Below are positions 1 through 64,000 of a stretch of DNA of 64,000 nucleotides, piece after piece. The DNA is from Parcubacteria group bacterium (GTDB lineage: Bacteria; Patescibacteriota; Minisyncoccia; Moranbacterales; GCA-2747515), in NCBI GenBank assembly GCA_041660065.1, contig JBAZXC010000001.1, forward strand, positions 136,535 through 200,534. The letters run 5' to 3'. A program made the translations under genes and the position numbers. Numbering within the stretch: position 1 is the first letter of the stretch; the number at the start of each line of letters is the position of its first letter. The notes beneath the pieces were generated by a model. The model had not been told where the DNA came from. It did no database searches and saw only the letters and a list, made by a program, of their open reading frames with translations.

Positions 1-1343
1 GTTCAATGCGCGTCCGGCATCACGTATGGCGGCACGGCCGGCCATTGTTCCGAATGTGATGATCTGCGCCACATGATCTGCGCCATATGTTTTGCGCACA
101 TATGCCAACACATCGTCCCGACGATCGTCTGCAAAGTCCATATCAACATCAGGCATGGAGACGCGCTCAGGATTCAAGAAACGCTCAAAGAGAAGTTTGT
201 ACTCGATCGGGTCCATGTTGGTGATACCGGTGAGATAGGACACAAACGATCCGGCGGCAGATCCGCGTCCCGGACCGACGACGATCCCATCGTTTTTTGC
301 CCAGTTGACGAAATCTTGCACGATGAGGAAGTAGGAGGCATAGCCGGTTTTTTTGATGATATCCAATTCATATTCCATGCGCTTGCGCTGGATGCTGGTG
401 ATATTCGTGCCGAATTTTTTGACGAGGCCTGCCTCAGAAATGTCGCGCAGGTAGTCATCGGCGGTTTTCCCCTCCGGCAGAGGAAAGGACGGCAGTTTGG
501 TGTTACCGAGTTCCAATTCAAACGTGCATCGTGCGGCAATCTTTGTTGTGTTTGTGATCGCTTCGGGCACATCGGAAAAGATCGCAGACAGTTCTTTTTC
601 TGTGCGAAATGAGAGGTCAAACTGTTTCATATTCGGTCGGTCTCCGTCATCCACCTTGCGATTCATTTGAATACATAAAAGCACATCGTGGATATCGCTG
701 TCGTTTTTATTGATATAGTAGACATCACCGCAAGCAACAAGTGGAATTTTTGTATCACGACTCAGTTTTTTCAGTCCTTCATTGATCTTTTGTTGCGGTG
801 GAAAATTCGGATGGTCGTTGAGTTCAAGATAAAAATGATCTTTACCAAAGATATTCTCATAGAGGAGTGCTTTTTCCTTGGCTTGTTCATAGCCATCGTT
901 TTGGAGGAGCTCACCGATCTCGCCGGAGTTGTTGCCGGAGAGAGCGATGATTCCTTCGTGGTGCGTGCGCAATACATCATAGTCTACGCGTGGTTTGTAA
1001 TAAAAGCCGTCGAGCTGTGCGATCGTGATGATCTTGAGGAGATTTTTATAACCGATCTCATTTTCGGCAAGAAGTACGAGCTGATTGGTTTTGCGTGATT
1101 GGAGGGAGGCGGTTTTTTTATCCATGCCACCGGGTGCTATGAGGATCTCTGTGCCGATGATCGGGCGAATGCCGCGTTCCTTTGCTTTGACGGAAAACTC
1201 CACTGCGCCATACACTGCACTTTTGTCTGTGAGTGCGAGTGCTGTCATGCCGTTTTTTTCTGCCGCGTCTAACAGATCATCGATCTTTGCAAGACCGTTT
1301 AAGAGAGAATGATCGGAATGGACATGAAGATGCGTGAATGACA
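1..1343 (-). CDS. dnaE: DNA polymerase III alpha subunit DnaE, N-terminal part (5' partial; gene continues beyond window start)
   Basis: Minus-strand translation from ATG (rc) at 1343 reads MSFTHLHVHSDHSLLNGLAKIDDLLDAAEKNGMTALALTDKSAVYGAVEF... This is the PHP domain of DnaE. The frame stays open to base 1 with DnaE-like sequence throughout (…NWAKNDGIVVGPGRGSAAGSFVSYLTGITNMDPI…). It is absent from the ORF track because it has no in-window stop. Confidence 0.9.
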
Positions 1344-1363
1344 TAGTTTTATTAGGGGGTCCT

Positions 1364-1379
1364 GTCACTCGTGAGTGAC
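1364..1379. promoter_or_regulatory. Near-perfect palindrome GTCACTCGTGAGTGAC in the dnaE/rnhB divergent intergenic region; half-site GTCACTC recurs at 1490-1496
   Basis: Read directly: 7-bp arms GTCACTC/GAGTGAC separated by GT. It lies between divergently transcribed dnaE and rnhB. It is a candidate operator; the regulator is unknown. Confidence 0.3.
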
Positions 1380-1488
1380 GGGATTTGATGATCAAACTGT
1401 TTTTAGATGGTTATGGTAGATTTCTATGACATTGTAGCATATAATCGTATAAGGGTATAAGTTTTGATAATGGATACGTAATAACAGC

Positions 1489-2178
1489 TTGTCACTCACT
1501 AAAATTATGAAAATTGCAACTTTTGAGAAGGAAAAAGCATATGGTGATGCCGGGTACGAGATGATTGTTGGTGTCGATGAGGTGGGACGCGGACCGTTGG
1601 CGGGGCCGGTGGTGACGGCGGCGTGTGTGATCAAAGATGTGGCGCACATTGCCTGTGACACGGATCGCGACAAAAGATGGGATCTCATCCGTGATTCCAA
1701 GCTTCTTAGCGAAAAGCAACGCAAGGAAGTGTACGCATTTATTGAAGAATTTTTTTATATCGGCATAGGGCTGAGCACGCCAGACACGATCGATCGGATC
1801 AATATTCTCCAAGCGACATTTCTCGCGATGAAAAAGGCGGTCGTCGATCTTGAGCGCGTGATCGATAAGGCGTGCGCATATGCTGATGCACAGCGGATGA
1901 TCGTGCTCATTGATGGCAATCAATTGATCCCGAATTTTACACGTGAACAAGCATGTGTATCAAAGGGTGATCAGATCGTAAAATCGATTGCCGCCGCGTC
2001 GATCATCGCCAAAGTGACGCGGGACACAATGATGGAAAAATATGACGCGCAATATCCGCAGTATGGTTTTGCCGCGCACAAGGGCTATGGCACCAAGGTG
2101 CATATGGACGCACTCACACAGTATGGCGCAACACCGATCCACAGGAAAAGTTTCGCACCGGTAAGAAATGTGCTATAA
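1489..2178 (+). CDS. rnhB: Ribonuclease HII
   Basis: MKIATFEKEKAYGDAGYEMIVGVDEVGRGPLAGPVV… carries the RNase HII DEVGRG motif and shows full-length similarity. The true start may be the ATG at 1507. Confidence 0.9.
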   Translation: MSLTKIMKIATFEKEKAYGDAGYEMIVGVDEVGRGPLAGPVVTAACVIKDVAHIACDTDRDKRWDLIRDSKLLSEKQRKEVYAFIEEFFYIGIGLSTPDTIDRINILQATFLAMKKAVVDLERVIDKACAYADAQRMIVLIDGNQLIPNFTREQACVSKGDQIVKSIAAASIIAKVTRDTMMEKYDAQYPQYGFAAHKGYGTKVHMDALTQYGATPIHRKSFAPVRNVL

Positions 2179-2334
2179 ATTTGCTATTTCAAGGCGCTTT
2201 GTTACAATGAAGGACTCGCTTTTTGCGGGTTGGAAGTTCTTTGTAAACGTGTGGAAACATGCGAAAATAGCAAGAAATGTCAGAAATCATCGTTTTCTGT
2301 TGCAGGTCAATTAAACTCAAGAAGGAGAGAAGCC

Positions 2335-5300
2335 ATGTTGCGTTTTTACAGAAAGGAATTGACGGATGGATCGGAGGATGTGGAATATTGTTTCAATGTG
2401 GAAATTTCTGCGGTACTTACTGATGAGGAGATGGCCAATTTGATGCAAATTCTCACGACGGGTTTGTTACACGTGCGTTATCCAGGGTCTCAACATATGA
2501 AGATCAAGATGTTGTTGAGATCGGTCCGCGTGTGAGTGTTGCGACAGCATATTCGACCAATCTGGTTTCTGTCTGCAGAAGTTGCGGATTGGATAAGATC
2601 ATGCGTATTGAACGGTCGCGGAGATATGTTATCCCTGCAACGACCGACAGAGCATATTTTATCCGCACACATCACGATCGTATGACGGAGATGGTATATG
2701 ATGAACCGCTTACGACGTTTGATACAGGCGTTGTGCCAGAGGAAGTGTATACGATTCCATTGATAGAAAATGGACCGGATGCACTGTGTGGTATCCCGGG
2801 TATTTCAATGGACGAAGCTGACCGTCAGTTTTACTACAAACATTTTGTAGAAGAGCACGGAAGGAATCCTACGATTGTTGAGATCATGGATCTCAACAAT
2901 GCCAATTCAGAGCATTCTCGCCACGGTTTCTTTAAAGGGAAACAAATTATCGATGGCGAGGTAAAAAAGGAAACATTGTTTGATCTGGTGACCTCAACTC
3001 TCGTGGCAAATCCTGAGAGTTCGGTGATCGCGTTCAAGGACAATTCCAGTGTGATCGAGGGATATGACATTGAAACAATTATCCCGGAAAATCCTGGATT
3101 TCCTTCGGCATTCACGCACGTACAGTGCACGTATCTGCTTTTGCTGACAGCTGAAACACACAATTTTCCGACCGGTGTGGCTCCATTTCCCGGGGCCGAG
3201 ACTGGAACAGGTGGGAGAATTCGTGATGTGCAGGCGACAGGGAGGGGCGGGTTTACCATTGCCGGTACAGCCGGTTATTGTGTGGGAAATATTCATTTTC
3301 CCGATCATAAGGTAAGTGGGCAATATCCTTGTCCGAGTAATCTGGCGACAGCATTGCAGATCGAGATCGAAGCGAGCAATGGAGCATCGGACTATGGAAA
3401 CAAATATGGTGAGCCACTTATCGCCGGATTTACCAGATCGTTTGACATGATGTTGGAAAGCGGTGAGCGATGGGGTTTTATAAAACCCATTATGTTCACC
3501 GGTGGTATCGGTCAAATGGATGCACGGCATACTGAAAAGGCGGAACCGGAAAAAGGGATGCTGATCGTGCAAGTTGGCGGACCGGCGTATCGTGTCGGGT
3601 TTGGCGGCGGAGCGGCATCGAGCATGCTTCAAGGTGAAAATGATGCGGGACTGGATTTCAATGCGGTACAGCGCGGTGATGCGGAGATGGAACAAAAGAT
3701 GAATCGTGTCATCCGTGCGTGCAATGAAATGGGAGGCAAAACCATCGTCGAGGTTATTCACGATCAAGGTGCCGGCGGACCTGCCAATGTTTTGAAAGAG
3801 TTGGTAGAAAAGTCAGGTGGCAAGATCGAGATACGCAACATTCGTGTTGGCGATCCGACGATGTCGGTTTTGGAAATCTACGTTGCGGAATATCAGGAGC
3901 GTAACGGTTTCTTGATTCGTCCGGAAAACAGAGAACAGTTCAAGGCAATTTGCGAGAGGGAAAAAGTGGGCTGTGAATTTTTGGGCGAAGTGACGGGAGA
4001 CTTGCGTTTCATCGTCAATGATGCACAGGATGATTCAACGCCGGTAGATATTGCGTTGGATAAACTTTTGGGGGGTATCCCTCAAAAAGAGTTTCGGGAC
4101 AATTCTGTTGACCCGAAATTGGTACCGCTTACTATTCCGGAAAGTCTTACCGTATGGGATGCTTTGTGGACGGTTCTACGTCTTCTTTCCGTCGGATCAA
4201 AACGGTTTTTGACCAGCAAGGTAGATCGTTCTGTAACGGGATTGATCGCGCAACAGCAATGTTGCGGTCCACTGCAATTGACAGTTGGTGATGTGGCAAT
4301 TGTTGCTCAATCGCATTTTGGACTGACGGGAATGGCTACAGCAATCGGAGAACAGCCGATCAAGATGTTGGTGGATCCGGCTGCCGGTGCGCGGATGTCT
4401 GTAGGCGAAGCCTTGACCAATCTGGTGTGGGCGAGCGGCGTTGATCTGAAAAAGGTAAAATGTAGTGCCAACTGGATGTGGGCGCCAAAACTTCCCGGTG
4501 AAGGAGCGGCAATATATGCCGCCGCTACAGCAATGCGGGATGTCATGATCGAGTTGGGAGTCGCGGTAGATGGTGGTAAAGATAGTTTATCCATGGCCAC
4601 CATAGTGGAAGGCAAAACAGTCAAGTCACCGCGTGAACTGGTGATCTCTGTTTATGCAGCCATACCTGACATCACGCGGAAAGTAACACCGGATATTAAA
4701 CGTCCTGGTGAAAGCGTGATTTTTGTCATTGATCCTTCGATGTGGAAAATGCGTATGGGTGGATCAGCGTTGGCACAAGCACTGGATCAGATTGGCGATG
4801 AATCGCCGGATATGGATGATCCAATGCTCGTAAAACGGATGTTCCATGCCGTACAAGAACTCATCGATAAAGATCTCATTTTGGCCGGTCATGACAGAAG
4901 TGATGGTGGAATTATCACGACACTGCTGGAGATGGCTTTTTCCGGAGATTGTGGGCTGGATGTCACGATGCCGGGGAGTGGCAATGCTTTGGAAATGCTC
5001 TTTTCTGAGGAGCTTGGCGTCGTGTGTGAATGTTTGCAAAAGGATTGGAAAGCAGTTGCAGAAGTTTTGAATTCAGCCGGTGTGCCATGGGCGGTTATCG
5101 GTGACACTATCGAGGAGAGGCACATCAGAATCAGTTGTAATGGTGACGTCGTGCTCGATGAAGAAATGCGGTTTTTGAGACAATGGTGGGAAGAAACATC
5201 CCATCAGTTCGATCGAGTGCAAACCAATCCTGTGTGTGCTGAGCAAGAATACCGAAACATCGTTCTGTGTACGGCTCCACAGCATGTTGTTCCTTTTACC

Positions 5301-6158
5301 CCATGTCCGACGCCAACACACATTATAAAGGCGACGGAAAAACCGCGTGTAGCGATATTGCGTGAAGAGGGGAGTAACGGCGACCGAGAGATGACCTCCG
5401 CTTTTTATCACGCGGGATTTGACGTATGGGATGTCATGATGACGGATCTCTTGGAAGGCAAAGTGAAATTGGATCAATTCAGAGGACTTGTGGCTGTTGG
5501 TGGGTTTTCTTATGCCGACGTGCCGGAGAGTGCCAAAGGATGGGCGGCAACGATTCGGTGCAACACGATGCTCAACAAAATGTTTACGGACTTTTATGAT
5601 CGTCCGGATACATTTACATTGGGTGTGTGCAACGGGTGTCAACTCTTTGCGCTTCTGGGATGGGTGCCATGGCGCGGTTTGTCTGATGAAAAGCAACCAC
5701 GATTTGTGCGCAATGCCTCGGGTCGCTTTGAGTCCCGGTGGTCAACAGTGAACATTCAAAGCAGTCCGGCCATTATGCTGAAAGGTATGGAAGGATCTAC
5801 GCTGGGTGTTCCGATCGCACACGGGGAGGGAAGGATATACTTTCCCGATCCGCACATCATGTATGATGTGTATAATGATGATCTGATCCCGATCGTCTAC
5901 ACGGACTATGAAGGAAGTGTTGATGGGGAAGTTTCTCATAGCTATCCTTTCAATCCCAATGGTTCGCCAATGGGCATCGCGGGCTTATGTTCACCGGATG
6001 GGCGACATCTTGCGATGATGCCACATCCTGAGAGAGCTTTTCTTTTGTGGCAGTGGCAATGGATGCCTGAGCGGATGAAACGCAAACTCAAAGCATCGCC
6101 GTGGCTCACAATGTTCCAAAATGCGTTTGACTGGTGCATAAAAAATACCAGCATATAA
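2335..6158 (+). CDS. purL: Phosphoribosylformylglycinamidine synthase, single-chain (large PurL); reading frame interrupted by an apparent 1-nt frameshift near 2463
   Basis: ORF 2532..6158 (1208 aa) matches the FGAM synthetase domain plus the C-terminal glutamine amidotransferase domain of lgPurL. The N-terminal domain (MLRFYRKELTDGSEDVEY…DEEMANLMQILTTG, compare E. coli …DDEHAQLERLLKYG) sits in a different frame, 2335..2535. The second frame resumes with …TRALSRV…DVVEIGPRVSVATAYSTNLVSVCRSCGL, matching E. coli …PALASHA…[34 protein letters not shown] RBS lies 6 nt upstream of the ATG at 2335. A TTG at 2230 is an alternative start. Confidence 0.85.
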
Positions 6159-6179
6159 TTTTAAGGGGGTGATCTCAAA

Positions 6180-6216
6180 AGCCTGACTGATAAATACAGT
6201 CAGGCTTTTTATTTTT
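6180..6216 (+). terminator. Rho-independent terminator after purL
   Basis: AGCCTGACTG-ataaata-CAGTCAGGCT followed by TTTTTATTTTT. Confidence 0.7.
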
Positions 6217-6393
6217 ACGGATAAGCGTATACATATATTATGATAATGAACTTGGGGGGTGACAAGATCGCGGATCTGTGCTACACTGTCAACTTAGTGG
6301 TCCTTTTACAACATGATAAATGGCATAATACTGTCAAAAAAAATAGAGGTGTAGATTTTTTTATGATGAAAAAATATGAGGAGGTTTGCACGC

Positions 6394-6540
6394 ATGAGAT
6401 GGATAGTTTGTGGACGATACGAGTATGAATATGACGCACATGGCAAGTGCACGGGGTGGTGTCGTTATGTGGACGGTAAACGAGAAGATGGCCGTCATCC
6501 GGCATGGCATATCAGAACGGGCGATACGCGCATTACGTAA
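6394..6540 (+). CDS. Small hypothetical protein (48 aa, 3 Cys) with strong RBS
   Basis: GAGGAGG lies 9 nt upstream of the ATG. Translation is MRWIVCGRYEYEYDAHGKCTGWCRYVDGKREDGRHPAWHIRTGDTRIT. It is below the ORF-track size cutoff. I recognise no homology. Confidence 0.25.
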   Translation: MRWIVCGRYEYEYDAHGKCTGWCRYVDGKREDGRHPAWHIRTGDTRIT

Positions 6541-6654
6541 ATGCAAGACATTTCTCACAGGGAACACAAGGGCGATCTCAACAGTAGATCGTCCTTTTAA
6601 TGTGGTTTTGCATAAAAACATAGTACGCTACATATACAGCGCAATCCCATAATC

Positions 6655-6690
6655 CCCAAAGTAACATAATCCTACGGCCGTAAGATTATG
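6655..6690. repeat. Near-perfect 17-bp-arm palindrome (GTAACATAATCCTACGG|CCGTAAGATTATGTTAC) immediately upstream of the rpsL promoter; followed by the small palindrome TTTCGCGAAA
   Basis: Read directly. Only one mismatch in 17 bp. It could be a terminator for the upstream small ORF or an operator. Confidence 0.4.
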
Positions 6691-6716
6691 TTACAATTTC
6701 TTTCGCGAAAGTTGTG

Positions 6717-6751
6717 TTGACAGATCATAAAAAATGAGATATTCTGTACAA
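6717..6751 (+). promoter_or_regulatory. Putative sigma70-type promoter for the rpsL-rpsG operon (TTGACA-17 nt-TATTCT)
   Basis: Consensus -35 TTGACA, 17-nt spacer, -10 TATTCT, about 100 nt upstream of the rpsL GTG start. Confidence 0.4.
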
Positions 6752-6849
6752 AGCTATTTGCGAATAGTGTTTTTTGCTTATATTGGTAATGGGTTACGGT
6801 ATGAGCAAAAGAGTTGCAAGGATGTTAATTGATCTAATAATAAATTATT

Positions 6850-7266
6850 GTGCCTACAATCAACCAATTGAAGCGCCGTTCACGCAAGCAACAGAGCAAA
6901 AAAAACACGTCGCCTGCGATGACTACGGTTTTCAATACACTGCAAAACAAGCCGGTGAAATCACAGGGTCCGTTTAAACGTGGCGTGTGTCTCAAGGTTT
7001 CTACTACAACACCAAAAAAGCCGAACTCCGCATTGCGCAAAATTGCTCGTGTGAAATTGACCAACGGGATGGAAGTCACGGCATATATCGGCGGTGAAGG
7101 ACATAATCTCCAAGAGCATTCCATCGTAATGATTCGTGGCGGTCGTGTGAAAGATTTGCCGGGCGTGCGTTATCATGTGGTACGTGGCGTTCTTGACTGT
7201 GCCGGTGTAGATGGTCGCAGACGCGGTCGTTCAAAATACGGAGCAAAGAGACCACAAAAAGCATAG
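6850..7266 (+). CDS. rpsL: 30S ribosomal protein S12 (GTG start)
   Basis: VPTINQL…[71 protein letters not shown] is near-identical to the S12 core. It carries a ~12-aa N-terminal insertion relative to E. coli. Confidence 0.95.
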
Positions 7267-7310
7267 TCTTAACTGATGATAATTTTTTTTGAAATCTAAT
7301 TGTAAATTTT

Positions 7311-7778
7311 ATGCCAAGACGTAAGAGAGTTTATAGAAAGTCATGGCGACTTGATCCACAATATGCCAACATATTGGTCGGTCGTTTCATCGGACAAATC
7401 ATGCTCAACGGAAAAAGATCAACTGCAGAGCGGTTGGTGTATGACTCTTTTGATATTATCCAAAAACGTACCAAAAAAGGCGGTTTGAATGTTTTTGAAC
7501 AAGCGATCAAAAACGTTTCCCCGCTCGTTGCGCTCAAATCACGCCGTATCGGTGGGGCGAATTATCAAGTGCCGGTACCGGTTGTGGGAGAGAGACGACA
7601 GACACTTGCAATGCGATGGATCCGCGAGGCATGTCGCAAAGGCAAAGGCAAAGGTTTCGCAGACAAACTGGCTACAGAACTTATCGCAGCAGCCGAAAAA
7701 GAAGGCTCCGCAATGAAAAAACGTGAAGAAACCCATCGCATGGCAGATGCAAACAAGGCATTTGCACATTTTGCATAA
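7311..7778 (+). CDS. rpsG: 30S ribosomal protein S7
   Basis: MPRRKRVYRKSWRLDPQYANILVGRFIGQIMLNGKRSTAERLVYDSF…ANYQVPVPV… is the canonical S7. Confidence 0.95.
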   Translation: MPRRKRVYRKSWRLDPQYANILVGRFIGQIMLNGKRSTAERLVYDSFDIIQKRTKKGGLNVFEQAIKNVSPLVALKSRRIGGANYQVPVPVVGERRQTLAMRWIREACRKGKGKGFADKLATELIAAAEKEGSAMKKREETHRMADANKAFAHFA

Positions 7779-7821
7779 TATTTTTTGATCCCACGGGAGC
7801 ATAAAAAAATAAAAAAACAGT

Positions 7822-8724
7822 ATGAAGAAAATAATGTATCGCTTTGTCGATGTGTGGAAGGTTGATTTTCTCACAAAATTTTTTGCAGGAGAACATCGTA
7901 ATACGTGCACGACGATTTCTTTTTGGGTGCTGTCCAATGTGGTCATTGTTTTTGTTTTGTCTGTGCAGATGTTCGTTTTTCTTTATGCATCAAAAAGCGT
8001 CGTGATCGATGGCGTGCAAAATGCTATCGGTGATGGTGCCACGATCACATTTTTGGACGGTCAGATGACCACTGAAAACATCGATGACCCGTTCTTCAGA
8101 GAAATCAAAACAACAAATGCCAACGGGCAAAGTGTGACATCGGTCGTGATCATTGATATGCATGCAGATACTTATGATCTTGACGCTTTGGACGAGTATG
8201 CGGGCGGTGTGATCGCTTTGCATGATCGTATGTATATCAAAGACGGCAATGATATCACACAAATGTTGTATACCAATGTGCGGAATTTTTCGTTGTCAAA
8301 AGAACAGGTCTTGGCGTATATCGATCGATATTATGCAGTGCCGTTTGTCCTTTTGGCGACGGTTATTGTTGGTGTAGTCCTTTTGCTTACGATGATGATC
8401 GGACGGACGATTGCCGCGTTATGGTGGGCGCTGATGCTTTATATGATCGGTCTCATTATGAATGTGCGCATGGCATACGACATTGCATTTAAAAGTGTGT
8501 TGAATTTGTATTTTGTCCCGATGAGCGTTGTCGTGCTTCTGGGGATTATCAATATACAAATTCCTCTCTTGACAACGGTGATCTTTATTGCGATGTTTGT
8601 TGCAAATCTCATATGGCTCAAGAGACACGTTGAGCCGGAAAAAGCCGATACATCTGACGTTGTTGTGACAAAGACGCAAGAAGAAGCGGAAGAAGCAGTC
8701 GCGACATCGCCGGAAAAAATGTAA
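7822..8724 (+). CDS. Hypothetical membrane protein inserted between rpsG and fusA
   Basis: 300 aa. It has an N-terminal TM, a ~130-aa exposed region and about 4 C-terminal TM helices (…LLATVIVGVVLLLTMMIGRTIAALWWALMLYMIGLIM…). I recognise no family. Confidence 0.55.
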   Translation: MKKIMYRFVDVWKVDFLTKFFAGEHRNTCTTISFWVLSNVVIVFVLSVQMFVFLYASKSVVIDGVQNAIGDGATITFLDGQMTTENIDDPFFREIKTTNANGQSVTSVVIIDMHADTYDLDALDEYAGGVIALHDRMYIKDGNDITQMLYTNVRNFSLSKEQVLAYIDRYYAVPFVLLATVIVGVVLLLTMMIGRTIAALWWALMLYMIGLIMNVRMAYDIAFKSVLNLYFVPMSVVVLLGIINIQIPLLTTVIFIAMFVANLIWLKRHVEPEKADTSDVVVTKTQEEAEEAVATSPEKM

Positions 8725-8814
8725 ACTATAATATATAGTGACAGGAACTGCACCATGTGGTATAGTGGTACAACAATATAACGTAGATATTTATAAATAA
8801 ATCAATCAAAACAT

Positions 8815-10914
8815 ATGAGTAGCAGTAGGAAGACGCCGATCGGTAAGTTGCGTAACATTGGTATTATCGCACACATTGATGCAGGAAAAACCACGACAAC
8901 GGAACGTGTCCTTTTTTATACGGGGATTTCACATAAAATTGGTGAGGTACATGAAGGAGAAGCGACGATGGACTGGATGGAGCAGGAACGAGAGCGTGGT
9001 ATCACGATCACATCTGCGGCAACGACAACTTTTTGGAAAGGTTATCAGATCAATATCATCGACACACCGGGACATGTGGACTTCACTGTAGAGGTAGAGC
9101 GTTCGATGCGCGTATTGGACGGTGGCGTAGTCGTCTTTGATGGAAAAGAAGGTGTGGAACCGCAATCAGAGACTGTATGGCGTCAAGCAGACAAATACAA
9201 AGTGCCTCGTATTTGCTTTATCAATAAAATCGATAAAGAGGGTGCCGACTTTGATCGTGCATTAGACTCAATTCATCAGCGTTTGACACCGCATGCAATT
9301 GCAGCACAATTGCCAATTGGTGAACGTGGGGGTTTTGAAGGCGTTGTCGATCTTGTGACGATGAAAAAAATCACCTTTGGCGGTAAAATGGGTGAGGAAG
9401 TGATCGTGGATGAGTGTCCGGAAGAATTGAAAGCAAAGGCGTTGGAATGGCGAGAAAAATTGATAGAAAAAGCTGCAGAGCAGGATGATAGTGTCATGGA
9501 AAAATATCTTGCCGGAGAAGAAATTTCTGAGGCAGAATTAAAAGCGGCGATCCGCAAGGGCGTGATTGCGACGACGCTTATCCCTGTATTTACGGGGACA
9601 GCTTTGCAAAACAAGGGTGTACAACCGGTATTGGATGCAGTTGTTGATTATTTGCCGGCACCAAACGAAATTCCGCCAATCATCGGTAAAGATCCGAGAA
9701 ATGCAGAAAAAGAAATTATTCGCAAGGCAACGGATGAGGAGCCATTTTCTGCGCTTGCATTCAAGGTAGCGACGGATCCTTTTGTGGGACAGTTGATCTT
9801 TTTCCGTATTTATTCAGGTTCTCTTCAGTCAGGGTCATATGTCGTCAACACGACAAGTGGAAAGAAAGAGCGCATCGGTCGTATCTTGCGCATGCATTCA
9901 AACAATCGTGAAGAAGTGCCGGAGCTTTTTGCCGGTGAGATTGGAGCACTTGTGGGATTGAAGGCGACAAAAACCGGTGATACATTATGTGATCCGGACA
10001 ATCAGGTGGTGTTGGAGTCCATCGAATTTCCGGAGCCGGTGATCGCGATTGCCGTCGAACCAAAGACAAAAGCAGACCAAGAAAAAATGGGGATCGCATT
10101 GGGCAAACTTGCCGAGGAAGACCCGACATTTCGTGTGCGCACAGATGAGGAGTCCGGGCAAACGATCATTTCCGGTATGGGTGAATTGCATCTTGATATT
10201 ATTGTGGACCGTATGCGTCGCGAATTCAAAGTGGAGGCAAATATCGGACAACCACAAGTGTCCTATCGTGAAACGATCACACAGACAGCGGAAGGTGAAG
10301 GTAAATTCATCAAGCAGTCCGGTGGACGTGGGCAATATGGTCATTGTTGGGTACGTATTTCGCCGCGTGAACAGGGTCAGGGATTTGAATTCGTCGATGA
10401 GATCAAGGGTGGTGTGATCCCGCAAGAATACATCAAGCCGGTACAACAGGGAGCGGCAGAGGCGATGGGTAACGGCGTGATCGCAGGATACCCGATGGTG
10501 GACGTTTCCGTTGCACTCTATGACGGTAGTTATCATGATGTTGATTCATCTGAGGCGGCGTTCAAGGTTGCGGGCTCAATGGCGTTCAAAGCGGCCGTGC
10601 GCAATGCGAAGCCGATCATTTTGGAACCGATCATGGCAGTGGTGATCCTCACGCCGGAACAGTCTATGGGTGATGTGGTGGGTGATGTCAATGCAAAGCG
10701 CGGTATCATCAAAGAGATGAAAGATCGCGGAGAAGGCATGGCAATTCTCAAGGAAATTCATGCTGAGATCCCGCTTGCGTCAATGTTTGGCTATGCAACA
10801 CAATTGCGCTCAATGTCACAAGGACGTGCAAGTTCCACAATGGAATTCAGTCATTATGCAGAAGTGCCAAATAGCATCGCACAAGAGATCATTGGCAGTA
10901 ACGAGAAAAAGTAG
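8815..10914 (+). CDS. fusA: Elongation factor G
   Basis: [23 protein letters not shown]…[19 protein letters not shown]… shows the GTPase motifs G1-G4 and domains II-V across 699 aa. Confidence 0.95.
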
Positions 10915-10944
10915 ATCATTACCGGAATCGATGGGAATATGTGC

Positions 10945-10980
10945 AAACCCCGCATTTGTATGCGGGGTTTGACTTTTTAT
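10945..10980 (+). terminator. Rho-independent terminator after fusA (no tuf follows)
   Basis: AAACCCCGCAT-ttgt-ATGCGGGGTTT followed by GACTTTTTAT. Confidence 0.7.
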
Positions 10981-11068
10981 ATTGCATTGTCTATCCTGCA
11001 TAAGAAGGAGTTCTTTTGTATGTATGGATGTAAAAAACAACATCTTATGACTGTGGAGGTAAGGACGC

Positions 11069-11506
11069 ATGAAATTCAAGCTCGTATTGATCGGTAAGTC
11101 ATGGAAAGACAACGTGTGGGGGTTGACGATGGTCAATGCTCTCAATGATGTTAAATTTAATGCCGTATTGGCGGATATTTTTGATGCATGTATCGAAGGT
11201 GCAAACAAAATGGGACCGGCCGAATTGTATCGGCAAGATGACGACTACGGAAAACATCCCCGTTTTCCTGATCGTGTGGCGATCAGTATTTGTTTTTCGC
11301 AAGCGTTTGATAAAGATGGTCGAGATTGGGAAAGGTTTGCAAGATCTGTTGTGGATCATGTAAAGGCAACACTGAGTGATGCACGAAATAAGATGGGAGG
11401 ATTAACGGAAACGCACAATGTGCAACTTTTTTTTGAAGGACATGTCACGAATTTTTCCGGAGCAAGCAGATTTATCGAAATTGGACCGATGAACATGCAC
11501 GTGTGA
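11069..11506 (+). CDS. Hypothetical protein (145 aa)
   Basis: A GGAGGT RBS lies upstream. The composition is coding-like. I recognise no family. Confidence 0.45.
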   Translation: MKFKLVLIGKSWKDNVWGLTMVNALNDVKFNAVLADIFDACIEGANKMGPAELYRQDDDYGKHPRFPDRVAISICFSQAFDKDGRDWERFARSVVDHVKATLSDARNKMGGLTETHNVQLFFEGHVTNFSGASRFIEIGPMNMHV

Positions 11507-11534
11507 TCTTGGATGGTAAAGCAATAACAAAATC

Positions 11535-11570
11535 AAAAAAGCAGCGATTACTCGCTGCTTTCTTTTTTTA
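11535..11570. terminator. Bidirectional rho-independent terminator between convergent genes
   Basis: AAAAAA-GCAGCGA-ttac-TCGCTGC-TTTCTTTTTTT. Both orientations have U-tracts. Confidence 0.65.
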
Positions 11571-11604
11571 CAAAGATGTTTTAAATATCCTGTAAGAAGT
11601 CGTA

Positions 11605-11805
11605 TTACGCTCGGCTAACATTCACTGCGTTCTGGCCTTTAGGACCATCAGCAATTTCAAATGTTACGTCGTCACCTTCCTGAAGGTCATTGAATTCAAC
11701 ACCCTGCAATTCAGATGCATGAAAGAACAAGTCTTTTTCTGCACCATCTTGAGAGATGAATCCAAAACCACGGTCTGTGAGACGAGCAATTTTTCCTTTG
11801 TTCAT
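11605..11805 (-). CDS. Cold-shock protein, CspA family
   Basis: MNKGKIARLTDRGFGFISQDGAEKDLFFHASELQ…FEIADGPKGQNAVNV contains the RNP1/RNP2 motifs of the cold-shock domain. Confidence 0.9.
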   Translation of the reverse strand: MNKGKIARLTDRGFGFISQDGAEKDLFFHASELQGVEFNDLQEGDDVTFEIADGPKGQNAVNVSRA

Positions 11806-12000
11806 CGTTTGGAATAGCTTATATTTGTTACTTTATTCAAATACAGGTGGTCTGTTCGATGAAACTCGACTAAGATCTTCTTACAGTTCTGATTTGATTG
11901 CATCAAGTATAACAAGGATTGAAAATTTTGTCAAGGTGTGCCTTGTTGACGCAATGTGATATAATTGTATCGATGTGTAAACAAAAAATAATAAAAATAT

Positions 12001-13044
12001 ATGAATCAACAGATTGTGGCGTATCTCCAAACGAACAAAGGGCAGTACACGCAAGAATCATTGGTGGCACAATTGCGTGGTGCGGGACACAATGAGAATG
12101 ATATTGCTGATGCGGTAAATGCGGTTTATGGGGGCGTATCTGCGTCACCGGTACCAGGTGTGCAAACGGTAAAATATGCGGGATTTTGGATCCGTTTTGT
12201 CGCGGTGATCGTCGATAGTATCATTGTTAGCATTGCAGGCGGGATCATAGGATTTATCCTGGGATTTATTTTGGCGGCCGTTGCAGGAACGGGAAGCGAC
12301 AGTCTTTTTGGAGGCATGTTGTCATCGCTTATCGGTCTGTTGATAACATGGACGTATTTTATTTTCATGACGCATAATTTTCAGGCGACGCTTGGCAAAA
12401 AATTATTGGGACTTGAAGTGCGTGCATCAGACGCATCAAGTAAAGCGACACTCGGCAGTATTATTTTACGTGAAACAATCGGCAAACTTCTTTCGATGAT
12501 CTTCTATATTGGGTATATCATGGCGGGATTCACAGCAAAAAAACAAGGGTTGCACGATATGATCGCAAAAACAGTCGTTGTATATAAAGATCCGCAAAAG
12601 AAGTCTTCCACAGCAATTATCGTTACCATTATTCTTCTTGTGGTTTTTATGACAATCGCAATTGTCGGGATCATTGCTTCGGTTATGTTTGTATCCCTCA
12701 ATTCTGCACGCGATAAAGCGTCAGGTAGCAATTATGAGAGCATAAATGAGATGCCTGGCAATGGCTATGAGAGCACAACAGATCCTGTCGGGGATGTCGG
12801 TACGTACGCGGATGCAATTCTGACGCAAGATACGATGCAAGGCGTTGTGGCAAAGCTCTCGATACTCGGATGTGACCAATATGAATCATATGAGCCACAT
12901 ATCCTTACGGATGTTGCATATACCGGAAATGATGTGCGTTCGTGGGAGGAGCGATGGGTCGTCTCCGGTTGCGGGAGTGAATATCCCATAGATATCACAT
13001 TTACTGAAACGCGTGGAGAGGGCACCGTATGGACGATCAAATAA
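12001..13044 (+). CDS. RDD-family membrane protein with C-terminal extension
   Basis: YAGFWIRFVAVIVDSIIV…R…D… is the RDD-domain pattern, with about 3 TM helices. An extended -10 (TGtgaTATAAT) lies upstream. Confidence 0.55.
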   Translation: MNQQIVAYLQTNKGQYTQESLVAQLRGAGHNENDIADAVNAVYGGVSASPVPGVQTVKYAGFWIRFVAVIVDSIIVSIAGGIIGFILGFILAAVAGTGSDSLFGGMLSSLIGLLITWTYFIFMTHNFQATLGKKLLGLEVRASDASSKATLGSIILRETIGKLLSMIFYIGYIMAGFTAKKQGLHDMIAKTVVVYKDPQKKSSTAIIVTIILLVVFMTIAIVGIIASVMFVSLNSARDKASGSNYESINEMPGNGYESTTDPVGDVGTYADAILTQDTMQGVVAKLSILGCDQYESYEPHILTDVAYTGNDVRSWEERWVVSGCGSEYPIDITFTETRGEGTVWTIK

Positions 13045-13308
13045 CGGATCAGATGGCATAAATCGACCGCAAATAAAGATAAGAAGATCAATACTGTGGG
13101 CACGACATTTTATGCTCGCAGTATTTTTATGTACATGCGTCAGTGTTGTCCTTTGAGGATTTTTTTGATACAATAGTCATATATGTGGACAAAAAAGAGA
13201 AAGAAGACAATATATATTTTTTGGGTGATTTTCTCCATTCTTATGATTATTTCAATGGTGGGCTTTCTTTTGTTGCCATTGCTTTATGTTTAAAAAAGGA
13301 GCATCTCT

Positions 13309-13689
13309 ATGAATCAAAATTTTCGTACGATCATCACGGCCGTATTGTTTATTGGAAGCATTGTCGTCATATCGATAACGCTTGTTTCTGTTGTAAAGGA
13401 AAAACGTCGCTCGCATGCAATTCAGGACGAGATCATCGCTTTGCAAAATGAAAAAAAACAATATGAACATGAAAATGGTGATTTGATGGATCGTATCGCA
13501 TATTTGCAGTCGGAGCATTCCTATGAGAAAGAAGCAAAAACCCTCAATTATAAAAATCCGGGTGAACGTGTTGTAGTAATTCGTCGTTCGCAGGATGAGT
13601 TGTCTGACACGCAACCAAGTGATGATACAAAAAACGGTGATGTGGCATTTGTGCCGCATTATCGCATATGGTTTAATTATTTTTTTTAA
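13309..13689 (+). CDS. FtsB/DivIC-like septum-formation initiator (single TM + coiled coil)
   Basis: N-terminal TM, then IQDEIIALQNEKKQYEHENGDLMDRIAYLQSEHSYEKEAKTLNYKNPGERVVVI. This matches the DivIC/FtsB heptad region plus a ...E.ARE.LGY..PGE-like tail. An AAGGAG RBS lies upstream. Confidence 0.55.
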   Translation: MNQNFRTIITAVLFIGSIVVISITLVSVVKEKRRSHAIQDEIIALQNEKKQYEHENGDLMDRIAYLQSEHSYEKEAKTLNYKNPGERVVVIRRSQDELSDTQPSDDTKNGDVAFVPHYRIWFNYFF

Positions 13690-13700
13690 AATAAAATTGT

Positions 13701-14732
13701 ATGAACGACAGGCATAAGAAGATTTTAACGGTGATCAGCGCAATTGTATTTATTGTAATCATTTTTATCGGTGTGGTTACCTATATATTTCGTATGGATA
13801 CACCTGCTGTTGTTTATGTGAGACAGGCGTTACATTTTCCTGCCGTTATTGTGGACGGTGTGTGGATTTCTATGAAGGAAATGGAAGAAAACACGCTCTC
13901 GATCAAGCAGTTTTATGAAAATCAGGACTTTTCTTCTTACGGTATACGCATTGATTTTACGACAGATGATGGCAAAAAACGTCTCAAGATCGAACAAAAA
14001 AAGATGTTAAACAAGCTGATCGAAGACAAAGCAATTGCGGCAATAGCAAAGGAATGGAACATTTCTATCAGTGATGAGGCTGTTCAAACAGCGATGGACC
14101 GGCCGATGGATGAGGCGGGTACGCGAGAAAGCGTGAAAGAACAATTAAAAAATCTCTATGGGTGGACATTGGATGATTTTGGCAGAAAAGTGGTGTATGA
14201 GCAATTATTGCGCAGAAAGGTTTCCGAAGAATTTGATAAAAAAAATGTTGCTACCGACGCAATGCATGAGCAAATCAATAAAGCAAAAAAAGAGCTTGAT
14301 GATGGGCGAACTTTTGCAGATGTTGCAACAAAGTATTCCAATGGATCGACGGCATCGGAGGGTGGTGTGATGGGGTGGTTTGCCGCAAGTGATCTGCAAA
14401 AGGAAATTGGTGACAAAATATTTACAATGGAAAAAGGTACGTATACCGATGTAATTGAAACATCGCTGGGATTACATATTGTACAGATCAACGATGTGGC
14501 GGAAAAAGATGGTATAAAATTAATGCACGTTTCGCAAATCATTGTCAAAAAACAAACATTCGCACAGTTTTTGGAAGAGAAAATCAAAAAAATGAATGTA
14601 AAGATCTTTTTGCCACAGTATGTATGGGACAAGGAAAATGGTCTTATCATTTTTAAAGATGATGATATGAAAGCTTTTGAAGAAAAAATGCGTACTGAAG
14701 AGGCAGAGGCGCAAAATGCCTCAAGTAAGTAA
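13701..14732 (+). CDS. Parvulin-type peptidyl-prolyl cis-trans isomerase (PpiC/PrsA/SurA-like), membrane-anchored
   Basis: N-terminal TM. The rotamase domain is …FADVATKYSNGSTASEGGVMGWFAASDLQKEIGDKIFTMEKGTYTDVIETSLGLHIVQI…. Confidence 0.7.
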   Translation: MNDRHKKILTVISAIVFIVIIFIGVVTYIFRMDTPAVVYVRQALHFPAVIVDGVWISMKEMEENTLSIKQFYENQDFSSYGIRIDFTTDDGKKRLKIEQKKMLNKLIEDKAIAAIAKEWNISISDEAVQTAMDRPMDEAGTRESVKEQLKNLYGWTLDDFGRKVVYEQLLRRKVSEEFDKKNVATDAMHEQINKAKKELDDGRTFADVATKYSNGSTASEGGVMGWFAASDLQKEIGDKIFTMEKGTYTDVIETSLGLHIVQINDVAEKDGIKLMHVSQIIVKKQTFAQFLEEKIKKMNVKIFLPQYVWDKENGLIIFKDDDMKAFEEKMRTEEAEAQNASSK

Positions 14733-14760
14733 TACATTAAACAAATTCTAATAAAAGTTT

Positions 14761-16029
14761 ATGAACGAAGATCATGTTTTCACCGTGCAACCAAAAGAAG
14801 AGTTGGTTGTGTCACATAAAACGGTTTTGCCCACGTTGTTATTGGTGGGTGCCATCAGTCTTTTGGTGAGCATTGCCGGAAGTGCGATCGTGTGCGCATT
14901 TGTTTTTGAGCGATATGTGCAAAAGTTGTCTGCGCAACAAGAAAGTCCTGTGGCAAAAGAAGTTGTACGATTGCAAGATGATAATATTGTTGCCATGGTG
15001 GAGAATGTCTCACCCGCTGTTGTGAGTATAGTTGCGACAAAAGAGGTACCACAGTACCAGCAGTTATTTAGAAATTCACCACTGAACTTGTTTTTTGGCG
15101 TTCCAAATCAACAACAGGAACAGCAGCAACAAAATGTTCCGAGTGAAAAACAAAAGGTTGGTGGTGGAACGGGATTCTTTATTTCCACTGATGGAATGAT
15201 CGTGACCAATCGTCATGTTGTCGCAGATACGGATGCGGAGTATACCGTTTTTTTGTCGGATGGATCTGAACACGTGGCTACTGTTTTGGCACGGGATGAA
15301 TATTTGGATTTTGCTGTGTTAAAAATAGATGGTGATAATTTTACGGCGGTTGATCTGGGAAATTCAGATGATATCAAGATCGGACAGACGGTGGTTGCAA
15401 TCGGCAATTCTTTGGGCGAGTTTTCAAATTCGGTAAGTCGCGGCATTATATCCGGTATGCAGAGAAATATTGTTGCCGGTGGCGGTCTTGGCGGCACAGA
15501 GGAACTGACGAACATCATTCAAACTGATGCGGCAATCAACTTTGGCAATTCCGGCGGTCCGTTGCTTGATGTGAACGGAAAGGTGATCGGGATCAACACT
15601 GCGGTAGCGCAGGGAGCTGAAAATATCGGATTTGCCATTCCGATCAGTCAAGTGACACGTCTGATCGATGAAGTAAAAAATAATGGAAAAATTTCCCGGC
15701 CATTTGTCGGCGTGCGCTATGTGGACATGACAGATGAGATAAGGAAAGCGTTAAATGTGTCATATGACCATGGTGTCTTGATCGTGCGAGGGGAACGCAT
15801 CACTGATTTCGCGGTATTGCCCGGATCTCCGGCAGACAAGGCAGGTCTTATGGAAAATGATATTATATTGGAAATTGAGGGAGTAAAGATTGACAAAACA
15901 CATTCTCTGACGGAGCAGATCAATCATTATAAAGTTGGTGATTCTGTTACACTGAAAATCTGGCACAAGGGAGAGGAAAAGGACATAAAAATTCTCCTAG
16001 AGGACAAGGTGGCACAAAATCAAAAATAA
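14761..16029 (+). CDS. HtrA/DegP-family serine protease with PDZ domain
   Basis: Catalytic His is in TNRHVV, Asp in DFAVLKI, Ser in GNSGGPLLD. N-terminal TM. A C-terminal PDZ domain is present. Confidence 0.85.
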   Translation: MNEDHVFTVQPKEELVVSHKTVLPTLLLVGAISLLVSIAGSAIVCAFVFERYVQKLSAQQESPVAKEVVRLQDDNIVAMVENVSPAVVSIVATKEVPQYQQLFRNSPLNLFFGVPNQQQEQQQQNVPSEKQKVGGGTGFFISTDGMIVTNRHVVADTDAEYTVFLSDGSEHVATVLARDEYLDFAVLKIDGDNFTAVDLGNSDDIKIGQTVVAIGNSLGEFSNSVSRGIISGMQRNIVAGGGLGGTEELTNIIQTDAAINFGNSGGPLLDVNGKVIGINTAVAQGAENIGFAIPISQVTRLIDEVKNNGKISRPFVGVRYVDMTDEIRKALNVSYDHGVLIVRGERITDFAVLPGSPADKAGLMENDIILEIEGVKIDKTHSLTEQINHYKVGDSVTLKIWHKGEEKDIKILLEDKVAQNQK

Positions 16030-16053
16030 ATCGTAAGTGAAAATCTTTTGCGT

Positions 16054-18657
16054 ATGAATATCGAACAATTCACTACAAAATCACAAGAGGCGTTACAATT
16101 GGCGCAGAGAAGTGCAATGCGCTATGGCAGCCAATCAATTCTTCCGGCGCATTTGGCGGAAACGTTAATTGTGCAGGAGGGGTCGATTGTACCAATTGTA
16201 TTGAAAAAAAACGATATTGCATATAATGATCTTACACAAGAGATCATATCGATCATAAACACATCTGGCGCGAAAACAAATGCAAAGGAGCAGGATCATA
16301 CACAAGTGTATGTCTCACAGGAGCTTTCACGCATATTGACAGAGGCAGAATCTGAGATGAAGGATATGGGAGACACATTTATCTCAACGGAGCATGTTAT
16401 GTTGGCTGTGCTTGCAGTGGATCAAGAATTGCGCGATATATTCAAAAAATATGGTGTTACGTATGATTTTTTCAAAAAAGCGATTACGGACGTGCGCGGT
16501 GAGACACATGTAGACAGCCAAAATCCCGAAGAGACGATGCATATGATCCAGAAGTTTACCGTCAATCTGACGGAAAAGGCGCGCAAGGATACACTCGATC
16601 CTGTGATCGGGCGAGATGATGAGGTGCGTCGTGTGATGCAAATTCTCTCACGACGGACAAAAAATAATCCTGTTTTGCTCGGAGAGCCGGGCACGGGGAA
16701 AACGGCAATTGTGGAAGGACTTGCACAGAGAATTGTTGCGGGTGATGTGCCGGAATCTCTCAAAAATAAAGAAATCCTTGCACTTGACCTCGGACAGTTG
16801 ATTGCTGGTGCAAAATTTCGGGGTGAATTTGAAGATCGCTTGAAAGCGCTTATCAAAGAACTGGATGCGAGTGCGGGGCGCATGATCCTTTTTATTGATG
16901 AATTGCACACGTTGGTTGGTGCGGGAGCAAATGAGGGTGCAATGGATGCCTCAAACATGCTCAAACCTGCGTTGGCACGCGGTGAAATACGCACGATTGG
17001 CGCGACAACATTGAAAGAATATCAAAAATATATCGAAAAAGATGCGGCATTGGAGCGACGATTTCAGCCGGTGTATGTGACGGAACCATCAGTACAAGAC
17101 ACAATTGCAATTTTGCGCGGCATAAAAGAGAAATATGAATTACATCATGGTGTGCGCATTACCGATGATGCTGTGATTGCAGCAGTTGATTTGTCGCGTC
17201 GTTATATTTCTGATCGATTTTTGCCGGACAAGGCTGTGGATTTGATTGATGAGGCGGCGTCATCGTTGCGTATGGAAATCGATTCAATGCCTGTGGAGGT
17301 TGATCAGATGGAGCGAAAGATCCGGCGTATGGAGATCGAAAAAAAAGCATTGCAAAAAGAAAAAAAGAACGGTAATGTGGCAAAAATTGAAAAAATTGAC
17401 AAAGAACTGTCAGAATTGAAAGAACAATCAAAAAAAACACTCATGCAGTGGCATGCAGAAAAAGACGTTTTGAAGTCCGTGCAGACAGCAAAGGAAAAGA
17501 TCGAGCGATTGCGCATTGAGTCGGATAATTTGGAACGCACAGGAGATTTTGATAAAGTTGCGGAGATTCGTTATAGCAAAATTCCGGAAGCGGAAAAAGA
17601 AATCAAAACAGCGCAAGAAAAATTACATGCGATTCAGGGGGATGGAGCGATGTTGCGAGAGGATGTAACGGAGGAAGATATTGCACGCGTGATATCGCGA
17701 TGGACAGGTGTGCCCGTGTCCAAGATGTTGGGCTCTGAAATGGAAAAATTGGCAACGATGGAAAAAGAATTGGCACAACGTGTCGTCGGACAGAAAGATG
17801 CGATTGATGCTGTGGCAAATGCTGTGCGACGTGCACGGGCGGGTATTTCTGATGAACATCGGCCGATTGCATCATTTATATTTTTGGGACCGACAGGTGT
17901 GGGTAAAACAGAGCTGGCAAAAGCATTGGCGGAGTTTTTATTTGATGATGAACGATCGTTGGTGCGCATTGATATGAGTGAATACATGGAAGCACACGCT
18001 GTGGCACGGTTGATCGGGGCGCCACCCGGATATGTTGGATATGAAGAGGGCGGTCAATTGACGGAGATCATTCGACGAAAACCGTATAGTGTCGTGTTGT
18101 TTGATGAGATCGAAAAAGCGCATCCGGACGTTTTTAATATTTTCTTGCAAATTTTGGATGACGGACAATTGACCGATAGTAAGGGACGCCTTATCAATTT
18201 CAAAAATACGGTTATTATTATGACGTCAAACATCGGTTCTGATGAGATTTTTGCCGCACAAAAAAGTCACAAAAAAGACAAAACAGATATGAATGAGACG
18301 ATCATGGCGCAAATGCGCAAAAGGTTCAAGCCGGAATTTCTCAATCGCATTGACGATATTATTGTCTTTCACGCATTGACACAAGAGATGATTACATATA
18401 TAGTTGATATTCAGTTGGATCAAGTGCAAAAAAGGCTCATCGAAGAAAAGATCGCACTTGATGTTTCTGATGAAGCGCGCACACTTCTTGCAAAAAAAGG
18501 ATTTGATCCCGCATATGGCGCACGACCGCTTAAGCGCATTATCCAAAAAATGGTACTTGATCCGCTCGCGATGAAAATCGTGGAAGGAAAGATCGGTGCC
18601 GGGCAGACGGCATATGTGCATGTGACAAAAGACACGATCGACATATCAGTAAAATAA
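16054..18657 (+). CDS. clpB: Chaperone ClpB (AAA+ disaggregase)
   Basis: Clp_N; two AAA modules ([17 protein letters not shown]; [21 protein letters not shown]); a long middle coiled coil; ClpB_D2-small. ATG at 16054. The track begins at an upstream TTG at 16048. Confidence 0.95.
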
Positions 18658-18664
18658 TATTTTT

Positions 18665-19414
18665 ATGATTGCTCATTTGCGCAGCTTGTTGTTTACAATC
18701 GTCTTTTTTATAGGCGTGGAGTTGATAATAACATTTTCGCTTCTTGGAGAAAGAAAAGGTCTTGTGCTGGGTGCTGTATTGTTACTTTTTGCACTGTACG
18801 CGGGGTGGAATGTGGGGAAATCTTTTATTTATGCATTTTTTCCATTTGCTTTGGCACTTGCTTCATTTGGGTTGTTATATTTTATTGACAATTTTCAAGA
18901 GAGGCAGATATTCAGTGTGTTGGTTTCCATTTTGTATTATGCAACATTACTGGGTATCAAACGTATTTGTAAAAATCCATTCGATATGACAGCACGAAGT
19001 TTATTCTCAGCGGCACTTATTGCAACAATTTTCCTTTTTTATGCTGTTGTGTATGGTTTTTATATCAATTTCAATATCCCACTCTGGTTGTTTATGGCGA
19101 CGCATTTTGTTTTTGTCAGTACGATTACGTTTGTTTCTTTGCGTTCTTATTCCAGCGATATCAAGAGGATACTTTTATATAGTACGATCATTGCTTTTGT
19201 AATGATCCAATTCGTATGGATGACAAACTTTTGGCCGTTTGGATACCTTACCATGGCGGCGATCAATTTAATGTTCTATTATATATTATGGGATATGGTT
19301 CAGATGGTTTTTTTGGAGACATTGTCAAAAAGACGTATTCTCATCTCAATTATTTATTGTATAATTTTGACTGTGGCTGTGCTTTTTACAACACAGTGGC
19401 TGTTGGTTGATTAA
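18665..19414 (+). CDS. Hypothetical polytopic membrane protein
   Basis: 249 aa with about 7 predicted TM helices. I recognise no family. Confidence 0.45.
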   Translation: MIAHLRSLLFTIVFFIGVELIITFSLLGERKGLVLGAVLLLFALYAGWNVGKSFIYAFFPFALALASFGLLYFIDNFQERQIFSVLVSILYYATLLGIKRICKNPFDMTARSLFSAALIATIFLFYAVVYGFYINFNIPLWLFMATHFVFVSTITFVSLRSYSSDIKRILLYSTIIAFVMIQFVWMTNFWPFGYLTMAAINLMFYYILWDMVQMVFLETLSKRRILISIIYCIILTVAVLFTTQWLLVD

Positions 19415-19423
19415 TATATTTTT

Positions 19424-20578
19424 ATGAAAAAAATTGGAAAAATTTTAGGAATTACAGGGGTCATTTTTCTCGTTGGTGGTATTGGCGGCATGCTTTTTGA
19501 TTACATCTTTTTTGCACATTTTGTCAATAATCCTGTGTGGGCGGACAGTCCTTTCGTGCAAACAATGGCCAGTCGTTATCAAGTGATCAAAAATACTGAA
19601 AAAGTTATCGTAGAGAATAGTGAATCAATTGCCGATATTGCATCACGTGCGGCAACATCTGTTGTGTTTGTTGAAGCGGTAAATGCCGATGGAAAGAGTT
19701 TATCTGGAAACGGCGTGATCGTCAGTAGTGACGGTGTGATCGCGACGACGGATGCTGTTGTGCCGGACGGTTACAATACGCAATATGTCAAATTTGCAGA
19801 TGGCACGACGCGTCCTGTGACAGCAATGTATCTCGATGCATATAGTGGTATTGTTTTTTTGAAAACAGATGTCCAAAACCTCGCGACAATATCATTTGCA
19901 AACTCTGATGATGCACAAAGCGGAAAACGATTGATCAGTATTATGCAGGATCGCTCGGAAAACAGCACACACTTTTCTTCCGGTGGCTTGGTGGGCAATA
20001 TCTATGATTTTAGCGTGCGTGGTCCGGCCAGTGATCATCTTCAAGGGACATTGGATATTGATTTTTCCGATGCAGTGTTCAAAGAGAATATCGGATCGCC
20101 GGTTGTTGATTATCAAGGAAATATGGTGGGATTGATCTCGATGAAAAAAAGTATCGTTCCGACGGAAGAAGAAGCATATTATGCGATTGCGGCAAATGAT
20201 GTTTACAAAGCATTTGAAAAATATTTATATACAACCAATGCGACAGAGGGTCAGGCTCCCGCACAGCCGATCTTGTTGGGCGTGAACTATGCGGTGATCG
20301 GGGGAATCGATGCCTATACGAAAAAACTTCCGGTTGATCGTGGCGCAATGATCGTTGCACCGGCAACGTATCAAGAAACAGCACTATTCAACAGCACTGT
20401 CGGAGCAAAGAGTGGCTTGCACGGAGGCGATGTGGTGATCATGGTGAATAATGATGAGGTAACGGCAAAAAACAATTTGTCACGTCTCTTGAACAAGTAC
20501 ACAAGTAATGACATGATCACGCTTAAAGTTTTGCGTGCGGGAGAAATTGTCACTGTGACAATTCCACCACAAGCGTAG
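19424..20578 (+). CDS. HtrA-like trypsin-fold protein with PDZ domain, predicted catalytically inactive (His and Ser of triad replaced)
   Basis: Aligned to the adjacent active HtrA, the His position reads ATTDAVV (versus TNRHVV) and the Ser position reads ENIGSPVVD (versus GNSGGPLLD). The Asp region is retained. N-terminal TM. The C-terminal PDZ-like region reads …GGDVVIMVNNDEV…. Confidence 0.6.
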   Translation: MKKIGKILGITGVIFLVGGIGGMLFDYIFFAHFVNNPVWADSPFVQTMASRYQVIKNTEKVIVENSESIADIASRAATSVVFVEAVNADGKSLSGNGVIVSSDGVIATTDAVVPDGYNTQYVKFADGTTRPVTAMYLDAYSGIVFLKTDVQNLATISFANSDDAQSGKRLISIMQDRSENSTHFSSGGLVGNIYDFSVRGPASDHLQGTLDIDFSDAVFKENIGSPVVDYQGNMVGLISMKKSIVPTEEEAYYAIAANDVYKAFEKYLYTTNATEGQAPAQPILLGVNYAVIGGIDAYTKKLPVDRGAMIVAPATYQETALFNSTVGAKSGLHGGDVVIMVNNDEVTAKNNLSRLLNKYTSNDMITLKVLRAGEIVTVTIPPQA

Positions 20579-20601
20579 GTTTTCCACAATAAATAGAGGT
20601 T

Positions 20602-20636
20602 TGACAGGGTATGAGAAGACACGTATAGTGCAGACA
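20602..20636 (+). promoter_or_regulatory. Strong sigma70-type promoter (TTGACA-17-TATAGT)
   Basis: TTGACAgggtatgagaagacacgTATAGT lies upstream of ORF 20694. Confidence 0.5.
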
Positions 20637-20693
20637 ACGTGTCGTAGTTCTTTTCATATAATTGCGGAATAATTCAGGAGGAGGGAATCTATC

Positions 20694-21344
20694 ATGATCG
20701 GGAAATCAAGAAGGTTTGGATGTCTAGATGAGGATATGGAGCTATTTCGACAGGTGCAACGTGTCGCTGAGGAGCTCATTGCTGTTATCAGGACGAACTT
20801 TACTTGGGGAGTAAATGTACGCGATGTGCGAAAGGCACAGTATCTGGAGGGATATGCATACATGGCAAATGGCGTGGCGTTGATCTTTTACAGGCTGTCA
20901 ATGTATCTGATTACACCGTGGGGCATGTGGAAAATACTTGATTTTGATGGAGCCAGTGACTATTATTCAGCACGGGCACAACGCGATGAAATTGCTGAAT
21001 TTTTTAAGGGAGAACCATTTTGGCGGTATGATTTTCGATCGCGCGACGTTGAACTTGATACGGCCTATGGACTGCATTCCGTGAAAGGCAAGGCTCTGAC
21101 TGAGCCGGTTTTTTTGGAATTAATGTCGTGGGATGACCCTGTTGATCATATATCGCGCATGCGCTCATGGAATAATCTCATTGAACGTGTGCGGGAAGTA
21201 CAAAAAGAGGGGAATAAGAATAGGATCAAAAAATTCACGTTCCGCCCATTGCGCAACGGACGGTTTCGTTGTATTCAAACCAAAAAGAAACTCAAGAGGG
21301 GTGCTGTGGATGCATATCGCAGGACGCAGGAAAAAATGCGATAA
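20694..21344 (+). CDS. Hypothetical protein (216 aa)
   Basis: A GGAGGAGGG RBS lies 7 nt upstream of the ATG. The promoter and terminator are intact. I recognise no family. Confidence 0.55.
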   Translation: MIGKSRRFGCLDEDMELFRQVQRVAEELIAVIRTNFTWGVNVRDVRKAQYLEGYAYMANGVALIFYRLSMYLITPWGMWKILDFDGASDYYSARAQRDEIAEFFKGEPFWRYDFRSRDVELDTAYGLHSVKGKALTEPVFLELMSWDDPVDHISRMRSWNNLIERVREVQKEGNKNRIKKFTFRPLRNGRFRCIQTKKKLKRGAVDAYRRTQEKMR

Positions 21345-21373
21345 AATCACTGATATCTATCCTTTTTATAAAA

Positions 21374-21402
21374 CACTTGTCTGTAATGGGCAGGTGTTTT
21401 TT
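21374..21402 (+). terminator. Rho-independent terminator (stem with G·U pairs)
   Basis: CACUUGUC-ugUAAUg-GGCAGGUG followed by UUUUUU. Confidence 0.5.
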
Positions 21403-21462
21403 AATTGTGCCAGAGGTAGTTATTTATCTTTTTCCAAAAAAACAGACGTCATTGCGAGGAGG

Positions 21463-21533
21463 AACGACGAAGCAATCTTGAGCATTGTACAAAAAACGGT
21501 CTATGCATATGAGATTGCTTCGTCGTCCCTTTT
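21463..21533. repeat. 70-bp hairpin element: 15-bp perfect inverted repeat ACGACGAAGCAATCT…AGATTGCTTCGTCGT around a 33-nt loop; a related copy lies in the island at 47005-47058
   Basis: Read directly. The island copy (rc) reads GCGAGGAGcGGAACGA[agtgtagcga]CGAAGCAATCTcGAtCATTG, against GCGAGGAGGAACGACGAAGCAATCTtGAgCATTG here. Confidence 0.5.
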
Positions 21534-22050
21534 CCCGCAAAAGGTGGCAGGCGCAATGACAAAGGCGAAGATCTCAGATATACTTTTTATAAAAAGGCGA
21601 ATGGCGATCGTTGGAGATATTGCGCGATCACGCAGGTGCGCTTACACTAAAGGGAGATAAATAATATGATGTATCTGTGAAAAAAGGCATACTAAAAATA
21701 ATTGTTTTTTTCTGTTATATATCTATCCGACAATCGCAACAAAAGAGCGGGCGCAAAAATTACTGTTGCTGTTGATGCAAGACGTATGACAAGCCGGTTT
21801 TTTATAACACGATATTCAACAATTGTACGAATGCGATTACACGACGCGTAGAGGATATTTCCGACGTTAAATTTCCGCTGACATATCGGATGCTTCTTCC
21901 GGGATTTGTCGATGAGATCCTCTATAAAGAGCAGTTGATTCCACATGACGGATCGTATGATCAGACCAAGGAAAACTATCGGGTAACGAATGATCGCATT
22001 GTGCCGAGTGATCCGGATTTTTCCACAATAATTCGTCAAGGGAAAAAGTA

Positions 22051-22356
22051 ATGATGCATGGAGTTGAAAATGATATATTGATGGGCATGGGTGTATTTTT
22101 TCTTGTGACGAATGCATTGGCATTTCTGATCATGGCGTGGGATAAAACGCGATCACGCAAACGCGGTGCTGAACGCATTTCGGAAGGCATGCTCTTTTTT
22201 ATGGCAACGATCTTTGGTAGTGTGGGTGTGTCTATCGGCATGTTTGTTTTGCGTCACAAAACGAAAAAATGGTATTTTATCATTGGTATCCCATTATTGA
22301 TCGTACAAAACTGCGCATTGCTTTACGTGGTGTATTTATGGATGAGTGGGAATTAG
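22051..22356 (+). CDS. DUF1294-family small membrane protein
   Basis: …AWDKTRSRKRGAERISEGMLFFMATIFGSVGVSIGMFVLRHKTKKWYFIIG… matches the DUF1294 signature (W.DK..A..G.RIPE…GGS.G….HKT.K.F). Confidence 0.75.
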   Translation: MMHGVENDILMGMGVFFLVTNALAFLIMAWDKTRSRKRGAERISEGMLFFMATIFGSVGVSIGMFVLRHKTKKWYFIIGIPLLIVQNCALLYVVYLWMSGN

Positions 22357-22434
22357 TGATTGTTTTATAATGAGGGATAAACGCGCTTTTCTATTTGCAA
22401 ACACTTCTCCTCGTTTTGCGTATATAGTAGCAGT

Positions 22435-23004
22435 ATGATACATAGCAATGAGAGCACCGACAAGGAGTTGGTGGAGGCGGCAAAGGCGGATCCGGATGCA
22501 TTTGCACGGATCGTAGATCGATATTGGCATCGGCTGTTTTGCTATACACGGCGATTGACATATTTTTCTCAGGAGGATATTGAGGATGTTTTGCAAGAAG
22601 TTTTTATCAAGGTGTATCGCTTTCTCAATGATTATGACGAATCATTCGCATTCTCCACGTGGATCTATCAGATCACGCGCAATACAGTGATCGATGAGAT
22701 CCGCAAAAAGAAATCACGACCACAGGCTGTACAACTTGATACGGAGGAAATGATGACAGTGCTGCGCTCCAGCATGGATGTTGAGAAGGAAGTGCATGTG
22801 AAAGAGTCAATGCATGATCTGCAAAAAGCGATCGACCAGGTCCCATTCAAATATCGTGAAATTCTCACATTGCGTTTTTTGGAGGAAAAGGATTATAACG
22901 AGATCATGGACATCATGCAAATCCCTAAAGGGACAGTAGCATCGCTTATCAATCGCGGCCGAAAGATATTTCTTGAAGAAGCACATAAATATGACATTAT
23001 ATAA
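22435..23004 (+). CDS. RNA polymerase sigma factor, ECF (sigma-70 region 2 and 4)
   Basis: Region 2 is …FIKVYRFLNDYDESFAFSTWIYQITRNTVIDEIRKK…. Region 4 is …YREILTLRFLEEKDYNEIMDIMQIPKGTVASLINRGRKIF…. Confidence 0.85.
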   Translation: MIHSNESTDKELVEAAKADPDAFARIVDRYWHRLFCYTRRLTYFSQEDIEDVLQEVFIKVYRFLNDYDESFAFSTWIYQITRNTVIDEIRKKKSRPQAVQLDTEEMMTVLRSSMDVEKEVHVKESMHDLQKAIDQVPFKYREILTLRFLEEKDYNEIMDIMQIPKGTVASLINRGRKIFLEEAHKYDII

Positions 23005-23013
23005 AGAACTGCT

Positions 23014-23802
23014 ATGAAAAAAGATTCTATAAAAAATATTATCAATACGATCAAAAATGATCATATTACACCAAAAACGATCTTTGCGATCAGGTGGAAG
23101 AGTTATGCTTTTTGGTTTGTGTGGGCATGCATTATGATCATTGGTGCGATCAGTTTTTCGTTGATGATCGTGAATGTATTGGATGTGCGTCCGGAATTTT
23201 TTCATCACTTGGGAATTGGCCGGTACATGCGCGTACTTTTTGTTACAGCGCCGTACTTGTGGTTATTCCTTGTACTTGTAGCGACCGTTTCCGGTTTTGC
23301 GGTTTTGCGCAAAACACATCGTGGTTATCGTCACAGCGTGCTTTTTTTTACAAGCATTAGTGTTTTGGCGATCATGTTTTTGGGTGCTGTAGTGCATATG
23401 GCAAAAATGAATGATCGTATTGGCAAGGGGATCGCGGACGGGGGTATGCCACGTGGTATGATATTTCCCGCAGAAGGGCGTTTGCAACGACCGGATCATG
23501 GACTGCTTGGCGGACGTGTTGCTACGGTGGCGGAAGACCATCTCGTGATCACAGGTTTTCGCGGGGAGCAATGGACAATTCTTTATGACGAAAATACGCA
23601 GATCGATTTGCCGTTTACGATCGCAGAAGGTGTAATGATCGAGATTGTGGGAGAAAAGATCGACGAAGGAAATTTCCGTGCAAAATTTATCAGACCGCTT
23701 CCTGAGCGCATGCCACGACCGTCTGAGGAGGGGCGAGATATGTCGAAAGAATCATTGAGATATCGAGACGATGATCCTATGCGTGGAAAAATCATGCCAT
23801 GA
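23014..23802 (+). CDS. Membrane protein co-transcribed with the ECF sigma factor (possible anti-sigma factor)
   Basis: Starts 10 nt after the sigma-factor stop. Several N-terminal TM helices and a C-terminal soluble domain. Assignment is by context only. Confidence 0.35.
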   Translation: MKKDSIKNIINTIKNDHITPKTIFAIRWKSYAFWFVWACIMIIGAISFSLMIVNVLDVRPEFFHHLGIGRYMRVLFVTAPYLWLFLVLVATVSGFAVLRKTHRGYRHSVLFFTSISVLAIMFLGAVVHMAKMNDRIGKGIADGGMPRGMIFPAEGRLQRPDHGLLGGRVATVAEDHLVITGFRGEQWTILYDENTQIDLPFTIAEGVMIEIVGEKIDEGNFRAKFIRPLPERMPRPSEEGRDMSKESLRYRDDDPMRGKIMP

Positions 23803-23928
23803 TCACAGCAAAGTGATGGGTGTCGTTTCGGCAAAATAGCAATCACATGCGCAAACTATTGCTAAAATGTCCCGTATATTTTTGTACCGACTGGTAGCAA
23901 ATATAATCATTTATAAATAAAAAAGATC

Positions 23929-24330
23929 ATGCAAAGAAAAAAGATCGTTATAGGAGCGTCAATTATAACAGTGTTTTGTGTTGTTGTGTTGAGTGGATGT
24001 GCAAAGAAAAACACAGAGCCGACACAAATACAAAATATGGCGCAAAATCAGAACACACAATCATCGCAAAATGGCGTGGTACAAAAGGACGATGATGGTA
24101 AGGGTGGCAAAAAACCGGCAATGCCGGCAGAAGCGATCGCTGTGTGTGCAGATAAGTCTGTGGGAGACACTTGCACGGTGGAAATGATCGGTCCGGAAAA
24201 TTCTACGACGACGATGAGTGGCGCGTGTCAGGCGCAACCGGATAATACTGAAGAATTGGCATGCATGTCACAAAATATGCAAGGCGGTCCGCAAAGAGGA
24301 CATGGTCCCTCTGGTGATGTGTCAGAGTAG
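23929..24330 (+). CDS. Putative lipoprotein
   Basis: Signal peptide with lipobox VLSGC. Low-complexity Q/N-rich mature region. Confidence 0.5.
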   Translation: MQRKKIVIGASIITVFCVVVLSGCAKKNTEPTQIQNMAQNQNTQSSQNGVVQKDDDGKGGKKPAMPAEAIAVCADKSVGDTCTVEMIGPENSTTTMSGACQAQPDNTEELACMSQNMQGGPQRGHGPSGDVSE

Positions 24331-24453
24331 TATCCGCATAGATTATAATGAACAAATGGAGGCTCATGTCCGGGCGGAAGCAGGATATGGGCCTTTTTGG
24401 TGTAAAAAAAGCAATAAAATAAGAGAAGGGAAAATATCCCGGGGTATTCTTCT

Positions 24454-26112
24454 TTGAGCGAAATCTTGACAATTGTTCAAAAAAGTGCTATAATAGACGG
24501 TTATAACTTTTTAGCAACAATTATGAGCAACACTATATATATTATAAATAAAGCTAAAAAGGGTCTTTTTTTGGCAATAATCATTGCTACAGGCTTTTTT
24601 GTTGCAGGATTTCATCCATCGATCGCTTATGCGCAGACGGTGAATTTTGGAAATGACGGGAAAATGTTCGCTCCAAACTGCCACTGTAATGAAGATGTTT
24701 CTCCATATCATCTTGCAACATGGTGTGGCGCAACCAGTTCCACATGCAATGGCCAATCCGGCACATATACAACCAATGTTGAAAGTGGGGATTATGGTGT
24801 CACGGTAAATCTCGGCAGTTTATCTGATTTTCAGCGATATGAAGAAGTGATCATCAATATCAATGGTCGGGATTTTGCAATTGCTGATCTCGGCGGCAAT
24901 GGTTCTTCGACCGGGAGTGCGCGTCATTCTTTGGGAAATATGCATCTCTCTGGAAGAATTACGGTGAGTGCACGACACAAATATGCAAATACTTTTACAG
25001 GGGGATGGTATTCTGATATGGCAACGCGATTTGGTTCAGGATCGGCGTTGGAGAGTGTTGAGATCGTATCAGTTGTTTTTGATCGTATTGCACCGCCTGC
25101 TCCACCAGAGCCAATTTGTGGTGCGGCACATGATCAATCATTTAGCAGTGCGCCGACGACAGGATTGTGTGGTGTTGGTACAGCATCAGTCGTTGCACAC
25201 ACAAATGATCGTTGGACATGGACGTGCACAAGCGGAGAACATGTGGTTAATTGTTCCGCAGCAGAAGCACGTGTCTCTATAGGCATTGTAAAAAGAAATG
25301 GTGACAATAGCGGTGATACACAGACGATTACATCCGGCGGTAGGGCAACGTTCACTATTACAGTGACAAATACCGGTGAAGATAATTTGACAGATATTGT
25401 CATAGCGGATGCAGAGGCGTCACAGTGTGATCGCACAGCACAACAAACGCATGAATTGTATAGCGGTGATCTTTTTGATCCGCAGGAGAGTTTTACATAT
25501 ACGTGTGTAGACGAAAATGTACAAGCGGGTTATACAAATGTTGCGTATGTAACGGGACGTGTGGCAACAAGTTCACAAACAGTAACTGCACATGACGATA
25601 GTCGTGTGAGTCTTGCATCCGATCCTGCGGACCCTGTTGAGCCGGATGACCCGGAGGATGAGGATGACTGCGATGGGGCAATTGGAAATGACGTATGGCA
25701 TGATCGCAACAAAAACGGCATACAAGACGCAGGCGAAGAAGGGATCGCTGATGTGCGATTGAAACTTTATAATGGCGATGATATAGAAAAGGACACGACA
25801 AATTCTCTTGGACATTATAAATTCAAAGATCTCTGTGAAGGATCATATCGCGTTGTGGTTGCAGAAGAAACACTGCCAGCCGGTTGTTATCAAACGTATG
25901 ACAAGGATGGCGTGTTGGATAATGCGTCAAAAACTAGCATCAAAAATGATGAATATAACCGCAAAATCGATTTCGGATATTATTGTCCAAGCACGAAATC
26001 TTTTACTGTATCACCGCAAACCGGTTCTGGCGTGTGGGTATGGGTAATATCGATCATTGGTGCATGTATTGTCGCTGTGGTGGTATATCGTAGAAAATTG
26101 ATTGCAAAATAA
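24454..26112 (+). CDS. Cell-surface protein with DUF11/CARDB-like repeat and SdrD-B-like domain, C-terminal TM anchor
   Basis: The probable start is ATG at 24523 (signal peptide MSNTIYIINKAKKGLFLAIIIATGFFVAGFHPSIAYA). DUF11-like repeat: …TFTITVTNTGEDNLTDIVIAD…. SdrD-B-like region: GNDVWHDRNKNGIQDAGEEGIADVRLKLYNGDD…GHYKFKDLCEGSYRVVV. C-terminal hydrophobic anchor followed by RRK. Confidence 0.6.
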   Translation: MSEILTIVQKSAIIDGYNFLATIMSNTIYIINKAKKGLFLAIIIATGFFVAGFHPSIAYAQTVNFGNDGKMFAPNCHCNEDVSPYHLATWCGATSSTCNGQSGTYTTNVESGDYGVTVNLGSLSDFQRYEEVIININGRDFAIADLGGNGSSTGSARHSLGNMHLSGRITVSARHKYANTFTGGWYSDMATRFGSGSALESVEIVSVVFDRIAPPAPPEPICGAAHDQSFSSAPTTGLCGVGTASVVAHTNDRWTWTCTSGEHVVNCSAAEARVSIGIVKRNGDNSGDTQTITSGGRATFTITVTNTGEDNLTDIVIADAEASQCDRTAQQTHELYSGDLFDPQESFTYTCVDENVQAGYTNVAYVTGRVATSSQTVTAHDDSRVSLASDPADPVEPDDPEDEDDCDGAIGNDVWHDRNKNGIQDAGEEGIADVRLKLYNGDDIEKDTTNSLGHYKFKDLCEGSYRVVVAEETLPAGCYQTYDKDGVLDNASKTSIKNDEYNRKIDFGYYCPSTKSFTVSPQTGSGVWVWVISIIGACIVAVVVYRRKLIAK

Positions 26113-26187
26113 AAATCTCGTCTGTTGTTATTGACAAAAAGAACGTCGCATGGTAGATTATGATATTGTTTTCATGGAGTAAATACG

Positions 26188-26772
26188 GTGAAAAACGTGT
26201 TTTTCCATGAGCAATATTATTTGTTAGTATATGCATATATGCAAAGAATGCACATGATAGTCGCAATTTGTGCCGTAGTGATCGGCATGGGAATTGCAAC
26301 ACAAGTTCACGCAGCAACGATTGGTAATACCGTATGGAACGATCGTAATGGTAATCACGTTCAAGATCCCGGTGAAGAGGGAATCGCGGGCGTTCGTATC
26401 AAATTATATCATGGTGATGATGTGGATACGGATCGCACAAATTCTCACGGACGATATGAATTTGATGATCTTGAGCCGGGACATTATACGGTTGTCGTTG
26501 CACAGGAGACGCTTCCGCGAGGGTGTCGAGCGACATATGATCGTGACGGAAACAAAAATGGAACATACAGTGATAAATATCTCCAAGAGGATGATAATTT
26601 CACACATGCAGACTTCGGTTATCAATGTACAAATACTGTCGCATATGTGCGTCGTGTTTCTCCTGTGACGGGTCCCGGCATGGTATCGGTAATTATTGCC
26701 ACAGCTGTAGCGATTGCCGCCGGTATGTATATGTATCGACGTTATACGATCAAAAAACTTTTGCAAAAATAA
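26188..26772 (+). CDS. Small cell-surface protein with SdrD-B-like domain and C-terminal TM anchor (paralog of the C-terminal part of the preceding gene)
   Basis: GNTVWNDRNGNHVQDPGEEGIAGVRIKLYHGDD…GRYEFDDLEPGHYTVVV. The signal peptide probably starts at the internal Met (MHMIVAICAVVIGMGIATQVHA). Confidence 0.6.
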   Translation: MKNVFFHEQYYLLVYAYMQRMHMIVAICAVVIGMGIATQVHAATIGNTVWNDRNGNHVQDPGEEGIAGVRIKLYHGDDVDTDRTNSHGRYEFDDLEPGHYTVVVAQETLPRGCRATYDRDGNKNGTYSDKYLQEDDNFTHADFGYQCTNTVAYVRRVSPVTGPGMVSVIIATAVAIAAGMYMYRRYTIKKLLQK

Positions 26773-26907
26773 GTCACCCTCATTGAAAAAAATGATGATG
26801 TGAAAGACAAAAAAAGACCTTATGATCATCAAGTGTACATAAGGTCTTTTTTGTGGCAGAGAGACTGCTTATGGTGTATAATTGGCATAGCGTGTTCGTT
26901 TGTAGAA

Positions 26908-27272
26908 TTGGAAGATCATCAGGTGACAGCTCTACGGAGAGGAAAGTCCGGACACCTCGTGTCTTTATTGACACGTATAAATGGTAGCGGGTAACGCCCG
27001 TCCAGAGTGATCTGCGAGGTGCGAACAGGAACGGTTTTTTCGCGAGAAAAAACCATCCCGCATGTATATGCGGGATGATGCCCTATGGCAACATGGGGAG
27101 TGAAACGGCTAAATCCTTACTCAGGTGCAAGATCGTGTCACGCACCCCAAAATAGTGAAAATGTTTACTATTTTGGGGTGCGTGAAGAATCGCAAAGATG
27201 TTTATGGCAACATAAACACAAGACAGATTGTCATCCCAATGACAGAATCCGGCTTATCGATGATCTTCCAAT
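26908..27272 (+). ncRNA. rnpB: RNase P RNA (bacterial type A)
   Basis: P4 5' strand GGAGAGGAAAGTCCGGACACC. GGTAACGCC (P10/11). GNRA-capped helices. P4 3' strand ACAGAATCCGGCTTATCG. P1 is formed by GGAAGATCAT (26909-26918) pairing with ATGATCTTCC (27260-27269). Two track ORFs (26800..26994, 27085..27279) overlap it and are spurious. Confidence 0.85.
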
Positions 27273-27317
27273 TATATAAGTGAACCAGATATGTATTTAA
27301 TGTACAGATAAAAAAAT

Positions 27318-28742
27318 ATGAAAAAATCAGAATTATTCTTCAGTGCGTTGCAGGTGATCGCAGATTTCTTTCTTGTGATCCTTGGTGCGCTGCTGGCATA
27401 TAAGTTGCGTGATACGGCGCAAATTCAAAGCTTGATCAACAAAGAGGGTCTCTATAATGTTTCATTTGAACAATATATAAATTTTACAATTCTCATCGCG
27501 ATTGTTGCTGTTGTTGTCTATGCGTTTGAGGGATTGTATAATGTGCGCTCGACACGTCGCTTCTGGCAAGAATCATACTCCATTTTCAAGGGGTCGACGA
27601 TTGTTGTTGTGTTGGTGATGATCGGTTTCTTTCTACAGCGAGAGTGGTTTTCGTCTCGTTTTATCATTGTTGCCGCGTGGGGATTGGTAATTCTTGCGGT
27701 TTCTCTTGGCCGTGTATTTCTGCATGGGGTGCAAAAATATCTTTTGGTGTACAAAGGCGTTGGCGTACATCGCGTTTTACTTGTCGGAGCCAGCGAGAAA
27801 ATGAAGTATATTTGTCGCATGATCCGTACGCAGAAACATTTGGGTTATAGTATTGTCGATCATGTGGATTATATCAACCTTCCGCAGATCAAGGATATTT
27901 ACAAAACACAGGGCATTGATGAGATCATCGTGCATGAGTCATCATTGCCGGATGATCTATTGATCAAATTGCACGACTTCTGCGAGATCAATAATATTAC
28001 GTATAAGCATATCCCGTCATCACTGCAGACGACGCGTTTTGAGATGATGATGTTTGTGGGTGAGCCACTGATCGAGCATTTGCATACGCCGTTGGATGGA
28101 TGGGGCAAGATCACAAAACGTATTATGGATGTGATTTTGTCGAGTATCTTGATCATATGTACTAGTCCAATCATGCTTGTCGTTGCCATACTTATAAAAT
28201 TAGAGAATATTCATGCGCCGATCGTATTTAAAAATGCACGCATTGGTGCTGATGGCAAAGAATTCAATGTGTATAAATTTCGTTATTTCCAGTGGAAGTT
28301 TTGTACAACAAAATTAAATCCAGAGTGGAAAGAGGCGATGGAGTATGAAAAAAAGTTGATCGCAGAACAATCAATTCGTGTTGGCCCGATTTACAAGATC
28401 AAAGACGATCCCAGAAAATCATGGATCGGGAAATTTCTTGAGAGATTTTCCATCGATGAATTCCCACAATTTTTTAATGTGTTTTTTGGTGATATGAGTT
28501 TGGTGGGTCCACGACCGCATCAAGGACGAGAAGTGGAAAAATACCGTGAGTATCATCGTCGCCTCCTTACGATCAAGCCGGGAATTACCGGCATGGCGCA
28601 GATTTCCGGACGGAGTGATTTGAATTTTGAGGATGAATATCGACTGGATGTCTATTATATTGAAAACTGGTCAATTCTCCTGGATTTAAAGATTATTTTA
28701 AAAACGCCACTTGCCGTTTTGCGTTCACGAAACAATTCATAG
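27318..28742 (+). CDS. Polyprenyl-phosphate sugar phosphotransferase (WbaP/CpsE-like bacterial sugar transferase)
   Basis: N-terminal TM helices. The C-terminal Bac_transf domain reads …DEFPQFFNVFFGDMSLVGPRP…. Confidence 0.85.
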   Translation: MKKSELFFSALQVIADFFLVILGALLAYKLRDTAQIQSLINKEGLYNVSFEQYINFTILIAIVAVVVYAFEGLYNVRSTRRFWQESYSIFKGSTIVVVLVMIGFFLQREWFSSRFIIVAAWGLVILAVSLGRVFLHGVQKYLLVYKGVGVHRVLLVGASEKMKYICRMIRTQKHLGYSIVDHVDYINLPQIKDIYKTQGIDEIIVHESSLPDDLLIKLHDFCEINNITYKHIPSSLQTTRFEMMMFVGEPLIEHLHTPLDGWGKITKRIMDVILSSILIICTSPIMLVVAILIKLENIHAPIVFKNARIGADGKEFNVYKFRYFQWKFCTTKLNPEWKEAMEYEKKLIAEQSIRVGPIYKIKDDPRKSWIGKFLERFSIDEFPQFFNVFFGDMSLVGPRPHQGREVEKYREYHRRLLTIKPGITGMAQISGRSDLNFEDEYRLDVYYIENWSILLDLKIILKTPLAVLRSRNNS

Positions 28743-28779
28743 TATAATAGAAGCGAAGGTAATTTTTGAATAGAAAACT

Positions 28780-29130
28780 ATGAAGTTTATCATAAAATTG
28801 TGCGCAGTTGCTGCGGCGCTTCTTCTTGCAGCGCGGTATGTTGATGGTATAACGATCGAAAACTTTTGGCCGTCTGCAGTTCTGGCTGCAGTGATCTTCG
28901 GTGTGTTGAACGCAGTGGTGAAGCCTGTAGTAAAATTATTTGCACTGCCGGTATCGATTTTGACATTGGGTGTTTTTTCTCTTGTGATCAATGTGGTGAT
29001 CTTTTGGTTGATCACATTTGTACCCGGTGTAACAATTAGCGGTTTTATGCCGGCATTATGGGGTTTGATCATTGTGTCTGTTGTTGCATGGATTGTCGAT
29101 CTGATATTTAGCAATAAAGATAATTCATGA
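28780..29130 (+). CDS. YvlD/DUF360 (phage-holin-4_2 family) small membrane protein
   Basis: Four TM helices with the characteristic pattern …FWPSAVLAAVIFGVLNAVVKPVVKLFALPVSILTLGVF…, similar to B. subtilis YvlD. Confidence 0.55.
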   Translation: MKFIIKLCAVAAALLLAARYVDGITIENFWPSAVLAAVIFGVLNAVVKPVVKLFALPVSILTLGVFSLVINVVIFWLITFVPGVTISGFMPALWGLIIVSVVAWIVDLIFSNKDNS

Positions 29131-30272
29131 AGATCGCATTGGTGCATGATTATCTCGTCCAGCATGGTGGCGCGGAAAAAGTGTTGGAATGTTTTTGTGA
29201 GTTGTATCCTACGGCACCCATTTACACACTGATCTATGATCGGGATGCGATGGGTGAGACGTTTGCGCATCGTAAAATCTACACATCACGATTGCAAAAA
29301 ATACCATTTGCCCAAAAAAAACACCGTATCTTTCCACTTCTTATGCCGGCGGCGATCGAAGAGTTTGATCTGTCGCAATATGATATTGTCCTCTCTGACT
29401 CCTCGAGCTTTGCAAAAGGTGTTTTGACACAGCCAAAGACACTTCATATTTCTTATGTGCATACGCCGATGCGTTACGCATGGGATGACTGTCAAAAATA
29501 CACCGCAGACTTCGGTTTTCCGAAGATGATTGAAAGAGTTGTACCGTTCATGATGAATTTTGTGCGTGTATGGGATCGTGTGAGCAGTGATCGGGTTGAT
29601 CGATACATTGCCAATTCCACGTTTGTGTCGCGGCGGATCAAAAAATATTATAATAAGGATACAATTGTGATCAACCCCCCGGTGGATACAAAGAATTTTT
29701 ATATTGATAAATCGAGATCACATGATGAATATTATCTGATGGTAGGGAGATTGATCGCATATAAAAGACATGATATCGCGATCGAGGCTTTCAATCGCTT
29801 AGGTTTGCCGCTCAAAATTATCGGACGTGGACCGGAATTGGCAAATTTAAAAAAGAACGCAGGTAAAAATATTGAGTTTTTGGAACGAGTGAATGACAAA
29901 GAGCTTGCGCGATATTACGCACAAGCCAAAGCGTTTATTTTCCCCCAAGAAGAGGATTTCGGCATTGTTGCAATTGAGGCGATGGCATCGGGGCGGCCGA
30001 TCATTGCGTATCGGGGTGGCGATATTGTTGAACATTTGGAGAGCGGTAAAATGGGTATATTTTTTGATCAACAAACGCCGGAAGCATTGATCGATGCGAT
30101 CAAAAAATTTGATGTAGCTGTCTTTGATGAAAATATCATCCGACAACATGCGTTGCGATTTGACAGAGAGATATTTAAGCGTACAATAAAGGACTACATT
30201 GATAAAGAATATACGAATCATATGAGAGATCGAGAATATTTATCTGTAAAATCTTTCCATGGAATTCAATAA
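29127..30272 (+). CDS. Glycosyltransferase family 4 (GT-B)
   Basis: MKIALVHDYLVQHGGAEKV…. C-terminal …GFVFPQEEDFGIVAIEAMASGRPIIA… is the GT4 E-x7-E region. Confidence 0.85.
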   Translation: MKIALVHDYLVQHGGAEKVLECFCELYPTAPIYTLIYDRDAMGETFAHRKIYTSRLQKIPFAQKKHRIFPLLMPAAIEEFDLSQYDIVLSDSSSFAKGVLTQPKTLHISYVHTPMRYAWDDCQKYTADFGFPKMIERVVPFMMNFVRVWDRVSSDRVDRYIANSTFVSRRIKKYYNKDTIVINPPVDTKNFYIDKSRSHDEYYLMVGRLIAYKRHDIAIEAFNRLGLPLKIIGRGPELANLKKNAGKNIEFLERVNDKELARYYAQAKAFIFPQEEDFGIVAIEAMASGRPIIAYRGGDIVEHLESGKMGIFFDQQTPEALIDAIKKFDVAVFDENIIRQHALRFDREIFKRTIKDYIDKEYTNHMRDREYLSVKSFHGIQ

Positions 30273-30840
30273 ATTTTTTGATATTTTTTGTGTATATAAA
30301 GCGTTGTTTTGGAGCATTGTTTTGTTGAGCGTTGTGTGTGGCGCTTTCTATTTTTTGTTGCAAAAACAAACGTTTAAAAGTTCGCTCATTATCAATGTGA
30401 CGCGAGATGCGGCAAAGAGTCAAAATGTTTACACGTATGATGATTTTTATCGGTTGCAAGCTGATGAACGTTTTGCGGATACGGTCGTGCAATGGATCAT
30501 ATCTCCGCAAATGAGAGAGGAAACCAAAAATGTATCCGGGAAACTGACGGCAAAAAGACGGTCTTCCCAAGTGATCGAGGTATCATTTAGCACAAAAACG
30601 ATGCGCGATGCCCAAACGGTTGCAGAAGATATTGTCACGGCACTCAATGATAAATCTAAAAAACTTAATGAAAAACAGGGGCAAGATCACTGGTTTATCA
30701 TCCAAGGAAATCCTCCAACAGTTGTCGATGGAACACGATCGCTGTTCTTTTTGATCGGGTTATGTGGCATGATCGGTTTTTTTACTGCTTTTTGGAGTGT
30801 TTTGATCCGCCATTATTTTGGGAATCCCACACATTTGTGA
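30259..30840 (+). CDS. Wzz/Cap-like polysaccharide chain-length determinant domain protein
   Basis: TM, then a ~130-aa exposed domain (…YRLQADERFADTVVQWIISP…QVIEVSFST…AQTVAEDIVTALNDK…), then a second TM. This matches Wzz topology. Sequence similarity is weak. Confidence 0.4.
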   Translation: MEFNKFFDIFCVYKALFWSIVLLSVVCGAFYFLLQKQTFKSSLIINVTRDAAKSQNVYTYDDFYRLQADERFADTVVQWIISPQMREETKNVSGKLTAKRRSSQVIEVSFSTKTMRDAQTVAEDIVTALNDKSKKLNEKQGQDHWFIIQGNPPTVVDGTRSLFFLIGLCGMIGFFTAFWSVLIRHYFGNPTHL

Positions 30841-30844
30841 TCAT

Positions 30845-32005
30845 ATGAAAATAGGTATTGATGCGCGATGTTTTGCACAAGGCAAAAGAACCGGTGTAGA
30901 GGAATATGCGCAAAAATTATTAGAGGCGATCTTTCGCAATGATCCACATAATGAGTATGTGCTTTTTTTTAATGCTTTGCGACACAAAAACAGTGATTTT
31001 TCATGGGCGACAATTTTTCCGCATGTATCTGTCGTATCATTTGCGATTCCCAATAAGTTTCTCAATCTCAGTCTGTGGTTATTGCAGTATCCAAAAATTG
31101 ATCGTTTGTGCGGTGGCGTGGATTTGTTTTTTATGCCAAACAGTAATTTCATTTCACTGTCACGCGACGTGCCGCTTGTTTTGACGGTGCATGATCTTTC
31201 TTTTGCGCATTACAAAAGGACATTTTCATATAAACGCCGTTTGTGGCACTACTTTGTCAATCCGCGAAAACTCGTTGCGCGTGCCACGCACATCATGGCG
31301 GTTTCCGCATATACCAAAGAGGATCTCTGTAAAACCTATGGCAAAAAAAAGGAAATGGTCGCCGTTTCGTTAAATGGGACAACATCGATCAAAGGCCTCT
31401 TAAATCGCAATGATATCGAACTGATCGATGTAAAAAGAAAATACAATTTGCCATACAATTTCATTTTATATTTTGGTACGATTGAGCCACGCAAGAATAT
31501 TGTCGGCCTCGTGCGCGCATATGAGATCTTTCGTAAAAAAAATCCGCACATTACACCACATCTCGTGCTTGCAGGTTCGCGCGGATGGAATATGCACACA
31601 ATTGAATATGCAATTGCATCATCGTGTTTTTCCGCGGATATTCATGTGATCACAGATATTCCGGAAGAGGACAAGGAAGCATTTTATGCACTTGCCACCG
31701 TCTTCGTGTACCCGTCATTTTTTGAAGGATTCGGATTTCCGCCGTTGGAAGCGGCTCTGTGCAAAAAACCCATCATCATGTCACATACAACATCAATGCC
31801 GGAAGTGGTTGAGGAAGGCGTGATCATGATCGATCCATACCGCACAGAAGAACTTGTTGCGGCACTGCATGCCGTTTTTACGCAAAAAGAATTTACACAG
31901 TATAGCGAGAAAAGTAATACCGCTACGCTTAGGCACAAGTTCAGCTGGGATCGTAATGCGCGTGACTTTTTGCGGGTATGTTATGGCGGTGGCGGATCCA
32001 CATGA
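30845..32005 (+). CDS. Glycosyltransferase family 4
   Basis: MKIGIDARCFAQGKRTGVEEY…. C-terminal …VFVYPSFFEGFGFPPLEAALCKKPII…. The track ORF starts at 30818; the ATG at 30845 is preferred. Confidence 0.8.
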   Translation: MKIGIDARCFAQGKRTGVEEYAQKLLEAIFRNDPHNEYVLFFNALRHKNSDFSWATIFPHVSVVSFAIPNKFLNLSLWLLQYPKIDRLCGGVDLFFMPNSNFISLSRDVPLVLTVHDLSFAHYKRTFSYKRRLWHYFVNPRKLVARATHIMAVSAYTKEDLCKTYGKKKEMVAVSLNGTTSIKGLLNRNDIELIDVKRKYNLPYNFILYFGTIEPRKNIVGLVRAYEIFRKKNPHITPHLVLAGSRGWNMHTIEYAIASSCFSADIHVITDIPEEDKEAFYALATVFVYPSFFEGFGFPPLEAALCKKPIIMSHTTSMPEVVEEGVIMIDPYRTEELVAALHAVFTQKEFTQYSEKSNTATLRHKFSWDRNARDFLRVCYGGGGST

Positions 32006-32070
32006 GTGGGATAATGGCGTATGTGTGATTTTCTCCCATATTTGTGAAAATTTTGCTATACTATGAGTAT

Positions 32071-33192
32071 ATGCGAATAGGTATTGATGCACGTTTTTAT
32101 GGTCCGGACAGTAAGGGTTTGGGACGATATACACAAAAACTCATTGCACACATGGAAAAGATTGATCAGGAAAATGATTATATCATTTTTCTGCGTAGGG
32201 ATAATTATGACACATATGTGCCTCAAAATTCTCGTTTTCGGAAAGTGCTTGCCGATTTCCAGTGGTATAGTTTTAGTGAGCAAATATTTTTTCCGTTTGT
32301 TTTATACAAGCATCGATGCGATCTTGTGCATTTTCTGCATTTTAATGTGCCGATTTTGTATGTGAAGCGGCTGATCGTGACTATCCACGATCTCATTCTT
32401 TTGCGCTATCCGACACGTAAAGCATCAACACGAAATAGACTTTTTTATTGGATCAAATTTCTCTGTTATCGTATCGTGATCGCGTCAGCGGTTGCAAAAG
32501 CGTGGAAGATCATCGCGGTTTCACAATTTACAAAGACGGATATTTGTGCGCAATATCCGCGGACGTGCAAAAAGACGACAGTGATCTATGAGGCGGCAGA
32601 AGTGATCGATCAAAAGTTGATCGATTATAAGGAATTTTTTGCGCGATATGATATAATGAAGCCGTACATGCTGTATGTCGGCAATGCATATCCGCATAAG
32701 AATCTCTATAATCTTGTGGATGCGTTTGCTCTGTATGTCAAAAACGGTGGTGCGGTCAGCCGTATGGTTTTGGTTGGACGAGATGATTATTTTTATACGC
32801 GACTTGAGGAACATATTACGTCGCACGAGATTGAAAATATCATCATTCTTTATACAATTGATGATGCGCAATTGCATGCGCTCTATCGTCAGGCGACGAT
32901 GTTCGTTTTTCCGTCATTGTATGAAGGATTTGGTTTGCCGCCACTGGAGGCGCAATTGTTGAAAGTCCCGGTATTATCATCAGATCATCCATGCATGAAA
33001 GAAATTCTCTCCGAACAAGGAGCGATGTTTGTGGATGCATCGGATGTACCTGTTTTTGCGCAAGCAATGGAAGACATTGTATCGGATACAGTCCAACGAA
33101 ATAGACTCATTGTTGACGGCTATGAAAATGCGCGGAAATATTCATGGCGAAAAATGGCGATTCAAATACATAATATATATACAAAAAAATAA
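32071..33192 (+). CDS. Glycosyltransferase family 4
   Basis: MRIGIDARFYGPDSKGLGRYTQKL…. C-terminal …MFVFPSLYEGFGLPPLEAQLLKVPVL…. The track ORF starts at 32044. Confidence 0.8.
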   Translation: MRIGIDARFYGPDSKGLGRYTQKLIAHMEKIDQENDYIIFLRRDNYDTYVPQNSRFRKVLADFQWYSFSEQIFFPFVLYKHRCDLVHFLHFNVPILYVKRLIVTIHDLILLRYPTRKASTRNRLFYWIKFLCYRIVIASAVAKAWKIIAVSQFTKTDICAQYPRTCKKTTVIYEAAEVIDQKLIDYKEFFARYDIMKPYMLYVGNAYPHKNLYNLVDAFALYVKNGGAVSRMVLVGRDDYFYTRLEEHITSHEIENIIILYTIDDAQLHALYRQATMFVFPSLYEGFGLPPLEAQLLKVPVLSSDHPCMKEILSEQGAMFVDASDVPVFAQAMEDIVSDTVQRNRLIVDGYENARKYSWRKMAIQIHNIYTKK

Positions 33193-33194
33193 CG

Positions 33195-35633
33195 ATGGAT
33201 GGCGTTGTTCGCACAAAAAAATATACTGCACGCGCAAAACTCTCTAGGCATTTTTCTGTGGGAAATTATGGGGCAAAAAGTGCTTCTGCGCAAGAATCTC
33301 CTGCGTACCGTGTGTATCAGTTGGGAAAGCCATATGTGGCGTATGATGATTGCATTGGGAGTGATGTGCGCGATGGTTGTCCGATGACATACGATGCACG
33401 GACGATGCTTATGAAAAAGGAGGGGGATTTTGTGTTTTCCGGTGAATCGTCTTTACCACGTGATCTTGTTGATGTGGTCGATGAAGGAAAAGAGTGGGTG
33501 GAAGAAAGTGACTTTGCATATGATAATACAAAAGAGCAAGCCCGTTTTCGACTGAAAGACATTCCGGTTTTTGTCCATGAAAGCGTTTTACATCCACGGC
33601 ATATTTCTTTTCGTTACGCAGTAATCATGGGGTGCGCGGTTGTGTCTATAGGATTTTTTGTGTTCATAGGCACAGTGTATGCTGTGAGGGAGCATGTAAA
33701 TGATGCAACAGAGCGGGCGATCATTTCCATCAAATCGGCGATGGGCAGTATTGCGCAGAATGACTTCTCATCATCCGGAGAAGAATTGGATCACGCATAT
33801 CAGGATTTTGCATTTGCGTCTTCAGAAATGGGAAAGATCAATATGCTTGCAAAATATATTGCGCAATATGTACCGGGTGCATCACGTTTGGCAAGTGGTG
33901 ACCATATTATTGAGGCGGGAAAATTTCTGACACATACAGCAAAGGAGTTGCATAGCATCATTCCGGAGGTGATCACCGATGATCATAAGCTTGTATCGCC
34001 GGACGGAAAACATGTTTCTTTTTTGGCATTGTATCAACTTTTGGCGGATCGTATGGATATTGCGCGGTATGATCTCGCCGAAGCACAAAAACATATCGAT
34101 CAAGTATATATTGATGATGTGCCGGAGAAATACAGGGATACTTTTGTGCAGATGAAGACCATTTTACCTGAGATCAACACATCCCTGCGTCTGATCACAG
34201 AATCACGTCCCACAGTCGAGGATATGCTGGGTGCCAATGGTCCGCGCACGTATTTGTTGTTGTTTCAAAATAACAATGAAATGCGAGCCACTGGAGGGTT
34301 TATCGGCAGTTATGGTATTGTGAAGATCAATAATGGTCGCATCACACAAATGATGATCGATGATGTGTATAATCCCGACGGACAATTGATCGATCGTGTT
34401 GTGCCACCGCTACCGATCCAAAAAATATCGGCAAATTGGAGTATGCACGACAGTAATTGGTTTCCGAATTTCCCAACATCGGCAAAAAAAACCATGGATT
34501 TTTATGAACGATCCGGCGGTGCAACTGTCGATGGTGTCATTGCCATCACACCGGAACTGATGAAAAAACTTTTGGAAATCACCGGACCGGTCGCAGTGGA
34601 TGGGTACGATGTGACGTTGACAAGTGATAATTTCGTACAAATATTACAGGGTGAAATCGAAGATGAGAGTAACTATGTGTCAAAGACAGAAGAGTCTCTT
34701 GTAAAAAATGATAATAAAGAGGAGAAGAAGGAAGATGGTGATGCAAAAATTACAAAGAAGGAAAAACCAAAAAAGATCCTCTCGGATCTCATGCCGATCA
34801 TGATCGATCGTCTCTTTGATCGCAAGAGTCCGGAGCATCTCGCTGTGGTTGCACGTGTTGTGTCAGAGAGCCTCAAAGAACGACATATCATGATCTACAT
34901 GACAAAGCCGGAAGCGCAAAAGATCATAGAAAATAACGGATGGGGTGGATTGGTTGTGGATACGAGCAAGGATTATTTGAGTGTAGTAAATACCAATATC
35001 AATGGATTTAAAACAGACGGTGTGATCACAGAAACAATCTCGCACAACGCTGTGATCGATCAAGATGGTGCAATCGTTGATACTGTACAAATCAAACGGC
35101 AGCACATCGGCGGACACACGGGATACCCATGGTGGGATGCTGTCAATGCTGATTACATGCGTCTCTATGTGCCGAAGGGTTCAGAGTTGATCTCTGTAGA
35201 AGGTCAGACACGAGAAATCAATGAAGAACGGTTGGCATATGATGCATTGGGATATGAGCACGATCGTGATGTGAAAGAAGAAGAACAAAATATGCACATT
35301 GATGAGGAAACGGGAACGCGTATTTATGAACAGTCGGACAAAACGGTTTTTGCAAATTGGGTCTATGTTTCACCACAAGAAAGTGTAACGGTCACATATG
35401 TATATCGATTACCATTTCATGTTGATATGGCAGAGGATGAGGAAGGAAAGTTTGGTTCATATGCAGTTTTATTTCAGAAGCAATCCGGAAGTGTGAATTC
35501 GTCGATTGAGAGCACGATGGCATTGGATAAGAGTTTTACGCCAGTGTGGCAAGCACATGATCAAGGGGATGATGTTATGAGGGATGCATTGACGACTGAT
35601 CGATATAACGGCGTGGTTTTTCGCGTGGAATAA
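33195..35633 (+). CDS. DUF4012-domain protein (cell-envelope associated)
   Basis: One TM (…AVIMGCAVVSIGFFVFIGTVYAV…), then the DUF4012 core …PRTYLLLFQNNNEMRATGGFIGSYGIVKINNGRI…. A K/E-rich linker follows. Confidence 0.65.
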   Translation: MDGVVRTKKYTARAKLSRHFSVGNYGAKSASAQESPAYRVYQLGKPYVAYDDCIGSDVRDGCPMTYDARTMLMKKEGDFVFSGESSLPRDLVDVVDEGKEWVEESDFAYDNTKEQARFRLKDIPVFVHESVLHPRHISFRYAVIMGCAVVSIGFFVFIGTVYAVREHVNDATERAIISIKSAMGSIAQNDFSSSGEELDHAYQDFAFASSEMGKINMLAKYIAQYVPGASRLASGDHIIEAGKFLTHTAKELHSIIPEVITDDHKLVSPDGKHVSFLALYQLLADRMDIARYDLAEAQKHIDQVYIDDVPEKYRDTFVQMKTILPEINTSLRLITESRPTVEDMLGANGPRTYLLLFQNNNEMRATGGFIGSYGIVKINNGRITQMMIDDVYNPDGQLIDRVVPPLPIQKISANWSMHDSNWFPNFPTSAKKTMDFYERSGGATVDGVIAITPELMKKLLEITGPVAVDGYDVTLTSDNFVQILQGEIEDESNYVSKTEESLVKNDNKEEKKEDGDAKITKKEKPKKILSDLMPIMIDRLFDRKSPEHLAVVARVVSESLKERHIMIYMTKPEAQKIIENNGWGGLVVDTSKDYLSVVNTNINGFKTDGVITETISHNAVIDQDGAIVDTVQIKRQHIGGHTGYPWWDAVNADYMRLYVPKGSELISVEGQTREINEERLAYDALGYEHDRDVKEEEQNMHIDEETGTRIYEQSDKTVFANWVYVSPQESVTVTYVYRLPFHVDMAEDEEGKFGSYAVLFQKQSGSVNSSIESTMALDKSFTPVWQAHDQGDDVMRDALTTDRYNGVVFRVE

Positions 35634-35712
35634 TAATGACGAAAATGCTTGCAAAATAGTGAAAAGATGCCTATAGTATGATGTGATCAGGTAAAAATAT
35701 TTACGAAAGGAT

Positions 35713-37347
35713 ATGATCGCCAATTTCAAAAAAACTATCATAAAATCATCACGGGAATCAATTGCCGCAGCTGCAGCAATTGTTGCATTTTTTGGTATCC
35801 TCAGTCGACTCTTGGGGGTGGTGCGTGATCGTGTTTTGGCTGGGCAATTTGGTGCCGGGGACACTCTGGACGCATATTATGCGGCATTTCGATTGCCGGA
35901 CCTCACATTTGAGCTTTTGGTGGTGGGTGCGCTTGCCGCAGCGTTTATTCCAATTTTTAGTAAATTGATCGCTAAAGAAGATGGTCATGACGATGCCTGT
36001 ATTTATGCAAGTGGCGTTTTGACAGTGATTGTATTTTCCGTAGCCGTGTTGGCCGTAGTGGGCATGGTGTTTGCACCATTTTTTATCCACATCATGGCAC
36101 CGGGTTTTCCTGCTGACAAAATGGCTGACACTGTCCGTTTGTCGCGTATCATGTTTATCAGTCCGATATTTCTATCGGCAAGCGCTGTTTTAGGAGGGGT
36201 TTTGGTATCATTTCGTCGGTTTCTGATCTATTCGATGGCACCGATCTTTTATAACATTGGGATTATCATCGGTGCAGTATTTTTTACGAAATATATTGGT
36301 CTGATCGGTCTGGCGTGGGGTGTGATTTTTGGTGCCATTTTGCATTTTGTAATTCATATCGTTGCGGTACGATCTGTACATTTTCGCTTTCTCTTTTTTC
36401 GGGAAATGCCGTATCGCAATAGTGATGTGCGCAAAACGATCGCACTTATGTTGCCACGTATGTTTTCAAGCGCCTCCAATCAACTATCGCTTCTTCTTGT
36501 GACATTCTTTGCATCGACACTTGCTTCTGGTAGCGTGACGATCTTTACATTTGCCAATAATGTGCAAAGTGTTGTTTTGGGCCTGATCGGTGTGCCATTT
36601 GCTCTCGCCGCCTTTCCTGTATTGAGCAATAAGTTTGCTATCGGAGACACGGAAGCGTTTACAGGCGTCTTGTCACAAACACTTCGCAGGATCTTATATT
36701 ATTCTGTGCCGCTTAGTATGATCTTTTTTGTTTTACGCGAACAGATCGTGAGGATCGTATTTGGTACGGGACAATTCAATTTGGAGAATACGATTTTCAC
36801 ATATCAAGTTTTGGGCATCTTATGTATTAGTCTTTTTGCACAAAGCGTGACGCCTCTTCTTGCACGTGGTTTTTATGCGATGCAAGATACCAAAACACCA
36901 TTTTATATCGCTCTTGCGAGCCAGATATTAAATGCATGCATGATCGTTGTTTTGATCCGTGACATGAAAATTTATGCGATCGCGATCGCGTTTTCGATCA
37001 CAGCTGTTATTAATGCGGGATTGCTCTTTGCGTATTTGCATCGGTCGATCAATGATGGGGAATATCGCGATACATTGCGCACGTTTATGCAAATCCTCAT
37101 CGCGACATTTGTTACTGTTGTTTTAACTTTTTTTGCACGAAATATATTGGGATATTATTTGCCGTTGCGGTATGTGTGGGGTGTTTTGGGGCAATTGGTT
37201 GGTGCGGGAAGCGTTGGCGCAATATCTTATCTTTTTGTAACGGCGGTATTTGGTGTCAAAGAATTTGAAACGATCAGAAAAAAGATCATCATTCGCATAT
37301 TCGGACGTACGCAAGTTGCTTCGGAGGAACAAAATATTGCGCGATAG
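35713..37347 (+). CDS. murJ: Lipid II flippase MurJ (MviN)
   Basis: …LSRLLGVVRDRVLAGQFGAGDTLDAYYAAFRLPDLTFELLVVGALAAAFIPIFS… is the MurJ N-terminal signature. 14 TM helices; 544 aa. Confidence 0.85.
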   Translation: MIANFKKTIIKSSRESIAAAAAIVAFFGILSRLLGVVRDRVLAGQFGAGDTLDAYYAAFRLPDLTFELLVVGALAAAFIPIFSKLIAKEDGHDDACIYASGVLTVIVFSVAVLAVVGMVFAPFFIHIMAPGFPADKMADTVRLSRIMFISPIFLSASAVLGGVLVSFRRFLIYSMAPIFYNIGIIIGAVFFTKYIGLIGLAWGVIFGAILHFVIHIVAVRSVHFRFLFFREMPYRNSDVRKTIALMLPRMFSSASNQLSLLLVTFFASTLASGSVTIFTFANNVQSVVLGLIGVPFALAAFPVLSNKFAIGDTEAFTGVLSQTLRRILYYSVPLSMIFFVLREQIVRIVFGTGQFNLENTIFTYQVLGILCISLFAQSVTPLLARGFYAMQDTKTPFYIALASQILNACMIVVLIRDMKIYAIAIAFSITAVINAGLLFAYLHRSINDGEYRDTLRTFMQILIATFVTVVLTFFARNILGYYLPLRYVWGVLGQLVGAGSVGAISYLFVTAVFGVKEFETIRKKIIIRIFGRTQVASEEQNIAR

Positions 37348-37350
37348 TGC

Positions 37351-38313
37351 TTATCGCAAGAAAGTGATCCAAAAAGGTAATGTGAGAATTGCGAATGTTG
37401 TGCTCAATACGATCGATCGGGCGATGAAATTTTTGTCCAATTTATATTGATCGGCGAGAGCAAACGGTGTGACACCCAGTGGCATCGCGGATTCAAGGAT
37501 CGATAAAACGTGTTCTGATGGCGCTATGCGGAAAAAAATCAGACCAAAATAAAATAATGCCGGAAGGATCATCAGTGATGCAAATGAAAAGATGGCAACA
37601 GGATACCAATCACGCAGGTTGCCGCGTGTGGATTGTCCGATAAATACACCGATGATGATCAGGACAACCGGCGTGACGGAAGCAACGAGCATCGTAAATG
37701 CCGTGTTGAGAATTGTCGGAATGGGGAGATGCAGTACGCTTATGAGTATGCCACAAAATACGGCGATGAGCATCGGATTTGTGCAAAGAATTTTTACGAT
37801 GGTCTTGACGACGGATGTAGTAGATGTTCGGCGTGTGAGCTCTAAATATCCCACACCGATGCCAAACAATCCAAAAAGATATACAGCAACGATCAGGCTG
37901 AGTTGCGGGAGGATCGTGTTATCAAAAACGCTTGTGAGGAGGGGAATCCCGAGATAGGCGACATTGCTAAACATGAGACAGACAATAACTGTATCGCGCA
38001 GTTCTTGTGTGAGGCGGAAAATGTGTCCGATACCATAGGAAAGAATGAGAACAAAGATGATAAATGCAAAGTTTATAAGGATCAGGCGCAGTTCTGTGGA
38101 GAGTGAAAACGTTGTTTTTGCAAGGGATGTAAAAATGAGAAGGGGCAAGCCGATCTTGAGAACGAACTGATTGAGATTTTCGGACCAATCTTCTTTGATA
38201 AAATTGATATACCGTAAGAACGCCGCACCAAAAATAATGAAAAATAGCGGCGCAATGATCAAAAATACTTCACGCATACTCTTATAAAAATAGTAAAACA
38301 CATTATGAGGCAA
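37351..38313 (-). CDS. AEC-family (auxin efflux carrier-like) transporter
   Basis: 10-TM protein with the AEC pattern (…LLIFTSLAKT… N-terminal half repeated in the C-terminal half). Confidence 0.7.
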   Translation of the reverse strand: MPHNVFYYFYKSMREVFLIIAPLFFIIFGAAFLRYINFIKEDWSENLNQFVLKIGLPLLIFTSLAKTTFSLSTELRLILINFAFIIFVLILSYGIGHIFRLTQELRDTVIVCLMFSNVAYLGIPLLTSVFDNTILPQLSLIVAVYLFGLFGIGVGYLELTRRTSTTSVVKTIVKILCTNPMLIAVFCGILISVLHLPIPTILNTAFTMLVASVTPVVLIIIGVFIGQSTRGNLRDWYPVAIFSFASLMILPALFYFGLIFFRIAPSEHVLSILESAMPLGVTPFALADQYKLDKNFIARSIVLSTTFAILTLPFWITFLR

Positions 38314-38415
38314 TGATCCTCTTTGTCAATTATACCATATTTTTTGTTATGAGCGTTTGAAAAAAAACCCAAAGTGCGATAAGGTTAGGATATACAATTT
38401 TACTACATCTAAATT

Positions 38416-41382
38416 ATGGAGCGATACGAACATCAAAAGATCGAGGCAAAATGGCGAGAAGCGTGGACTGCTGCCAATGTGTACAAAACGACAGAGGATC
38501 CGAAAAAAGAGAAATTCTACATTCTCGATATGTTTCCGTATCCGTCAGGTGACGGTTTGCACGTAGGTCATCCCAAGGGATACATTGCAACAGATGTGAT
38601 CTCGCGGTACAAAAAAATGAATAACTTCAATGTATTGCATCCGATGGGGTGGGATGCTTTTGGACTTCCGGCAGAGCAATATGCACTCAAAAATAAAATG
38701 CACCCAAAGATCGCGACAGATCACAATATTGCAACGTTTAAAAAGCAGTTAGAAAAGATCTCGCTGAACTATGATTGGGAACGAGAGATTTCCACAATAG
38801 ATCCATCGTTTTACAAATGGACCCAGTGGACGTTTATCCGCATGTTCAAAAAAGGATTGGTGTTTCAATCCAATGAGCCGATCAACTGGTGTCCGTCATG
38901 CAAGACGGGACTTGCCAATGAGGATCTGGAAAATGGTGCGTGTGAACGATGTGGTACGCCGATCGAAAAGAAAAAGATCCCGCAATGGGTGATCAAGATC
39001 ACGGATTATGCGGACAGACTTCTCGCTGATCTGGATAAACTTGAATGGCAAGATCACATCAAAGAATTGCAACGCAATTGGATCGGACGATCAGAGGGTG
39101 CAAAAATTCAATTCAAAATTACATGTCATCCTGAACTTGTTTCAGGATCTCAAACGAATGAACAGTTATATATTGACGTATTTACCACGCGTCCGGATAC
39201 GCTTTTTGGTGCAACCTATATGGTACTCGCTCCTGAACATCCACTTGTTGATAAATTTCTCTCTTGTCATGCTGAACTTGTTTCAGCATCTCAGGCTGAT
39301 GCAAAAGAGATCCTGAAACAAGTTCAGGATGACAAAAAAAACTGTTATTGTGCTATTTTAAATGATGGCGAAGTTCGACAATATCAAAAACAAACGCTTA
39401 CAAAGACAGAGATCGAGCGCACGACAGAAGGACGAGAAAAAACCGGTGTGAAGCTCGAGGGTGTGATGGCGATCAATCCTGCGAATGGTGCGGAGATCCC
39501 GATCTACATCGCGGATTATGTCTTGGCTGATTATGGCACAGGCGCGATCATGGCGGTGCCGGCACACGATGAAAGGGATTGGGAGTTTGCAAAGAGATAT
39601 GATATTCCGATCGTGCAAGTGGTTGCCGAACTGGATGAAACCAAAGGAAAGTATACGGTACGTGATGATAAGAAAAGTGAAGAGCGACGTAGTATCACTG
39701 TCATTATCAAGCATTGGGCAGAGGATAGATATTATTGTCTCGATTGGCGAAAATCTGATAATGACTGGACGAGTTTTGTGATCGGCGGAGTTGAGGATGG
39801 TGAGACGATCGAAGAAACGGCAGTGCGTGAGGCGCGAGAGGAAACGGGGTATCAAAATATGCGTGTCGTGCGTCGTGTAGGTCAGGTGATCCGCAGTCGA
39901 TTTTTTGCAGCGCACAAAGATATCAATATGAAAGACGCGGTACGTGAGTGTGTCTATCTCGAACTCATAGACGATGCATTTATTGCACCGGATGAAAAGC
40001 ATACAAAAAATCATGATGGCATGTGGATAGAAAAAGAAGACGTTGATGAGTTTCTCAATCTTCCTGCACAAAAAACGTATTGGCGGCAATTTCTCACGGG
40101 TGAAGACGTGTATACTGGTAGTGGCGTGATGATGAATTCCGGAGAGTTTGATGGTATGGATAGTGAAGAAGCTAAAAAGGCAATTACAGAAAAAGTGGGC
40201 GGGGAGATGACGGTGAATTACAAATTGCGCGATTGGGTATTTTCTCGCCAACGATATTGGGGTGAGCCGATCCCGCTCATTCACTGTGCGAAATGTGGTG
40301 TCGTGCCAGTACCGGAAGAAGAACTGCCTTTGACACTTCCTGAAGTTGATAACTATGAACCGACAGGCACGGGCGAGTCACCGCTTGCGGCGATTTCTGA
40401 TTGGGTCAACACAGTTTGTCCCACATGCGGAGGAGAAGCAAAGCGTGAGACCAATACGATGCCACAATGGGCTGGGTCAAGTTGGTATCACCTGCGTTAT
40501 ATCGATCCCAAAAACGATACGGCAATTATTGATAAAGACAAAGATGCATACTGGTCGCCAGTCGATTTTTATGTAGGTGGTGCAGAGCATGCGACGAGAC
40601 ATCTCATCTACGCGCGATTCTGGCACAAGTTCCTCTTTGATATCGGTGCGGTCGCCTATGATGAGCCATACAAAAAATTACAGACAGTCGGACTGATCAT
40701 GGCAGAGGATGGACGCAAGATGTCCAAGCGATGGGGCAATGTGATCAATCCGGATGAAGTGATCGATCGCTTTGGCTCTGATACATTTCGCATGTATGAA
40801 ATGTTCATGGGACCATTTGACGCAACCGTTGCGTGGAGCACGGAGAGTTTGATCGGTCCGCGCAAATTCCTCGAACGTTTGTGGAAATTTTTTGGCAATG
40901 GATTCACCGGCAATTCAGATCCTCAGATCCAGAAAGTATTGCACAAAACGATCAAAAAGGTGGGCGAGGATATCGATGCGATGAAATACAATACAGCGAT
41001 CGCACAGATGATGATCCTCATGAACACAATGGAAAAACACAAAACAATGACAACGGGAGATATGGAGAAATTTCTCCTTATCCTCTCACCGTTCTGTCCG
41101 CACATTACGCAAGAATTATGGTCGCAGTTGGGTCGTGATTCATTCATCTTGCAAGAGCAGTGGCCAATGTATGATGCGGAAAAGATCATCGATGACGAGA
41201 TCACGCTCGCAGTGCAAGTAAACGGCAAAGTGCGCGATCAGATCACCGTGAGTGCGGATATCACAGAAGAGGACGCCAAGGCACAAGCGCTTGCAAGTGA
41301 AAAGATCCAAAAATACACCGCCGGCAAAGACCCAAAAAAGATCATCTTTGTAAAAGGGAAGTTGATTAGTATCGTTGTGTAA
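38416..41382 (+). CDS. leuS: Leucyl-tRNA synthetase with an inserted Nudix hydrolase domain
   Basis: HIGH (HVGHPKGY), CP1 editing domain (TTRPDTLFGATYMVLAPEHP…AVPAHDERDWEFAKRYDIPI), KMSKS (KMSKRWGN), anticodon-binding domain. Between …YDIPIVQVVAE and …NSGEFDGMDSEEAK (E. coli has ~20 aa here) lies a ~160-aa insertion with a perfect Nudix box GGVEDGETIEETAVREAREETGY. Confidence 0.9.
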   Translation: MERYEHQKIEAKWREAWTAANVYKTTEDPKKEKFYILDMFPYPSGDGLHVGHPKGYIATDVISRYKKMNNFNVLHPMGWDAFGLPAEQYALKNKMHPKIATDHNIATFKKQLEKISLNYDWEREISTIDPSFYKWTQWTFIRMFKKGLVFQSNEPINWCPSCKTGLANEDLENGACERCGTPIEKKKIPQWVIKITDYADRLLADLDKLEWQDHIKELQRNWIGRSEGAKIQFKITCHPELVSGSQTNEQLYIDVFTTRPDTLFGATYMVLAPEHPLVDKFLSCHAELVSASQADAKEILKQVQDDKKNCYCAILNDGEVRQYQKQTLTKTEIERTTEGREKTGVKLEGVMAINPANGAEIPIYIADYVLADYGTGAIMAVPAHDERDWEFAKRYDIPIVQVVAELDETKGKYTVRDDKKSEERRSITVIIKHWAEDRYYCLDWRKSDNDWTSFVIGGVEDGETIEETAVREAREETGYQNMRVVRRVGQVIRSRFFAAHKDINMKDAVRECVYLELIDDAFIAPDEKHTKNHDGMWIEKEDVDEFLNLPAQKTYWRQFLTGEDVYTGSGVMMNSGEFDGMDSEEAKKAITEKVGGEMTVNYKLRDWVFSRQRYWGEPIPLIHCAKCGVVPVPEEELPLTLPEVDNYEPTGTGESPLAAISDWVNTVCPTCGGEAKRETNTMPQWAGSSWYHLRYIDPKNDTAIIDKDKDAYWSPVDFYVGGAEHATRHLIYARFWHKFLFDIGAVAYDEPYKKLQTVGLIMAEDGRKMSKRWGNVINPDEVIDRFGSDTFRMYEMFMGPFDATVAWSTESLIGPRKFLERLWKFFGNGFTGNSDPQIQKVLHKTIKKVGEDIDAMKYNTAIAQMMILMNTMEKHKTMTTGDMEKFLLILSPFCPHITQELWSQLGRDSFILQEQWPMYDAEKIIDDEITLAVQVNGKVRDQITVSADITEEDAKAQALASEKIQKYTAGKDPKKIIFVKGKLISIVV

Positions 41383-41389
41383 TTATTTT

Positions 41390-41416
41390 AAGCACCTCAA
41401 AAGAGGTGTTTTAAAA
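41390..41416 (+). terminator. Rho-independent terminator after leuS
   Basis: GCACCTC-aaaa-GAGGTGT followed by TTT. Confidence 0.55.
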
Positions 41417-41607
41417 TTATTTTTCATAACGTATCCGAATATGAGAAGTTTTTGACTTCAAATAGTTTTAAAATTTGTAAGAATTGATACAAAATTTTCG
41501 TCTGATATTTTTTGAAACGATTATCGGTAAATGGGTTGGAATATTTTTCTTTCAAATCTATGCTTTCTGCATAAATTGCCATGTGAAACAAAAAGGAATG
41601 ATAATCA

Positions 41608-42312
41608 TCAATTTTCAACGTGATATTTTTTAACAATCATCCTATTAAAATTTTCCTTGCCGTTTTTGCCGGGAACCAGTTTAATCGTATAATCGTCTAT
41701 AAAAATTTCTCCCCTCATGTTAGGCGCCGATAAAACAAATGACTGATATTCGCCGCTTTCAGCGGCCGGATCTATGCCCTGGGATTGAAGCTCATTAACT
41801 AGTGCAGAGTTAATTTCTCTTCCAATATAATCTTTTGATAGGTTGCCTTCTCTTATACTCAAAATAACTGATTTAATTCTGTTGGATATTACGGAATTCA
41901 TATAGTTAGCACCTTTTTCCCTCGAAGAGCATGCATCTCGAGATGGCCTGATTATCTCAACCCCCAAAGCACCAGCAAGCATATCTCCAATGCCTGAGGT
42001 ATACGGATGCCATAAGTCGCCAGTAACAATGTGAGTTATTTTGTCTTGAATTATTAATTTATTTAATTCGACAAATAATTCATGCAGGTATAAGTTATTT
42101 GAATTGATTATTATTTCTTTGTGCGGCAGGCCAATTAAGCTTAATTGCGTTTTTCTTAATTTCTCATCGGCTTCCGGACCGGCATGCAATTGAGTATCGC
42201 CGATCGGCGATTTGATGCTCACTAAATATTCAATGTCATTCATTTCCCGCGCTCTTATTAAGGAATAAAAGCTATCTTTCCCTCCGCTAAATAATACGAT
42301 TGTTTTTCTCAT
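41608..42312 (-). CDS. PP-loop ATPase of the MJ0570/Dph6 (diphthine-ammonia ligase-like) family
   Basis: MRKTIVLFSGGKDSFYSLIRA… carries the SGGKDS PP-loop, followed by …IVTGDLWHPYTS…. The track extends it to a TTG at 42420; the ATG at 42312 is preferred. Confidence 0.6.
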   Translation of the reverse strand: MRKTIVLFSGGKDSFYSLIRAREMNDIEYLVSIKSPIGDTQLHAGPEADEKLRKTQLSLIGLPHKEIIINSNNLYLHELFVELNKLIIQDKITHIVTGDLWHPYTSGIGDMLAGALGVEIIRPSRDACSSREKGANYMNSVISNRIKSVILSIREGNLSKDYIGREINSALVNELQSQGIDPAAESGEYQSFVLSAPNMRGEIFIDDYTIKLVPGKNGKENFNRMIVKKYHVEN

Positions 42313-42507
42313 AATTTTATCCGTTTTTTCTACGACCAAAGAAGCATAAAAACACCTTTTCCCCTTTATAAAAAAATTAAAAATCAAATTTTCGTCCCTG
42401 TTCAAATCACAAATCTTCAAACTATCGCCAAGATAAAAAATTTATTTCGCCACAACGTATCGCAATGTCCGACGTTTGCCTTAGCGAATGTGGCTTTATT
42501 TTTTTCC

Positions 42508-43530
42508 TTATTTTTCTCCAGTCGGTAAAGATTTTACAAATTTATCAAAATCCGATTCTATTGACTGTGTTTTATTATATTCATCATATTCTTGAAATGC
42601 TTTTTGTTCTGCTTGGGCGCGAGAAATCGTGCCTTTTCCCTCAAGCACTTCATACTTATTAAACTCCAAAAAGTTGTTCACGGACTCCGCCAATTTTTCC
42701 ATCGTAAGAGCAGTGCGATTTTCAATCAGTCTTTCGATGTAATCAAAATAGCCGACGATGCCTCTTTCTAGTTTCTTTATTTTATCCTCAGTAAGATAAT
42801 TTTTGGCAATAATTGTGTCTGATTTCAGAATTCTGCTCTTTGGCGAATTTTTCCAAGTCTTGAGTCCCATGAAAGGTTTTTGCTTGTCTACTGTTTCATA
42901 AACAATCTCAGCTGCGGTTTTGCCGGTAATGGCAAAATGAAATTTATTTTGGATCATTGCATAAAAATTCTTGGCAATTTCTGACGTGGGGCTATAATCC
43001 ATGCTACATTCAGCAAAAATATCCGTAATTTGCTGATAAATTTTTCTCTCACTGGCACGAATAGAACGGACTCTTTCCAAGAGTTCGAGAAAGTAATCTT
43101 TGTCGAAATATCTTCCGTTCTTTAATCTCTCATCATCCATGGTGAAACCTTTGATGATGTATTCCTTAAGCCTTTCCGTTGCCCAAATACGAAACTGAGT
43201 GGCTTGCGATGAGTTTACCCGATAGCCAACCGAAATAATGGCATCAAGATTATAGAACTTTGTTTGGTATTTTTTGCCATCATTGGCAGTGTATTCCAAA
43301 ATGGAATGAACTGAATTTTCCAGCAATTCGCCACTTTCAAAGATATTCTTTAAATGCTTAGCAATAGCTGGTTGTTGCACACCAAACAATCTGGCCATCT
43401 TATCTTGGTTAAGCCAAATATTTTCGTCATGAAAGTAAATTTCCACTTTTACCTTGCCACTTGGCGCTGTGTAAAGCAGAAATTCCGTCAGTTCGTCTTT
43501 GATGGTGATTTGGTGATTATTTTTAGTCAT
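42508..43530 (-). CDS. RhuM-family protein (virulence/mobile-element-associated DNA-binding family)
   Basis: …KVKVEIYFHDENIWLNQDKMARLFGVQQPAIAKHLKNIFESGEL…YNLDAIISVGYRVNSSQATQFRIWATERLKEYIIKGFTMDDERLK… is a strong RhuM signature. Confidence 0.8.
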   Translation of the reverse strand: MTKNNHQITIKDELTEFLLYTAPSGKVKVEIYFHDENIWLNQDKMARLFGVQQPAIAKHLKNIFESGELLENSVHSILEYTANDGKKYQTKFYNLDAIISVGYRVNSSQATQFRIWATERLKEYIIKGFTMDDERLKNGRYFDKDYFLELLERVRSIRASERKIYQQITDIFAECSMDYSPTSEIAKNFYAMIQNKFHFAITGKTAAEIVYETVDKQKPFMGLKTWKNSPKSRILKSDTIIAKNYLTEDKIKKLERGIVGYFDYIERLIENRTALTMEKLAESVNNFLEFNKYEVLEGKGTISRAQAEQKAFQEYDEYNKTQSIESDFDKFVKSLPTGEK

Positions 43531-43565
43531 ATTATCTTAGGCATTAGATCTTCCATAAATTTGTT

Positions 43566-43627
43566 AATATTCGCCTATCTTGATTATATCACCAAACTTG
43601 CTATTTTGTCAGCGCAATTTGCCTGCC
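43566..43627 (-). promoter_or_regulatory. Promoter module for rhuM (minus strand: CTGACA-18-TGATATAAT extended -10); ~60-bp module repeated at 46848-46910
   Basis: The rc of 43581-43627 is AGGCAGGCAAATTGCGCTGACAAAATAGCAAGTTTGGTGATATAATCA. The second copy upstream of ORF 46029..46796 shares TGATTATATCACyAAACTTtGCT.TTG.C..GCGCAATTTGyCTGCCT. Confidence 0.5.
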
Positions 43628-43901
43628 TGCCGGTGGGCAGGGGAGAGTCCCGATATCCGTTATTATGTATCAAGTGAAAAATCGGGGATGACGCATTTGC
43701 ATCACCCCCGTTGTTGTGAGATGAGATCAAGTGTCTCTTTCCCTAGGCCATTCTCACCCGGCCAAAGGTTTTCGCCTTTCTGCTGTTTACCCGCTGGGTC
43801 GGAGTCGTCATTTCTCCTCCGCATGGGGTAGCTTGGTCTGGCCGCTTGTAAGGGAACAGCAGTTATTCCTTGCAACAGGATCAGGGTGCGTTAGGTGAAC
43901 C
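43621..43901 (+). ncRNA. Candidate structured non-coding RNA of unknown class (GC-rich, multiple hairpins, ends in intrinsic terminator)
   Basis: A ~280-nt segment at about 55% GC inside a ~32% GC island. No credible ORF on either strand. Hairpins include CCTGCC/GGCAGG, CCCGAT/ATCGGG, GGGGATG/CATC(a)CCCC, AAAGG/CCTTT, CGGAG/CTCCG, and TTGTAAGGGA/TCCTTGCAA with a GAACAGCAGTTAT loop. It ends with ATCAGG-gtgcgttaggtgaa-CCTGAT plus TTTTTT (43870-43901). I could not match it to RNase P, SRP, tmRNA, 6S or rRNA consensus. Confidence 0.3.
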
Positions 43902-44410
43902 TGATTTTTTATCCTATTGAGTTATTAACAACAAGCAGCATACCATCCTAGCGCCAATTAGACGAAAATTCTATAACTATCCGTATGAATCACCTCCTTT
44001 TTGTTCAGAATTTTTCTAAAAATATTTTTCATAACGTTTAAGAATAAAAGAAGTCACACGCCGACTAAAAACGTAAAGCTTATCCTATCCTCGAAACTTG
44101 TTAAATAGCACTGGCTCTATTATATCACAGAACTAAGGCGAGGGATTTGGAAAAATTCCGAGCCGAGGCCATTTTACTTTTATTCTTTGTTAGGCGAGGG
44201 TTTGATTTTTTTCCTTGATGTAAGAAATATAAAATAAAAAATCAAAAGCGTGGCGTCCCCTTAAGTTTTAAAGAAAAAATTTTGTTATTTTTAGTTTATA
44301 AAAGACATTTTTCTTAATATTGACACCACATAATAAATTTGATTAAATTAAGCATAGCTCTACACACAAGATGTGCATAAACTAGAAGTCCTAGCCGAAA
44401 GGAGACTAAG

Positions 44411-44575
44411 ATGGGAAATCTTGAAGAGTACTATGACAAGGACTACGGCAGACGGTATTATAAGCTAACAGCCGAAGCAGAAAGGAAAAAGCGACAAAAA
44501 GAAAAAAGGGAGGAGGAGGAACTAAAGCAAAAGGGGACGTGGCCTCACGGTATGCCCTGGGGAGGGAAAAAATAA
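44411..44575 (+). CDS. Small basic hypothetical protein (54 aa)
   Basis: TTGACA-17-TTAAAT promoter at 44322. AAAGGAGA RBS 7 nt upstream of the ATG. Translation MGNLEEYYDKDYGRRYYKLTAEAERKKRQKEKREEEELKQKGTWPHGMPWGGKK. An intrinsic terminator follows at 44620-44655. Confidence 0.35.
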   Translation: MGNLEEYYDKDYGRRYYKLTAEAERKKRQKEKREEEELKQKGTWPHGMPWGGKK

Positions 44576-44619
44576 GACCATGCCACGGATGGTATTATCT
44601 CTTGGAGAAACTATCTTAC

Positions 44620-44655
44620 CGCCAATACACCAAAAAGGTTGAGGCGGTTTTTTCT
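44620..44655 (+). terminator. Rho-independent terminator
   Basis: CCGCC-aatacaccaaaaaggttga-GGCGG followed by TTTTTTCTTTG. Confidence 0.5.
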
Positions 44656-44715
44656 TTGTAAAAAATTTCAAAAAATGGCTGTAAAAAAATAAAATTTAAG
44701 GGCAAAGTCATATTT

Positions 44716-44898
44716 TTATTGGTATGTACAAATATAACTAGAGGTTTCTTTTGCTACGATAGCAAATGGCGCACCTAGCTTGACTACAACTTTTTGACCT
44801 GGCAAACACGGTTCATTATTGATTTCCAACGAACCTGTTAAGCATTGTATGGTTTCTTCACGATCAGGCGTAAAAGTATAATTGCCAGGCTCGACCAC
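44716..44898 (-). pseudogene. C-terminal fragment of a cupin (cupin_3/DUF861-like) protein
   Basis: …EPGNYTFTPDREETIQCLTGSLEINNEPCLPGQKVVVKLGAPFAIVAKETSSYICTY matches the C-terminal ~60 aa of small cupins. An in-frame stop lies immediately upstream, so the N-terminal half is missing. Confidence 0.3.
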
Positions 44899-44921
44899 TT
44901 AGCCCTTGCGGATATCGAGTG

Positions 44922-45437
44922 TTATCGGATGTAATTAAAATTTTTATATTCCTTATGAAGTATGTTTTTAGGTCTGTGTTTACCTTCAGATTGATTTAAT
45001 ATTTTTTTAAACTGCACATTGTCTAGAGTAACAGAACCAAAAAGCTGTATTAAAATTGAAGCCAGCGCGAGTACCGAAGAAATTACAATTGCGAAAAGTG
45101 CCATGTTTTTTGCCGTTTTCGATGATCTTAATGCCTCTCTGAATTCACGATAATCAATATAATTGAAGAAAGCATCGTGATTGAGAATAAATTTATCATT
45201 CTCAATATTTAAAAACATTGTATTTCGTACCGGGAGCATTCCACCATGTCCTTCACGATCAGTATGTACGAATTGCCCGCCATTTAACGTATCACTAATT
45301 TGCTTATTGACAATTTTTTTCTCCCAGTCATTTAGGTCAAGATTTTTTTCTAATTCTTCTTGGGTAAAACCGTCTGGATTTTTATATCCAAATTCAGATA
45401 TTCTTATGTATAAATTTTTTTCTTCTGGGTGTTGCAT
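44922..45437 (-). CDS. Hypothetical protein with C-terminal TM helix
   Basis: 171 aa, AT-rich. No family recognised. Confidence 0.4.
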   Translation of the reverse strand: MQHPEEKNLYIRISEFGYKNPDGFTQEELEKNLDLNDWEKKIVNKQISDTLNGGQFVHTDREGHGGMLPVRNTMFLNIENDKFILNHDAFFNYIDYREFREALRSSKTAKNMALFAIVISSVLALASILIQLFGSVTLDNVQFKKILNQSEGKHRPKNILHKEYKNFNYIR

Positions 45438-45570
45438 TTTTTATTAAAAGAAAGATAAAAATTTTAATTATTTCATAACGTATTGGCATCATGCGAGGTG
45501 CAAAGCATTTGGGTGAAGCGTAGCGGAGCCGGATATGCCGTGTTGTGCGATGTAAATTTTTATAATCCAC

Positions 45571-45978
45571 TTATTTAAATGGCTTAAAACCTTGTTTAAT
45601 CAGATTCTGCTGGGGAATAAATAGGGGTTGGGGTGGGTTAGTCCAATCAAACCATGACCATTGTTCACATTTTTTTGGTTCCATAATTTGCAAATCGCCC
45701 GATTCATATTCAGCAGTCATAAATATAGTGATGTAGTGTTTACCTTCAATCGGAAAAATGTCGTTGGTAGCAGCGACAAAGTTTACATTTTTAATGCTCA
45801 AGCCAGTTTCTTCCAAAGTTTCACGTGCCGCACATTCTTCCCATGACTCATTAAATTCAAGGTGACCACCAGGAAAACACCACGAACCGTCACCGTGAGC
45901 ATTTTTACGTTTACCAAAGAGAACTTTGCCATCTTTTAAAACGAGAACTCCAATTCCGACTTTTGGTCTATTTTCCAT
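45571..45978 (-). CDS. Nudix hydrolase (MutT-like)
   Basis: Nudix box GGHLEFNESWEECAARETLEETGL (G-x5-E-x7-REUxEExGU). Confidence 0.8.
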   Translation of the reverse strand: MENRPKVGIGVLVLKDGKVLFGKRKNAHGDGSWCFPGGHLEFNESWEECAARETLEETGLSIKNVNFVAATNDIFPIEGKHYITIFMTAEYESGDLQIMEPKKCEQWSWFDWTNPPQPLFIPQQNLIKQGFKPFK

Positions 45979-46028
45979 ACGTTCAAATATTATTTCCTTA
46001 TTATTAAGTGGGGTAGGACTTTATTAAT

Positions 46029-46796
46029 TTATTTTTCAACAAAATAAACTCCGATGTGTTTGTCGTACAAAAGCTCATCTAAGAGAATTATAATTTTTTC
46101 TGAAATTTTATTTCCTTCTTTAATGTCTTCTTTTGTTAATTCACGACCATGAAATATTTCACCTCTTTTTTGACTGAAATATTGTATCGCTAAATATAAC
46201 TCCTTATCGATTATACCACTTTTGAAGAGGTTTCTGCTTTGATTTAAAACTGATCGATTTCTAAGTTCATCATTTTTTGAAGCCAATGAAAGCTCATTTA
46301 GATTTTCCTGGATTTTTTTATAATTCAGAAAAAATTTATATAAATACCGGCTTAAGTCTGGAATAATTTCTTCATCTTTTTCTGTTTTAACTTTTTTATC
46401 TATTGTAACACCCTTGGTTTTATCGTCTAAATATTTTTTCAACTCCTCAACCTCTTTTTTGTCAAATGGGTGAGTGATAACCTGAACACTTTGTTGCTGG
46501 TTTACAGTAGAAATAATGGTATTTTGTAGTGAAGCAAATTTTTCAATAGTCTCGTGCCTCAAACTTTCAATGTCTTTTTTTATTTTTAAAACATTTAAAA
46601 TACTCAGCTCACTAACTAGTGGCAGCAAGACAACAGATACTATGACAATAAAAAGCATGTTACTAAAAAAGTCTCCTTTGATTGAAAAAATATTGGCTTG
46701 GTAAAGGATAAATACAATAGCTAACAAAATGAATGCTATCAGATTGTACCAGTTCTTTGTATTCATAAAATAAATTAATAAAGCCTCATTTTTCAT
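46029..46796 (-). CDS. Hypothetical membrane protein (2 N-terminal TM helices, coiled-coil middle)
   Basis: 255 aa. Its start codon lies inside the repeated leader element TTTTCATAACGTATCCGAATAT (46790-46811). Confidence 0.45.
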   Translation of the reverse strand: MKNEALLIYFMNTKNWYNLIAFILLAIVFILYQANIFSIKGDFFSNMLFIVIVSVVLLPLVSELSILNVLKIKKDIESLRHETIEKFASLQNTIISTVNQQQSVQVITHPFDKKEVEELKKYLDDKTKGVTIDKKVKTEKDEEIIPDLSRYLYKFFLNYKKIQENLNELSLASKNDELRNRSVLNQSRNLFKSGIIDKELYLAIQYFSQKRGEIFHGRELTKEDIKEGNKISEKIIILLDELLYDKHIGVYFVEK

Positions 46797-46847
46797 AACG
46801 TATCCGAATATCTGAGGTTGCGCCCGTGTTTAATGGCTAAAACTTCA

Positions 46848-46910
46848 AACATTCTCTTATTGTGATTATATCACTAAACTTTGCTTTGCCGAAGCGCAAT
46901 TTGTCTGCCT
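46848..46910 (-). promoter_or_regulatory. Second copy of the ~60-bp promoter module (minus-strand TGATATAAT) driving ORF 46029..46796
   Basis: See the element at 43566-43627. A partial third copy (CTATTATATCACAG, 44116-44129) faces a 24-codon minus-strand ORF that starts in leader-repeat copy B. Confidence 0.45.
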
Positions 46911-47163
46911 ATGACGATTTGTGTGCCACCGCTAAAGCTTTAGCGACACGCGGTCGGCCGTAGTCCTGCCTACCGGTAGGTAGGCAATCTCACTTAGGTG
47001 TTCTGTTTTTCGTGCAATGATCGAGATTGCTTCGTCGCTACACTTCGTTCCGCTCCTCGCAAAGACTATGGTACAGCGCTTGACTAATGGTAATTAATAT
47101 TATAACCTAATGTAAATACTTGAACGAATAGCATCAAACGAAACCAATGGATAGGAGGAAAAT

Positions 47164-47361
47164 ATGTGCGACAGGAAAGATGTATATAAACTTGTTGAGG
47201 CAATTGCGCGCGCTAAAATGCATTTGAGTGTTAAGCAGATGGATCATTCAAAAGAGTGCAATGCAAGTGAAGGAAGAGGTTGTATTTGTGGAGCTGAAAG
47301 AGTGAATGATGCAATAAAAAAAGCAACAGAGGAATTATCTATTGATAGAATGAAATTCTAA
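47164..47361 (+). CDS. Small hypothetical protein (65 aa, Cys-x-Cys motif)
   Basis: GGAGG RBS 7 nt upstream of the ATG. A TTGACT promoter-like sequence lies upstream. The protein contains …GRGCICGAERV…. Confidence 0.35.
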   Translation: MCDRKDVYKLVEAIARAKMHLSVKQMDHSKECNASEGRGCICGAERVNDAIKKATEELSIDRMKF

Positions 47362-47456
47362 TCGTAGTACATTGATTGTGCTAAAACCATCTCGGTCCAC
47401 TGGTAATAAACAGTGGACTTTTTTATATAAGTATCAAAAGGGCTATATATGATGTA

Positions 47457-49770
47457 CATGTTTTCCTTTAATTCGCCGAAGGCGGATTGCTCTTAAAAAG
47501 AATTCAATTTTGTTATTTTGTTTTGGGGAAAGGGCAGAGGAGTTAGGGGTGAATGCCCTTACACCAAAAATCCTTATTATAATTTTTGCATATCACTTAT
47601 TTCATTTTCGATTTTTGTTATTTCAGCCTGAAGTTTTTCGTATAATTTAAAATCAAACTTTTCCTTACTATATAATTTAATTTTACACTTTTCTTTTTGT
47701 ATACAAATATATTGAATGGGATTAAAAGTTTTTTCTTGCCATATTGAAACCGCGTATATTACAAGAAGGGGTATCAACCCCATTATGTATGTTAAGGGCT
47801 CAATTTTATTCCATCCAAATTTTGAAATAATATATACCCAACCTATGAAATAAATAAGTAGCAAAAAGACCGGTGTAAGTTTATACCTTAAGTAAATCTG
47901 TTTGTTGATTTTTTTATCAAATTTATTTTTGGCATCTTCAAGATAAGAAAAATTATTACGCTTTTCTGATAATAATTCCATTTTTATTTTCATGGTTTCG
48001 GTTATAAGTTTTTTTTCTGTATCACCTTGTTTTTTTATTTGATTATCTAAGAGGAGGTTTATACTTTCAACTTCTTTTTTTAGTTGTGTGTTTTCTTCCT
48101 CATGTTTTTTTGCTTTATTTTTAAAATGCTCTTGTTCTTCAATAATTTTGTCTAAATTATTTTCAGCCAATGATTCTAAAATAAAAGATATATTATCATT
48201 CATGATATCTTCAGGTTTTTTTGCCTGCTTTCTTAAGTTGGTAATGGCAAGCGCGACTTGATTATCGTTAAGTTTGCCATTTTTAAATCTTTTTTGTAAC
48301 TCATCAAATTTATTTCCTACCGATTTGTTTAATTGGCTTGAAAGCAGAATCTGAGCTTTTGTTATTACATCAAAAATCTTAGGAAAAGTATTTGTTCCAA
48401 AACCTTTATTCAATTTAAACCAAAATTTGTCAGTTAAAAAGTGTAAAGAGGTAGCCAGGGGGACTTCTCCCGATTTTCTAATGCTTTTATGCCACGCAAC
48501 TTGTAGGGTGGTGTTATTGCCTGATAGAAGTATGTATTTAATATGTTCAAAATTATTATTATATTCATCGGCTCTCTTGATGCTTACGAAGTTAAGTAAC
48601 TCAAGGTTATCTTTAATTTCATTTACGCCAATAGACGCTGCGATTGATTGTTCAATGTTTTCTTCTGCTTTATGAAAAGTTATGTTGTATTTATGATTTT
48701 CTTTTTCATAGTAATTTAGATAATCATCTGCATGAATGTCATTTTTGTTTAATAAGTCAAAAAATATAGTTTTTTTCTCTACAACATCGCTCTTGCTCTT
48801 GCTGCCATTAAGTATGTTATTCATTGCTGGACGCCCTGGGTCAACAACCTCTCCTCCAGATATTATGTATTCTGCTTTTGAAAAATAATTGTGAATATTT
48901 TCTTCAGTCTTTAAAAAATATCTTAGTTTAATAAGTGGTTCCGAAGCTTTCTGGTTTATCTCTTTTACGAATGAATGAAATTCATCAAACAAAGACTTGA
49001 ATAGTTCTCCATTAAAACCAGCAAAATCAAATAAAATTTCTGTATCAAGAAAAATGGTTAATTTCGTATTCCATGAGCCAACGTTACCAATGTTGTCACT
49101 AAACATTATGCCTGTATACAAAACAACCCCTTCTTTTATGCTTTGTAATCTATTGATAAAATCTGGGTTTGGGCTTTTGCTTATTATGAATGCACTGATA
49201 TATTCTGAATATTTTTGATTATTTGATTTATCAAGTAGAAATGAGCAAAAGGAATGCATTATTTCTTTTTTATCAGTCTCGTTTATTTCTTGCTTTTTTT
49301 GAGAAGAAATAAAATCTACTATTTGTTCTATTATTTCATTATTACCTTTAGTAATTTCATCTTTTTTAGGAATAAGGCTCGGGCTTTTAATATTTGATAA
49401 ATTTGCAAAGTATTTGCCTTGGTCTTTGTTTAAAAATTCTTTTAGACGACCTAGCGAAGTTTTTACAACGGCCTCAGGTATATGAAAATTAAAGGTGTCA
49501 TTCAACAAATATGTTATTTCCTGTAAAGTGAAACTGTATTTGGCCTCAGTTATAATTATTTCTTGAAGAAAGCATGAAAGCACACCATATACATCTTTTT
49601 CACTGTCATAAAGTTCTTTAAACAAGGCTAGAGATGCTATTCGACCACTTTCTTCATTAATATTTTCCATAGAAATAAATTAAATAAATTCCTTATTCCC
49701 CTTATTAATTAATAAAAAAACAAAATTGAATTCTTTTTAAGAGCTGGGCGAAGCCCAAAAGGAAAACATG
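47457..49770. mobile_element. 2.3-kb cassette bounded by ~52-bp imperfect terminal inverted repeats, carrying a single 697-aa ORF (no transposase recognised)
   Basis: Left IR 47457-47514 is CATGTTTTCCTTTAATTCGCCGAAGGCGGATTGCTCTTAAAAAGAATTCAATTTTGTT. Right IR 49719-49770 is AACAAAATTGAATTCTTTTTAAGAGCTGGGCGAAGCCCAAAAGGAAAACATG. The outer 26 nt and inner 12 nt are identical. The centres are different small hairpins. Confidence 0.45.
47577..49670 (-). CDS. Hypothetical 697-aa protein: N-terminal globular region, long coiled coil, C-terminal two-helix membrane anchor
   Basis: A 210-nt window at 32% GC preceded the ORF call. The C-terminal region …LTPVFLLLIYFIGWVYIISKFGW…LTYIMGLIPLLVIYAVSIW… forms two TM helices. 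The preceding coiled coil is …NTQLKKEVESINLLLDNQIKKQ…. The N-terminal part contains …NTKLTIFLDTEILFDFAG… (PIN-like? unverified). Confidence 0.55.
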   Translation of the reverse strand: MENINEESGRIASLALFKELYDSEKDVYGVLSCFLQEIIITEAKYSFTLQEITYLLNDTFNFHIPEAVVKTSLGRLKEFLNKDQGKYFANLSNIKSPSLIPKKDEITKGNNEIIEQIVDFISSQKKQEINETDKKEIMHSFCSFLLDKSNNQKYSEYISAFIISKSPNPDFINRLQSIKEGVVLYTGIMFSDNIGNVGSWNTKLTIFLDTEILFDFAGFNGELFKSLFDEFHSFVKEINQKASEPLIKLRYFLKTEENIHNYFSKAEYIISGGEVVDPGRPAMNNILNGSKSKSDVVEKKTIFFDLLNKNDIHADDYLNYYEKENHKYNITFHKAEENIEQSIAASIGVNEIKDNLELLNFVSIKRADEYNNNFEHIKYILLSGNNTTLQVAWHKSIRKSGEVPLATSLHFLTDKFWFKLNKGFGTNTFPKIFDVITKAQILLSSQLNKSVGNKFDELQKRFKNGKLNDNQVALAITNLRKQAKKPEDIMNDNISFILESLAENNLDKIIEEQEHFKNKAKKHEEENTQLKKEVESINLLLDNQIKKQGDTEKKLITETMKIKMELLSEKRNNFSYLEDAKNKFDKKINKQIYLRYKLTPVFLLLIYFIGWVYIISKFGWNKIEPLTYIMGLIPLLVIYAVSIWQEKTFNPIQYICIQKEKCKIKLYSKEKFDFKLYEKLQAEITKIENEISDMQKL

Positions 49771-49949
49771 TATTCCATATAACTGGTTATCATGCAAAAT
49801 TTCAATCGTATAATAGCTCAAATTTGTATGTTATGCGAACATTTGGTATCACTTCTCATATTTGATCTATGGGCAAAATATACCATATTATTTATGAGTC
49901 TCCAAGTTCGTTGCTGGTTGATTTCTTGCACAAACGGTTGATGTATGGT

Positions 49950-50200
49950 ACAGTGTGAAGTACGATGCCGATGAAACTGCTGACACAGTGGAGGCAAAAG
50001 GAAGAAATTTTGTCGCAAAACGATTGAAAGAGTAGAACCTTTCGGGTATGCCCGTTATAGCAAACTGATAAAGTGAGTGATCCGCAATACACTGTGATCA
50101 CTAAAAACGGTGGTACCACGGTTTTTTACCAAAAAAGATCGTCCGTTGGGAGCAAATACGTTTGTTTTCGGCGGACGGTTTTTTGGTCACAAATCTTATC
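49950..50200 (+). promoter_or_regulatory. T-box riboswitch leader of aspS (candidate Asp GAC specifier)
   Basis: AGTAGA box (50030-50035). F-box CCCGTTA (50051-50057). T-box core AAAAACGGTGGTACCACGG (50103-50121). Terminator hairpin CGTCCG…CGGACG plus TTTTTT (50143-50190). Candidate specifier GAC followed by A at 49982-49985. The track's N-terminal extension of aspS (50073-50216) is this leader translated. Confidence 0.5.
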
Positions 50201-50216
50201 TGGTAAGAATAAAAAT

Positions 50217-51989
50217 ATGCTACGAACACATACATGTGGAGAATTAACACATAAAGATATCGGACAAAAAGTTACCTTGTCCGGCTGGGTGCATCGTCGC
50301 CGTGATCATGGCGGTGTGATCTTCATCGATCTGCGTGATCGCTATGGATTGACGCAAATCACGTTCAATCCAGAGCGCGGTGCGGATGTGCATGCGCATG
50401 CGGACAAATTACGCAATGAATGGGTAATTCAAGTGGAGGGAGAAGTCATCGCGCGTCCGGATGATATGATCAACAAAAATCTCCAGACAGGTGAGATCGA
50501 GATCGAGATCAGTGCGCTTGTTGTCCTCAATAAGTCCAAGACGCCACCGTTTGAAATCGGCGATGATAAACTTGAAGCCAATGAAGCGATCCGTCTCAAG
50601 TATCGGTATTTGGACTTGCGTCGCTCGAAATTGCAAAACATGCTTGTGCAAAAAGACAAATTTATCAGCGACATACGCACATTTTTCCATGCGAAAGGTT
50701 TTTGTGAAGTGCAAACGCCGATCCTCGCGAACTCGTCACCGGAAGGTGCGCGAGATTGGCTTATTCCATCTCGCTTATACCATGGGAAGTTTTATGCATT
50801 GCCACAAGCACCGCAACAGTTCAAGCAATTATTGATGGTGGGCGGTGTGGACAAGTATTTCCAGATCGCGCCGTGTTTTCGTGATGAGGATCCGCGGATG
50901 GATCGTCACTTCGGTGAGTTTTATCAGTTGGATTTTGAGATGAGCTTTGTGGAGCAGGCGGATATTTTTGCACTGATGCAAGAATTGTGGATCGATCTGA
51001 CGAAAAAATACAGTACAAAAACACTTGTCTTTACCGATTTCCCGCAGATTCCATGGAAGGATGCGATGAACCGTTATGGGTCCGACAAACCGGATTTGCG
51101 ATTTGATCTCGAAATCGTTGACGTATCGCATCTTGTCAAAGAGTGTTGTTTTGCCGTCTTTGGCAAAGCATGCGAAAGTGGCGGCGTGGTGCATGCGTTG
51201 AAAGTGGATGGTGGCGGTACGGCATTCTCCCGCAAAAATATCGATGATCTCACAGAGTTAGCCAAGACAAAGGGCGCGAAGGGATTAGCATACATTGTTG
51301 TCAAAGAAAACGAATTACAGTCACCGATCGTGAAATTCCTCGGTGAAGATGTGGCACAAGCAATTGTTGTACATGTAAAAGCGCGTCCGGGTGACATCAT
51401 CTTTTTTGGTGCGGACTCATGGCGTGTTGTGTGCGAGAGTTTGGGTGTGGTACGCAACAAATGTGGCGATATGCTCGGACTCAAAGATCCGACAAAAGCG
51501 GCGTGGGCCTGGGTTGTGGATTTCCCGATGTATGATTACTCGGAGATCGAGGATGGACGCATTGATTTTTCTCATAATCCTTTTTCTATGCCACAAGGTG
51601 GAATGGAAGCACTTACTACTCAGGATCCGATGGATATTGTGGCGTATCAATTTGATCTTGTACTCAACGGCTTTGAGGTCTCAAGCGGAGCGATTCGTAA
51701 CCATGATCCTGAGATCATGTATGCGGCATTTGCGATCGCGGGGTATAGCAGAGAAGATGTTGATGCAAAATTCGGACACATGGTGGAAGCATTTAAGTAT
51801 GGTGCGCCGCCACATGGTGGCAGTGCGCCGGGAATCGACCGTGCGTTTATGGTGTTGACTGACTGTGATTCGATCCGTGATATCTATGCGTTTCCCAAAG
51901 ATGGGCAAGGACGCGATGCGATGCTGGATTCACCGTCGTTTGTTGATCCAAAGCAATTGGAAGAACTGGGGATCAAGATCGTGGAATAA
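50217..51989 (+). CDS. aspS: Aspartyl-tRNA synthetase
   Basis: MLRTHTCGELTHKDIGQKVTLSGWVHRRRDHGGVIFIDLRDRYG… (compare E. coli [43 protein letters not shown]). Class II motifs 1-3 (…FRDED…, …GGSAPGIDR…). Confidence 0.9.
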   Translation: MLRTHTCGELTHKDIGQKVTLSGWVHRRRDHGGVIFIDLRDRYGLTQITFNPERGADVHAHADKLRNEWVIQVEGEVIARPDDMINKNLQTGEIEIEISALVVLNKSKTPPFEIGDDKLEANEAIRLKYRYLDLRRSKLQNMLVQKDKFISDIRTFFHAKGFCEVQTPILANSSPEGARDWLIPSRLYHGKFYALPQAPQQFKQLLMVGGVDKYFQIAPCFRDEDPRMDRHFGEFYQLDFEMSFVEQADIFALMQELWIDLTKKYSTKTLVFTDFPQIPWKDAMNRYGSDKPDLRFDLEIVDVSHLVKECCFAVFGKACESGGVVHALKVDGGGTAFSRKNIDDLTELAKTKGAKGLAYIVVKENELQSPIVKFLGEDVAQAIVVHVKARPGDIIFFGADSWRVVCESLGVVRNKCGDMLGLKDPTKAAWAWVVDFPMYDYSEIEDGRIDFSHNPFSMPQGGMEALTTQDPMDIVAYQFDLVLNGFEVSSGAIRNHDPEIMYAAFAIAGYSREDVDAKFGHMVEAFKYGAPPHGGSAPGIDRAFMVLTDCDSIRDIYAFPKDGQGRDAMLDSPSFVDPKQLEELGIKIVE

Positions 51990-52010
51990 TTTTTTGTTGG
52001 AAGTAAAAAT

Positions 52011-52973
52011 ATGATCATTGATGATGTAACGATTGATGTAAAGGCGGGTCGTGGAGGGGATGGCGTGGCGCTTTTTGCGCGCGCAAAATTCGATCAGGGT
52101 CCGACTGGCGGAAATGGCGGACGCGGTGGCAACGTTTTACTCAAAGGTGTTTCCGATTTGGGTGCCCTTCGACCGTTTCGCTCGACCAAAAATGTAAAAG
52201 CGGAGGCGGGAAAGAATGGGGAACAAAACACCTGCACGGGTGCTGATGGCGCAGGGGTTACGATCTCTGTCCCGGTGGGAACGGTTGCACATGACCTGAC
52301 GCATGACAAAATATATGAGATCATTTCTGTCGGTCAAAAGGTTGTGGTGGCAAAAGGGGGAAATGGCGGTTTCGGCAATCATCATTTTCGTTCCAGTCGA
52401 AACACATCGCCAAAAATAGCCAAAGCGGGTCAGGAAGGGGAACACATCCGATTGCGTCTGGAGTTAAAGATGATCGCTGACGTGGGATTTGTGGGTTATC
52501 CCAATGTGGGCAAGTCCAGTTTGCTCAATGAGCTTACCAATGCGCAGAGCAAAGTTGCCAATTATAATTTCACGACGTTGGAACCGCATCTTGGTGTGTA
52601 TTATGATCTTATTCTGGCGGATATTCCGGGATTGATCGAAGGCGCGGCAGAGGGGAAAGGTCTGGGGCATAAATTTTTGCGACACATTGAGCGTACGTGC
52701 ATCCTTTTTCACTTCATTGCGGCGACAAGCACGCGTCCTGTAGCGGATTATCGTGCAATTCGCAAAGAATTACACAAATTCAATCCGTTGTTGTCTGAAA
52801 AACCGGAATGGATCGTTGTAAGCAAGACGGATGAATGCACGGAAAAGAAAGTTCAATCTGTGGTGAAAAAATTACAAAAGGTCAATCCGCATGTCGTGAC
52901 AGTGTCGATCTTGGATGATACAATGATGACGGATATTAAAAAGATCTTGAACGATATCAAAGATCACAAGTAA
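52011..52973 (+). CDS. obg: GTPase Obg/CgtA (short form)
   Basis: Obg fold with the glycine-rich repeats (GGDGV…GGNGGRGGNV). G domain GYPNVGKSSLLNELT, DIPGLIEGA, SKTD. Confidence 0.9.
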   Translation: MIIDDVTIDVKAGRGGDGVALFARAKFDQGPTGGNGGRGGNVLLKGVSDLGALRPFRSTKNVKAEAGKNGEQNTCTGADGAGVTISVPVGTVAHDLTHDKIYEIISVGQKVVVAKGGNGGFGNHHFRSSRNTSPKIAKAGQEGEHIRLRLELKMIADVGFVGYPNVGKSSLLNELTNAQSKVANYNFTTLEPHLGVYYDLILADIPGLIEGAAEGKGLGHKFLRHIERTCILFHFIAATSTRPVADYRAIRKELHKFNPLLSEKPEWIVVSKTDECTEKKVQSVVKKLQKVNPHVVTVSILDDTMMTDIKKILNDIKDHK

Positions 52974-52979
52974 TTCATC

Positions 52980-54080
52980 ATGCTGAATATGAAAAAGATC
53001 ATCTCTATATGTATTGCAGGCGTGGTTGTTTTATGGGGTGGTCTTTTTGCATTTTATATGTGGCACGTGTACACAGATCATGTGCAAACACGACAAAATC
53101 TTGCAGAGGCACAAAGGGTAAGCGACGCGATTCCTCTGTGGCACAAAAAGATCGCAACAAATCAACAGATCAAGATCGGCATGATCACTGACACACACGT
53201 GCATCCCTCCAGGATCAATAGGGGTGATGAACGCCCGAATGCGCCCCGGTATCTTGACGGTAAAGATAAAAGGACTATTGGTCAATTTGTGCAGCAAATG
53301 AATGTCTTTCACCCTGACTTTGTCGTGCATTTGGGAGATGTGATCGAGGGTACAAAAGATAGTGATTTTATCGGTATGCAGGGATTACAGTTGGTGTCCG
53401 AGGAATTACAAAAAGGAAATGTCCCTGTGTATTGGGCGATCGGCAATCACGATTTGCGCAGTGTCACAAAAGAACAATTTCGCGATACGCTTGGCATGAG
53501 CGCATTGGATCAGGTTTTTGATGCAGGTGATTATCGTTTCATCATTCTTGATGCAAGCTATAATTTTGAAGACCTTCCGACATCCCCGGGTGTAAATTCG
53601 TATGTTCCGGGGAAATTGCCACCACAGACGTTGGCGTGGTTCAAAAAGCAATTGGAAACGGATAAGCGTGTGTTTGTGTTTATCCATCAAGGAACATTTT
53701 TGCAAAATATACCCGGTGATTCGGAAATACAAGAAGACGAAGCAGTTGAAAGTGAAAATGAAGAAGAATTAAATGAAGAAAACATCAATGGCATAGAGTA
53801 TAATATGAAAGGCTCTATCGCAAATGCGCAAGAACTTAGTGATATCCTCAAAGACTATCGCGTTGATGCGATATTTAACGGACACATGGAAGCGCGTGCG
53901 TATGAGGTGATCGATCATACGGCGCATTATTCTTTGACAGGTACAGAAAAAAGCGAAACATATCCCGCGTCATTTTATGAGTTGACGATCAGTGGGGGCG
54001 TGCCAAGCGTGACCATGTATTATACATCGCCGATCGATCGCAAACAGCATGTGGTATATTTTGAAAGTGGTGAGAAATGA
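52980..54080 (+). CDS. Calcineurin-like metallophosphoesterase, membrane-anchored
   Basis: N-terminal TM. Metal-binding motifs GMITDTHV, GDVIEG, GNHD, GHMEA. Confidence 0.7.
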   Translation: MLNMKKIISICIAGVVVLWGGLFAFYMWHVYTDHVQTRQNLAEAQRVSDAIPLWHKKIATNQQIKIGMITDTHVHPSRINRGDERPNAPRYLDGKDKRTIGQFVQQMNVFHPDFVVHLGDVIEGTKDSDFIGMQGLQLVSEELQKGNVPVYWAIGNHDLRSVTKEQFRDTLGMSALDQVFDAGDYRFIILDASYNFEDLPTSPGVNSYVPGKLPPQTLAWFKKQLETDKRVFVFIHQGTFLQNIPGDSEIQEDEAVESENEEELNEENINGIEYNMKGSIANAQELSDILKDYRVDAIFNGHMEARAYEVIDHTAHYSLTGTEKSETYPASFYELTISGGVPSVTMYYTSPIDRKQHVVYFESGEK

Positions 54081-54122
54081 CCAGTGATTTTAATACGCAT
54101 AACATCATAATAATGACATAAT

Positions 54123-55151
54123 ATGGATACATTGTGGAACATAATCATCGTACTTGCTATATACATTGTGTTTATTCGCAAGATACTTCGCGCACAGATC
54201 ATCAAAAATCCGCAGTCACCGCGTTTTGTCTACATTCTCTATAATCCGATCAAAGAGTTGATCAGTTATGCAGGAGGCGCAAAAAGCAATATCAAAACAG
54301 CATCATTTACATCTAAGAATACATCTATGTTTAATATCAAGGGAAAGATTTTGTGGATCGCGGGTATCATTTTAATTATTGTGATCGTGATGAATATTTT
54401 TATCGTGATCCCCGCAGGGCAGACAGGTGTGCGCACATTGTTTGGACGTGTCAATGAGAAAGAAATGTCGTCAGGGTTGCATATCATCGATCCGTTGGAA
54501 AATGTGGAGCGTATGAGCATTCGTACAGAAGAATACACGATGAGTATCACGCAGGGTGAAGGACAAAAATCCGGAGCAGATCAGATCACAGCGCTCACAA
54601 ATGAAGGATTGCAGGTTGATCTCGATATTACGGTTTTTTATCATCTTGATGAAGAGAGTGCATCGGACGTGTACAAAAATCTTGGCGTGAATTATCAGGA
54701 AAAAATTATCCGTCCGGAAATTCGTTCTGCGATCCGTGAAGTTGTGGCGCGATATAATGCCAAGGATATCTATAGTGAGAAACGCAATGAAGTAGCCGAT
54801 GGCATTCGCACAAAATTGTCTGAGACGATCGACCCGCGCGGTATTATGGTGGAGCAAGTGTTGTTGCGCAATGTGACACTTCCGGCAAGTCTTTCAAAAA
54901 GTATTCAGGAAAAATTGCAAGCAGAGCAAGAATCGCAACGCTATGAATTTGTGTTGCAAAAAGAGACAAAAGAAGCGGAGCGCAAACGCGTAGAGGCGGC
55001 GGGACAGCGTGATTCGCAAGCGATCATCAATGAATCGCTCAGTGCAAAATATCTCCAATATCTCTACATCAAAGAACTCAAAGATCGCCAAGGAACGATC
55101 TATGTGCCGACCGGTGCTGACGGGTTGCCGATCTTTAAGAGCGTAGAATAA
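54123..55151 (+). CDS. SPFH/Band-7 (prohibitin/HflC-like) membrane protein
   Basis: …IPAGQTGVRTLFGRV… is an SPFH domain. A C-terminal coiled coil is rich in EAERKR. The true start may be the internal Met near 54327 (MFNIKGKILWIAG…). Confidence 0.75.
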   Translation: MDTLWNIIIVLAIYIVFIRKILRAQIIKNPQSPRFVYILYNPIKELISYAGGAKSNIKTASFTSKNTSMFNIKGKILWIAGIILIIVIVMNIFIVIPAGQTGVRTLFGRVNEKEMSSGLHIIDPLENVERMSIRTEEYTMSITQGEGQKSGADQITALTNEGLQVDLDITVFYHLDEESASDVYKNLGVNYQEKIIRPEIRSAIREVVARYNAKDIYSEKRNEVADGIRTKLSETIDPRGIMVEQVLLRNVTLPASLSKSIQEKLQAEQESQRYEFVLQKETKEAERKRVEAAGQRDSQAIINESLSAKYLQYLYIKELKDRQGTIYVPTGADGLPIFKSVE

Positions 55152-55178
55152 AGGTCTTTTGTTTTTGTCAAAAAAACC

Positions 55179-55484
55179 ATGAAATGTCATGCAAAAGTTG
55201 GTGGGCGACCGGGCAAGCCGGCATATCGCACGCCGTCCACATTTCAAGCGAAAGTGTATGCTGTGGTCAAAAAGATCCCAAAGGGTGAGACGATGACATA
55301 TAAACAAGTGGCGCAACATATTGACCAGCCTCGCGCATATCGCGCCGTCGGAAATGCGCTCAATAAAAATTATGATCCTGCCATTCCGTGTCACCGCGTT
55401 GTCCGTAGCGATGGAACGATCGGCGGTTATAATCGTGGCAGTCAAAAAAAGAAAGATATTCTCGCAAAAGAAAAAGATGCGTAG
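55179..55484 (+). CDS. MGMT-family protein (methylated-DNA-protein-cysteine methyltransferase DNA-binding domain, PCHRV motif present)
   Basis: …IPKGETMTYKQVAQHIDQPRAYRAVGNALNKN…IPCHRVVRSDGTIGGY… The active-site PCHR is conserved. It is only 101 aa and lacks an N-terminal domain. Confidence 0.65.
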   Translation: MKCHAKVGGRPGKPAYRTPSTFQAKVYAVVKKIPKGETMTYKQVAQHIDQPRAYRAVGNALNKNYDPAIPCHRVVRSDGTIGGYNRGSQKKKDILAKEKDA

Positions 55485-55528
55485 AAACATTTTGTTACAA
55501 GTGCAAAAAAATCTGGTATACTAGTATC

Positions 55529-57607
55529 ATGAAACAAAAATTTGAACGATTGTTCAAACCGCGTTCGATCGCAGTTGTCGGTGCAAGTGATGTGCAAGGG
55601 AAGGTGGGACATATGATCGCACAAAATCTCATCGCACACTCCTATCAAGGAGCAGTGTATTTTGTCAATCCTGCGCGCAACACAATTCTCGATCAGACGT
55701 GTTATCCCACTTTGGCAGATCTGCCAAAGAAAGTGGACTGTGCCATCATCGCCGTACCGGCGCATCTCGTGTATGACATTATCCATCACGGCAAAGAACG
55801 GTGCAAAAATTTTGTTGTGATCTCGGCGGGATTTGGTGAAACGGGCATAGCGGGACACAATCAGGAAATGCAACTCGCAACTTTCGCACAAGAGCACGAT
55901 ATCACGATCTTGGGTCCGAATTGTTTGGGATTTCTTGTACCGCCGCTTGGCGTAAATGCCTCGTTTGCGCCAGGGTTACCGCATGAGGGAAACATTGCTC
56001 TTATCTCTCAATCAGGTGCGCTTGCTGTGGCGGCAATGGACAAAGCGCAAGAGGAACACATTGGTTTTTCGGCTGTTGTATCAACGGGAAATGAGATGCT
56101 TGTGACTGCGGCAGATCTCGTCAGGTATTTTGCCGATGATACGGCAACAAAAACGATCATTTTGTACATGGAGGGTGTCGTGCGGGGCGAAGATTTCCTC
56201 CATGCAGTGCGCTATGCGAGAGAAAAAGACAAGACGGTCGCAGTGCTCAAAGCGGGACGTACGGACGACGCGCAAAAAGCGATTGCTCTTCACACGGGCT
56301 CTCTTGCAGGCAGTGATGAGATCTTTGGCTCTGCGTTAAAAAAGGCCGGTGGCATACGACTGCAAACGATCGAAGAACTTTTTGCGACAATGGTGTATGT
56401 ATCGCATTATGAGATCTTTAAAAAGGATGAAATTCATATAGGTATCGTGACAAATGCGGGTGGTCCCGGCGTACTTACTACCGATGCCATCGCGGAATTA
56501 TGCGGTTTGCGCATGAGCGTATTGAGTGCAAAAACAAAAAAAGATCTCCTGCACACTTTGCCGCAGGCGGCATCGGTGCACAATCCTGTCGATGTACTTG
56601 GTGATGCGGGCGTAGAGCGCTATTCTGCCGGCATGCAGGCAGTTATTTCCGATAAAAATACAGACATTGTCATCGCACTCTTGACGCCACAAGCTCAAAC
56701 GCCGGTAATGGATATTGCACGAGGCATCGTCGCATTTTGCAAAGAAAATAAAAAACAGGTCATCGCGTCATTTGTCGGGGGAGAGCGTGTTGCAGGAGCT
56801 GTCGCATACTTGCGTGATAATGGTGTCGTGCACTATGCTTCTTTGCAATGCATCTTGGATGTACTTGCGCGTTTTACAGAAAAGCAGACACACTATCGTT
56901 ATCCGGTGACGAGAAGCGGCGCGCGTGAGCGCAAAAAAGAAATGACGAAAGTATTGTCCGGTGCAAAAGATCGCGGAGCCCTCTATTTTGAAGAATGTGC
57001 GACTGTTGCGCAGATCTATGGTATATCAGTGAGCAGATTTTTTGATATCACTAAAGGATTGTCAGCGCAGCAAAGGATCGCGTATCCGTGTGTTGCCAAA
57101 ATTGACGATCCACACGTATTGCACAAGACTGATCGTGGCGGTGTGATCTTGCCGATCCGCAATCTGGCGGAACTTCATCGTGCGCAATCGCATCTTCTCC
57201 ATCTGTTTGCCTCACGCAGTGCGCGTGTCATTGTCCAACCGCTTCTGCCGATCAAGATGGAATTGATCATCGGCATGAAAAGGGATCCAAAGTTTGGTGT
57301 GGTTGTCATCGTGGGACTTGGTGGCATATACGCAGAGGTTTTTCGTGTGACAGAATTTTTTATTGCGCCACTTTCGATCGCAGAGATCAGAGACATCCTC
57401 TTGCACGGATCACTTGGATTTTTGTTTGCAAAAACGCGCGGGATGCATGCATATCACCTTGAAGTGGTTGCGCACTCTGTTTTGCAGGTGTCTCTTATTG
57501 GTGTGGAAAATGCGGTGGTGCAGGCTATCGATATAAATCCGTTTTTGGTTTATAATGACGATAGAGAAGATGTCGCTGTGGATTTTAAAATAATTATAAA
57601 AAATTAA
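55529..57607 (+). CDS. Acetyl/acyl-CoA synthetase (ADP-forming), fused alpha-beta type
   Basis: CoA-binding N-terminus (SIAVVGASDVQGKVGHMI…). Succinyl-CoA-synthetase-like ligase domain. C-terminal ATP-grasp. 692 aa. A TTGTTA-18-TATACT promoter sits at 55493. Confidence 0.8.
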   Translation: MKQKFERLFKPRSIAVVGASDVQGKVGHMIAQNLIAHSYQGAVYFVNPARNTILDQTCYPTLADLPKKVDCAIIAVPAHLVYDIIHHGKERCKNFVVISAGFGETGIAGHNQEMQLATFAQEHDITILGPNCLGFLVPPLGVNASFAPGLPHEGNIALISQSGALAVAAMDKAQEEHIGFSAVVSTGNEMLVTAADLVRYFADDTATKTIILYMEGVVRGEDFLHAVRYAREKDKTVAVLKAGRTDDAQKAIALHTGSLAGSDEIFGSALKKAGGIRLQTIEELFATMVYVSHYEIFKKDEIHIGIVTNAGGPGVLTTDAIAELCGLRMSVLSAKTKKDLLHTLPQAASVHNPVDVLGDAGVERYSAGMQAVISDKNTDIVIALLTPQAQTPVMDIARGIVAFCKENKKQVIASFVGGERVAGAVAYLRDNGVVHYASLQCILDVLARFTEKQTHYRYPVTRSGARERKKEMTKVLSGAKDRGALYFEECATVAQIYGISVSRFFDITKGLSAQQRIAYPCVAKIDDPHVLHKTDRGGVILPIRNLAELHRAQSHLLHLFASRSARVIVQPLLPIKMELIIGMKRDPKFGVVVIVGLGGIYAEVFRVTEFFIAPLSIAEIRDILLHGSLGFLFAKTRGMHAYHLEVVAHSVLQVSLIGVENAVVQAIDINPFLVYNDDREDVAVDFKIIIKN

Positions 57608-57619
57608 TAAGAGAAACAT

Positions 57620-58825
57620 ATGACTCTGCAAAATAAAAACAACCATTTTCTTGGCAAGCAAGATGATCATGTTGATAATGATGACGTTGTTGATATCTTC
57701 GATCAATATGGCGCAGGGGATGATGTGGGTACTGCTGTGACACCACAAACGCAAGATCTGTCTGATGAGCAAGTAGGGACTGTCGCGACAGAGGATCTCG
57801 TACAAGAAAAGGATCCTGTCGCATTTGTGGACGAATCCATGACAGAGGAAAACGGCAATGACGCGTCTGTTGCACCGCATGTGCCTTTGGATGAAAAGAA
57901 ATGGGAAGCGGATTATGAGGGTGGTAAAGAAAAAATCGTTGCGCAACCGATCGTAAGTGAACCGGTGGTGGAAACGGCGCCATTGCCCGATGTACCGAAA
58001 AAACAAGAAAAAGTCATAGAAAGTGAAGAAAAAAAAGATGATGCACCAAAAGCGGAAGAGCCGATTGCAGTGGTGCCGGAAGGAGAAGTGCCAAGTACGC
58101 CAGAGCCACCTGTGCATGTTTCAGAAAAACAGACAGAGCCGGTCGCCGCACCGCTCAAGGAAAACATGAACTCGGTGGTACAAGCGGAAAATCGTGAAGA
58201 TATCAAAAAAAGTTTTGTGCAATCACAAAAGCAAGTGACTTCTCGAAGGGTAAAGATCGATCCAAGCAAAAAAACGATTGCGATCGTTGATGATGATGTT
58301 GATACGCTTGATATGTATGCCAATATTTTTGAGATGGCGGACTACAACGTCATTTGTGCTTCCGATGGATTGGAAGCCTTGGGCATGATCAGCGAACACA
58401 CGCCACACGTGATCTTTACAGGTATCGTCATGCCACGTATGGATGGTTTTGCGATGATCGAGGCACTCAAACAAAACAAGCGTACTGCTGATATTCCTGT
58501 GGTGATCAATTCGCATCTCGGGAGAGAGACTGATCGCAAACGCGCTGAAGAATTGGGTGCGCGCGATTTCATCATTCGCGGGTTTACGCCACCACGTGAA
58601 GCGGTGGAACGTATCGGTGCATTGCTTTTGCGAAGCGAGTATATTTTTCGATTTGATATTCACGACACAGAAGCGCGGAAGCTCGTGAAGGATCTCGGTG
58701 CAAGTAATTTCTTTGTGTGTCCGCGCGGACAAGAGATGGTGCTTAAATTAAGTATTACTGATCCGAAGGAATTGCTGTTCTCTGCACGGTTTAGTTGCGT
58801 AGACCAAAAAACCGACAAAAAATAG
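57620..58825 (+). CDS. Response-regulator receiver (REC) domain protein with acidic low-complexity N-terminus
   Basis: REC: …KTIAIVDDDVDTLDMYANIFEMADYNVICASDGLEALGMISEHTPHVIFTGIVMPRMDGF…. The N-terminal 200 aa are D/E/P/V-rich. No DNA-binding output domain is recognised. Confidence 0.7.
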   Translation: MTLQNKNNHFLGKQDDHVDNDDVVDIFDQYGAGDDVGTAVTPQTQDLSDEQVGTVATEDLVQEKDPVAFVDESMTEENGNDASVAPHVPLDEKKWEADYEGGKEKIVAQPIVSEPVVETAPLPDVPKKQEKVIESEEKKDDAPKAEEPIAVVPEGEVPSTPEPPVHVSEKQTEPVAAPLKENMNSVVQAENREDIKKSFVQSQKQVTSRRVKIDPSKKTIAIVDDDVDTLDMYANIFEMADYNVICASDGLEALGMISEHTPHVIFTGIVMPRMDGFAMIEALKQNKRTADIPVVINSHLGRETDRKRAEELGARDFIIRGFTPPREAVERIGALLLRSEYIFRFDIHDTEARKLVKDLGASNFFVCPRGQEMVLKLSITDPKELLFSARFSCVDQKTDKK

Positions 58826-58875
58826 ATCATCATGTAAAATAGAAGGCAAAAAACAAGGAGAAAAGCCCTTGTTTT

Positions 58876-60609
58876 TTGTGTGATACAATGGGAAGACGTA
58901 TGCAGTGGAAAGTGAAGAAAAAAATTTCACCGCAGGGCAATGGTGTGCATGTACATCCGATCATCGATCAATTGCTTTTGCAGAGGGGTATCATCACCAA
59001 GGAATTGGCGGGTGCTTTTTTGACGCCAAATTATGATGTTGATCTGCATGACCCATTCTTATTCCGTGATATGCGTCGTGTAATTGAGCGCGTGCACAAA
59101 GCGATTACAGATGGTGACATGATCGGGATTTTCGGCGATCATGATGCGGATGGCGTGAGTAGTGCGGCACTTCTAGCTGAGGGATTGGAATCTCTTGGCG
59201 CGACTGTTTCGGTATATATCCCGGATAAGATCACAGAGGGTCATGGCATCACCGTCTCGGCGATCGATCAATTCATTGCACAAAATGTGCGTGTTGTGAT
59301 CAGTGTGGATTGTGGCACGTCAAGTCATGAAGCGGTGACATATGCTATGGAGAAGGGCATTGATGTGATCATCACCGATCATCATCATGCGCCGGATATA
59401 TTGCCACAGGCATATGCGATCATCAATCCGCAGATCAAAGGAGAGACATATCCTTTTCGAGATCTTTCAGGCACAGCTGTTGCTTTTAAAGTGGTGCAGG
59501 CATTATATACGGAGTATGCCCCGGAACGTCATATGCAACTCAAATGGTACTTGGATGTGGTGTGTGTAGGGACGATTGCCGATTGTGTGCCACTTATCGG
59601 AGAAAATCGTACGCTTGTCGCATACGGGCTTATCGTGTTGAATAAGACACGGCGCATCGGATATCAGGAGATGTGTGCTGTGGGACAATTCTGCAAAACC
59701 GGCAATGAACTTCGTGCGGATACGGTTGCGTTTCATATCGCACCACGCATCAATGCCGCAGGGCGCATGGTGCATGCAAAACACGCATATGAATTACTGC
59801 GTGAAACGCACAGAGGGCGGGCGCGAGACAAAGCAAAATTTATCGAAGACTTGAATGAAAAACGCAAAAAGATCACGGAACAACTTACCCGTCGCGTAGA
59901 AAAGATCGTAGAAAAAGACCATGCGGATCGATCATTTATCATCGTGTCCGGTGATGATTATCCTGTCGGGATCATCGGGATCATCGCGGGACGCATTGCC
60001 GAAAAATACAAAAAACCAACCGGCATTTTCACCCGTTTTGAAACAGAAAGTCGTGGCTCATTTCGCAGTGTAAACGGCGTGCATGTTGTGGATGTCTTGC
60101 ATGCATGCAGAGAACACATCGTGAAATTTGGAGGACATGAAAAAGCAGCCGGTGCGACGGTGCGTCATGAGGATTTCGATCTTTTTGCGCAAAAAGTCGA
60201 TGCGCATGTCGCCACGATGCAAAAAGAACTGCCAAAACCGCATATCGTCGCAGATATGGAGATTGCTTTGATCGATGCTGACATAGCGTTGGCGGAATTG
60301 ATCGCGACGCTGGAACCATTTGGCGAAGGTAATGCTGAGCCGATCTTTGTGGTGCGTCATGTCATTGTCGCAGATCTGCGCATGGTCGGGACAAAGGGAT
60401 CACACGTAAAAATGGTATGTACGGATCGTGAAGGTAGCGCGCATGTGGGCGCGATCGGTTTTTTCATGGATCAAAAATTTCGCGGTATCGCGCAAGGAGA
60501 TGTGATCGATATCATTGCGCATGTACAAATAAATGAATGGAATGGCAATGTTTCCGCACAATTGCAACTGATCGATGTGAAAAAAGTTATAGAAAAAACA
60601 AATAATTGA
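58876..60609 (+). CDS. recJ: Single-stranded-DNA-specific exonuclease RecJ
   Basis: DHH motifs (GDHDADGVSS; DHH at …ITDHHHAP…). DHHA1 domain (…GGHEKAAG…). C-terminal OB-like domain. Confidence 0.85.
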   Translation: MCDTMGRRMQWKVKKKISPQGNGVHVHPIIDQLLLQRGIITKELAGAFLTPNYDVDLHDPFLFRDMRRVIERVHKAITDGDMIGIFGDHDADGVSSAALLAEGLESLGATVSVYIPDKITEGHGITVSAIDQFIAQNVRVVISVDCGTSSHEAVTYAMEKGIDVIITDHHHAPDILPQAYAIINPQIKGETYPFRDLSGTAVAFKVVQALYTEYAPERHMQLKWYLDVVCVGTIADCVPLIGENRTLVAYGLIVLNKTRRIGYQEMCAVGQFCKTGNELRADTVAFHIAPRINAAGRMVHAKHAYELLRETHRGRARDKAKFIEDLNEKRKKITEQLTRRVEKIVEKDHADRSFIIVSGDDYPVGIIGIIAGRIAEKYKKPTGIFTRFETESRGSFRSVNGVHVVDVLHACREHIVKFGGHEKAAGATVRHEDFDLFAQKVDAHVATMQKELPKPHIVADMEIALIDADIALAELIATLEPFGEGNAEPIFVVRHVIVADLRMVGTKGSHVKMVCTDREGSAHVGAIGFFMDQKFRGIAQGDVIDIIAHVQINEWNGNVSAQLQLIDVKKVIEKTNN

Positions 60610-60707
60610 CAGTCTGCTATCTGTGCGGGAAAATGGGGTTAAATCAGGTCGTTCTTTGAATTGCATAAGGTACTTTCATTTTGAAAAAAGAGGAGGCTCT
60701 TATTATT

Positions 60708-61127
60708 ATGTGCAGTGAATACAAAACCACTACCGATGAATGTTCTTTTATTTTGAAACCATCACGGTTCAATGGTTGCGGTGTCGGCGTTTTTACAACA
60801 CACAAAATTGCCAAAGGAACGTATCTGCGTCTTTTTGGCGACAGGGAGACATGGTTGGACAATATTGTATTACGACAGATCAGCGCGGTTCCGCATATTT
60901 TTCAAGATTATTGCGTCAAAATGGGGGATGATATTTTTGCGCCAAAAGACTTTGGCTGCATGCCCGTCGGTTGGTATATGAATCATGACGCATCCAATCC
61001 GACCGCAAAGCATAAGGATTTCGAGTATTTCGCAATGCGAGATCTCGCAGAGAATGAGGAAATCACCACGGATTACAACTCCTTGGAAGAAGATAAGAGC
61101 GCCATTGCTCCGTATTACAAACAATAA
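60708..61127 (+). CDS. SET-domain protein (putative protein-lysine methyltransferase)
   Basis: GAGGAGG RBS at 60690-60696. …GCGVGVFTTHKIAKGTYL…GWYMNHDASNPTAK…RDLAENEEITTDY… are the SET-domain signatures (NH.C.PN, ..I..GEEIT.DY). Confidence 0.7.
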   Translation: MCSEYKTTTDECSFILKPSRFNGCGVGVFTTHKIAKGTYLRLFGDRETWLDNIVLRQISAVPHIFQDYCVKMGDDIFAPKDFGCMPVGWYMNHDASNPTAKHKDFEYFAMRDLAENEEITTDYNSLEEDKSAIAPYYKQ

Positions 61128-61369
61128 AAAAGAAACCGCATCATGCGCGCATGATGTGGTTGTTTTTATGACTTTTCATATAGCGCGAAATATTTGGTTT
61201 CGTGAAACGTGTATTATAGGTATTTAAAAAATCGATCTGTTGTCTTTGATAAAATATTTTTTAAACGAATTTGTGGTATAATGGTATTAGTTCTTTTTTA
61301 AAGAGGAGTATACAAAGACAAAGCGTGAAAGAGGAGAAAAATTTTCAAAAAAACAAAAAGGAGAGAGAC

Positions 61370-61909
61370 ATGACGAAAAAAAACGTAATCCAGCGTGTAA
61401 ATTATAATGAACATCCGTGGGCGCTGGATGAGATCGTGACTTTGCAAGGATTTATGCCGGAATATCTAAGAGAAGATCCTTTTCGTATAAAAGAAAATTT
61501 GGAGGGCGAACGGAATATCAATATGCTTTTGACCGGAGCCGACGGCACTGTTTTGTGCTACATTTTTGCGTCCCCGCAGAATGGTCGCATTGTTGAAGAT
61601 TTTGCTGACGAAGTTCCGTGTGTAGACATTGATACAAATCGCTATTATATTGATCAAATAGTCGTAAAAGAGGGATGTCGCAAGGGCTTTCTTTTTGCCG
61701 ATTTGCTATTTGCTACTTTTCGTGAAGCAAACTTTATGGGTTTTTTTGATTTTTCCGCACATGCACTATGCAGTAATCGCTTCGATCGCATTATCGAAAG
61801 AGTGTTGCGGGATCGTCTTACAAAAAAGATCCCTACTGTCCTCGAGCGTTATGGTGGTGAAAGATACATGTACATGGAAGCACATGTTGATTTATTATCC
61901 TCATCGTAA
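61370..61909 (+). CDS. GNAT-like acetyltransferase-fold protein (tentative)
   Basis: AAAGGAGAGAGAC RBS. …YYIDQIVVKEGCRKGFLFADLL… resembles GNAT motif A. The track ORF starts at 61271. Confidence 0.35.
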   Translation: MTKKNVIQRVNYNEHPWALDEIVTLQGFMPEYLREDPFRIKENLEGERNINMLLTGADGTVLCYIFASPQNGRIVEDFADEVPCVDIDTNRYYIDQIVVKEGCRKGFLFADLLFATFREANFMGFFDFSAHALCSNRFDRIIERVLRDRLTKKIPTVLERYGGERYMYMEAHVDLLSSS

Positions 61910-62012
61910 GTGTCTATCTCAAAGACCGATACAACGTTTATCGGTCTTTGTTTATCTGTTTTTGCATTTTGTGATAGAATGCACATAGTGTTTATTAGTA
62001 GCAAATTTATTA

Positions 62013-63635
62013 TTGACGATTATGTGTGATTTTGGCATTTCTCTGGCACTGATCTATTATGCGCATATACCGGTCTTGATCATCTGCTTTCTTTTTGGAT
62101 TGTTTGTTTTGTTTTCCAATCCTACACATCCGGTCAATCGCAACCTTTTTGCGTTCATTTTATTTTTTTTCGTTTGGACATTCAATGATCTCTTGCAATG
62201 GCTTATTACAGACCCTGTGCGCAATCTACTTTTGGCGAGATTGGCAATTCTTGAGGCATTGTCAATCGTTTTTTTACTCTTCTTTACTTATGCTTTTACA
62301 GGAGTTGTGATTTCTTTGCGCAAAAAGATCCTGCTTTTTGTGCCAGCTTTACCGATGATCATTTTGATTTTTAGTGACTACAATGCATTCCTTGTTGATG
62401 AGGAACATTGCAATGTTCAGTTTGGCGAACTCTATTGGTACTTGTATCTTTTTGTGTTGGGGTATTTCCTATACTCAGCATATATACTGGTTCAAAGGTT
62501 TCGTGACAAAAATACAAGTCAAGAAATAAAAAATCAGATAAAAATTATTATCAGTGCTTTTGGCTTTTTTGTCTTTCTGGCTATTGGGCTCATGTTTAGC
62601 GCTTGGTTTTTTGTGGTGAACGATTACGCAATCGGTGATAATATTCTCCTGTTCTTTCCTTTTTGCATGGTGGCATTTATCGGGATTACCATATATGCCA
62701 TCACAAAATATCAATTTCTCAATTTGCGATCGGTGGTTGCACGTATGTTGATCTATACGACATGGATCCTTATCGCTACCCAATATTTTTTCGTATATTC
62801 TACGATCAACGTGATTCTTGTTACGTTTACATTGCTTCTGTCCATTATTTTTGGTGGCATGTTGTTATATTCCGTCAAAATGGAGATACAACGGAAAAAA
62901 GAACTTGAGGTGGCAAATGAACAATTGCGAGAATTGGACAAGAAGAAATCGGAATTTATCTCAATGGCATCGCATCAATTGCGCACACCGCTTACAACGA
63001 TGAAAGGTTTTATTGGTGTCATTCAAAAAGGCGCCTACGGGGAAATTCCTCTAAATTTCAAAGAGCCTATTGATGTGATGGAAAATGCCAACAACCGATT
63101 GATCGCTCTCGTGGAAGACATGTTGGATGTATCACGCATGGAATTGGGAAAGGCGGAGTTTAATTTTGAAAAGCACAATATCAATGACATAGTTAAGGAG
63201 TTGCATGCATCATTCAGTCTCATCGCAAAACAAAAAAATATTTCTCTGCGCATTAAATTGGATCCTGCCATGCCTGAGATCATGTTGGATGAAGCAAAAA
63301 TGCGGGAAACTCTTTCAAACATTATCGACAATGCATTGAAATATACACAAGAAGGTTCGGTGACGATATGCACAAAATATGAAGGGAATGATGTAAAAGT
63401 CCTTGTCACGGATACCGGGATTGGTATTATGCCGGAAGAAAAACACACGCTATTTGAAAAATTTTCACGCGGTCAGAAAGCAAAGGAGATCAAAAAAGAA
63501 GGATTGGGGCTGGGATTATATATGGGACGAAAGATCGTTGAAGCGCATGGCGGTACGATCCATGCATTGCCACATGAGGGTGATAAGGGCATGACGTTTG
63601 TTGTGGAATTGCCGATCACACCCATAAAAAAATAG
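62013..63635 (+). CDS. Sensor histidine kinase with polytopic membrane N-terminus
   Basis: About 7 TM helices. HisKA: …FISMASHQLRTPLTTMKGFIG…. HATPase_c: …IIDNALKYT…VTDTGIGI…GLGLGLYMGRKIVEAHGG…. Confidence 0.85.
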   Translation: MTIMCDFGISLALIYYAHIPVLIICFLFGLFVLFSNPTHPVNRNLFAFILFFFVWTFNDLLQWLITDPVRNLLLARLAILEALSIVFLLFFTYAFTGVVISLRKKILLFVPALPMIILIFSDYNAFLVDEEHCNVQFGELYWYLYLFVLGYFLYSAYILVQRFRDKNTSQEIKNQIKIIISAFGFFVFLAIGLMFSAWFFVVNDYAIGDNILLFFPFCMVAFIGITIYAITKYQFLNLRSVVARMLIYTTWILIATQYFFVYSTINVILVTFTLLLSIIFGGMLLYSVKMEIQRKKELEVANEQLRELDKKKSEFISMASHQLRTPLTTMKGFIGVIQKGAYGEIPLNFKEPIDVMENANNRLIALVEDMLDVSRMELGKAEFNFEKHNINDIVKELHASFSLIAKQKNISLRIKLDPAMPEIMLDEAKMRETLSNIIDNALKYTQEGSVTICTKYEGNDVKVLVTDTGIGIMPEEKHTLFEKFSRGQKAKEIKKEGLGLGLYMGRKIVEAHGGTIHALPHEGDKGMTFVVELPITPIKK

Positions 63636-63655
63636 CACAAGGGTGCTATTTTTTA
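63622..63655. terminator. Bidirectional terminator between convergent histidine kinase and response regulator genes
   Basis: AAAAAATAGCAC-aagg-GTGCTATTTTTT. Confidence 0.6.
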
Positions 63656-63678
63656 TGGATCTAAATATAGGATGTATT

Positions 63679-64000
63679 TTAATTTAACCTATAGCCGATT
63701 CCGCGGATCGTTTCGATATAGTGCTCCGTATCCTCGGCATTTAATTTTTGTCGCAGTCTGCGAACATGGACTTCAACAGTGTTGGTAAAAGGATCAGCAT
63801 TGGTATCCCATACATGTTCGAGGATCATGCTTCGCGTGAGAATTGCGCCGATATTACGCATGAAATATTCGAGAAGAGCCAGTTCTTTTTTACGCAGATC
63901 AAGAGATTTCTCGGATCGTTTTGCGATAAATTTGTCGAGATCGATCTCCAGATCTCTGTGCGTGAGTACAGTGCCACTGCTATGCGGATGGTCGCGCAAA
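63679..64000 (-). CDS. OmpR-family response regulator, C-terminal winged-helix part (3' partial in window; gene continues beyond window end)
   Basis: …LTHRDLEIDLDKFIAKRSEKSLDLRKKELALLEYFMRNIGAILTRSMILEHVWD…TNTVEVHVRRLRQKL…IETIRGIGYRLN is the Trans_reg_C signature. The reading frame is open to base 64000. Confidence 0.85.
   Translation of the reverse strand, partial: LRDHPHSSGTVLTHRDLEIDLDKFIAKRSEKSLDLRKKELALLEYFMRNIGAILTRSMILEHVWDTNADPFTNTVEVHVRRLRQKLNAEDTEHYIETIRGIGYRLN

Follow-up and report, generated by a model that had tools for sequence, protein, structure and literature searches.

A putative Nudix hydrolase cassette within the CP1 editing domain of a Parcubacteria leucyl-tRNA synthetase

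We analyzed a window of 64,000 nucleotides from a Parcubacteria group bacterium, in which leuS occupies positions 38416 to 41382 of the forward strand (+), the strand of all features below unless noted. As the original prediction stated, the ORF encodes a leucyl-tRNA synthetase (LeuRS) of 988 amino acids; it scores 994 bits against the equivalog model TIGR00396 (leuS_bact; cut-off, 548.4) and matches the T. thermophilus LeuRS (1h3n) with an E value of 4e-211. An identical protein is found in a public database under the title 'MAG: class I tRNA ligase family protein [Parcubacteria group bacterium]'. The AF2 model of the full-length protein has a pLDDT of 86.9 and a pTM of 0.77. In the synthetic site, the HIGH motif reads HVGH (aa 49 to 52; 38560 to 38571) and the KMSKS motif reads KMSKR (aa 768 to 772; 40717 to 40731); H49, V50, G51, and H52 as well as the entire KMSKR motif are invariant among 75 relatives. 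The CP1 editing domain extends from approximately aa 224 to 608 (39085 to 40239), as judged from PF13603 and from the alignment with T. thermophilus LeuRS. PF13603 recognizes it with 201 bits in three stretches, the best of which (aa 317 to 412) covers model positions 55 to 148 of 185. The editing motifs TTRPDT (aa 257 to 262; 39184 to 39201) and AHDERD (aa 383 to 388; 39562 to 39579) are both intact, and T257, T258, R259, D261, T262, H384, D385, R387, and D388 are invariant in the same 75 relatives. With synthetic and editing motifs preserved, the ORF encodes a bona fide, working LeuRS of the bacterial type.

Within CP1, a short surface loop of about 8 to 10 residues is replaced by a Nudix domain of 150 to 160 amino acids. 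Comparison with close relatives that lack the insert places the module and its linkers at approximately aa 405 to 564 (39628 to 40107), with a folded core at about aa 421 to 561 (39676 to 40098); in one of these relatives, the loop at this site reads GRIDSDS. In the alignment with T. thermophilus LeuRS, residues 319 to 405 correspond to residues 279 to 364 and residues 564 to 764 to residues 375 to 580; about 158 amino acids stand in place of a 10-amino-acid loop. The Nudix box, GGVEDGETIEETAVREAREETGY (aa 457 to 479; 39784 to 39852), fits the pattern GX5EX7REUXEEXGU exactly. PF00293 (NUDIX) matches aa 446 to 545 of the full protein with 47.0 bits and the excised segment (aa 402 to 572) with 51.2 bits (E = 1.7e-13), against a Pfam gathering threshold of 21.1. 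The excised domain is modeled by AF2 with a pLDDT of 94.3, most of the region has values of 89 to 97 in the full-length model, and the fold is an alpha/beta/alpha sandwich with the catalytic helix. The profile match, the exact box, and the independent fold thus agree with the earlier proposal that this LeuRS harbors a Nudix domain with a textbook box. The LeuRS carries a complete, autonomous Nudix-fold domain with all catalytic residues present, which is apparently active. Its position differs from the one first proposed. The insertion point comes after position 148 of the Pfam editing-domain model, which has 185 positions, and after residue 364 of the T. thermophilus enzyme. Since CP1 of the latter reportedly spans residues 224 to 417 or so, the insert lies inside CP1, some 40 to 45 residues before its end, and not at the C-terminal CP1 boundary.

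An intein or other self-splicing insertion can be rejected: the insert starts with ELDETK and ends with FLTGED, followed by VYTG, and contains no splice-junction residues. No Pfam intein or endonuclease model matches the window LeuRS. The flanks of the insert show no direct repeats or target-site duplication, only weak, chance-like matches.

The fusion is not a one-off; the architecture is common in the LeuRS of Patescibacteria. The insert occupies the same site in 91 of the 120 closest LeuRS relatives, from Patescibacteria metagenome-assembled genomes of independent assemblies, and in 25 of 31 GTDB-species loci. An exhaustive profile search recovered a subfamily of 186 clusters (50% identity) at an E value of ≤1e-30, and 639 hits at ≤1e-10; a word-indexed search with the insert alone matched none of its members, which reflects the sensitivity limit of that method. 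Among the best 150 of these 186 clusters, 110 are LeuRS, 29 are stand-alone proteins, and 11 are other proteins. Members of the subfamily occupy three or more sites in LeuRS, with as many as three copies. Insert-bearing LeuRS are already in public protein databases with their Pfam domains computed; still, our literature search found no description of an aaRS-Nudix fusion (one match, PMC7159879, is unrelated), in line with the claim that the fusion is undescribed. Further domains found in LeuRS loops of this lineage are Ser_hydrolase (single or in tandem), HAD_2, PDDEXK_3, and an unknown domain of 133 amino acids. The presence of such unrelated domains suggests a general tolerance for insertions over a specific function. 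One IleRS carries a His_Phos_1 insert.

The catalytic residues of the module are strongly conserved. In the 90 to 91 insert-bearing relatives, G457 is present in 91 of 91, E472 in 90, E475 in 89, E476 in 90, and G478 in 89. The Nudix box is fully canonical in 70 of 90 inserts, and all three REUXEE glutamates are kept in 89 of 90. Because the glutamates persist while the inserts of relatives share only 22 to 51% identity with that of the window, Nudix catalysis is, to judge from this pattern, under purifying selection. Outside the box, the subfamily has residues of its own (39685 to 40029): R424, K432, H433, W444, W451, F496/F497, K501, N504, K506, H533, and W537. Of the columns counted in 91 inserts, R424 is retained in 86, K501 in 88, N504 in 90, H533 in 84, and W537 in 90; K506 of the window insert is an arginine in most members. 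Against the insert, no NCBIfam Nudix subfamily model comes near its cut-off, as illustrated by RppH (equivalog model PRK00714; 26.1 versus 118 bits), the ADP-ribose pyrophosphatase AdpP (TIGR00052, YffH/AdpP; 28.8 versus 79.55), and NudB (25 versus 103). The scores speak against an RppH/NudH or ADP-ribose pyrophosphatase identity, and since no NCBIfam Nudix model reaches its cut-off, no subfamily name can be assigned to the insert.

The same Nudix domain is embedded in class II prolyl-tRNA synthetase (ProRS), where it scores 151 to 206 bits in five clusters and lies between the anticodon-binding and C-terminal domains. These ProRS copies carry the identical subfamily signature. Among the nine top-ranked stand-alone genes of the subfamily, seven are located within two genes of an aaRS gene (LeuRS, ProRS, ArgRS/IleRS, or MetRS), and one further member abuts, and is translationally coupled to, the gene for TsaC (Sua5/YrdC threonylcarbamoyl-AMP synthase). 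For six stand-alone copies in GTDB, no leuS lies within 6 kb. The genes for dUTPase, Tmk, an HD 5'-nucleotidase, fpg, and PRPP synthetase are other neighbors of stand-alone members; these salvage and sanitation genes fit a generic house-cleaning role equally well. Taken at the level of sequence and gene context, the insert is a member of a separate Nudix subfamily, one that is found mostly in LeuRS and physically linked to aaRS.

The evolution of the module differs from that of its host. Distances between inserts and between LeuRS cores are uncorrelated (Spearman r = 0.057), and nearest neighbors agree in 22 of 90 cases. The mean p-distance is 0.64 for the insert and 0.36 for the core, and identity in sliding windows switches sharply at the insert borders. 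The window LeuRS has insert-less LeuRS of 795 amino acids as its sisters. In very close relatives that lack the module, its absence is clean; in two insert-less cases that we examined, no Nudix gene lies nearby. This pattern suggests that the module has been lost often, repeatedly, and cleanly. The core tree by itself suggested an old gain followed by vertical descent with losses. This scenario can be rejected as the whole story because core and insert distances are uncorrelated. The decoupling of the two phylogenies instead suggests cassette-like exchange along with repeated clean loss, and by these measures the module acts as a semi-independent cassette with a history separate from that of its LeuRS host.

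Diadenosine-polyphosphate hydrolases, RppH, and decapping Nudix enzymes are among the characterized structures closest to the insert. In a profile search with the insert, Ap4A hydrolases come directly after AvrM14 and 2azw, an uncharacterized, free-standing MutT/Nudix protein of Enterococcus faecalis with 15% identity to the insert. Rv2985, Ndx1, and 3i7u, the last of which is the Ap4A hydrolase of A. aeolicus, are near the top of the structural neighbors, in a ranking that is shallow and mixed with decapping enzymes and with the NTPases NudI, MutT1, and NudB. ApnA hydrolases are said to have an aromatic residue, tyrosine, about 17 residues downstream of the Nudix box. In the window insert, F496 and F497 are at +17 and +18, positions held by phenylalanine or tyrosine in 88 and 84 of 91 copies; the window residues are phenylalanines and not tyrosines. 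Compared with ApnA hydrolases and RppH (E. coli RppH/NudH, A. aeolicus 3i7u, T. thermophilus Ndx1 Ap6A hydrolase, M. tuberculosis Rv2985, and Chlamydia CT771), the insert shares 14 to 21% identity, and its subfamily differs in its own signature (R424, KH432-433, W444, W451, HK..NR 500-506, H533, and W537), in an N-terminal extension, and in being located in or beside an aaRS instead of being free-standing.

The CP1 region tolerates peripheral insertions, and the Nudix graft in or on this region resembles other accessory domains of aaRS. As in IleRS with a GNAT domain (NCBIfam NF040702), in the CP1 editing domain itself, or with trans-editing and appended domains more broadly, a catalytic domain has been grafted with the class I motifs undisturbed. 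Unlike these cases, the graft is a predicted nucleotide pyrophosphatase rather than an aminoacyl-ester hydrolase or an acetyltransferase; moreover, it is optional in close relatives, present in one to three copies, and exchanged independently of the core.

Our preferred reading, to which we give a probability of roughly 45%, is that this LeuRS carries an aaRS-tied Nudix cassette that would be an active pyrophosphohydrolase, most likely on Ap3-5N or adenylylated by-products, and that is dispensable for LeuRS itself. The enzyme would be Mg dependent, and its most likely substrates would be dinucleoside polyphosphates (Ap3-5N) and related adenylylated by-products, which form when ATP or another nucleotide attacks the aminoacyl-adenylate bound to an aaRS. 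A hydrolase tethered to or cotranscribed with the synthetase could then return these dead-end or signaling nucleotides to the mononucleotide pool, while aminoacylation and editing by LeuRS would be independent of the module. Such a return would fit these hosts, since de novo nucleotide synthesis is generally reported to be absent from Patescibacteria/CPR. A role in the hydrolysis of ApnA/NDP-X is plausible, and it gains indirect support because the closest characterized structural neighbors include diadenosine-polyphosphate hydrolases and because the subfamily is tied to several aaRS that share only adenylate chemistry. Among the mechanisms considered, hydrolysis of ApnN appears to be the best supported. 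LeuRS is reportedly a weak Ap4A producer, and ArgRS is said to produce none. Because Ap4A diffuses, there is no evident need to tether the hydrolase. Production of Ap3-5N by aaRS is well established (reviewed in PMC7705103, Table 1), and LysRS or LysU together with ApaH, RppH, NUDT2, or HINT1 pairs an ApnN-making synthetase with an ApnN-removing hydrolase (PMC7705103). The putative LeuRS-Nudix pairing resembles these axes in concept. However, the LysRS/Ap4A axes consist of separate, unlinked proteins, whereas here the partners are one polypeptide or adjacent genes and involve LeuRS and ProRS instead of LysRS.

A possible, if rather doubtful, alternative is that the module is an ordinary nucleotide-pool sanitizer or salvage enzyme (a pyrophosphatase of NTPs, oxidized dNTPs, or NDP-sugars) with no mechanistic link to aminoacylation, one that uses permissive surface loops of a large, constitutively expressed, essential protein as a landing pad and so is assured of expression in a streamlined genome. 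The other domains hosted by LeuRS loops (Ser_hydrolase, HAD_2, PDDEXK_3, and the 133-amino-acid domain), the His_Phos_1 insert of an IleRS, the frequent clean loss of the module, the dUTPase, Tmk, HD 5'-nucleotidase, fpg, and PRPP synthetase genes beside stand-alone members, and the NTPases among the structural neighbors would all agree with it. Yet one would not expect a random carrier to be an aaRS every time: a single Nudix subfamily is concentrated in these enzymes (110 of the 150 best cluster representatives being LeuRS), it has been inserted at three or more LeuRS sites as well as in the unrelated class II ProRS, and its free-standing members are usually (7 of 9) beside an aaRS gene. The different position of the domain in ProRS, together with the existence of a free protein, also argues against a quite improbable reading in which an RppH- or AvrM14-like Nudix domain, carried on the mobile CP1 near the tRNA acceptor end, strips tRNA(Leu) precursors or other RNAs of 5' triphosphates or Np4N/NAD-type caps. 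RNase P, for which the RNA component is encoded in the window, generates the mature 5' ends of tRNAs, so no obvious tRNA substrate is left, and the RppH equivalog score is only 26 bits against a cut-off of 118.

The fast divergence of the insert relative to the core (0.64 versus 0.36), its exchange among lineages, and its expansion to as many as three copies alongside other hydrolases would also be accounted for by a role in protection or conflict, in which the Nudix and other hydrolase inserts destroy, in cis, nucleotide-like inhibitors or toxins directed at aaRS, such as mimics of the aminoacyl-adenylate. The NCBIfam family ileS_w_GNAT could be a parallel, akin to acetyltransferases that detoxify aminoacyl-nucleotides. 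We nevertheless regard such a role as very unlikely. Against PADLOC-DB, the insert has only a generic Nudix match of 15.7 bits (PDC-S07) and the full protein has none, and the neighborhoods examined showed no toxin or immunity genes. Moreover, the links in the known antibiotics that mimic adenylates are of the sulfamoyl or phosphoramidate type, which no Nudix enzyme is known to cleave. There is next to no chance that the insert is an assembly chimera or a recent copy of the stand-alone Nudix gene at 45571 to 45978 (reverse strand, -; 135 amino acids; PF00293, 81 bits). This gene, which is not part of the feature, is present as originally noted, and two Nudix genes within 6 kb are all that favors a local capture. 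Its suggested role as a donor does not hold: it shares 24% identity with the insert over 108 amino acids (E = 0.013 in a single comparison), and it scores 26 bits on the insert-family profile, compared with 206 for the insert, which marks it as a different Nudix family. As for a chimera, the window has no Ns, the leuS ORF is continuous, and GC content does not change abruptly across the insert. The exact protein is encoded on a 469-kb contig, and the same architecture and junctions recur in more than 90 proteins from dozens of independent assemblies (NCBI, JGI, ENA, and Logan), which at the level of assembled sequence excludes this artifact.

If dinucleoside polyphosphate hydrolysis is indeed the role of the cassette, the finding bears on the long-standing question of whether aaRS make dinucleoside polyphosphates as signals or as waste. 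Synthetases that are naturally and widely paired, covalently or in operons, with their own dedicated Nudix hydrolase would make this question testable, and the pairing recurs with class I LeuRS and class II ProRS in organisms with minimal genomes. The insert-less sister LeuRS offer natural controls for ApnN output, aminoacylation, and editing. A broader version of this reading, which we consider unlikely, holds that an aaRS-dedicated Nudix in CPR bacteria, and probably in DPANN archaea, moves horizontally as a cassette between synthetase genes, reaching three copies per LeuRS, and that it would form, with the Ser hydrolase, HAD, and His-phosphatase grafts, a layer on the enzyme itself that protects adenylate chemistry or cleans up after it. 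ApnN alarmones, released noncognate adenylate derivatives, or nucleotide-mimic inhibitors would then be destroyed at their source. If true, aaRS quality control would gain a new functional layer, and the fusion would not be a passive one. That CP1 of Patescibacteria LeuRS can take up entire enzymes as swappable cassettes is of interest for aaRS evolution and for protein engineering, and the domain is relevant to annotation, where insert-bearing proteins are now labeled only 'class I tRNA ligase family protein'.

Apart from the Nudix module, CP1 of the window LeuRS contains three in-frame copies of a palindromic unit of 24 to 29 nucleotides (39124 to 39336). They encode CHPELVSGSQ, CHAELVSASQ, and EILKQVQDDK, which form private extra loops in CP1. 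These segments are missing from the consensus of LeuRS relatives, and the AF2 pLDDT is low at aa 285 to 310.

The leuS gene at 38416-41382 (+ strand) encodes a 988-aa protein that is an ordinary bacterial-type leucyl-tRNA synthetase (LeuRS), scoring 994 bits on TIGR00396 (cut-off, 548.4) and matching T. thermophilus LeuRS (1h3n) with an E value of 4e-211. Its synthetic motifs HVGH (aa 49-52) and KMSKR (aa 768-772) and its editing-site motifs TTRPDT (aa 257-262) and AHDERD (aa 383-388) show no variation across 75 aligned relatives, and AlphaFold2 modeled the full protein from these relatives with a pLDDT of 86.9 and a pTM of 0.77. The leucine-specific domain of the T. thermophilus and E. coli enzymes has no counterpart here: residue 764 aligns with T. 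thermophilus 580 and residue 768 with 637, leaving 581-636 unmatched (window positions 40708-40716 region).

Two alignments locate the insert. Residues 319-405 correspond to T. thermophilus 279-364 and residues 564-764 to 375-580; in insert-less close relatives, IVQVVA (our residues 399-404) is followed by a loop of about 8 residues and then by AYTGxG, equivalent to VYTGSG at 565. This short loop is replaced by aa ~405-564 (nt 39628-40107). The loop comes after position 148 of the 185-position Pfam editing-domain model; therefore, the insert lies inside the CP1 editing domain and not at its C-terminal boundary, as the original prediction had it. The window contains no Ns, the reading frame is unbroken, and base composition does not step at the insert. 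The claim of a Nudix box within a ~160-aa insertion is nevertheless borne out. Pfam places PF00293 at aa 446-545 of the full protein with 47 bits, and the excised segment is a significant hit with 51 bits (E = 1.7e-13; gathering score, 21.1). Every position of the box (aa 457-479, nt 39784-39852) agrees with GX5EX7REUXEEXGU. AlphaFold2 gave a pLDDT of 89-97 over most of the insert region in the full-length protein and of 94.3 for the excised insert with 41 aligned inserts, predicting an independent fold with the strand-helix order usual for Nudix proteins. Judged by box, Pfam threshold, and predicted fold together, the insert belongs to the Nudix superfamily. None of the curated Nudix subfamily models reached its cut-off on the insert (RppH, 26 versus 118; AdpP, 29 versus 80; NudB, 25 versus 103), so that assignment to RppH/NudH, AdpP, or any other curated subfamily is not possible.

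Among 90-91 homologous inserts, only 22-51% identical to ours, the box residues are near-invariant (G457 in 91/91, E472 in 90, E475 in 89, E476 in 90, and G478 in 89); the box is fully canonical in 70 of 90 inserts, and none of the three REUXEE glutamates is lost in 89 of 90. A subfamily signature beyond the box is equally conserved: R424, K432-H433, W444, W451, F/Y496-497, K501, N504, R506 (K in the window's copy), H533, and W537. This pattern suggests an active enzyme with a defined pocket rather than a decaying passenger. In the window's clade, most members have a variant box, GGIEDGQT..AARMEILEETGY, with E463Q and R471M/A/T, unlike the canonical box of the window's copy. This variant, with the three glutamates kept, is found in the clade's commonest insert type (relatives P0003, P0004, P0008, P0009, P0012, P0013, and P0015); the insert of P0002 is a third, very divergent type without the HK..NR signature. 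Activity may vary among insert types.

Public databases already contain an identical protein, P0001, which is encoded on a contig of 469 kb and named [quoted passage not shown] Of the 120 best LeuRS relatives, aligned with MAFFT, 91 share a Nudix domain of ~150 aa at this site, which falls between positions 364 and 369 of P0005, the reference without an insert. Scanning a single genome for each GTDB species gave 31 good loci, of which 25 have the domain embedded in LeuRS at this site; the record titles name Paceibacterota, Moraniibacteriota, Parcubacteria, or Patescibacteria. When 1.84 billion cluster representatives were searched exhaustively with a profile, 186 clusters matched at E ≤ 1e-30, rising to 639 at E ≤ 1e-10; the best 150 comprised 110 LeuRS, 29 small stand-alone proteins, and 11 others, among them several LeuRS fragments and one prolyl-tRNA synthetase (ProRS). 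Because the insert recurs so widely at one site, an assembly chimera is rejected as far as is possible without reads. Some Nudix-bearing bacterial-type LeuRS lie on contigs titled Nanoarchaeota archaeon, archaeon, or Woesearchaeota archaeon (among loci L017, L020 [a 985-kb contig], and L026), and others on contigs titled Bdellovibrionales or Gammaproteobacteria (also loci L016 and L028); these labels reflect either binning or labeling errors or transfer of leuS from CPR to DPANN.

The histories of insert and LeuRS core are in conflict. In a neighbor-joining tree of the core, one large clade is insert-bearing throughout, and in the window's clade insert-less LeuRS of 795 aa are interspersed, with P0005-7 sister to P0001-3. 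No Nudix gene lies within 6 kb of leuS in two insert-less genomes. Pairwise core and insert distances are uncorrelated (Spearman r = 0.057, a value reached in 79 of 999 permutations), the nearest neighbor by core is also the nearest by insert in only 22 of 90 cases, and insert sequence types form a mosaic across core clades. Even the nearest core relatives of the window's LeuRS have very different inserts: P0002 shares 89% identity with it in the core but 30% in the insert, and P0003 87% but 40%; the inserts most like ours (54-56%) belong to LeuRS with only 62-72% core identity. In sliding windows against P0002, P0003, and P0005, identity is 90-100% up to the junctions and 17-50% within the insert, where the best match shifts to more distant hosts. 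The insert also evolves faster (mean p-distance, 0.64 versus 0.36 for the core). The simplest reading of these comparisons is that the module may be exchanged, gained, and lost through recombination in the highly conserved LeuRS flanks.

The original prediction proposed as donor a stand-alone, MutT-like Nudix gene at 45571-45978 (- strand; 135 aa). This is a separate Nudix family, judging from its 24% identity to the insert over 108 aa (E = 0.013, single comparison) and its 26 bits on the insert-family profile versus 206 for the LeuRS insert, and we reject it as donor; of the earlier reading, which is supported in part, the fusion itself stands, and the CP1-boundary position and the donor do not. 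The gene lies downstream of leuS in a low-GC stretch (~41250-46800; GC mostly 0.28-0.39 versus 0.42 for the window) whose genes are mostly on the minus strand. At locus L092, a close homolog sits beside a stand-alone aaRS-type Nudix.

The insert's subfamily is tied to aminoacyl-tRNA synthetases (aaRS) in several ways. In LeuRS, one or two extra copies occupy the N-terminal hinge of CP1 (reference position ~207), forming a separate sequence cluster, and others occur at ~434-481; therefore, some LeuRS have two or three Nudix domains (three in P0121, P0122, and P0131). In the 379-aa P0127, at least two copies and the start of a third stand in tandem, with no aaRS part. The same domain, with the full signature and 151-206 bits on the LeuRS-insert profile, is found in class II archaeal-type ProRS from five clusters and independent assemblies (P0234 and P0271-P0274; locus L091, 2762-4693); in P0234 (643 aa) it lies between the anticodon-binding and C-terminal domains. 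Insert-less relatives of these ProRS are labeled Nanoarchaeota or Woesearchaeota (DPANN).

We also surveyed the nine top-ranked stand-alone members of ≤200 aa, in rank order. Seven lie at most two genes from an aaRS gene on the same strand, as against a rough chance estimate of ~10% for a random gene (~20 aaRS genes in a ~1000-gene genome): P0159, P0163, and P0180 are 2-10 nt upstream of leuS (the neighboring LeuRS has an insert for P0159 and none for P0180), P0172 is in a MetRS...LeuRS cluster, P0195 is two genes upstream of a Nudix-bearing ProRS, P0214 follows ArgRS by 13 nt and closely precedes an IleRS, and P0217 follows a ProRS by 15 nt. The remaining two adjoin fpg (P0189) and another Nudix (P0201). 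No leuS lies within 6 kb of the six stand-alone copies in the GTDB scan, one of which overlaps the stop codon of a gene for Sua5/YrdC (threonylcarbamoyl-AMP synthase), another adenylate-forming tRNA enzyme. The trait common to the Nudix partners is ATP-dependent adenylate formation, not CP1 or leucine. At locus L094 (5094-8498), an IleRS-like gene carries a histidine-phosphatase domain (His_Phos_1) inside its catalytic domain; clustered with it are genes for ArgRS, dUTPase, thymidylate kinase, a zeta-toxin-like kinase, and two Nudix proteins, one of them stand-alone and aaRS-type.

The nearest characterized proteins, in a shallow structural ranking, are A. aeolicus Ap4A hydrolase (target-normalized TM, 0.81), E. 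coli RppH, and Chlamydia CT771, all of which act on N-p(n)-N or cap-like linkages. That synthetases produce Ap3-5N and related adenylylated nucleotides is established (PMC7705103, Table 1). From these points and the aaRS association, the best-supported mechanism, to which we give a probability of about 0.45, is that the module is an ApnN pyrophosphohydrolase: synthetases would generate ApnN compounds, and a Nudix tethered to or co-expressed with them would hydrolyze these, recycling them to mononucleotides. There are weighty caveats: LeuRS is a weak Ap4A producer, ArgRS is not known to produce any, and Ap4A is freely diffusible.

Further caveats are that the module is dispensable, that stand-alone members also neighbor nucleotide-salvage and sanitation genes, and that LeuRS loops of the same lineage hold unrelated domains: Ser_hydrolase (PF06821, single or tandem), HAD_2, PDDEXK_3, and an uncharacterized 133-aa domain, with a 104-aa domain of no known family at the Nudix site itself (P0015, P0023, P0034, P0038, P0105, P0059, and P0014; reference ~241, ~434, ~478, and 364). 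Some multidomain patescibacterial LeuRS reach 1300-1560 aa. The main rival is that the module is a generic house-cleaning Nudix carried along by an essential gene, which is possible though doubtful. A role at RNA 5' ends or in decapping seems improbable, and an anti-inhibitor or conflict role, for which PADLOC gave no support, very improbable.

Synthetases with grafted domains are known, as are ApnA-hydrolyzing Nudix enzymes; like LeuRS-Nudix, the NCBIfam IleRS with a GNAT domain is a synthetase with a grafted domain. What appears new is how these features combine: a Nudix subfamily dedicated to aaRS, embedded in the CP1 domain of LeuRS and also in ProRS, and present as an optional, multicopy, cassette-like module. 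The architecture is already visible in public databases with computed Pfam domains, and, in keeping with the original prediction, we found no description of an aaRS-Nudix fusion in a full-text collection from which most subscription journals are absent. The LeuRS-Nudix fusion is real, widespread, and apparently undescribed, with a function that we infer; aaRS specialists would find it surprising, and it comes with natural controls for tests of the link between aaRS and ApnN.

Elsewhere, the window encodes a bacterial class A RNase P RNA (26911-27272, + strand; 118 bits) and no tRNA gene anywhere in its 64 kb. The CP1 region of leuS also contains, at 39124-39336 (+ strand), three in-frame copies of a self-palindromic unit of 24-29 nt (TGTCATCCTGAACTTGTTTCAGGATCTCA); one is inverted, the other two are direct, and copies 1 and 3 are 100% complementary. 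No further copy occurs in the 64-kb window (chance expectation, 0). They encode CHPELVSGSQ, CHAELVSASQ, and EILKQVQDDK, in low-pLDDT loops private to the window's LeuRS and lacking in its relatives and in T. thermophilus LeuRS. These units look like fragments of MITE/REP-type elements tolerated inside a protein.

Follow-up and report, generated by a model that had tools for sequence, protein, structure and literature searches.

In this Parcubacteria (candidate phyla radiation, CPR) genome, leuS and aspS are separated by 8.4 kb of DNA that extend from the leuS terminator to the aspS T-box leader, at 41.4-49.8 kb of the 64-kb stretch that was analysed (the window). This region is probably a flexible islet without an integrase: a mosaic of lagging-strand accessory genes put together in several events. 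Such an islet would have grown and eroded through independent gain, loss and recombination, and most of its identifiable cargo appears to come from the conflict/defence gene pool. The region is of an ordinary kind, with one exception, a repeat-flanked cassette encoding an uncharacterised protein whose end resembles the channel of the mitochondrial calcium uniporter (MCU). Its features are collected in Table 1.

Table 1. Features of the leuS-aspS region and its edges (window coordinates)
Feature	Position	Strand	Remarks
leuS intrinsic terminator hairpin	41390-41412	+	CACCTC-aaaa-GAGGTG, then T run; left edge; read from sequence
D1 repeat, copy 1	41402-41449	-	5′-UTR and ATGAAAAA start module, 14-codon stub; repeat search
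PP-loop ATPase	41608-42312	-	234 aa; Diphthami_syn_2 / MJ0570 superfamily; SGGKDS motif
RhuM-family protein	42508-43530	-	340 aa; Pfam PF13310, E=8e-101
D2/D13 promoter module	43566-43628	-	Upstream of RhuM; repeat families D2, D4, D13
GC-rich non-coding segment	43683-43900	-	~52% GC; strong intrinsic terminator at its end, 43710-43683
Second truncated gene start	43963-44134	-	D4 promoter copy 44119-44134, D1 copy 2, stub
Basic small ORF	44411-44575	+	54 aa; Shine-Dalgarno AAAGGAG
Ppnp (cupin-fold nucleoside phosphorylase) fragment	44716-44898	-	C-terminal, 60 aa; Pfam PF06865
171-aa orphan	44922-45437	-	Hydrophobic helix at C-terminus
Stand-alone Nudix hydrolase	45571-45978	-	135 aa; Pfam PF00293, E=8e-23
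255-aa membrane orphan	46029-46796	-	D1 start module 46771-46818; D2/D13 promoter 46848-46910
Second GC-rich non-coding patch	46893-47100		Short palindromes
Cys-containing small ORF	47164-47361	+	65 aa; Shine-Dalgarno AGGAGG; own terminator 47394-47419
Inverted-repeat (IR) cassette	47446-49781		2.3 kb; arms 47446-47522 and 49711-49781
IR left arm	47446-47522		8-bp GC hairpin AATTCGCC-GAA-GGCGGATT; repeat pairs I1, I7
697-aa protein	47577-49670	-	Inside IR cassette
IR right arm	49711-49781		Upstream of 697-aa gene
aspS T-box leader	49962-50180	+	Stem I truncated; Rfam RF00230; marks right edge

The region departs from its surroundings in composition and orientation

GC content is 0.339 across the region and 0.436 in the remainder of the window. 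Other 8.4-kb windows average 0.432 (SD 0.015, minimum 0.412), placing the region ~6 SD lower. In 1-kb windows, GC content falls from 0.43-0.47 within leuS to 0.35-0.39 directly past the leuS stop codon (41382), the drop coming right after the terminator; it bottoms out at 0.28-0.30 between 47.5 and 49.5 kb and is back at 0.46 within aspS. This gap is the lowest-GC stretch in the whole 64 kb. Furthermore, the strand-symmetric tetranucleotide distance is 0.35-0.44 in the region, 2-3 times the values found elsewhere in the window (0.12-0.21), and mean per-gene GC3 is 0.32 compared with 0.44 for core genes (Mann-Whitney p=4e-4). Seven of nine ORFs lie on the minus strand, opposed to the flanking core genes; the plus strand carries nearly all remaining genes of the window, with positive GC skew. 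Both the compositional step at leuS and aspS and the strand bias had been claimed in the initial annotation and are borne out here, and the k-mer signature likewise marks the region as compositionally foreign.

Composition is also uneven within the region. The block containing the PP-loop and RhuM genes has a GC content of ~0.37 and the block at 44.7-49.8 kb ranges from 0.28 to 0.39, with a GC-rich non-coding patch of ~300 nt (43600-43900) between them.

The earlier reading had found neither an integrase nor a tRNA at the boundaries, and this holds. No tRNA or tmRNA is present within the 64-kb window, and profile searches of the region (Pfam, PHROGs, NCBIfam) returned no integrase, recombinase or transposase family. 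The Pfam families of flanking genes (~28.6-39.2 kb and 50.3-63 kb) include none either, and no flanking direct repeat or att-like repeat was found at the region's edges.

Accessory genes and their relatives

The gene content listed in the initial annotation was recovered throughout: a Dph6-like PP-loop ATPase, RhuM, a Nudix hydrolase, a cupin (Ppnp) fragment, membrane orphans, two small ORFs, the repeat families D1/D2/D13 and the IR cassette. Its description of this content as mobile-DNA-associated and auxiliary also stands, with defence-associated genes to be added.

The PP-loop ATPase matches Pfam PF01902 (E=3.6e-21) and reaches 85 bits against TIGR03679, under the 197-bit equivalog cut-off. 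NCBI lists the identical protein as WC819_00870; the start is most likely M37, giving 234 aa in line with the NCBI annotation. Because the few named members of its family (~61 proteins) are all from CPR and an 88% identical homologue occurs in another Parcubacteria MAG, this may be a resident gene of the lineage, not an import.

For RhuM, contigs that include Moranbacteria and Magasanikbacteria carry homologues with 84-94% identity, and homologues in Campylobacterota, Desulfobacterota and Chlorobi are still 73% identical. Among core proteins, AspRS reaches 72% at best and drops to 50% across phyla, and LeuRS reaches at most 65% beyond one relative. By these identities, RhuM is far closer to its counterparts in distant lineages than the core genes are to theirs. 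The protein matches the PADLOC candidate family PDC-S05 (E=2e-143), and its N-terminus is Bro-N/Ant-like (Pfam E=0.004; phrog_5060 anti-repressor, E=3e-4). RhuM has been suggested to function as a toxin in R-M/PrrC loci (PMC3710099). We regard it as a candidate defence or toxin protein encoded by a single gene, which might act as a toxin-type effector.

The remaining Nudix, orphan membrane and small-ORF genes are probably accessory as well. The Nudix hydrolase matches the phage family phrog_1198 (E=5e-26) and, weakly, PADLOC PDC-S07 (E=1e-12); it shares only 24% identity with the Nudix insert of LeuRS. The Ppnp fragment (E=1.8e-6, with a weak match to NF007875) covers profile positions 29-92 of 92, with ~28 N-terminal residues absent. 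No family was assigned by profile searches to the 255-aa membrane orphan or, Pfam included, to the 54-aa small ORF, and the 171-aa orphan matched nothing in Pfam, PHROGs, NCBIfam or PADLOC. At E≤1e-3, the 255-aa orphan matches only 42 representative clusters among 1.84 billion.

Duplicated start modules, gene stubs and non-coding patches

The region contains truncated genes (stubs and one fragment), as well as promoter and start modules that occur in more than one copy. D1 modules occur at 41402, 44007 and 46771, and only the third leads into an intact gene. Copy 1 contains a 24-nt exact match to 46788-46811, and its stub runs into the leuS terminator; it is therefore the remnant of a truncated gene start. 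The second truncated start combines D1 copy 2 (44007-44054) with a 22-codon stub ORF (44031-43963).

In the promoter module upstream of RhuM, 18 nt separate a -35 element CTGACA from an extended -10 element TGaTATAAT (11/12 matches in the promoter scan, with TG). A second copy lies at 46848-46910 (78% identity across 65 nt), and the -10 portion of the module has an extra copy at 44119-44134. The 255-aa orphan is the sole intact gene with both a D1 start module and a copy of the D2/D13 promoter.

Between these modules, the GC-rich segment at 43683-43900 lies downstream of the 22-codon stub and may be either a structured RNA or what is left of a degraded gene. On the minus strand its predicted fold has z=-3.0, with 0/100 shuffles as good (plus strand, z=-0.6), and the terminator at its end has 12 pairs. 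The segment has no Rfam match even at E≤10, and its ORFs have no Pfam match. The second GC-rich patch also lacks an Rfam match; within it, 47005-47037 recurs in inverted orientation at 21465-21497.

An inverted-repeat cassette whose arms recur around different cargo

The IR cassette, listed in the initial annotation as one component of the island, is present but is not merely local: its arms recur in another metagenome. A 5,900-nt contig (L084), from an unrelated metagenome and a different sequencing run, begins and terminates at the outer ends of the cassette's right and left arms, respectively. The 5′ end of this contig shares 92% identity with the right arm over 95 nt, and its 3′ end shares 83% with the left arm and 3′-UTR over 131 nt. 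By contrast, the one gene common to both has 69% nucleotide identity, with 47% at third codon positions. Cargo also differs, with one gene in our cassette and four in L084; the three extra genes include an Eco57I/TaqI_C-type N6 methyltransferase. These alignments indicate that 47446-49781 is a discrete module whose two ~75-nt arms recur around different cargo, and this recurrence alone gives direct evidence that parts of the region move as modules.

In having two inverted ~75-nt arms that enclose a discrete cassette, arms that are conserved far beyond a differing cargo in two unrelated samples, and a second contig that stops exactly at both outer ends, the module resembles non-autonomous, cargo-carrying transposable elements with terminal inverted repeats (MITE-like or ‘transporter IS’ elements). 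Unlike these, it has no transposase inside or nearby and no recognisable target-site duplication, and the arm pair was found in two instances only, none of them in IMG/VR. The arms are absent around four other loci encoding homologues (L085, L086/L087, L088 and L169). They also differ from simple terminal inverted repeats in that each contains a different hairpin, that of the right arm being 5 bp (TGGGC-GAA-GCCCA on the plus strand; the reverse complement gives the TTC loop form). The arms may be recombination or recognition sites for a trans-acting enzyme encoded elsewhere, or conserved regulatory ends.

The cassette protein ends in an MCU-like pore

The 697-aa protein begins with what we tentatively take to be a winged helix. 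A central domain of ~400 aa and a long coiled coil come next, and the chain ends in a two-helix pore of the MCU-like kind. Its family comprises >594 full-length homologues. A profile of the family hits MCU chains in the PDB at E=6e-11 to 1.5e-6, and the filter motifs line up in these matches. Consistent with this, the AF2 model (pLDDT 82) yields a Foldseek MCU probability of 1.0; the model of the central domain (pLDDT 87) has no structural match.

Like MCU (PF04678), the C-terminal 160 residues contain a coiled coil, TM1, a selectivity loop, TM2 and a second coiled coil. The pore filter reads WNKIEP where MCU has WDIMEP; the W and E are invariant in 38 homologues, whereas the filter Asp is replaced by Asn (WNxME). 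Further differences are that the protein is bacterial, lacks the MCU N-terminal domain and places ~500 residues before the pore, that it has no EMRE or MICU partner, and that the single sequence scores 19.7 bits against a Pfam threshold of 30.8. A PADLOC assignment as MkoA (E=2.8e-4) was judged not significant and rejected, and there was no other PADLOC match.

The family is spread across Bacteroidota, Desulfobacterota, Pseudomonadota, plasmids and viral contigs. Homologues adjoin an Eco47II R-M system (L169) and the methyltransferase block of L084, and another lies one gene away from a type I R-M system with a HerA-like ATPase close by (L086/L087). Distant homologues adjoin a CI-type repressor in a viral contig; others, on plasmids, adjoin Hok/Gef, recombinase or transposase genes. 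This link to defence involves 5-6 neighbourhoods only, and L085 contains nothing suggestive.

These features make the protein a candidate abortive-infection channel, possibly combining a sensor and a cation channel in one chain: on sensing infection, the MCU-like pore would open and membrane potential would collapse. Lambda RexAB is an abortive-infection system with a membrane-depolarising effector. By analogy, the 697-aa protein could plausibly work by coupling a sensor to a small cation channel, and a distant homologue sits beside a CI-type prophage repressor, the place of rexAB in lambda. Unlike in RexAB, to which there is no sequence relationship, sensor and pore would share one polypeptide.

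Origin of the region

The initial annotation had described one inserted island. Foreign composition, opposed orientation and accessory content all hold, but the region is a mosaic, with at least two compositional blocks, stubs, a fragment and duplicated promoters. Like defence islands and genomic islets, it deviates in composition, opposes the core genes and lacks housekeeping functions, and it holds RhuM (PDC-S05), a Nudix gene, a gene family found beside R-M systems, pseudogenes and recombination scars. Unlike defence islands, it is very small (8.4 kb), carries neither R-M genes itself nor an integrase or tRNA as an anchor, and includes no defence system validated by experiment; all of its PADLOC matches are to ‘candidate’ families.

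Composition and homologue distribution together suggest acquisition, though resident genes with low expression and under weak selection could likewise show low GC content and lagging-strand orientation. Extended to the whole region, the latter reading, which we consider unlikely, is that ancestral, lineage-specific and dispensable CPR genes on the lagging strand lost GC content through weak selection and AT-biased mutation, decaying in place with no transfer. The small PP-loop family, with its CPR-only named members and close Parcubacteria homologue, would fit this account, as would the pseudogene-like stubs and fragments and the lack of integrase, tRNA and direct repeat. Relatives with the same gene order and composition were not found, but gene order around leuS and aspS is unshared anyway: at none of 80 leuS and 80 aspS loci was the partner gene within 10 kb, and the closest LeuRS relative (L001, 87% over the C-terminal 429 aa) has no neighbour in common on either side. 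With gene order in the group so poorly conserved, the region's absence from relatives says little. Several observations argue against decay in place, however. RhuM identity (73% across phyla, 84-94% across CPR classes) lies far above that of core proteins, the 697-aa family is scattered over distant phyla, plasmids and viral contigs, the IR-bounded module carries other cargo in another metagenome, and the tetranucleotide signature is off 2-3 fold, beyond GC content.

Less probable again is a single larger mobile element (prophage, integrative element or transposon) that decayed after deletion of its integrase and ends. The Bro-N/Ant-like N-terminus of RhuM, the phage-family matches of Nudix, the truncated genes at the left edge and the distant 697-aa homologues in prophage-like contigs are all compatible with such an element; yet Pfam, PHROGs and NCBIfam searches revealed no structural, replication, integration or transfer genes, three of the region's proteins lack close relatives in IMG/VR, and the central non-coding part has no match in phage or plasmid DNA collections. 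Moreover, two compositional blocks and a separately bounded cassette point to several events rather than one.

The 41.4- and 49.8-kb junctions are present in the source assembly only. The independent Logan contigs recovered from the same run (L081-L083) break off at 39150 and 49733 and begin at 47485 and 50292, and therefore span neither junction. An assembly or binning artefact, with foreign low-GC sequence joined at repeats, would explain these gaps but is highly improbable, as it needs two independent misjoins, one at a terminator and one at a leader, with 8.4 kb fitting neatly in between, the Logan breaks fall at repeats (a 28-nt palindrome in leuS and the 34-nt IR core) rather than at the region's edges, L083, from the same sample, is 100% identical to the inside of the cassette, and the PP-loop family is CPR-only among named members, as the host would predict.

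The aspS leader at the right edge

The leader matches RF00230 at 49962-50149 (E=9e-11) with 57.5 bits, whereas Rfam's gathering score is 93. In three relatives, the sequence upstream of aspS yielded no T-box. An ultrashort Stem I is known from other T-box leaders, actinobacterial ileS being an example. The aspS leader resembles these in its T-box sequence (AACGGUGGUACCACG), its antiterminator/terminator pair (terminator at 50137-50180) and its short Stem I with a codon in the loop. It differs in falling under the gathering threshold and in that its specifier is a predicted one: the loop CUGACA would offer GAC (Asp) as the specifier codon.

A sharply bounded low-GC islet between leuS and aspS

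The 8.4-kb island that lies between the leuS terminator and the aspS T-box leader (41.4-49.8 kb of the window) is a true, well-delimited compositional anomaly. Its GC content of 0.339 (0.436 in the remaining sequence) is ~6 SD lower than that of other 8.4-kb windows (mean 0.432, SD 0.015, minimum 0.412) and makes it the lowest-GC stretch in the 64 kb. The drop is genuine and has sharp bounds: measured in 1-kb windows, GC falls from 0.43-0.47 within leuS to 0.35-0.39 right past the stop codon at 41382, reaches its minimum of 0.28-0.30 at 47.5-49.5 kb and is back to 0.46 in aspS. By a strand-symmetric, base-composition-normalised tetranucleotide signature, the island stands at a distance of 0.35-0.44 from all other window sequence, compared with 0.12-0.21 for all non-overlapping 4-kb windows. 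Mean GC3 is likewise reduced, at 0.32 in the nine island ORFs versus 0.44 in 42 core ORFs (p=4e-4). Seven of these nine ORFs occupy the minus strand and nearly all other window genes the plus strand, whose GC skew is positive throughout the window. The compositional drop described in the initial annotation is recovered by GC, tetranucleotide distance and GC3 alike, most island genes do run opposite to the flanking core genes, and the inventory of island content given there was accurate.

The description that fits the region best is that of a small flexible islet of mosaic make-up, carrying defence-type cargo and no integrase, in a CPR genome; features of this kind are known. Taken as a whole the island is ordinary and mainly of descriptive value, in showing that a small CPR genome whose genes are co-oriented almost without exception keeps a pocket of accessory-gene gain, shuffling and loss without a visible integrase. 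The parts worth follow-up are its inverted-repeat (IR) module and the MCU-like protein encoded there.

The window belongs to a Parcubacteria (Patescibacteria/CPR) genome: NCBI entries WC819_00870 and WC819_00905, from a MAG labelled 'Parcubacteria group bacterium', match two island proteins exactly. Exact-protein look-ups gave no record for LeuRS, RhuM or Nudix, and those with flank proteins recovered only pieces of this genome, all from its own run. The independent Logan assembly of that run, SRR18595301, matches the window at 100% over 28580-39150, 47485-49733 (coordinates inferred from the gene position in contig L083) and 50292-62973. Two Logan break points fall on repeats, namely a 28-nt palindrome in leuS and the 34-nt core of the IR. 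Because none of the retrieved Logan contigs crosses either island edge, both junctions are taken from the source assembly alone.

Gene content and internal structure

Features of the island in order from the leuS terminator to the aspS leader, in window positions
Feature	Position	Strand	Remarks
leuS terminator	41390-41412
14-codon stub of a gene start		minus	copy 1 of the repeated start module D1; reaches into leuS terminator
PP-loop ATPase	41608-42312		PF01902, E=3.6e-21
RhuM	42508-43530		E=8e-101
Strong promoter	43583-43612	minus	extended -10
Non-coding patch			~300 nt, ~52% GC; 12-pair terminator 43710-43683 at minus-strand end
Second stub, 22 codons			D1 copy 2, with the promoter -10 region also copied
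54-aa basic ORF			between second stub and minus-strand gene group
255-aa membrane orphan		minus
Nudix		minus
171-aa orphan		minus
Ppnp fragment, 60 aa		minus	C-terminal
Second GC-rich palindromic patch			between likely operon and 65-aa ORF
65-aa Cys-containing ORF			own terminator
IR cassette with 697-aa ORF	47446-49781
aspS leader			right end of series

The PP-loop ATPase reaches 85 bits against the Dph6 equivalog TIGR03679, short of the cut-off of 197, and belongs only to the broader PF01902 PP-loop family. RhuM is a full-length match to PF13310 (337 bits, cut-off 33.7, profile positions 3-248 of 252). Further along the island, the 255-aa orphan, Nudix, the 171-aa orphan and the Ppnp fragment likely form one operon. 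The 255-aa gene is the sole intact carrier of the D1 start module, and its promoter duplicates that of RhuM at 78% identity.

Horizontal flux and the case for several events

We found no integrase, recombinase or transposase among island ORFs of at least 54 aa in Pfam, PHROGs, NCBIfam and PADLOC scans, and none is listed among the Pfam families precomputed for the flanking genes. ARAGORN detected no tRNA or tmRNA in the 64 kb. The two island edges have no direct repeat longer than 9 nt in common, and there are no att-like repeats. The earlier observation that neither boundary carries an integrase or a tRNA stands.

Synteny was sampled at 80 loci retrieved with the leuS C-terminus from GTDB species genomes and 80 loci retrieved with AspRS from JGI metagenomes. 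In all 80 + 80 loci, neither the partner gene nor any other window gene is found near leuS or aspS. The sole close relative among the 80 leuS loci, L001 (LeuRS 87% identical over the C-terminal 429 aa), has compact same-strand genes directly after leuS and no such region there; leuS is the only gene that it has in common with the window, the flanking genes also being different. Over the 10 kb to each side of leuS, compared with window positions 28000-52000, L001 matches the window in no other gene. This points either to an extremely fluid gene order in the group or to relocation of leuS itself. Synteny with the window is also lacking at the aspS loci of the closest relatives from JGI metagenomes (60-72% identity). 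On the question of whether leuS is directly followed by aspS elsewhere, the comparison is uninformative rather than negative, the available relatives not being collinear with the window: none has the same gene order with similar composition, which would indicate an ancestral region, and an empty site was not seen either. A single insertion between the two genes can be neither shown nor refuted with these relatives.

The distribution of homologues indirectly favours horizontal flux for most of the island. RhuM homologues are 84-94% identical in other CPR lineages and 73% identical in Campylobacterota, Desulfobacterota and Chlorobi, which is high given that AspRS identity outside the group goes down to about 50%, and the 697-aa family is scattered over phyla at 42-49% identity, with plasmid and viral members among its more distant relatives. 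Among 1.84 billion representatives, no more than 42 clusters are related to the 255-aa orphan. Two GC blocks, the gene-start stubs, the Ppnp fragment and the duplicated modules argue for several events rather than one. The initial annotation's accessory island holds as an anomalous accessory region, and is more probably a mosaic than a single insertion. Wholesale import is disfavoured because the PP-loop ATPase family is small (~61 proteins), its few named members are all CPR, and an 88% homologue (WC682_04260) occurs in another Parcubacteria MAG. A viral origin was set aside, as the 697-aa, PP-loop and 255-aa proteins have no close relatives in IMG/VR and the IR arm motif is also absent there.

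An inverted-repeat cassette with conserved arms

The two arms of the IR module (47446-47522 and 49711-49781) enclose the minus-strand 697-aa gene and are 75% identical over 80 nt, rising to 94% in the 34-nt core; they occur only twice in the window. Both are laid out as GTTATATG..TACATGTTTTCCTTT, then a GC hairpin with a three-base loop, then GCTCTTAAAAAGAATTCAATTTT, and give the arm motif TACATGTTTTCCTTT-N(10-25)-GCTCTWAAAARGAATTYAATTTT. The hairpins themselves differ, reading AATTCGCC-GAA-GGCGGATT on the left and TGGGC-TTC-GCCCA on the right.

Both arms are also present on L084, a 5,900-nt contig from a different run, SRR13727534. This contig starts at the outer end of a right-type arm (92% over 95 nt) and ends at the outer end of a left-type arm (83% over a 131-nt stretch that takes in the 3'-UTR), and each arm retains its own hairpin. 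Its cargo comprises four genes, encoding a 309-aa unknown protein, an Eco57I/TaqI_C-type N6 methyltransferase, a 340-aa unknown protein and a homologue of the 697-aa protein. The window gene and this homologue are 69% identical at the nucleotide level, 47% at third codon positions and 67% as proteins. At 83-92%, the arms are thus conserved well above the third-codon level of the common gene. Since the L084 arms have no common run of at least 31 nt, the IR is not the reason that the contig stops at both outer ends.

Neither the cassette nor the cargo of L084 gave a match to a transposase family, and there is no clear target-site duplication at the window flanks GGGCTA/TATATG... and ...CATATAAC/TGGTTA, L084 having no flanks. 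We conclude that 47446-49781 is a discrete module with functional ends, whose role could be transposition, site-specific recombination, inversion or regulation. If confirmed, the combination of variable cargo with conserved inverted arms may be the sign of cassette movement without an internal transposase or integrase. A more far-reaching reading, which we consider improbable, is that the module belongs to an undescribed non-autonomous CPR cassette system whose arms are recognised in trans and which moves defence genes, its cargo here being a single-protein abortive-infection effector in which a novel-fold sensor gates an MCU-like pore.

That the arms might accompany the 697-aa family in general was considered and rejected, as they are absent around four more distant homologues (L085, L086/L087, L088 and L169). 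On L084, a ~30-nt hairpin motif, GTTTTCTYCGCTWCGCTACGAAAACGATT, lies ahead of both the first gene (96-125) and the MCU-like gene (3650-3680). The motif is missing from the window cassette and may mark the site of gain or loss of the three-gene methyltransferase block.

Similarity of the 697-aa protein to MCU

A profile of 38 full-length homologues of the 697-aa protein matches PDB MCU chains with E=6e-11 to 1.5e-6 over profile positions 529-686. The likeness covers a coiled coil, TM1, a WDIMEP-type loop, TM2 and a further coiled coil, with significant sequence similarity; within it, the family sequence 'lgWnkmEqltyi' is aligned to 'ysWDIMEPVTYF' of MCU. W620 and E624 are invariant across homologues, and the filter Asp is Asn in both the consensus and the 697-aa protein. 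Whereas the DIME filter of MCU (PF04678) has acidic rings of Asp and Glu, the 697-aa protein therefore keeps the Glu only. The protein itself scores 19.7 bits against PF04678, below the cut-off of 30.8, and many of its homologues have a precomputed match to this family. Published phylogenies have included bacterial MCU-family sequences (PMC7423614).

The AlphaFold model (pLDDT 82) has a long coiled coil that runs into two membrane helices. Foldseek matched it to MCU with probability 1.0 and gave weak winged-helix matches for the N-terminus. Residues 95-505 are modelled with confidence (pLDDT 87, pTM 0.86) and have no PDB or BFVD match with E <0.2. A PIN-like fold, suggested by 'IFLDTE' in the central domain, is not claimed, its only support being a VapC match with probability 0.33.

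Restriction-modification company and defence candidates

Several accessory genes of the pocket are defence-candidate matches. PADLOC assigned RhuM (2e-143) and Nudix (1e-12) to PDC-S05 and PDC-S07, respectively, both of which are candidate families only, and found no validated anti-phage system in the island. Restriction-modification (R-M) genes lie beside or one gene away from the 697-aa family in three of the four retrieved neighbourhoods with usable flanks, a small sample from which the window is excluded: the family gene adjoins an Eco47II R-M system in L169, stands beside the Eco57I-type methyltransferase in L084, and is one gene away from a type I R-M system in L086/L087. The homologue in L085 has no R-M genes beside it. 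More distant homologues (29-33%) occur on enterobacterial plasmids, beside Hok/Gef, recombinase and transposase genes, and on viral contigs, in one case beside a CI-type repressor.

From its architecture and gene company, we read the 697-aa protein as a putative sensor-gated, membrane-depolarising abortive-infection protein. A full-text literature search returned no paper linking 'calcium uniporter' with 'anti-phage'. If confirmed, the family would supply a testable candidate for an abortive-infection channel made of a single protein, and a widespread 680-700-aa bacterial family with an MCU-like pore and R-M company would tie uniporter ancestry to prokaryotic conflict systems.

The IMG/VR contigs L172 (5384-7261, 7267-7959) and L170 (4683-6758) carry distant homologues at 31-33%. 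One IMG/VR homologue is directly beside a divergent CI-like repressor (HTH_3 and Peptidase_S24), and two are near umuDC-like genes. Positions beside CI-like repressors or umuDC-like genes are the usual location of prophage-encoded exclusion genes.

Non-coding patches, leuS insertions and the aspS leader

On the minus strand, 43683-43900 forms a stretch of ~220 nt with 52% GC in an AT-rich spacer and ends in a strong terminator. Its fold is better than that of shuffled sequences on this strand (z=-3.0) and no better on the plus strand. The GC-rich non-coding patches have no Rfam family even at E<=10, no phage or plasmid DNA match and no copy in the 168 loci L001-L168, and the ORFs embedded in them have no Pfam match. 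The 43683-43900 stretch could be a new small RNA or a gene relic. A 33-nt GC-rich palindromic unit at 47005-47037 recurs inverted, at 88% identity, 25 kb away and outside the island (21465-21497), which suggests a dispersed short repeat family in the genome.

The 988-aa LeuRS carries a NUDIX insert (PF00293, E=3.2e-12, aa 446-545) after the editing domain; the corresponding segment (window 39658-40095, LeuRS aa 415-560) is missing in the 795-aa LeuRS of L001. The island Nudix was rejected as a paralogue of this insert (24% identity, E=0.015). Three palindromic units of 28-29 nt also lie in frame in leuS (39124-39151, 39265-39293 and 39307-39334) and are absent from L001. They encode 'CHPELVSGSQ' and 'SCHAELVSASQ...KQVQDDKK', to either side of the TTRPDT segment, which is conserved. 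The break of the independent short-read assembly at 39150 coincides with these units.

In three relatives whose AspRS is 68-72% identical (L089-L091), the region upstream of aspS gave no T-box match. The aspS leader of the window (49962-50180) matches RF00230 at 57.5 bits (E=9e-11), below the gathering score of 93, with the T-box sequence and terminator present. Its Stem I is ultrashort, 74 model positions being replaced by 4 nt, and the loop CUGACA would offer GAC (Asp). Elsewhere in the window, positions 26911-27272 encode a class A RNase P RNA (118 bits).

What the first reader, a model, noticed from the sequence alone, without database searches (positions are those of the whole stretch)
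41421..46811. Four copies of a conserved 5' leader element (…ATATTCGGATACGTT-ATG-AAA-AAT…) that supplies the start codon of minus-strand island ORFs
TTTTCATAACGTATCCGAATAT occurs at 41421-41442 and 46790-46811, the two copies 22/22 identical. Diverged copies are TTTTCATAACGTTTAAGAATA (44027-44047) and TTTCATAACGTATTGGCATCATGCGAGG (45470-45497). Read on the minus strand, each contains ACGTT-ATG-AAA-(AAT). The ATG is the real start of the 255-aa membrane protein (MKNEALL…). It also starts a 24-codon ORF (MKNIFRKILNKKEV…) and a 14-codon ORF (MKNNFKTPLL…). Upstream of ORF 44922..45437 it is an ATG-AAA-TAA dead end. Inference: the pattern is reminiscent of cassette arrays in which a constant 5' module (leader plus first codons) is recombined onto variable downstream sequences. 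Examples are shufflon-like systems, polymorphic toxin/immunity cassettes, and integron-like boundaries. Alternatively they are decayed duplicates of one gene start.
Basis: seen in the sequence. Interest (0 to 1): 0.55.

Follow-up and report, generated by a model that had tools for sequence, protein, structure and literature searches.

The report
Remnant recombination sites of cassette array
The repeated "leader" is not a start-codon module but the right-hand end of hairpin recombination sites that separate mobile gene cassettes in a decayed integron-like array of a Parcubacteria genome. Related genomes carry intact arrays next to an unusually short integrase, apparently an undescribed integron variant.

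Summary
A 24-nt exact repeat sits at 41419-41442 and 46788-46811, and the 11-mer TTTCATAACGT occurs four times, always on the same strand and only in the low-GC island between leuS and aspS.

The ATG is not conserved: relatives have GTTATCT, GTTATAC or GTTAGGC. It is also not the start of the membrane protein, because all homologues and NCBI start at M11.

The motif is the L'-spacer-R' end (…ATATTCGG-ATAC-G|TTATGAAAAAT) of attC-like sites. These read R'' (RYYYAAC), 1 nt, a 12-bp covarying stem, a 32-160-nt loop, the return stem, (a)aac, then GTT….

In related Patescibacteria contigs such sites close co-oriented cassettes that lie divergent from a 270-aa IntI/XerA-like tyrosine recombinase. A conserved attI-like region there ends sharply at G|TTA. 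In 10 of 13 cassettes the first 6 nt are the reverse complement of the cassette's own R'', as expected for excised circles.

The window holds an attI-like remnant, one intact site (B), one decayed site (C) and several half-sites (A and D among them), but no recombinase. It is a fossil, CALIN-like array. The recombinase lacks the IntI-specific domain, so I call this a new integron variant.

The parts
49783..49848 (-). attI-like remnant. It is homologous to the conserved region between the recombinase gene and the first cassette in related loci, and it ends at the junction G|TTATAT (G at 49783).
   Evidence: Local alignments to L041, L042, L045 and L049 score z = 4.9-7.7 against 300 shuffles. 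MAFFT alignment A5. Coordinates.
49758..49782 (-). 5' end of cassette 1 (TTATATGGAATACATGTTTTCC...). It is one arm of the long inverted repeat around the 697-aa gene.
   Evidence: Inverted repeats I1/I9 and a 75% match over 80 nt. The first 6 nt, TTATAT, are complementary to ATATA(A) at the 3' arm.
47577..49670 (-). Cargo gene of cassette 1: 697 aa, coiled-coil with C-terminal TM segments, no confident family.
   Evidence: ORF. Only weak Pfam and PADLOC hits.
47446..47469 (-). 3' arm of cassette 1 (AAAGGAAAACATGTACATCATATA). It carries the TACATC box and a truncated R''; the rest of the site is missing.
46788..46835 (-). Site D: an attC-like site with an internal deletion.
   Evidence: 26 of 30 nt match the 3' half of the L037 site (GACGCAACTTCAGATATTCAGAAACGTTAT).
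46767..46785 (-). 5' arm of the 255/245-aa cassette (GGCTTTATTAATTTATTTT), complementary to 46017-46035.
   Evidence: Inverted repeat I25, conserved in L037 and L039.
46029..46766 (-). Cargo gene: membrane protein, 245 aa counted from the conserved start M11 (the ORF extends to 46796).
46004..46035 (-). 3' arm plus truncated R'' of that cassette (AAAATAAATTAATAAAGTCCTACCCCACTTAA). The Nudix gene follows where relatives have the hairpin.
   Evidence: Comparison with L037 (…AAAGCCTTACATCACTTAAC-A-CTGAATATCTGG).
45970..45991 (-). Diverged fifth copy of the motif at the Nudix start (AATATTTGAACGTATGGAAAAT).
   Evidence: Read from the sequence. This is the weakest copy and was not tested statistically.
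45571..45978 (-). Cargo gene: NUDIX hydrolase, 135 aa.
   Evidence: Pfam PF00293 8e-23. PADLOC candidate PDC-S07 1e-12.
45461..45556 (-). Site C: a full-length but decayed attC-like site. It reads TTTACATC-GCACAAC-a-CGGCATATCCGG … CACCCAAAT … CATGATGCC-aatac-G|TTATGAAATAAT; only about 6 of 12 stem pairs are left.
   Evidence: 73% identity over 92 nt to the site 3' of the homologous gene in L037. Alignments A1 and A4. Poor fold.
44922..45437 (-). Cargo gene: 171 aa, unknown function.
44909..44934 (-). 5' half-site overlapping the stop codon of the 171-aa gene (TTACATC-CGATAAC-ac-TCGATATCCG), cut off by a PpnP gene fragment (44716-44898).
   Evidence: PpnP fragment.
44029..44195 (-). Site B: the one intact attC-like site. 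It reads GCCTAAC-a-AAGAATAAAAG … 126-nt loop containing TGTGATATAAT … CTTTTATTCTT-aaac-G|TTATGA.
   Evidence: Only hit of the family-geometry scan in the window; shuffles give a mean of 0.2 hits. Same spacers (a / aaac) as the sites of L037, L041, L042 and L049.
43683..44028 (-). ORF-less cassette: the 24-codon ORF, a GC-rich segment and an intrinsic terminator at 43710-43683. Possibly a small RNA.
   Evidence: Terminator. Fold z = -3.3. No Rfam match.
43647..43671 (-). 5' half-site after the ORF-less cassette (GATACATAATAAC-gg-ATATCGGGAC). Its R'' TAATAAC matches 6 of 7 positions of the TCATAAC expected from the cassette start TTATGA.
42508..43530 (-). Cargo gene: RhuM-family protein with its own TGnTATAAT promoter module at 43583-43612.
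   Evidence: Pfam PF13310 8e-101. PADLOC candidate PDC-S05 2e-143. Promoter.
42439..42500 (-). Compact degenerate junction between RhuM and the next gene (AATAAAGCC-ACATTCGCTAAG … ACATTGCGATACGTTGTGGCGAAATAAATT). It is a sixth, diverged copy of the motif.
   Evidence: Read from the sequence. Not tested statistically.
41608..42420 (-). Cargo gene: Dph6-like ATP pyrophosphatase.
   Evidence: Pfam PF01902 4e-21. TIGR03679 below its cutoff.
41408..41451 (-). Site A: a 3' half-site at the distal end of the array (AAACTTCTCATATTCGG-ATAC-G|TTATGAAAAATAATTTTAAAAC), abutting the leuS terminator hairpin.
   Evidence: Its 3' half closely matches the L039 site (AAACTTCTCATATACTAAACGTTAT).

Best explanation
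The 8.4-kb low-GC island between leuS and the aspS T-box (about 41408-49848, genes on the minus strand) is a decayed, recombinase-less array of gene cassettes of an integron-like system found widely in Patescibacteria (CPR).

Each cassette ends in an attC-like site. Read on the coding strand, the site is: a TTACATC box; R'' (RYYYAAC, e.g. GCCTAAC or ACTTAAC); 1-2 nt; a 10-12-bp stem arm; a 32-160-nt loop, often with CACCCAAAT and sometimes with a TGnTATAAT promoter-like element; AAC(A/T)TC plus the complementary arm; (a)aac; then R' G|TTA….

The ATG in it is incidental.

By analogy with integrons, which is inference, a tyrosine recombinase cuts at G|TT. It excises a cassette as a circle and inserts it at an attI site next to its own gene. 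The circle model explains two observations: each cassette starts with the reverse complement of its own R'', and genes are framed by long inverted repeats.

Shown here: the site architecture and its covariation; the attI-like junctions; the permutation signature; the association with the recombinase in relatives; and the attI-like remnant and site remnants in the window. Inferred: that recombination actually occurs at G|TT, that it uses folded single strands, and that the window's array lost its recombinase by deletion.
For: (1) The motif is confined to the island and sits on one strand. The island has 30-41% GC against 42-49% elsewhere.

(2) The homologous gene in relatives carries the same 3' element. 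In L037, L027, L039 and L041 it forms a hairpin whose arms differ in sequence but stay complementary: CTGAATATCTG/CAGATATTCAG, CTCATATCTG/CAGATATGAG, AGTATGTGAG/CTCATATACT, GCGTGTATGAG/CTCATACACGC, GCGCGTAGGCG/CGCCTACGCGC. On alignment A4, 90% of cells are paired and 9 of 12 pairs show compensatory change. The covariation score is 0.676 against 0.168 in shuffles (0 of 500 reach it) and at most 0.126 when partners are slid.

(3) R'' and R' match the integron core consensus in most sites: GCCTAAC, GTTAGGC, GTTAAAC.

(4) In L041, L042-L044, L045-L054 and L055, a 270-aa tyrosine recombinase lies divergent from co-oriented cassettes. A conserved region of about 130 nt ends sharply at ...CGA-G|TTA, followed by at least 6 different first cassettes.

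(5) Permutation signature: the first 6 nt of a cassette are the reverse complement of its own R'' in 10 of 13 cassettes. In L041 the complementarity extends about 20 nt. The same pattern explains the window's 19-nt and 77-nt inverted repeats.

(6) The recombinase's best NCBIfam hit is 'integron integrase' TIGR02249 (228 bits), and its best solved relative is VchIntIA.

(7) Window 49848-49783 aligns to the attI-like region with z = 4.9-7.7.

(8) Site B is intact and has the family geometry.

(9) In L037 the repeat flanking the cassette becomes 100% identical exactly after AACG|TTATC. L038 is a contig with period 1088 nt, equal to one cassette.
Against: There is no recombinase in the 64-kb window, and I could not inspect the rest of the 469-kb source contig.

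In the window only one site is intact. A single geometry hit has about a 20% chance of arising in a shuffled window, so the case rests on homology to relatives.

The window sites have R' GTTATGA, which departs from GTTRRRY at two positions. Their R''/cassette-start complementarity is imperfect (3-5 of 6).

The recombinase lacks the IntI-specific additional domain and scores below the TIGR02249 cutoff. The stems show no extrahelical bases. It is therefore unproven that the chemistry is integron-like.

Alignment A4 was register-fitted by me, with loops and spacers trimmed, which favours the structure.

No attC covariance model (IntegronFinder) was available. My own model, R1, failed on real sequence.

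The recombinase sits next to tRNA-Ser genes in three loci, which also fits a tRNA-targeting island integrase.
Confidence: 0.78

Rival explanations
1. Decayed duplicates of one gene's 5' end (promoter, leader and first codons), or a constant 5' module recombined onto variable genes to supply their start codon.
For: The ATG-AAA-AAT triplets are shared by A, B and D. D lies about 70 nt downstream of a TGnTATAAT element. The Nudix gene seems to start at a diverged copy.
Against: The ATG is replaced by ATC, ATA or AGG in homologous sites. The membrane protein's conserved start is 30 nt downstream, and the closest relative has an in-frame stop. The conserved block continues upstream into a covarying hairpin arm that belongs to the preceding gene's 3' flank. 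A and C have no promoter.
Confidence: 0.04
2. REP/MITE-like or terminator-like intergenic hairpin repeats of this lineage that spread or are conserved for transcript 3'-end formation, with no site-specific recombination. Their similarity merely promotes homologous recombination between intergenic regions.
For: The loops carry a conserved motif (CACCCAAAT) and GC-rich segments typical of REP-like repeats. Another GC-rich repeat of the island recurs in the core genome, 46984-47047 matching 21455-21518. The sites lie 3' of genes.
Against: There is no T-run after the stems (one search finds terminators elsewhere). The cassette start is the reverse complement of the cassette's own R'' in 10 of 13 cases. 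The recombinase-proximal region ends sharply at G|TTA with different first cassettes. The same gene plus site appears in unrelated neighbourhoods.
Confidence: 0.08
3. Xer/dif-type modules (like the pdif modules of Acinetobacter plasmids). The recombinase would be a XerA/XerC/D-like enzyme acting on short double-stranded dif-like sites, and TTATGAAAAAT would be a XerD-arm-like half-site.
For: The recombinase scores almost as well against XerA as against IntI (216.6 bits against a cutoff of 220; 4a8e and 5hxy) and lacks the IntI domain. TTATGAAAAAT resembles the XerD arm TTATGTTAAAT; that comparison rests on my own knowledge and was not tested.
Against: The sites are not 28-bp units of two arms around a 6-bp spacer. 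The candidate left arm would lie 9-10 nt away. The conserved features are a 12-bp covarying hairpin with a long loop, plus AAC…GTT boxes. pdif modules are bounded by inverted site pairs, whereas these sites are direct and co-oriented.
Confidence: 0.05
4. Two 24-bp direct repeats (A and D) are attL/attR of a single integrated 5.4-kb element, or the whole island is a tRNA-type genomic island whose integrase is unrelated to the hairpins.
For: Perfect 24-nt direct repeats have abruptly diverging flanks. In relatives the recombinase lies next to tRNA-Ser genes.
Against: There are four to six further copies between and outside A and D. There is no integrase and no tRNA in the window. The low-GC island extends 3 kb beyond D. 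The repeat is part of a larger site family with an internal hairpin.
Confidence: 0.05

Closest known systems
Chromosomal (sedentary) integrons: IntI + attI + arrays of attC-bounded cassettes
   Same: Co-oriented single- or few-gene cassettes lie divergent from a tyrosine recombinase gene. A conserved recombinase-proximal site has its junction at G|TT. Cassette-terminal sites show RYYYAAC … GTTRRRY boxes and structure-conserved, sequence-variable inverted arms. Each cassette start is complementary to its own R'', the circle signature. The cargo is accessory and defence genes.
   Different: The recombinase is 270 aa and lacks the IntI-specific additional domain: 19 aa stand where VchIntIA has 62. 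It is below the TIGR02249 cutoff. The L stems are perfect 10-12-bp helices without extrahelical bases, and the spacers are asymmetric (1 nt against 3-5 nt). The loops carry a conserved motif and often a promoter-like -10 element. R' is often GTTAT… rather than GTTRRRY. The host phylum is Patescibacteria, for which I found no integron report.
CALIN (cluster of attC sites lacking an integron-integrase), as defined by IntegronFinder and used in PMC9668308
   Same: The window has several attC-like sites or remnants in one orientation and no recombinase within 64 kb.
   Different: Only one site is intact, and the others are halves or decayed. An attI-like remnant is present, which suggests a former complete element. 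Detection by the IntegronFinder attC model was not tested.
Archaeal integrons (Ghaly et al. 2022, PMC9668308)
   Same: Integron-type arrays in uncultured lineages known mainly from MAGs, including the ultra-small DPANN archaea, mostly seen as CALINs.
   Different: Those IntIs have the additional domain, and their attCs fold like bacterial ones. Here the domain is absent.
Xer/dif systems and pdif modules (XerC/D, archaeal XerA)
   Same: The recombinase is about as similar to XerA as to IntI and has the same size and domain layout.
   Different: The site architecture is a long hairpin rather than a 28-bp duplex site. There are many sites per locus bounding cargo genes, and identical recombinase proteins occur in at least 5 different neighbourhoods.

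Membership tests
Integron (complete) | Integron integrase: a tyrosine recombinase with the IntI-specific additional domain around patch III (Messier & Roy 2001, as cited in PMC9668308) | tested here: not met
   The window has no tyrosine recombinase by tblastn. In related loci the adjacent recombinase aligns to VchIntIA in two pieces, with 19 aa replacing IntI4 residues 184-245. TIGR02249 gives 228 bits, below the cutoff of 265.
Integron (complete) | attI site next to the integrase gene, with cassette insertion at G|TT | tested here: met
   In related loci a conserved region of about 130 nt ends at …CGA-G|TTA, followed by at least 6 different first cassettes. In the window a remnant at 49848-49783 is homologous to it (z 4.9-7.7), but no gene lies beside it.
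Integron (complete) | attC sites: R''(RYYYAAC)-L''-variable loop-L'-R'(GTTRRRY), conserved in structure rather than sequence | tested here: met
   Thirteen sites in relatives plus window site B show the boxes and a covarying 10-12-bp stem. The window sites have R' GTTATGA, which matches 5 of 7 consensus positions.
Integron (complete) | Extrahelical bases and an unpaired central spacer in the folded bottom strand, which direct strand choice | tested here: inconclusive
   The stems are perfect, with no bulged bases. The spacer is asymmetric, 1 nt against 3-5 nt. Wobble pairs do not clearly favour one strand. Function cannot be judged from sequence.
Integron (complete) | Cassettes behave as circularly permuted units: the cassette start (TTRRRY…) pairs with its own R'' | tested here: met
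   The 6 nt are perfectly complementary in 10 of 13 cassettes of related loci. In the window the match is 5 of 6 for the 697-aa cassette, 6 of 7 for the ORF-less cassette and weaker for the others.
Integron (complete) | Recognition of the sites by the curated attC covariance model (IntegronFinder / HattCI) | not testable with these tools
   The model is not in Rfam. Rfam scans found nothing in the island.
CALIN | At least two attC sites in one cluster and no integron-integrase nearby | tested here: inconclusive
   There is one intact site (B), one decayed full-length site (C), at least 5 half or compact remnants and no recombinase in 64 kb. Whether C and the remnants would pass the attC model is untested.
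Xer/dif (pdif) modules | 28-bp sites made of two 11-bp arms around a 6-bp centre, in inverted pairs around the module | tested here: not met
   The sites are 80-200-nt hairpins in direct orientation, and no 11-6-11 unit fits.
REP/MITE repeats | Self-contained repeat units with terminal inverted repeats or target duplications, inserted independently of gene boundaries | tested here: not met
   The units always lie at the 3' end of a cassette. Their R'' is complementary to the cassette's own first bases, hundreds to thousands of nt away.

The most novel reading that the evidence does not exclude
Patescibacteria (CPR) carry a widespread, previously undescribed class of integron-like elements. The components are a highly conserved 270-aa IntI/XerA-like recombinase without the IntI additional domain, an attI-like site, and attC-like sites with perfect stems, a conserved loop motif and often a built-in promoter. 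The elements shuffle mostly defence-type cassettes. Such a system could be a living intermediate between Xer recombination and classical integrons. The window would be a fossil array of this class.
Probability: 0.45. Interest if true: 0.85.

Novelty: new variant of a known kind. Interest (0 to 1): 0.7.

Why it matters
Integrons are defined by an integrase whose extra domain reads extrahelical bases of folded attC DNA. How that system arose from Xer-type recombinases is an open question.

Here the same cassette logic appears: an attI junction at G|TT, covarying hairpin sites and the circle signature. But the recombinase is short, Xer-sized and lacks the extra domain, and the sites lack bulged bases. 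The host is a phylum with tiny genomes in which no integrons are reported in the literature I could search.

The recombinase family is very abundant, with more than 7500 database proteins at E <= 1e-20, many 75-87% identical across CPR lineages. Its arrays carry restriction-modification, OLD-like ATPase, RhuM and Nudix genes. The system may therefore be a main route by which CPR bacteria exchange defence genes.

It is directly testable by recombination assays and by strain-resolved metagenomics.

For annotation, it shows that the short ORFs and the N-terminal extension created by the motif's ATG are artefacts.

Tried and rejected
(1) I scanned genome contigs and metagenome contigs for TTTTTCATAACGTWTNNGAATA. 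The 10 and 15 hits are scattered, one per contig, and unrelated, so they are chance. The source genome is not in those collections in a form the pattern finds.

(2) Rfam, at gathering and at E-value thresholds, found nothing at the sites. It found only RNase P RNA and a sub-threshold T-box elsewhere.

(3) Upstream-ORF idea. In A and D a reading frame ends …YSDTL* with TGA overlapping the ATG, which looked like translational coupling (seen). I dropped it because relatives lack both the ATG and the frame.

(4) A and D as attL/attR of one 5.4-kb element. I rejected this because of the further copies and the wider island.

(5) The exact-protein look-up of LeuRS found nothing. The look-up of the membrane protein found only a 1-kb Logan contig identical to the window.

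(6) Covariance model R1, built from loop-trimmed pseudo-sequences, could not find even the training sites in real DNA. Its best hit had E = 0.33 and the hits skipped the stems. I used a purpose-written geometry scan instead. The loose version of that scan gives about 7 to about 240 chance hits per 64 kb depending on the settings, and I discarded it.

(7) I searched for 5' arms for A and D (AACNCCGAATATSWG). The hits were at chance level, so A and D are half-sites.

(8) Literature searches for integrons or attC in CPR, Patescibacteria or Parcubacteria found no relevant report. The library is incomplete, so this is weak evidence of novelty.

Full report
**1. The observation**

The 22-mer TTTTCATAACGTATCCGAATAT is present exactly at 41421-41442 and 46790-46811, with none expected by chance. 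The identity is 24 nt long. The core TTTCATAACGT occurs four times (41422, 44027, 45471, 46791), always on the + strand, against 0.04 expected. ACGTTAT[GC] occurs nowhere else in the window on either strand.

The two diverged copies are true homologues: A-B share 79% over 48 nt and A-D share 91% over 32 nt. Their coordinates in the finding are off by one. The small ORFs read as stated.

All copies lie in a low-GC island (0.30-0.41 against 0.42-0.49). The island sits between leuS (38416-41382) and a T-box leader plus aspS (49962-50149 and 50217-51989). Its genes run against the otherwise uniformly plus-strand core.

**2. The ATG is not what matters**

The source is a Parcubacteria-group MAG. 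NCBI and all seven homologues of the membrane protein start at MN(T/R/K)KNWYNL, which is M11 of the 255-aa ORF. In the closest relative (L037/L038, 85% nt identity) nucleotide homology starts only at window 46791, and the frame upstream holds a TGA. Scans of two public collections with a degenerate motif returned only chance hits, so protein-anchored comparison was the only way forward.

**3. What the motif belongs to**

In L037 the membrane-protein gene is followed by a roughly 100-nt element that is homologous to window copy C (73% over 92 nt). Its 3' end (CTTCAGATATTCAGAAACGTTATC) is homologous to copies D and A. The same element follows the homologous gene in L027 and L039.

Read on the coding strand, the element is laid out as follows:
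- a TTACATC box;
- R'' (…TAAC);
- 1-2 nt;
- a 10-12-nt arm;
- a loop;
- AAC(A/T)TC plus the complementary arm;
- (a)aac;
- GTTA….

The arms differ between copies but remain complementary. On a register-fitted, loop-trimmed alignment of ten sites, 90% of cells pair and 9 of 12 pairs show changes on both sides. The covariation score is 0.676 against 0.168 in shuffles (0 of 500 reach it) and at most 0.126 with slid partners. I fitted that alignment to the structure, which favours it. However, each individual 11-12-bp perfect complement at fixed geometry is itself very unlikely by chance.

**4. The sites bound mobile cassettes next to a recombinase**

A distant homologue of the membrane protein (L041) lies beside a 271-aa tyrosine recombinase. 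Divergent from the recombinase are two genes, each closed by such a site ending in aaac-GTTAGGC.

The recombinase family is very large and very conserved across Patescibacteria, and one identical protein occurs in at least five neighbourhoods. In every locus a region of about 130 nt upstream of the recombinase gene is conserved and stops sharply at …CGTATAAAAACGA-G|TTA. Beyond that point the sequences are unrelated.

The cassettes that follow are co-oriented and end in sites of the same geometry. There are twelve distinct hits in related loci, none in 143 kb of unrelated loci, and 0.2 per shuffled window.

The most telling feature is that the first six bases of a cassette are the reverse complement of that cassette's own R''. 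Examples are TTATGT/ACATAA, TTATAC/GTATAA, TTATCG/CGATAA, TTAGGC/GCCTAA, TTGTAC/GTACAA, TTATAT/ATATAA, TTAAAC/GTTTAA and TTAGAC/GTCTAA. The match is perfect in 10 of 13 cassettes. In L041 the complementarity runs on for about 20 nt. This is what is expected if cassettes are excised as circles and opened at G|TT, the integron mechanism; that expectation rests on established knowledge of integrons.

In L037 the repeat flanking the cassette becomes 100% identical exactly after AACG|TTATC. The independent contig L038 has a period of 1088 nt, equal to one cassette, so it is either a circle or a tandem copy.

**5. Reading the window with this key (coordinates)**

On the minus strand, from the aspS side, the island reads as follows:
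- An attI-like remnant at 49848-49783, with z = 4.9-7.7 against four recombinase-proximal regions, and the junction G|TTATAT.
- The 697-aa cassette, framed by the 77-nt inverted repeat, with its 3' site truncated at the R'' (47469-47446).
- A plus-strand 65-aa gene and a REP-like GC-rich stretch.
- Site D (46835-46788), an internally deleted site.
- The membrane-protein cassette, framed by a 19-nt inverted repeat, with its 3' site cut after …CACTTAA.
- The Nudix gene.
- Site C (45556-45461), full-length but with a decayed stem.
- The 171-aa gene, with a 5' half-site over its stop codon.
- A PpnP fragment and a plus-strand 54-aa gene.
- Site B (44195-44029), which is intact, has canonical GCCTAAC and the a/aaac spacers, and carries the TGTGATATAAT module inside its loop.
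- An ORF-less cassette with a terminator.
- A 5' half-site, followed by the RhuM gene.
- A compact degenerate junction, followed by the Dph6-like gene.
- The 3' half-site A, against the leuS terminator.

No tyrosine recombinase is encoded anywhere in the window and there is no tRNA. The array is therefore a fossil. It keeps the proximal site and the cassette order but has lost the recombinase and most hairpins.

**6. Comparison with known systems**

The logic is that of an integron, and the window itself is closest to a CALIN. Membership in the integron family as currently defined fails on the integrase. The recombinase's best family is 'integron integrase' TIGR02249, but below the cutoff (228 against 265 bits), with XerA close behind. 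Against VchIntIA the alignment skips the 62-residue segment that holds the IntI-specific domain, and only 19 residues stand there. That domain is treated as defining (PMC9668308).

The sites also differ from canonical attC sites:
- the stems are perfect, with no bulged bases;
- the spacers are asymmetric;
- the loops carry a conserved motif, C(A/C)CCCA(A/T)AT;
- 6 of 13 loops contain an extended -10-like element pointing at the next cassette.

I found no report of integrons or attC arrays in CPR bacteria. The library is incomplete, so this is weak evidence.

The cargo is accessory and defence-like. In the window it includes RhuM (PDC-S05) and Nudix (PDC-S07). In relatives it includes restriction-modification genes, an OLD-like ATPase and SLFN/AlbA.

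**7. Verdict**

My best explanation, at confidence about 0.78, is that the motif copies are remnant attC-type sites of an integron-like array. I classify it as a new variant of a known kind, because the associated recombinase and the site details depart from the integron definition.

The main uncertainties are three. There is no direct evidence of recombination. I relied on a dozen related loci. And I could not run the curated attC model or inspect the rest of the source genome.

Noticed in passing
window 38416-41382 (+), residues 446-545 of LeuRS: The leucyl-tRNA synthetase carries a NUDIX domain (PF00293, 47 bits against a cutoff of 21) inserted in or next to its editing domain. This architecture looks unusual and is worth a separate look.
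   Followed up: partly
window 39130-39328 (+), inside leuS: A perfect 13-nt inverted repeat (GTTTCAGGATCTC / GAGATCCTGAAAC) flanked by CCTGAAC…GTTCAGG lies in frame within LeuRS. It translates to the PELVSGS…/AELVSAS…LKQVQDD motifs, which looks like a palindromic repeat element tolerated inside a coding sequence.
   Followed up: no
window 46984-47047 (+) and 21455-21518 (-): A GC-rich hairpin repeat (GCAATCTC…GAGATTGCTTCGTCGCT…) upstream of the membrane-protein promoter has a 73% copy in the core genome. This is a separate REP-like family, not part of the attC-like sites.
   Followed up: no
window 43683-44028 (-): An ORF-less cassette holds about 300 nt of GC-rich sequence ending in a strong intrinsic terminator. 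Its fold has z = -3.3 and it has no Rfam match. It may encode a small RNA, driven by the TGTGATATAAT element inside the loop of site B.
   Followed up: partly
window 49962-50149 (+): A T-box leader lies upstream of aspS (57.5 bits, below Rfam's gathering score of 93, E = 9e-11). It marks the right edge of the island.
   Followed up: partly
window 26911-27272 (+): Bacterial RNase P RNA class A (118 bits).
   Followed up: no
L038 (1-1140) and L037 (1087-2267): L038 is a 1140-nt metagenome contig whose ends overlap by 52 nt, giving a period of 1088 nt. That equals exactly one membrane-protein cassette from G|TT to G|TT. It is either a tandem duplicate or an assembled excised circle.
   Followed up: partly
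L042 11081-11169, L045 2062-2152, L055 10961-11049: In three independent loci a tRNA-Ser gene (anticodons tga, gga and gct) lies just downstream of the recombinase gene on the opposite strand. The platform itself may target, or be anchored at, tRNA-Ser genes.
   Followed up: no
Loops of sites in window 44029-44195, L037 962-1112, L041 2864-3006, L049 1560-1679, L050 562-702, L039 2592-2701: Six of 13 site loops contain an extended -10-like element (TGnTAnAAT) pointing at the downstream cassette. Most loops share a C(A/C)CCCA(A/T)AT motif. The variable part of these sites is therefore not free of constraint.
   Followed up: partly
L055 503-9729 (-), L048 98-5138 (-), L039, L040, L034: The cargo next to the recombinase and around homologues of the membrane protein is dominated by defence genes: type I/II/III restriction-modification, an OLD-like AAA_15/TOPRIM ATPase, SLFN/AlbA, PLD, and Vsr with HpaII.
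   Followed up: partly
window 41424-41636 (-) and 46797-46856 (-): Reading frames ending …YSDTL* overlap the motif's ATG by ATGA in both A (70-aa ORF) and D (19-codon ORF MFEVLAIKHGRNLRYSDTL). This is probably a by-product of the shared site sequence and not a leader peptide.
   Followed up: partly
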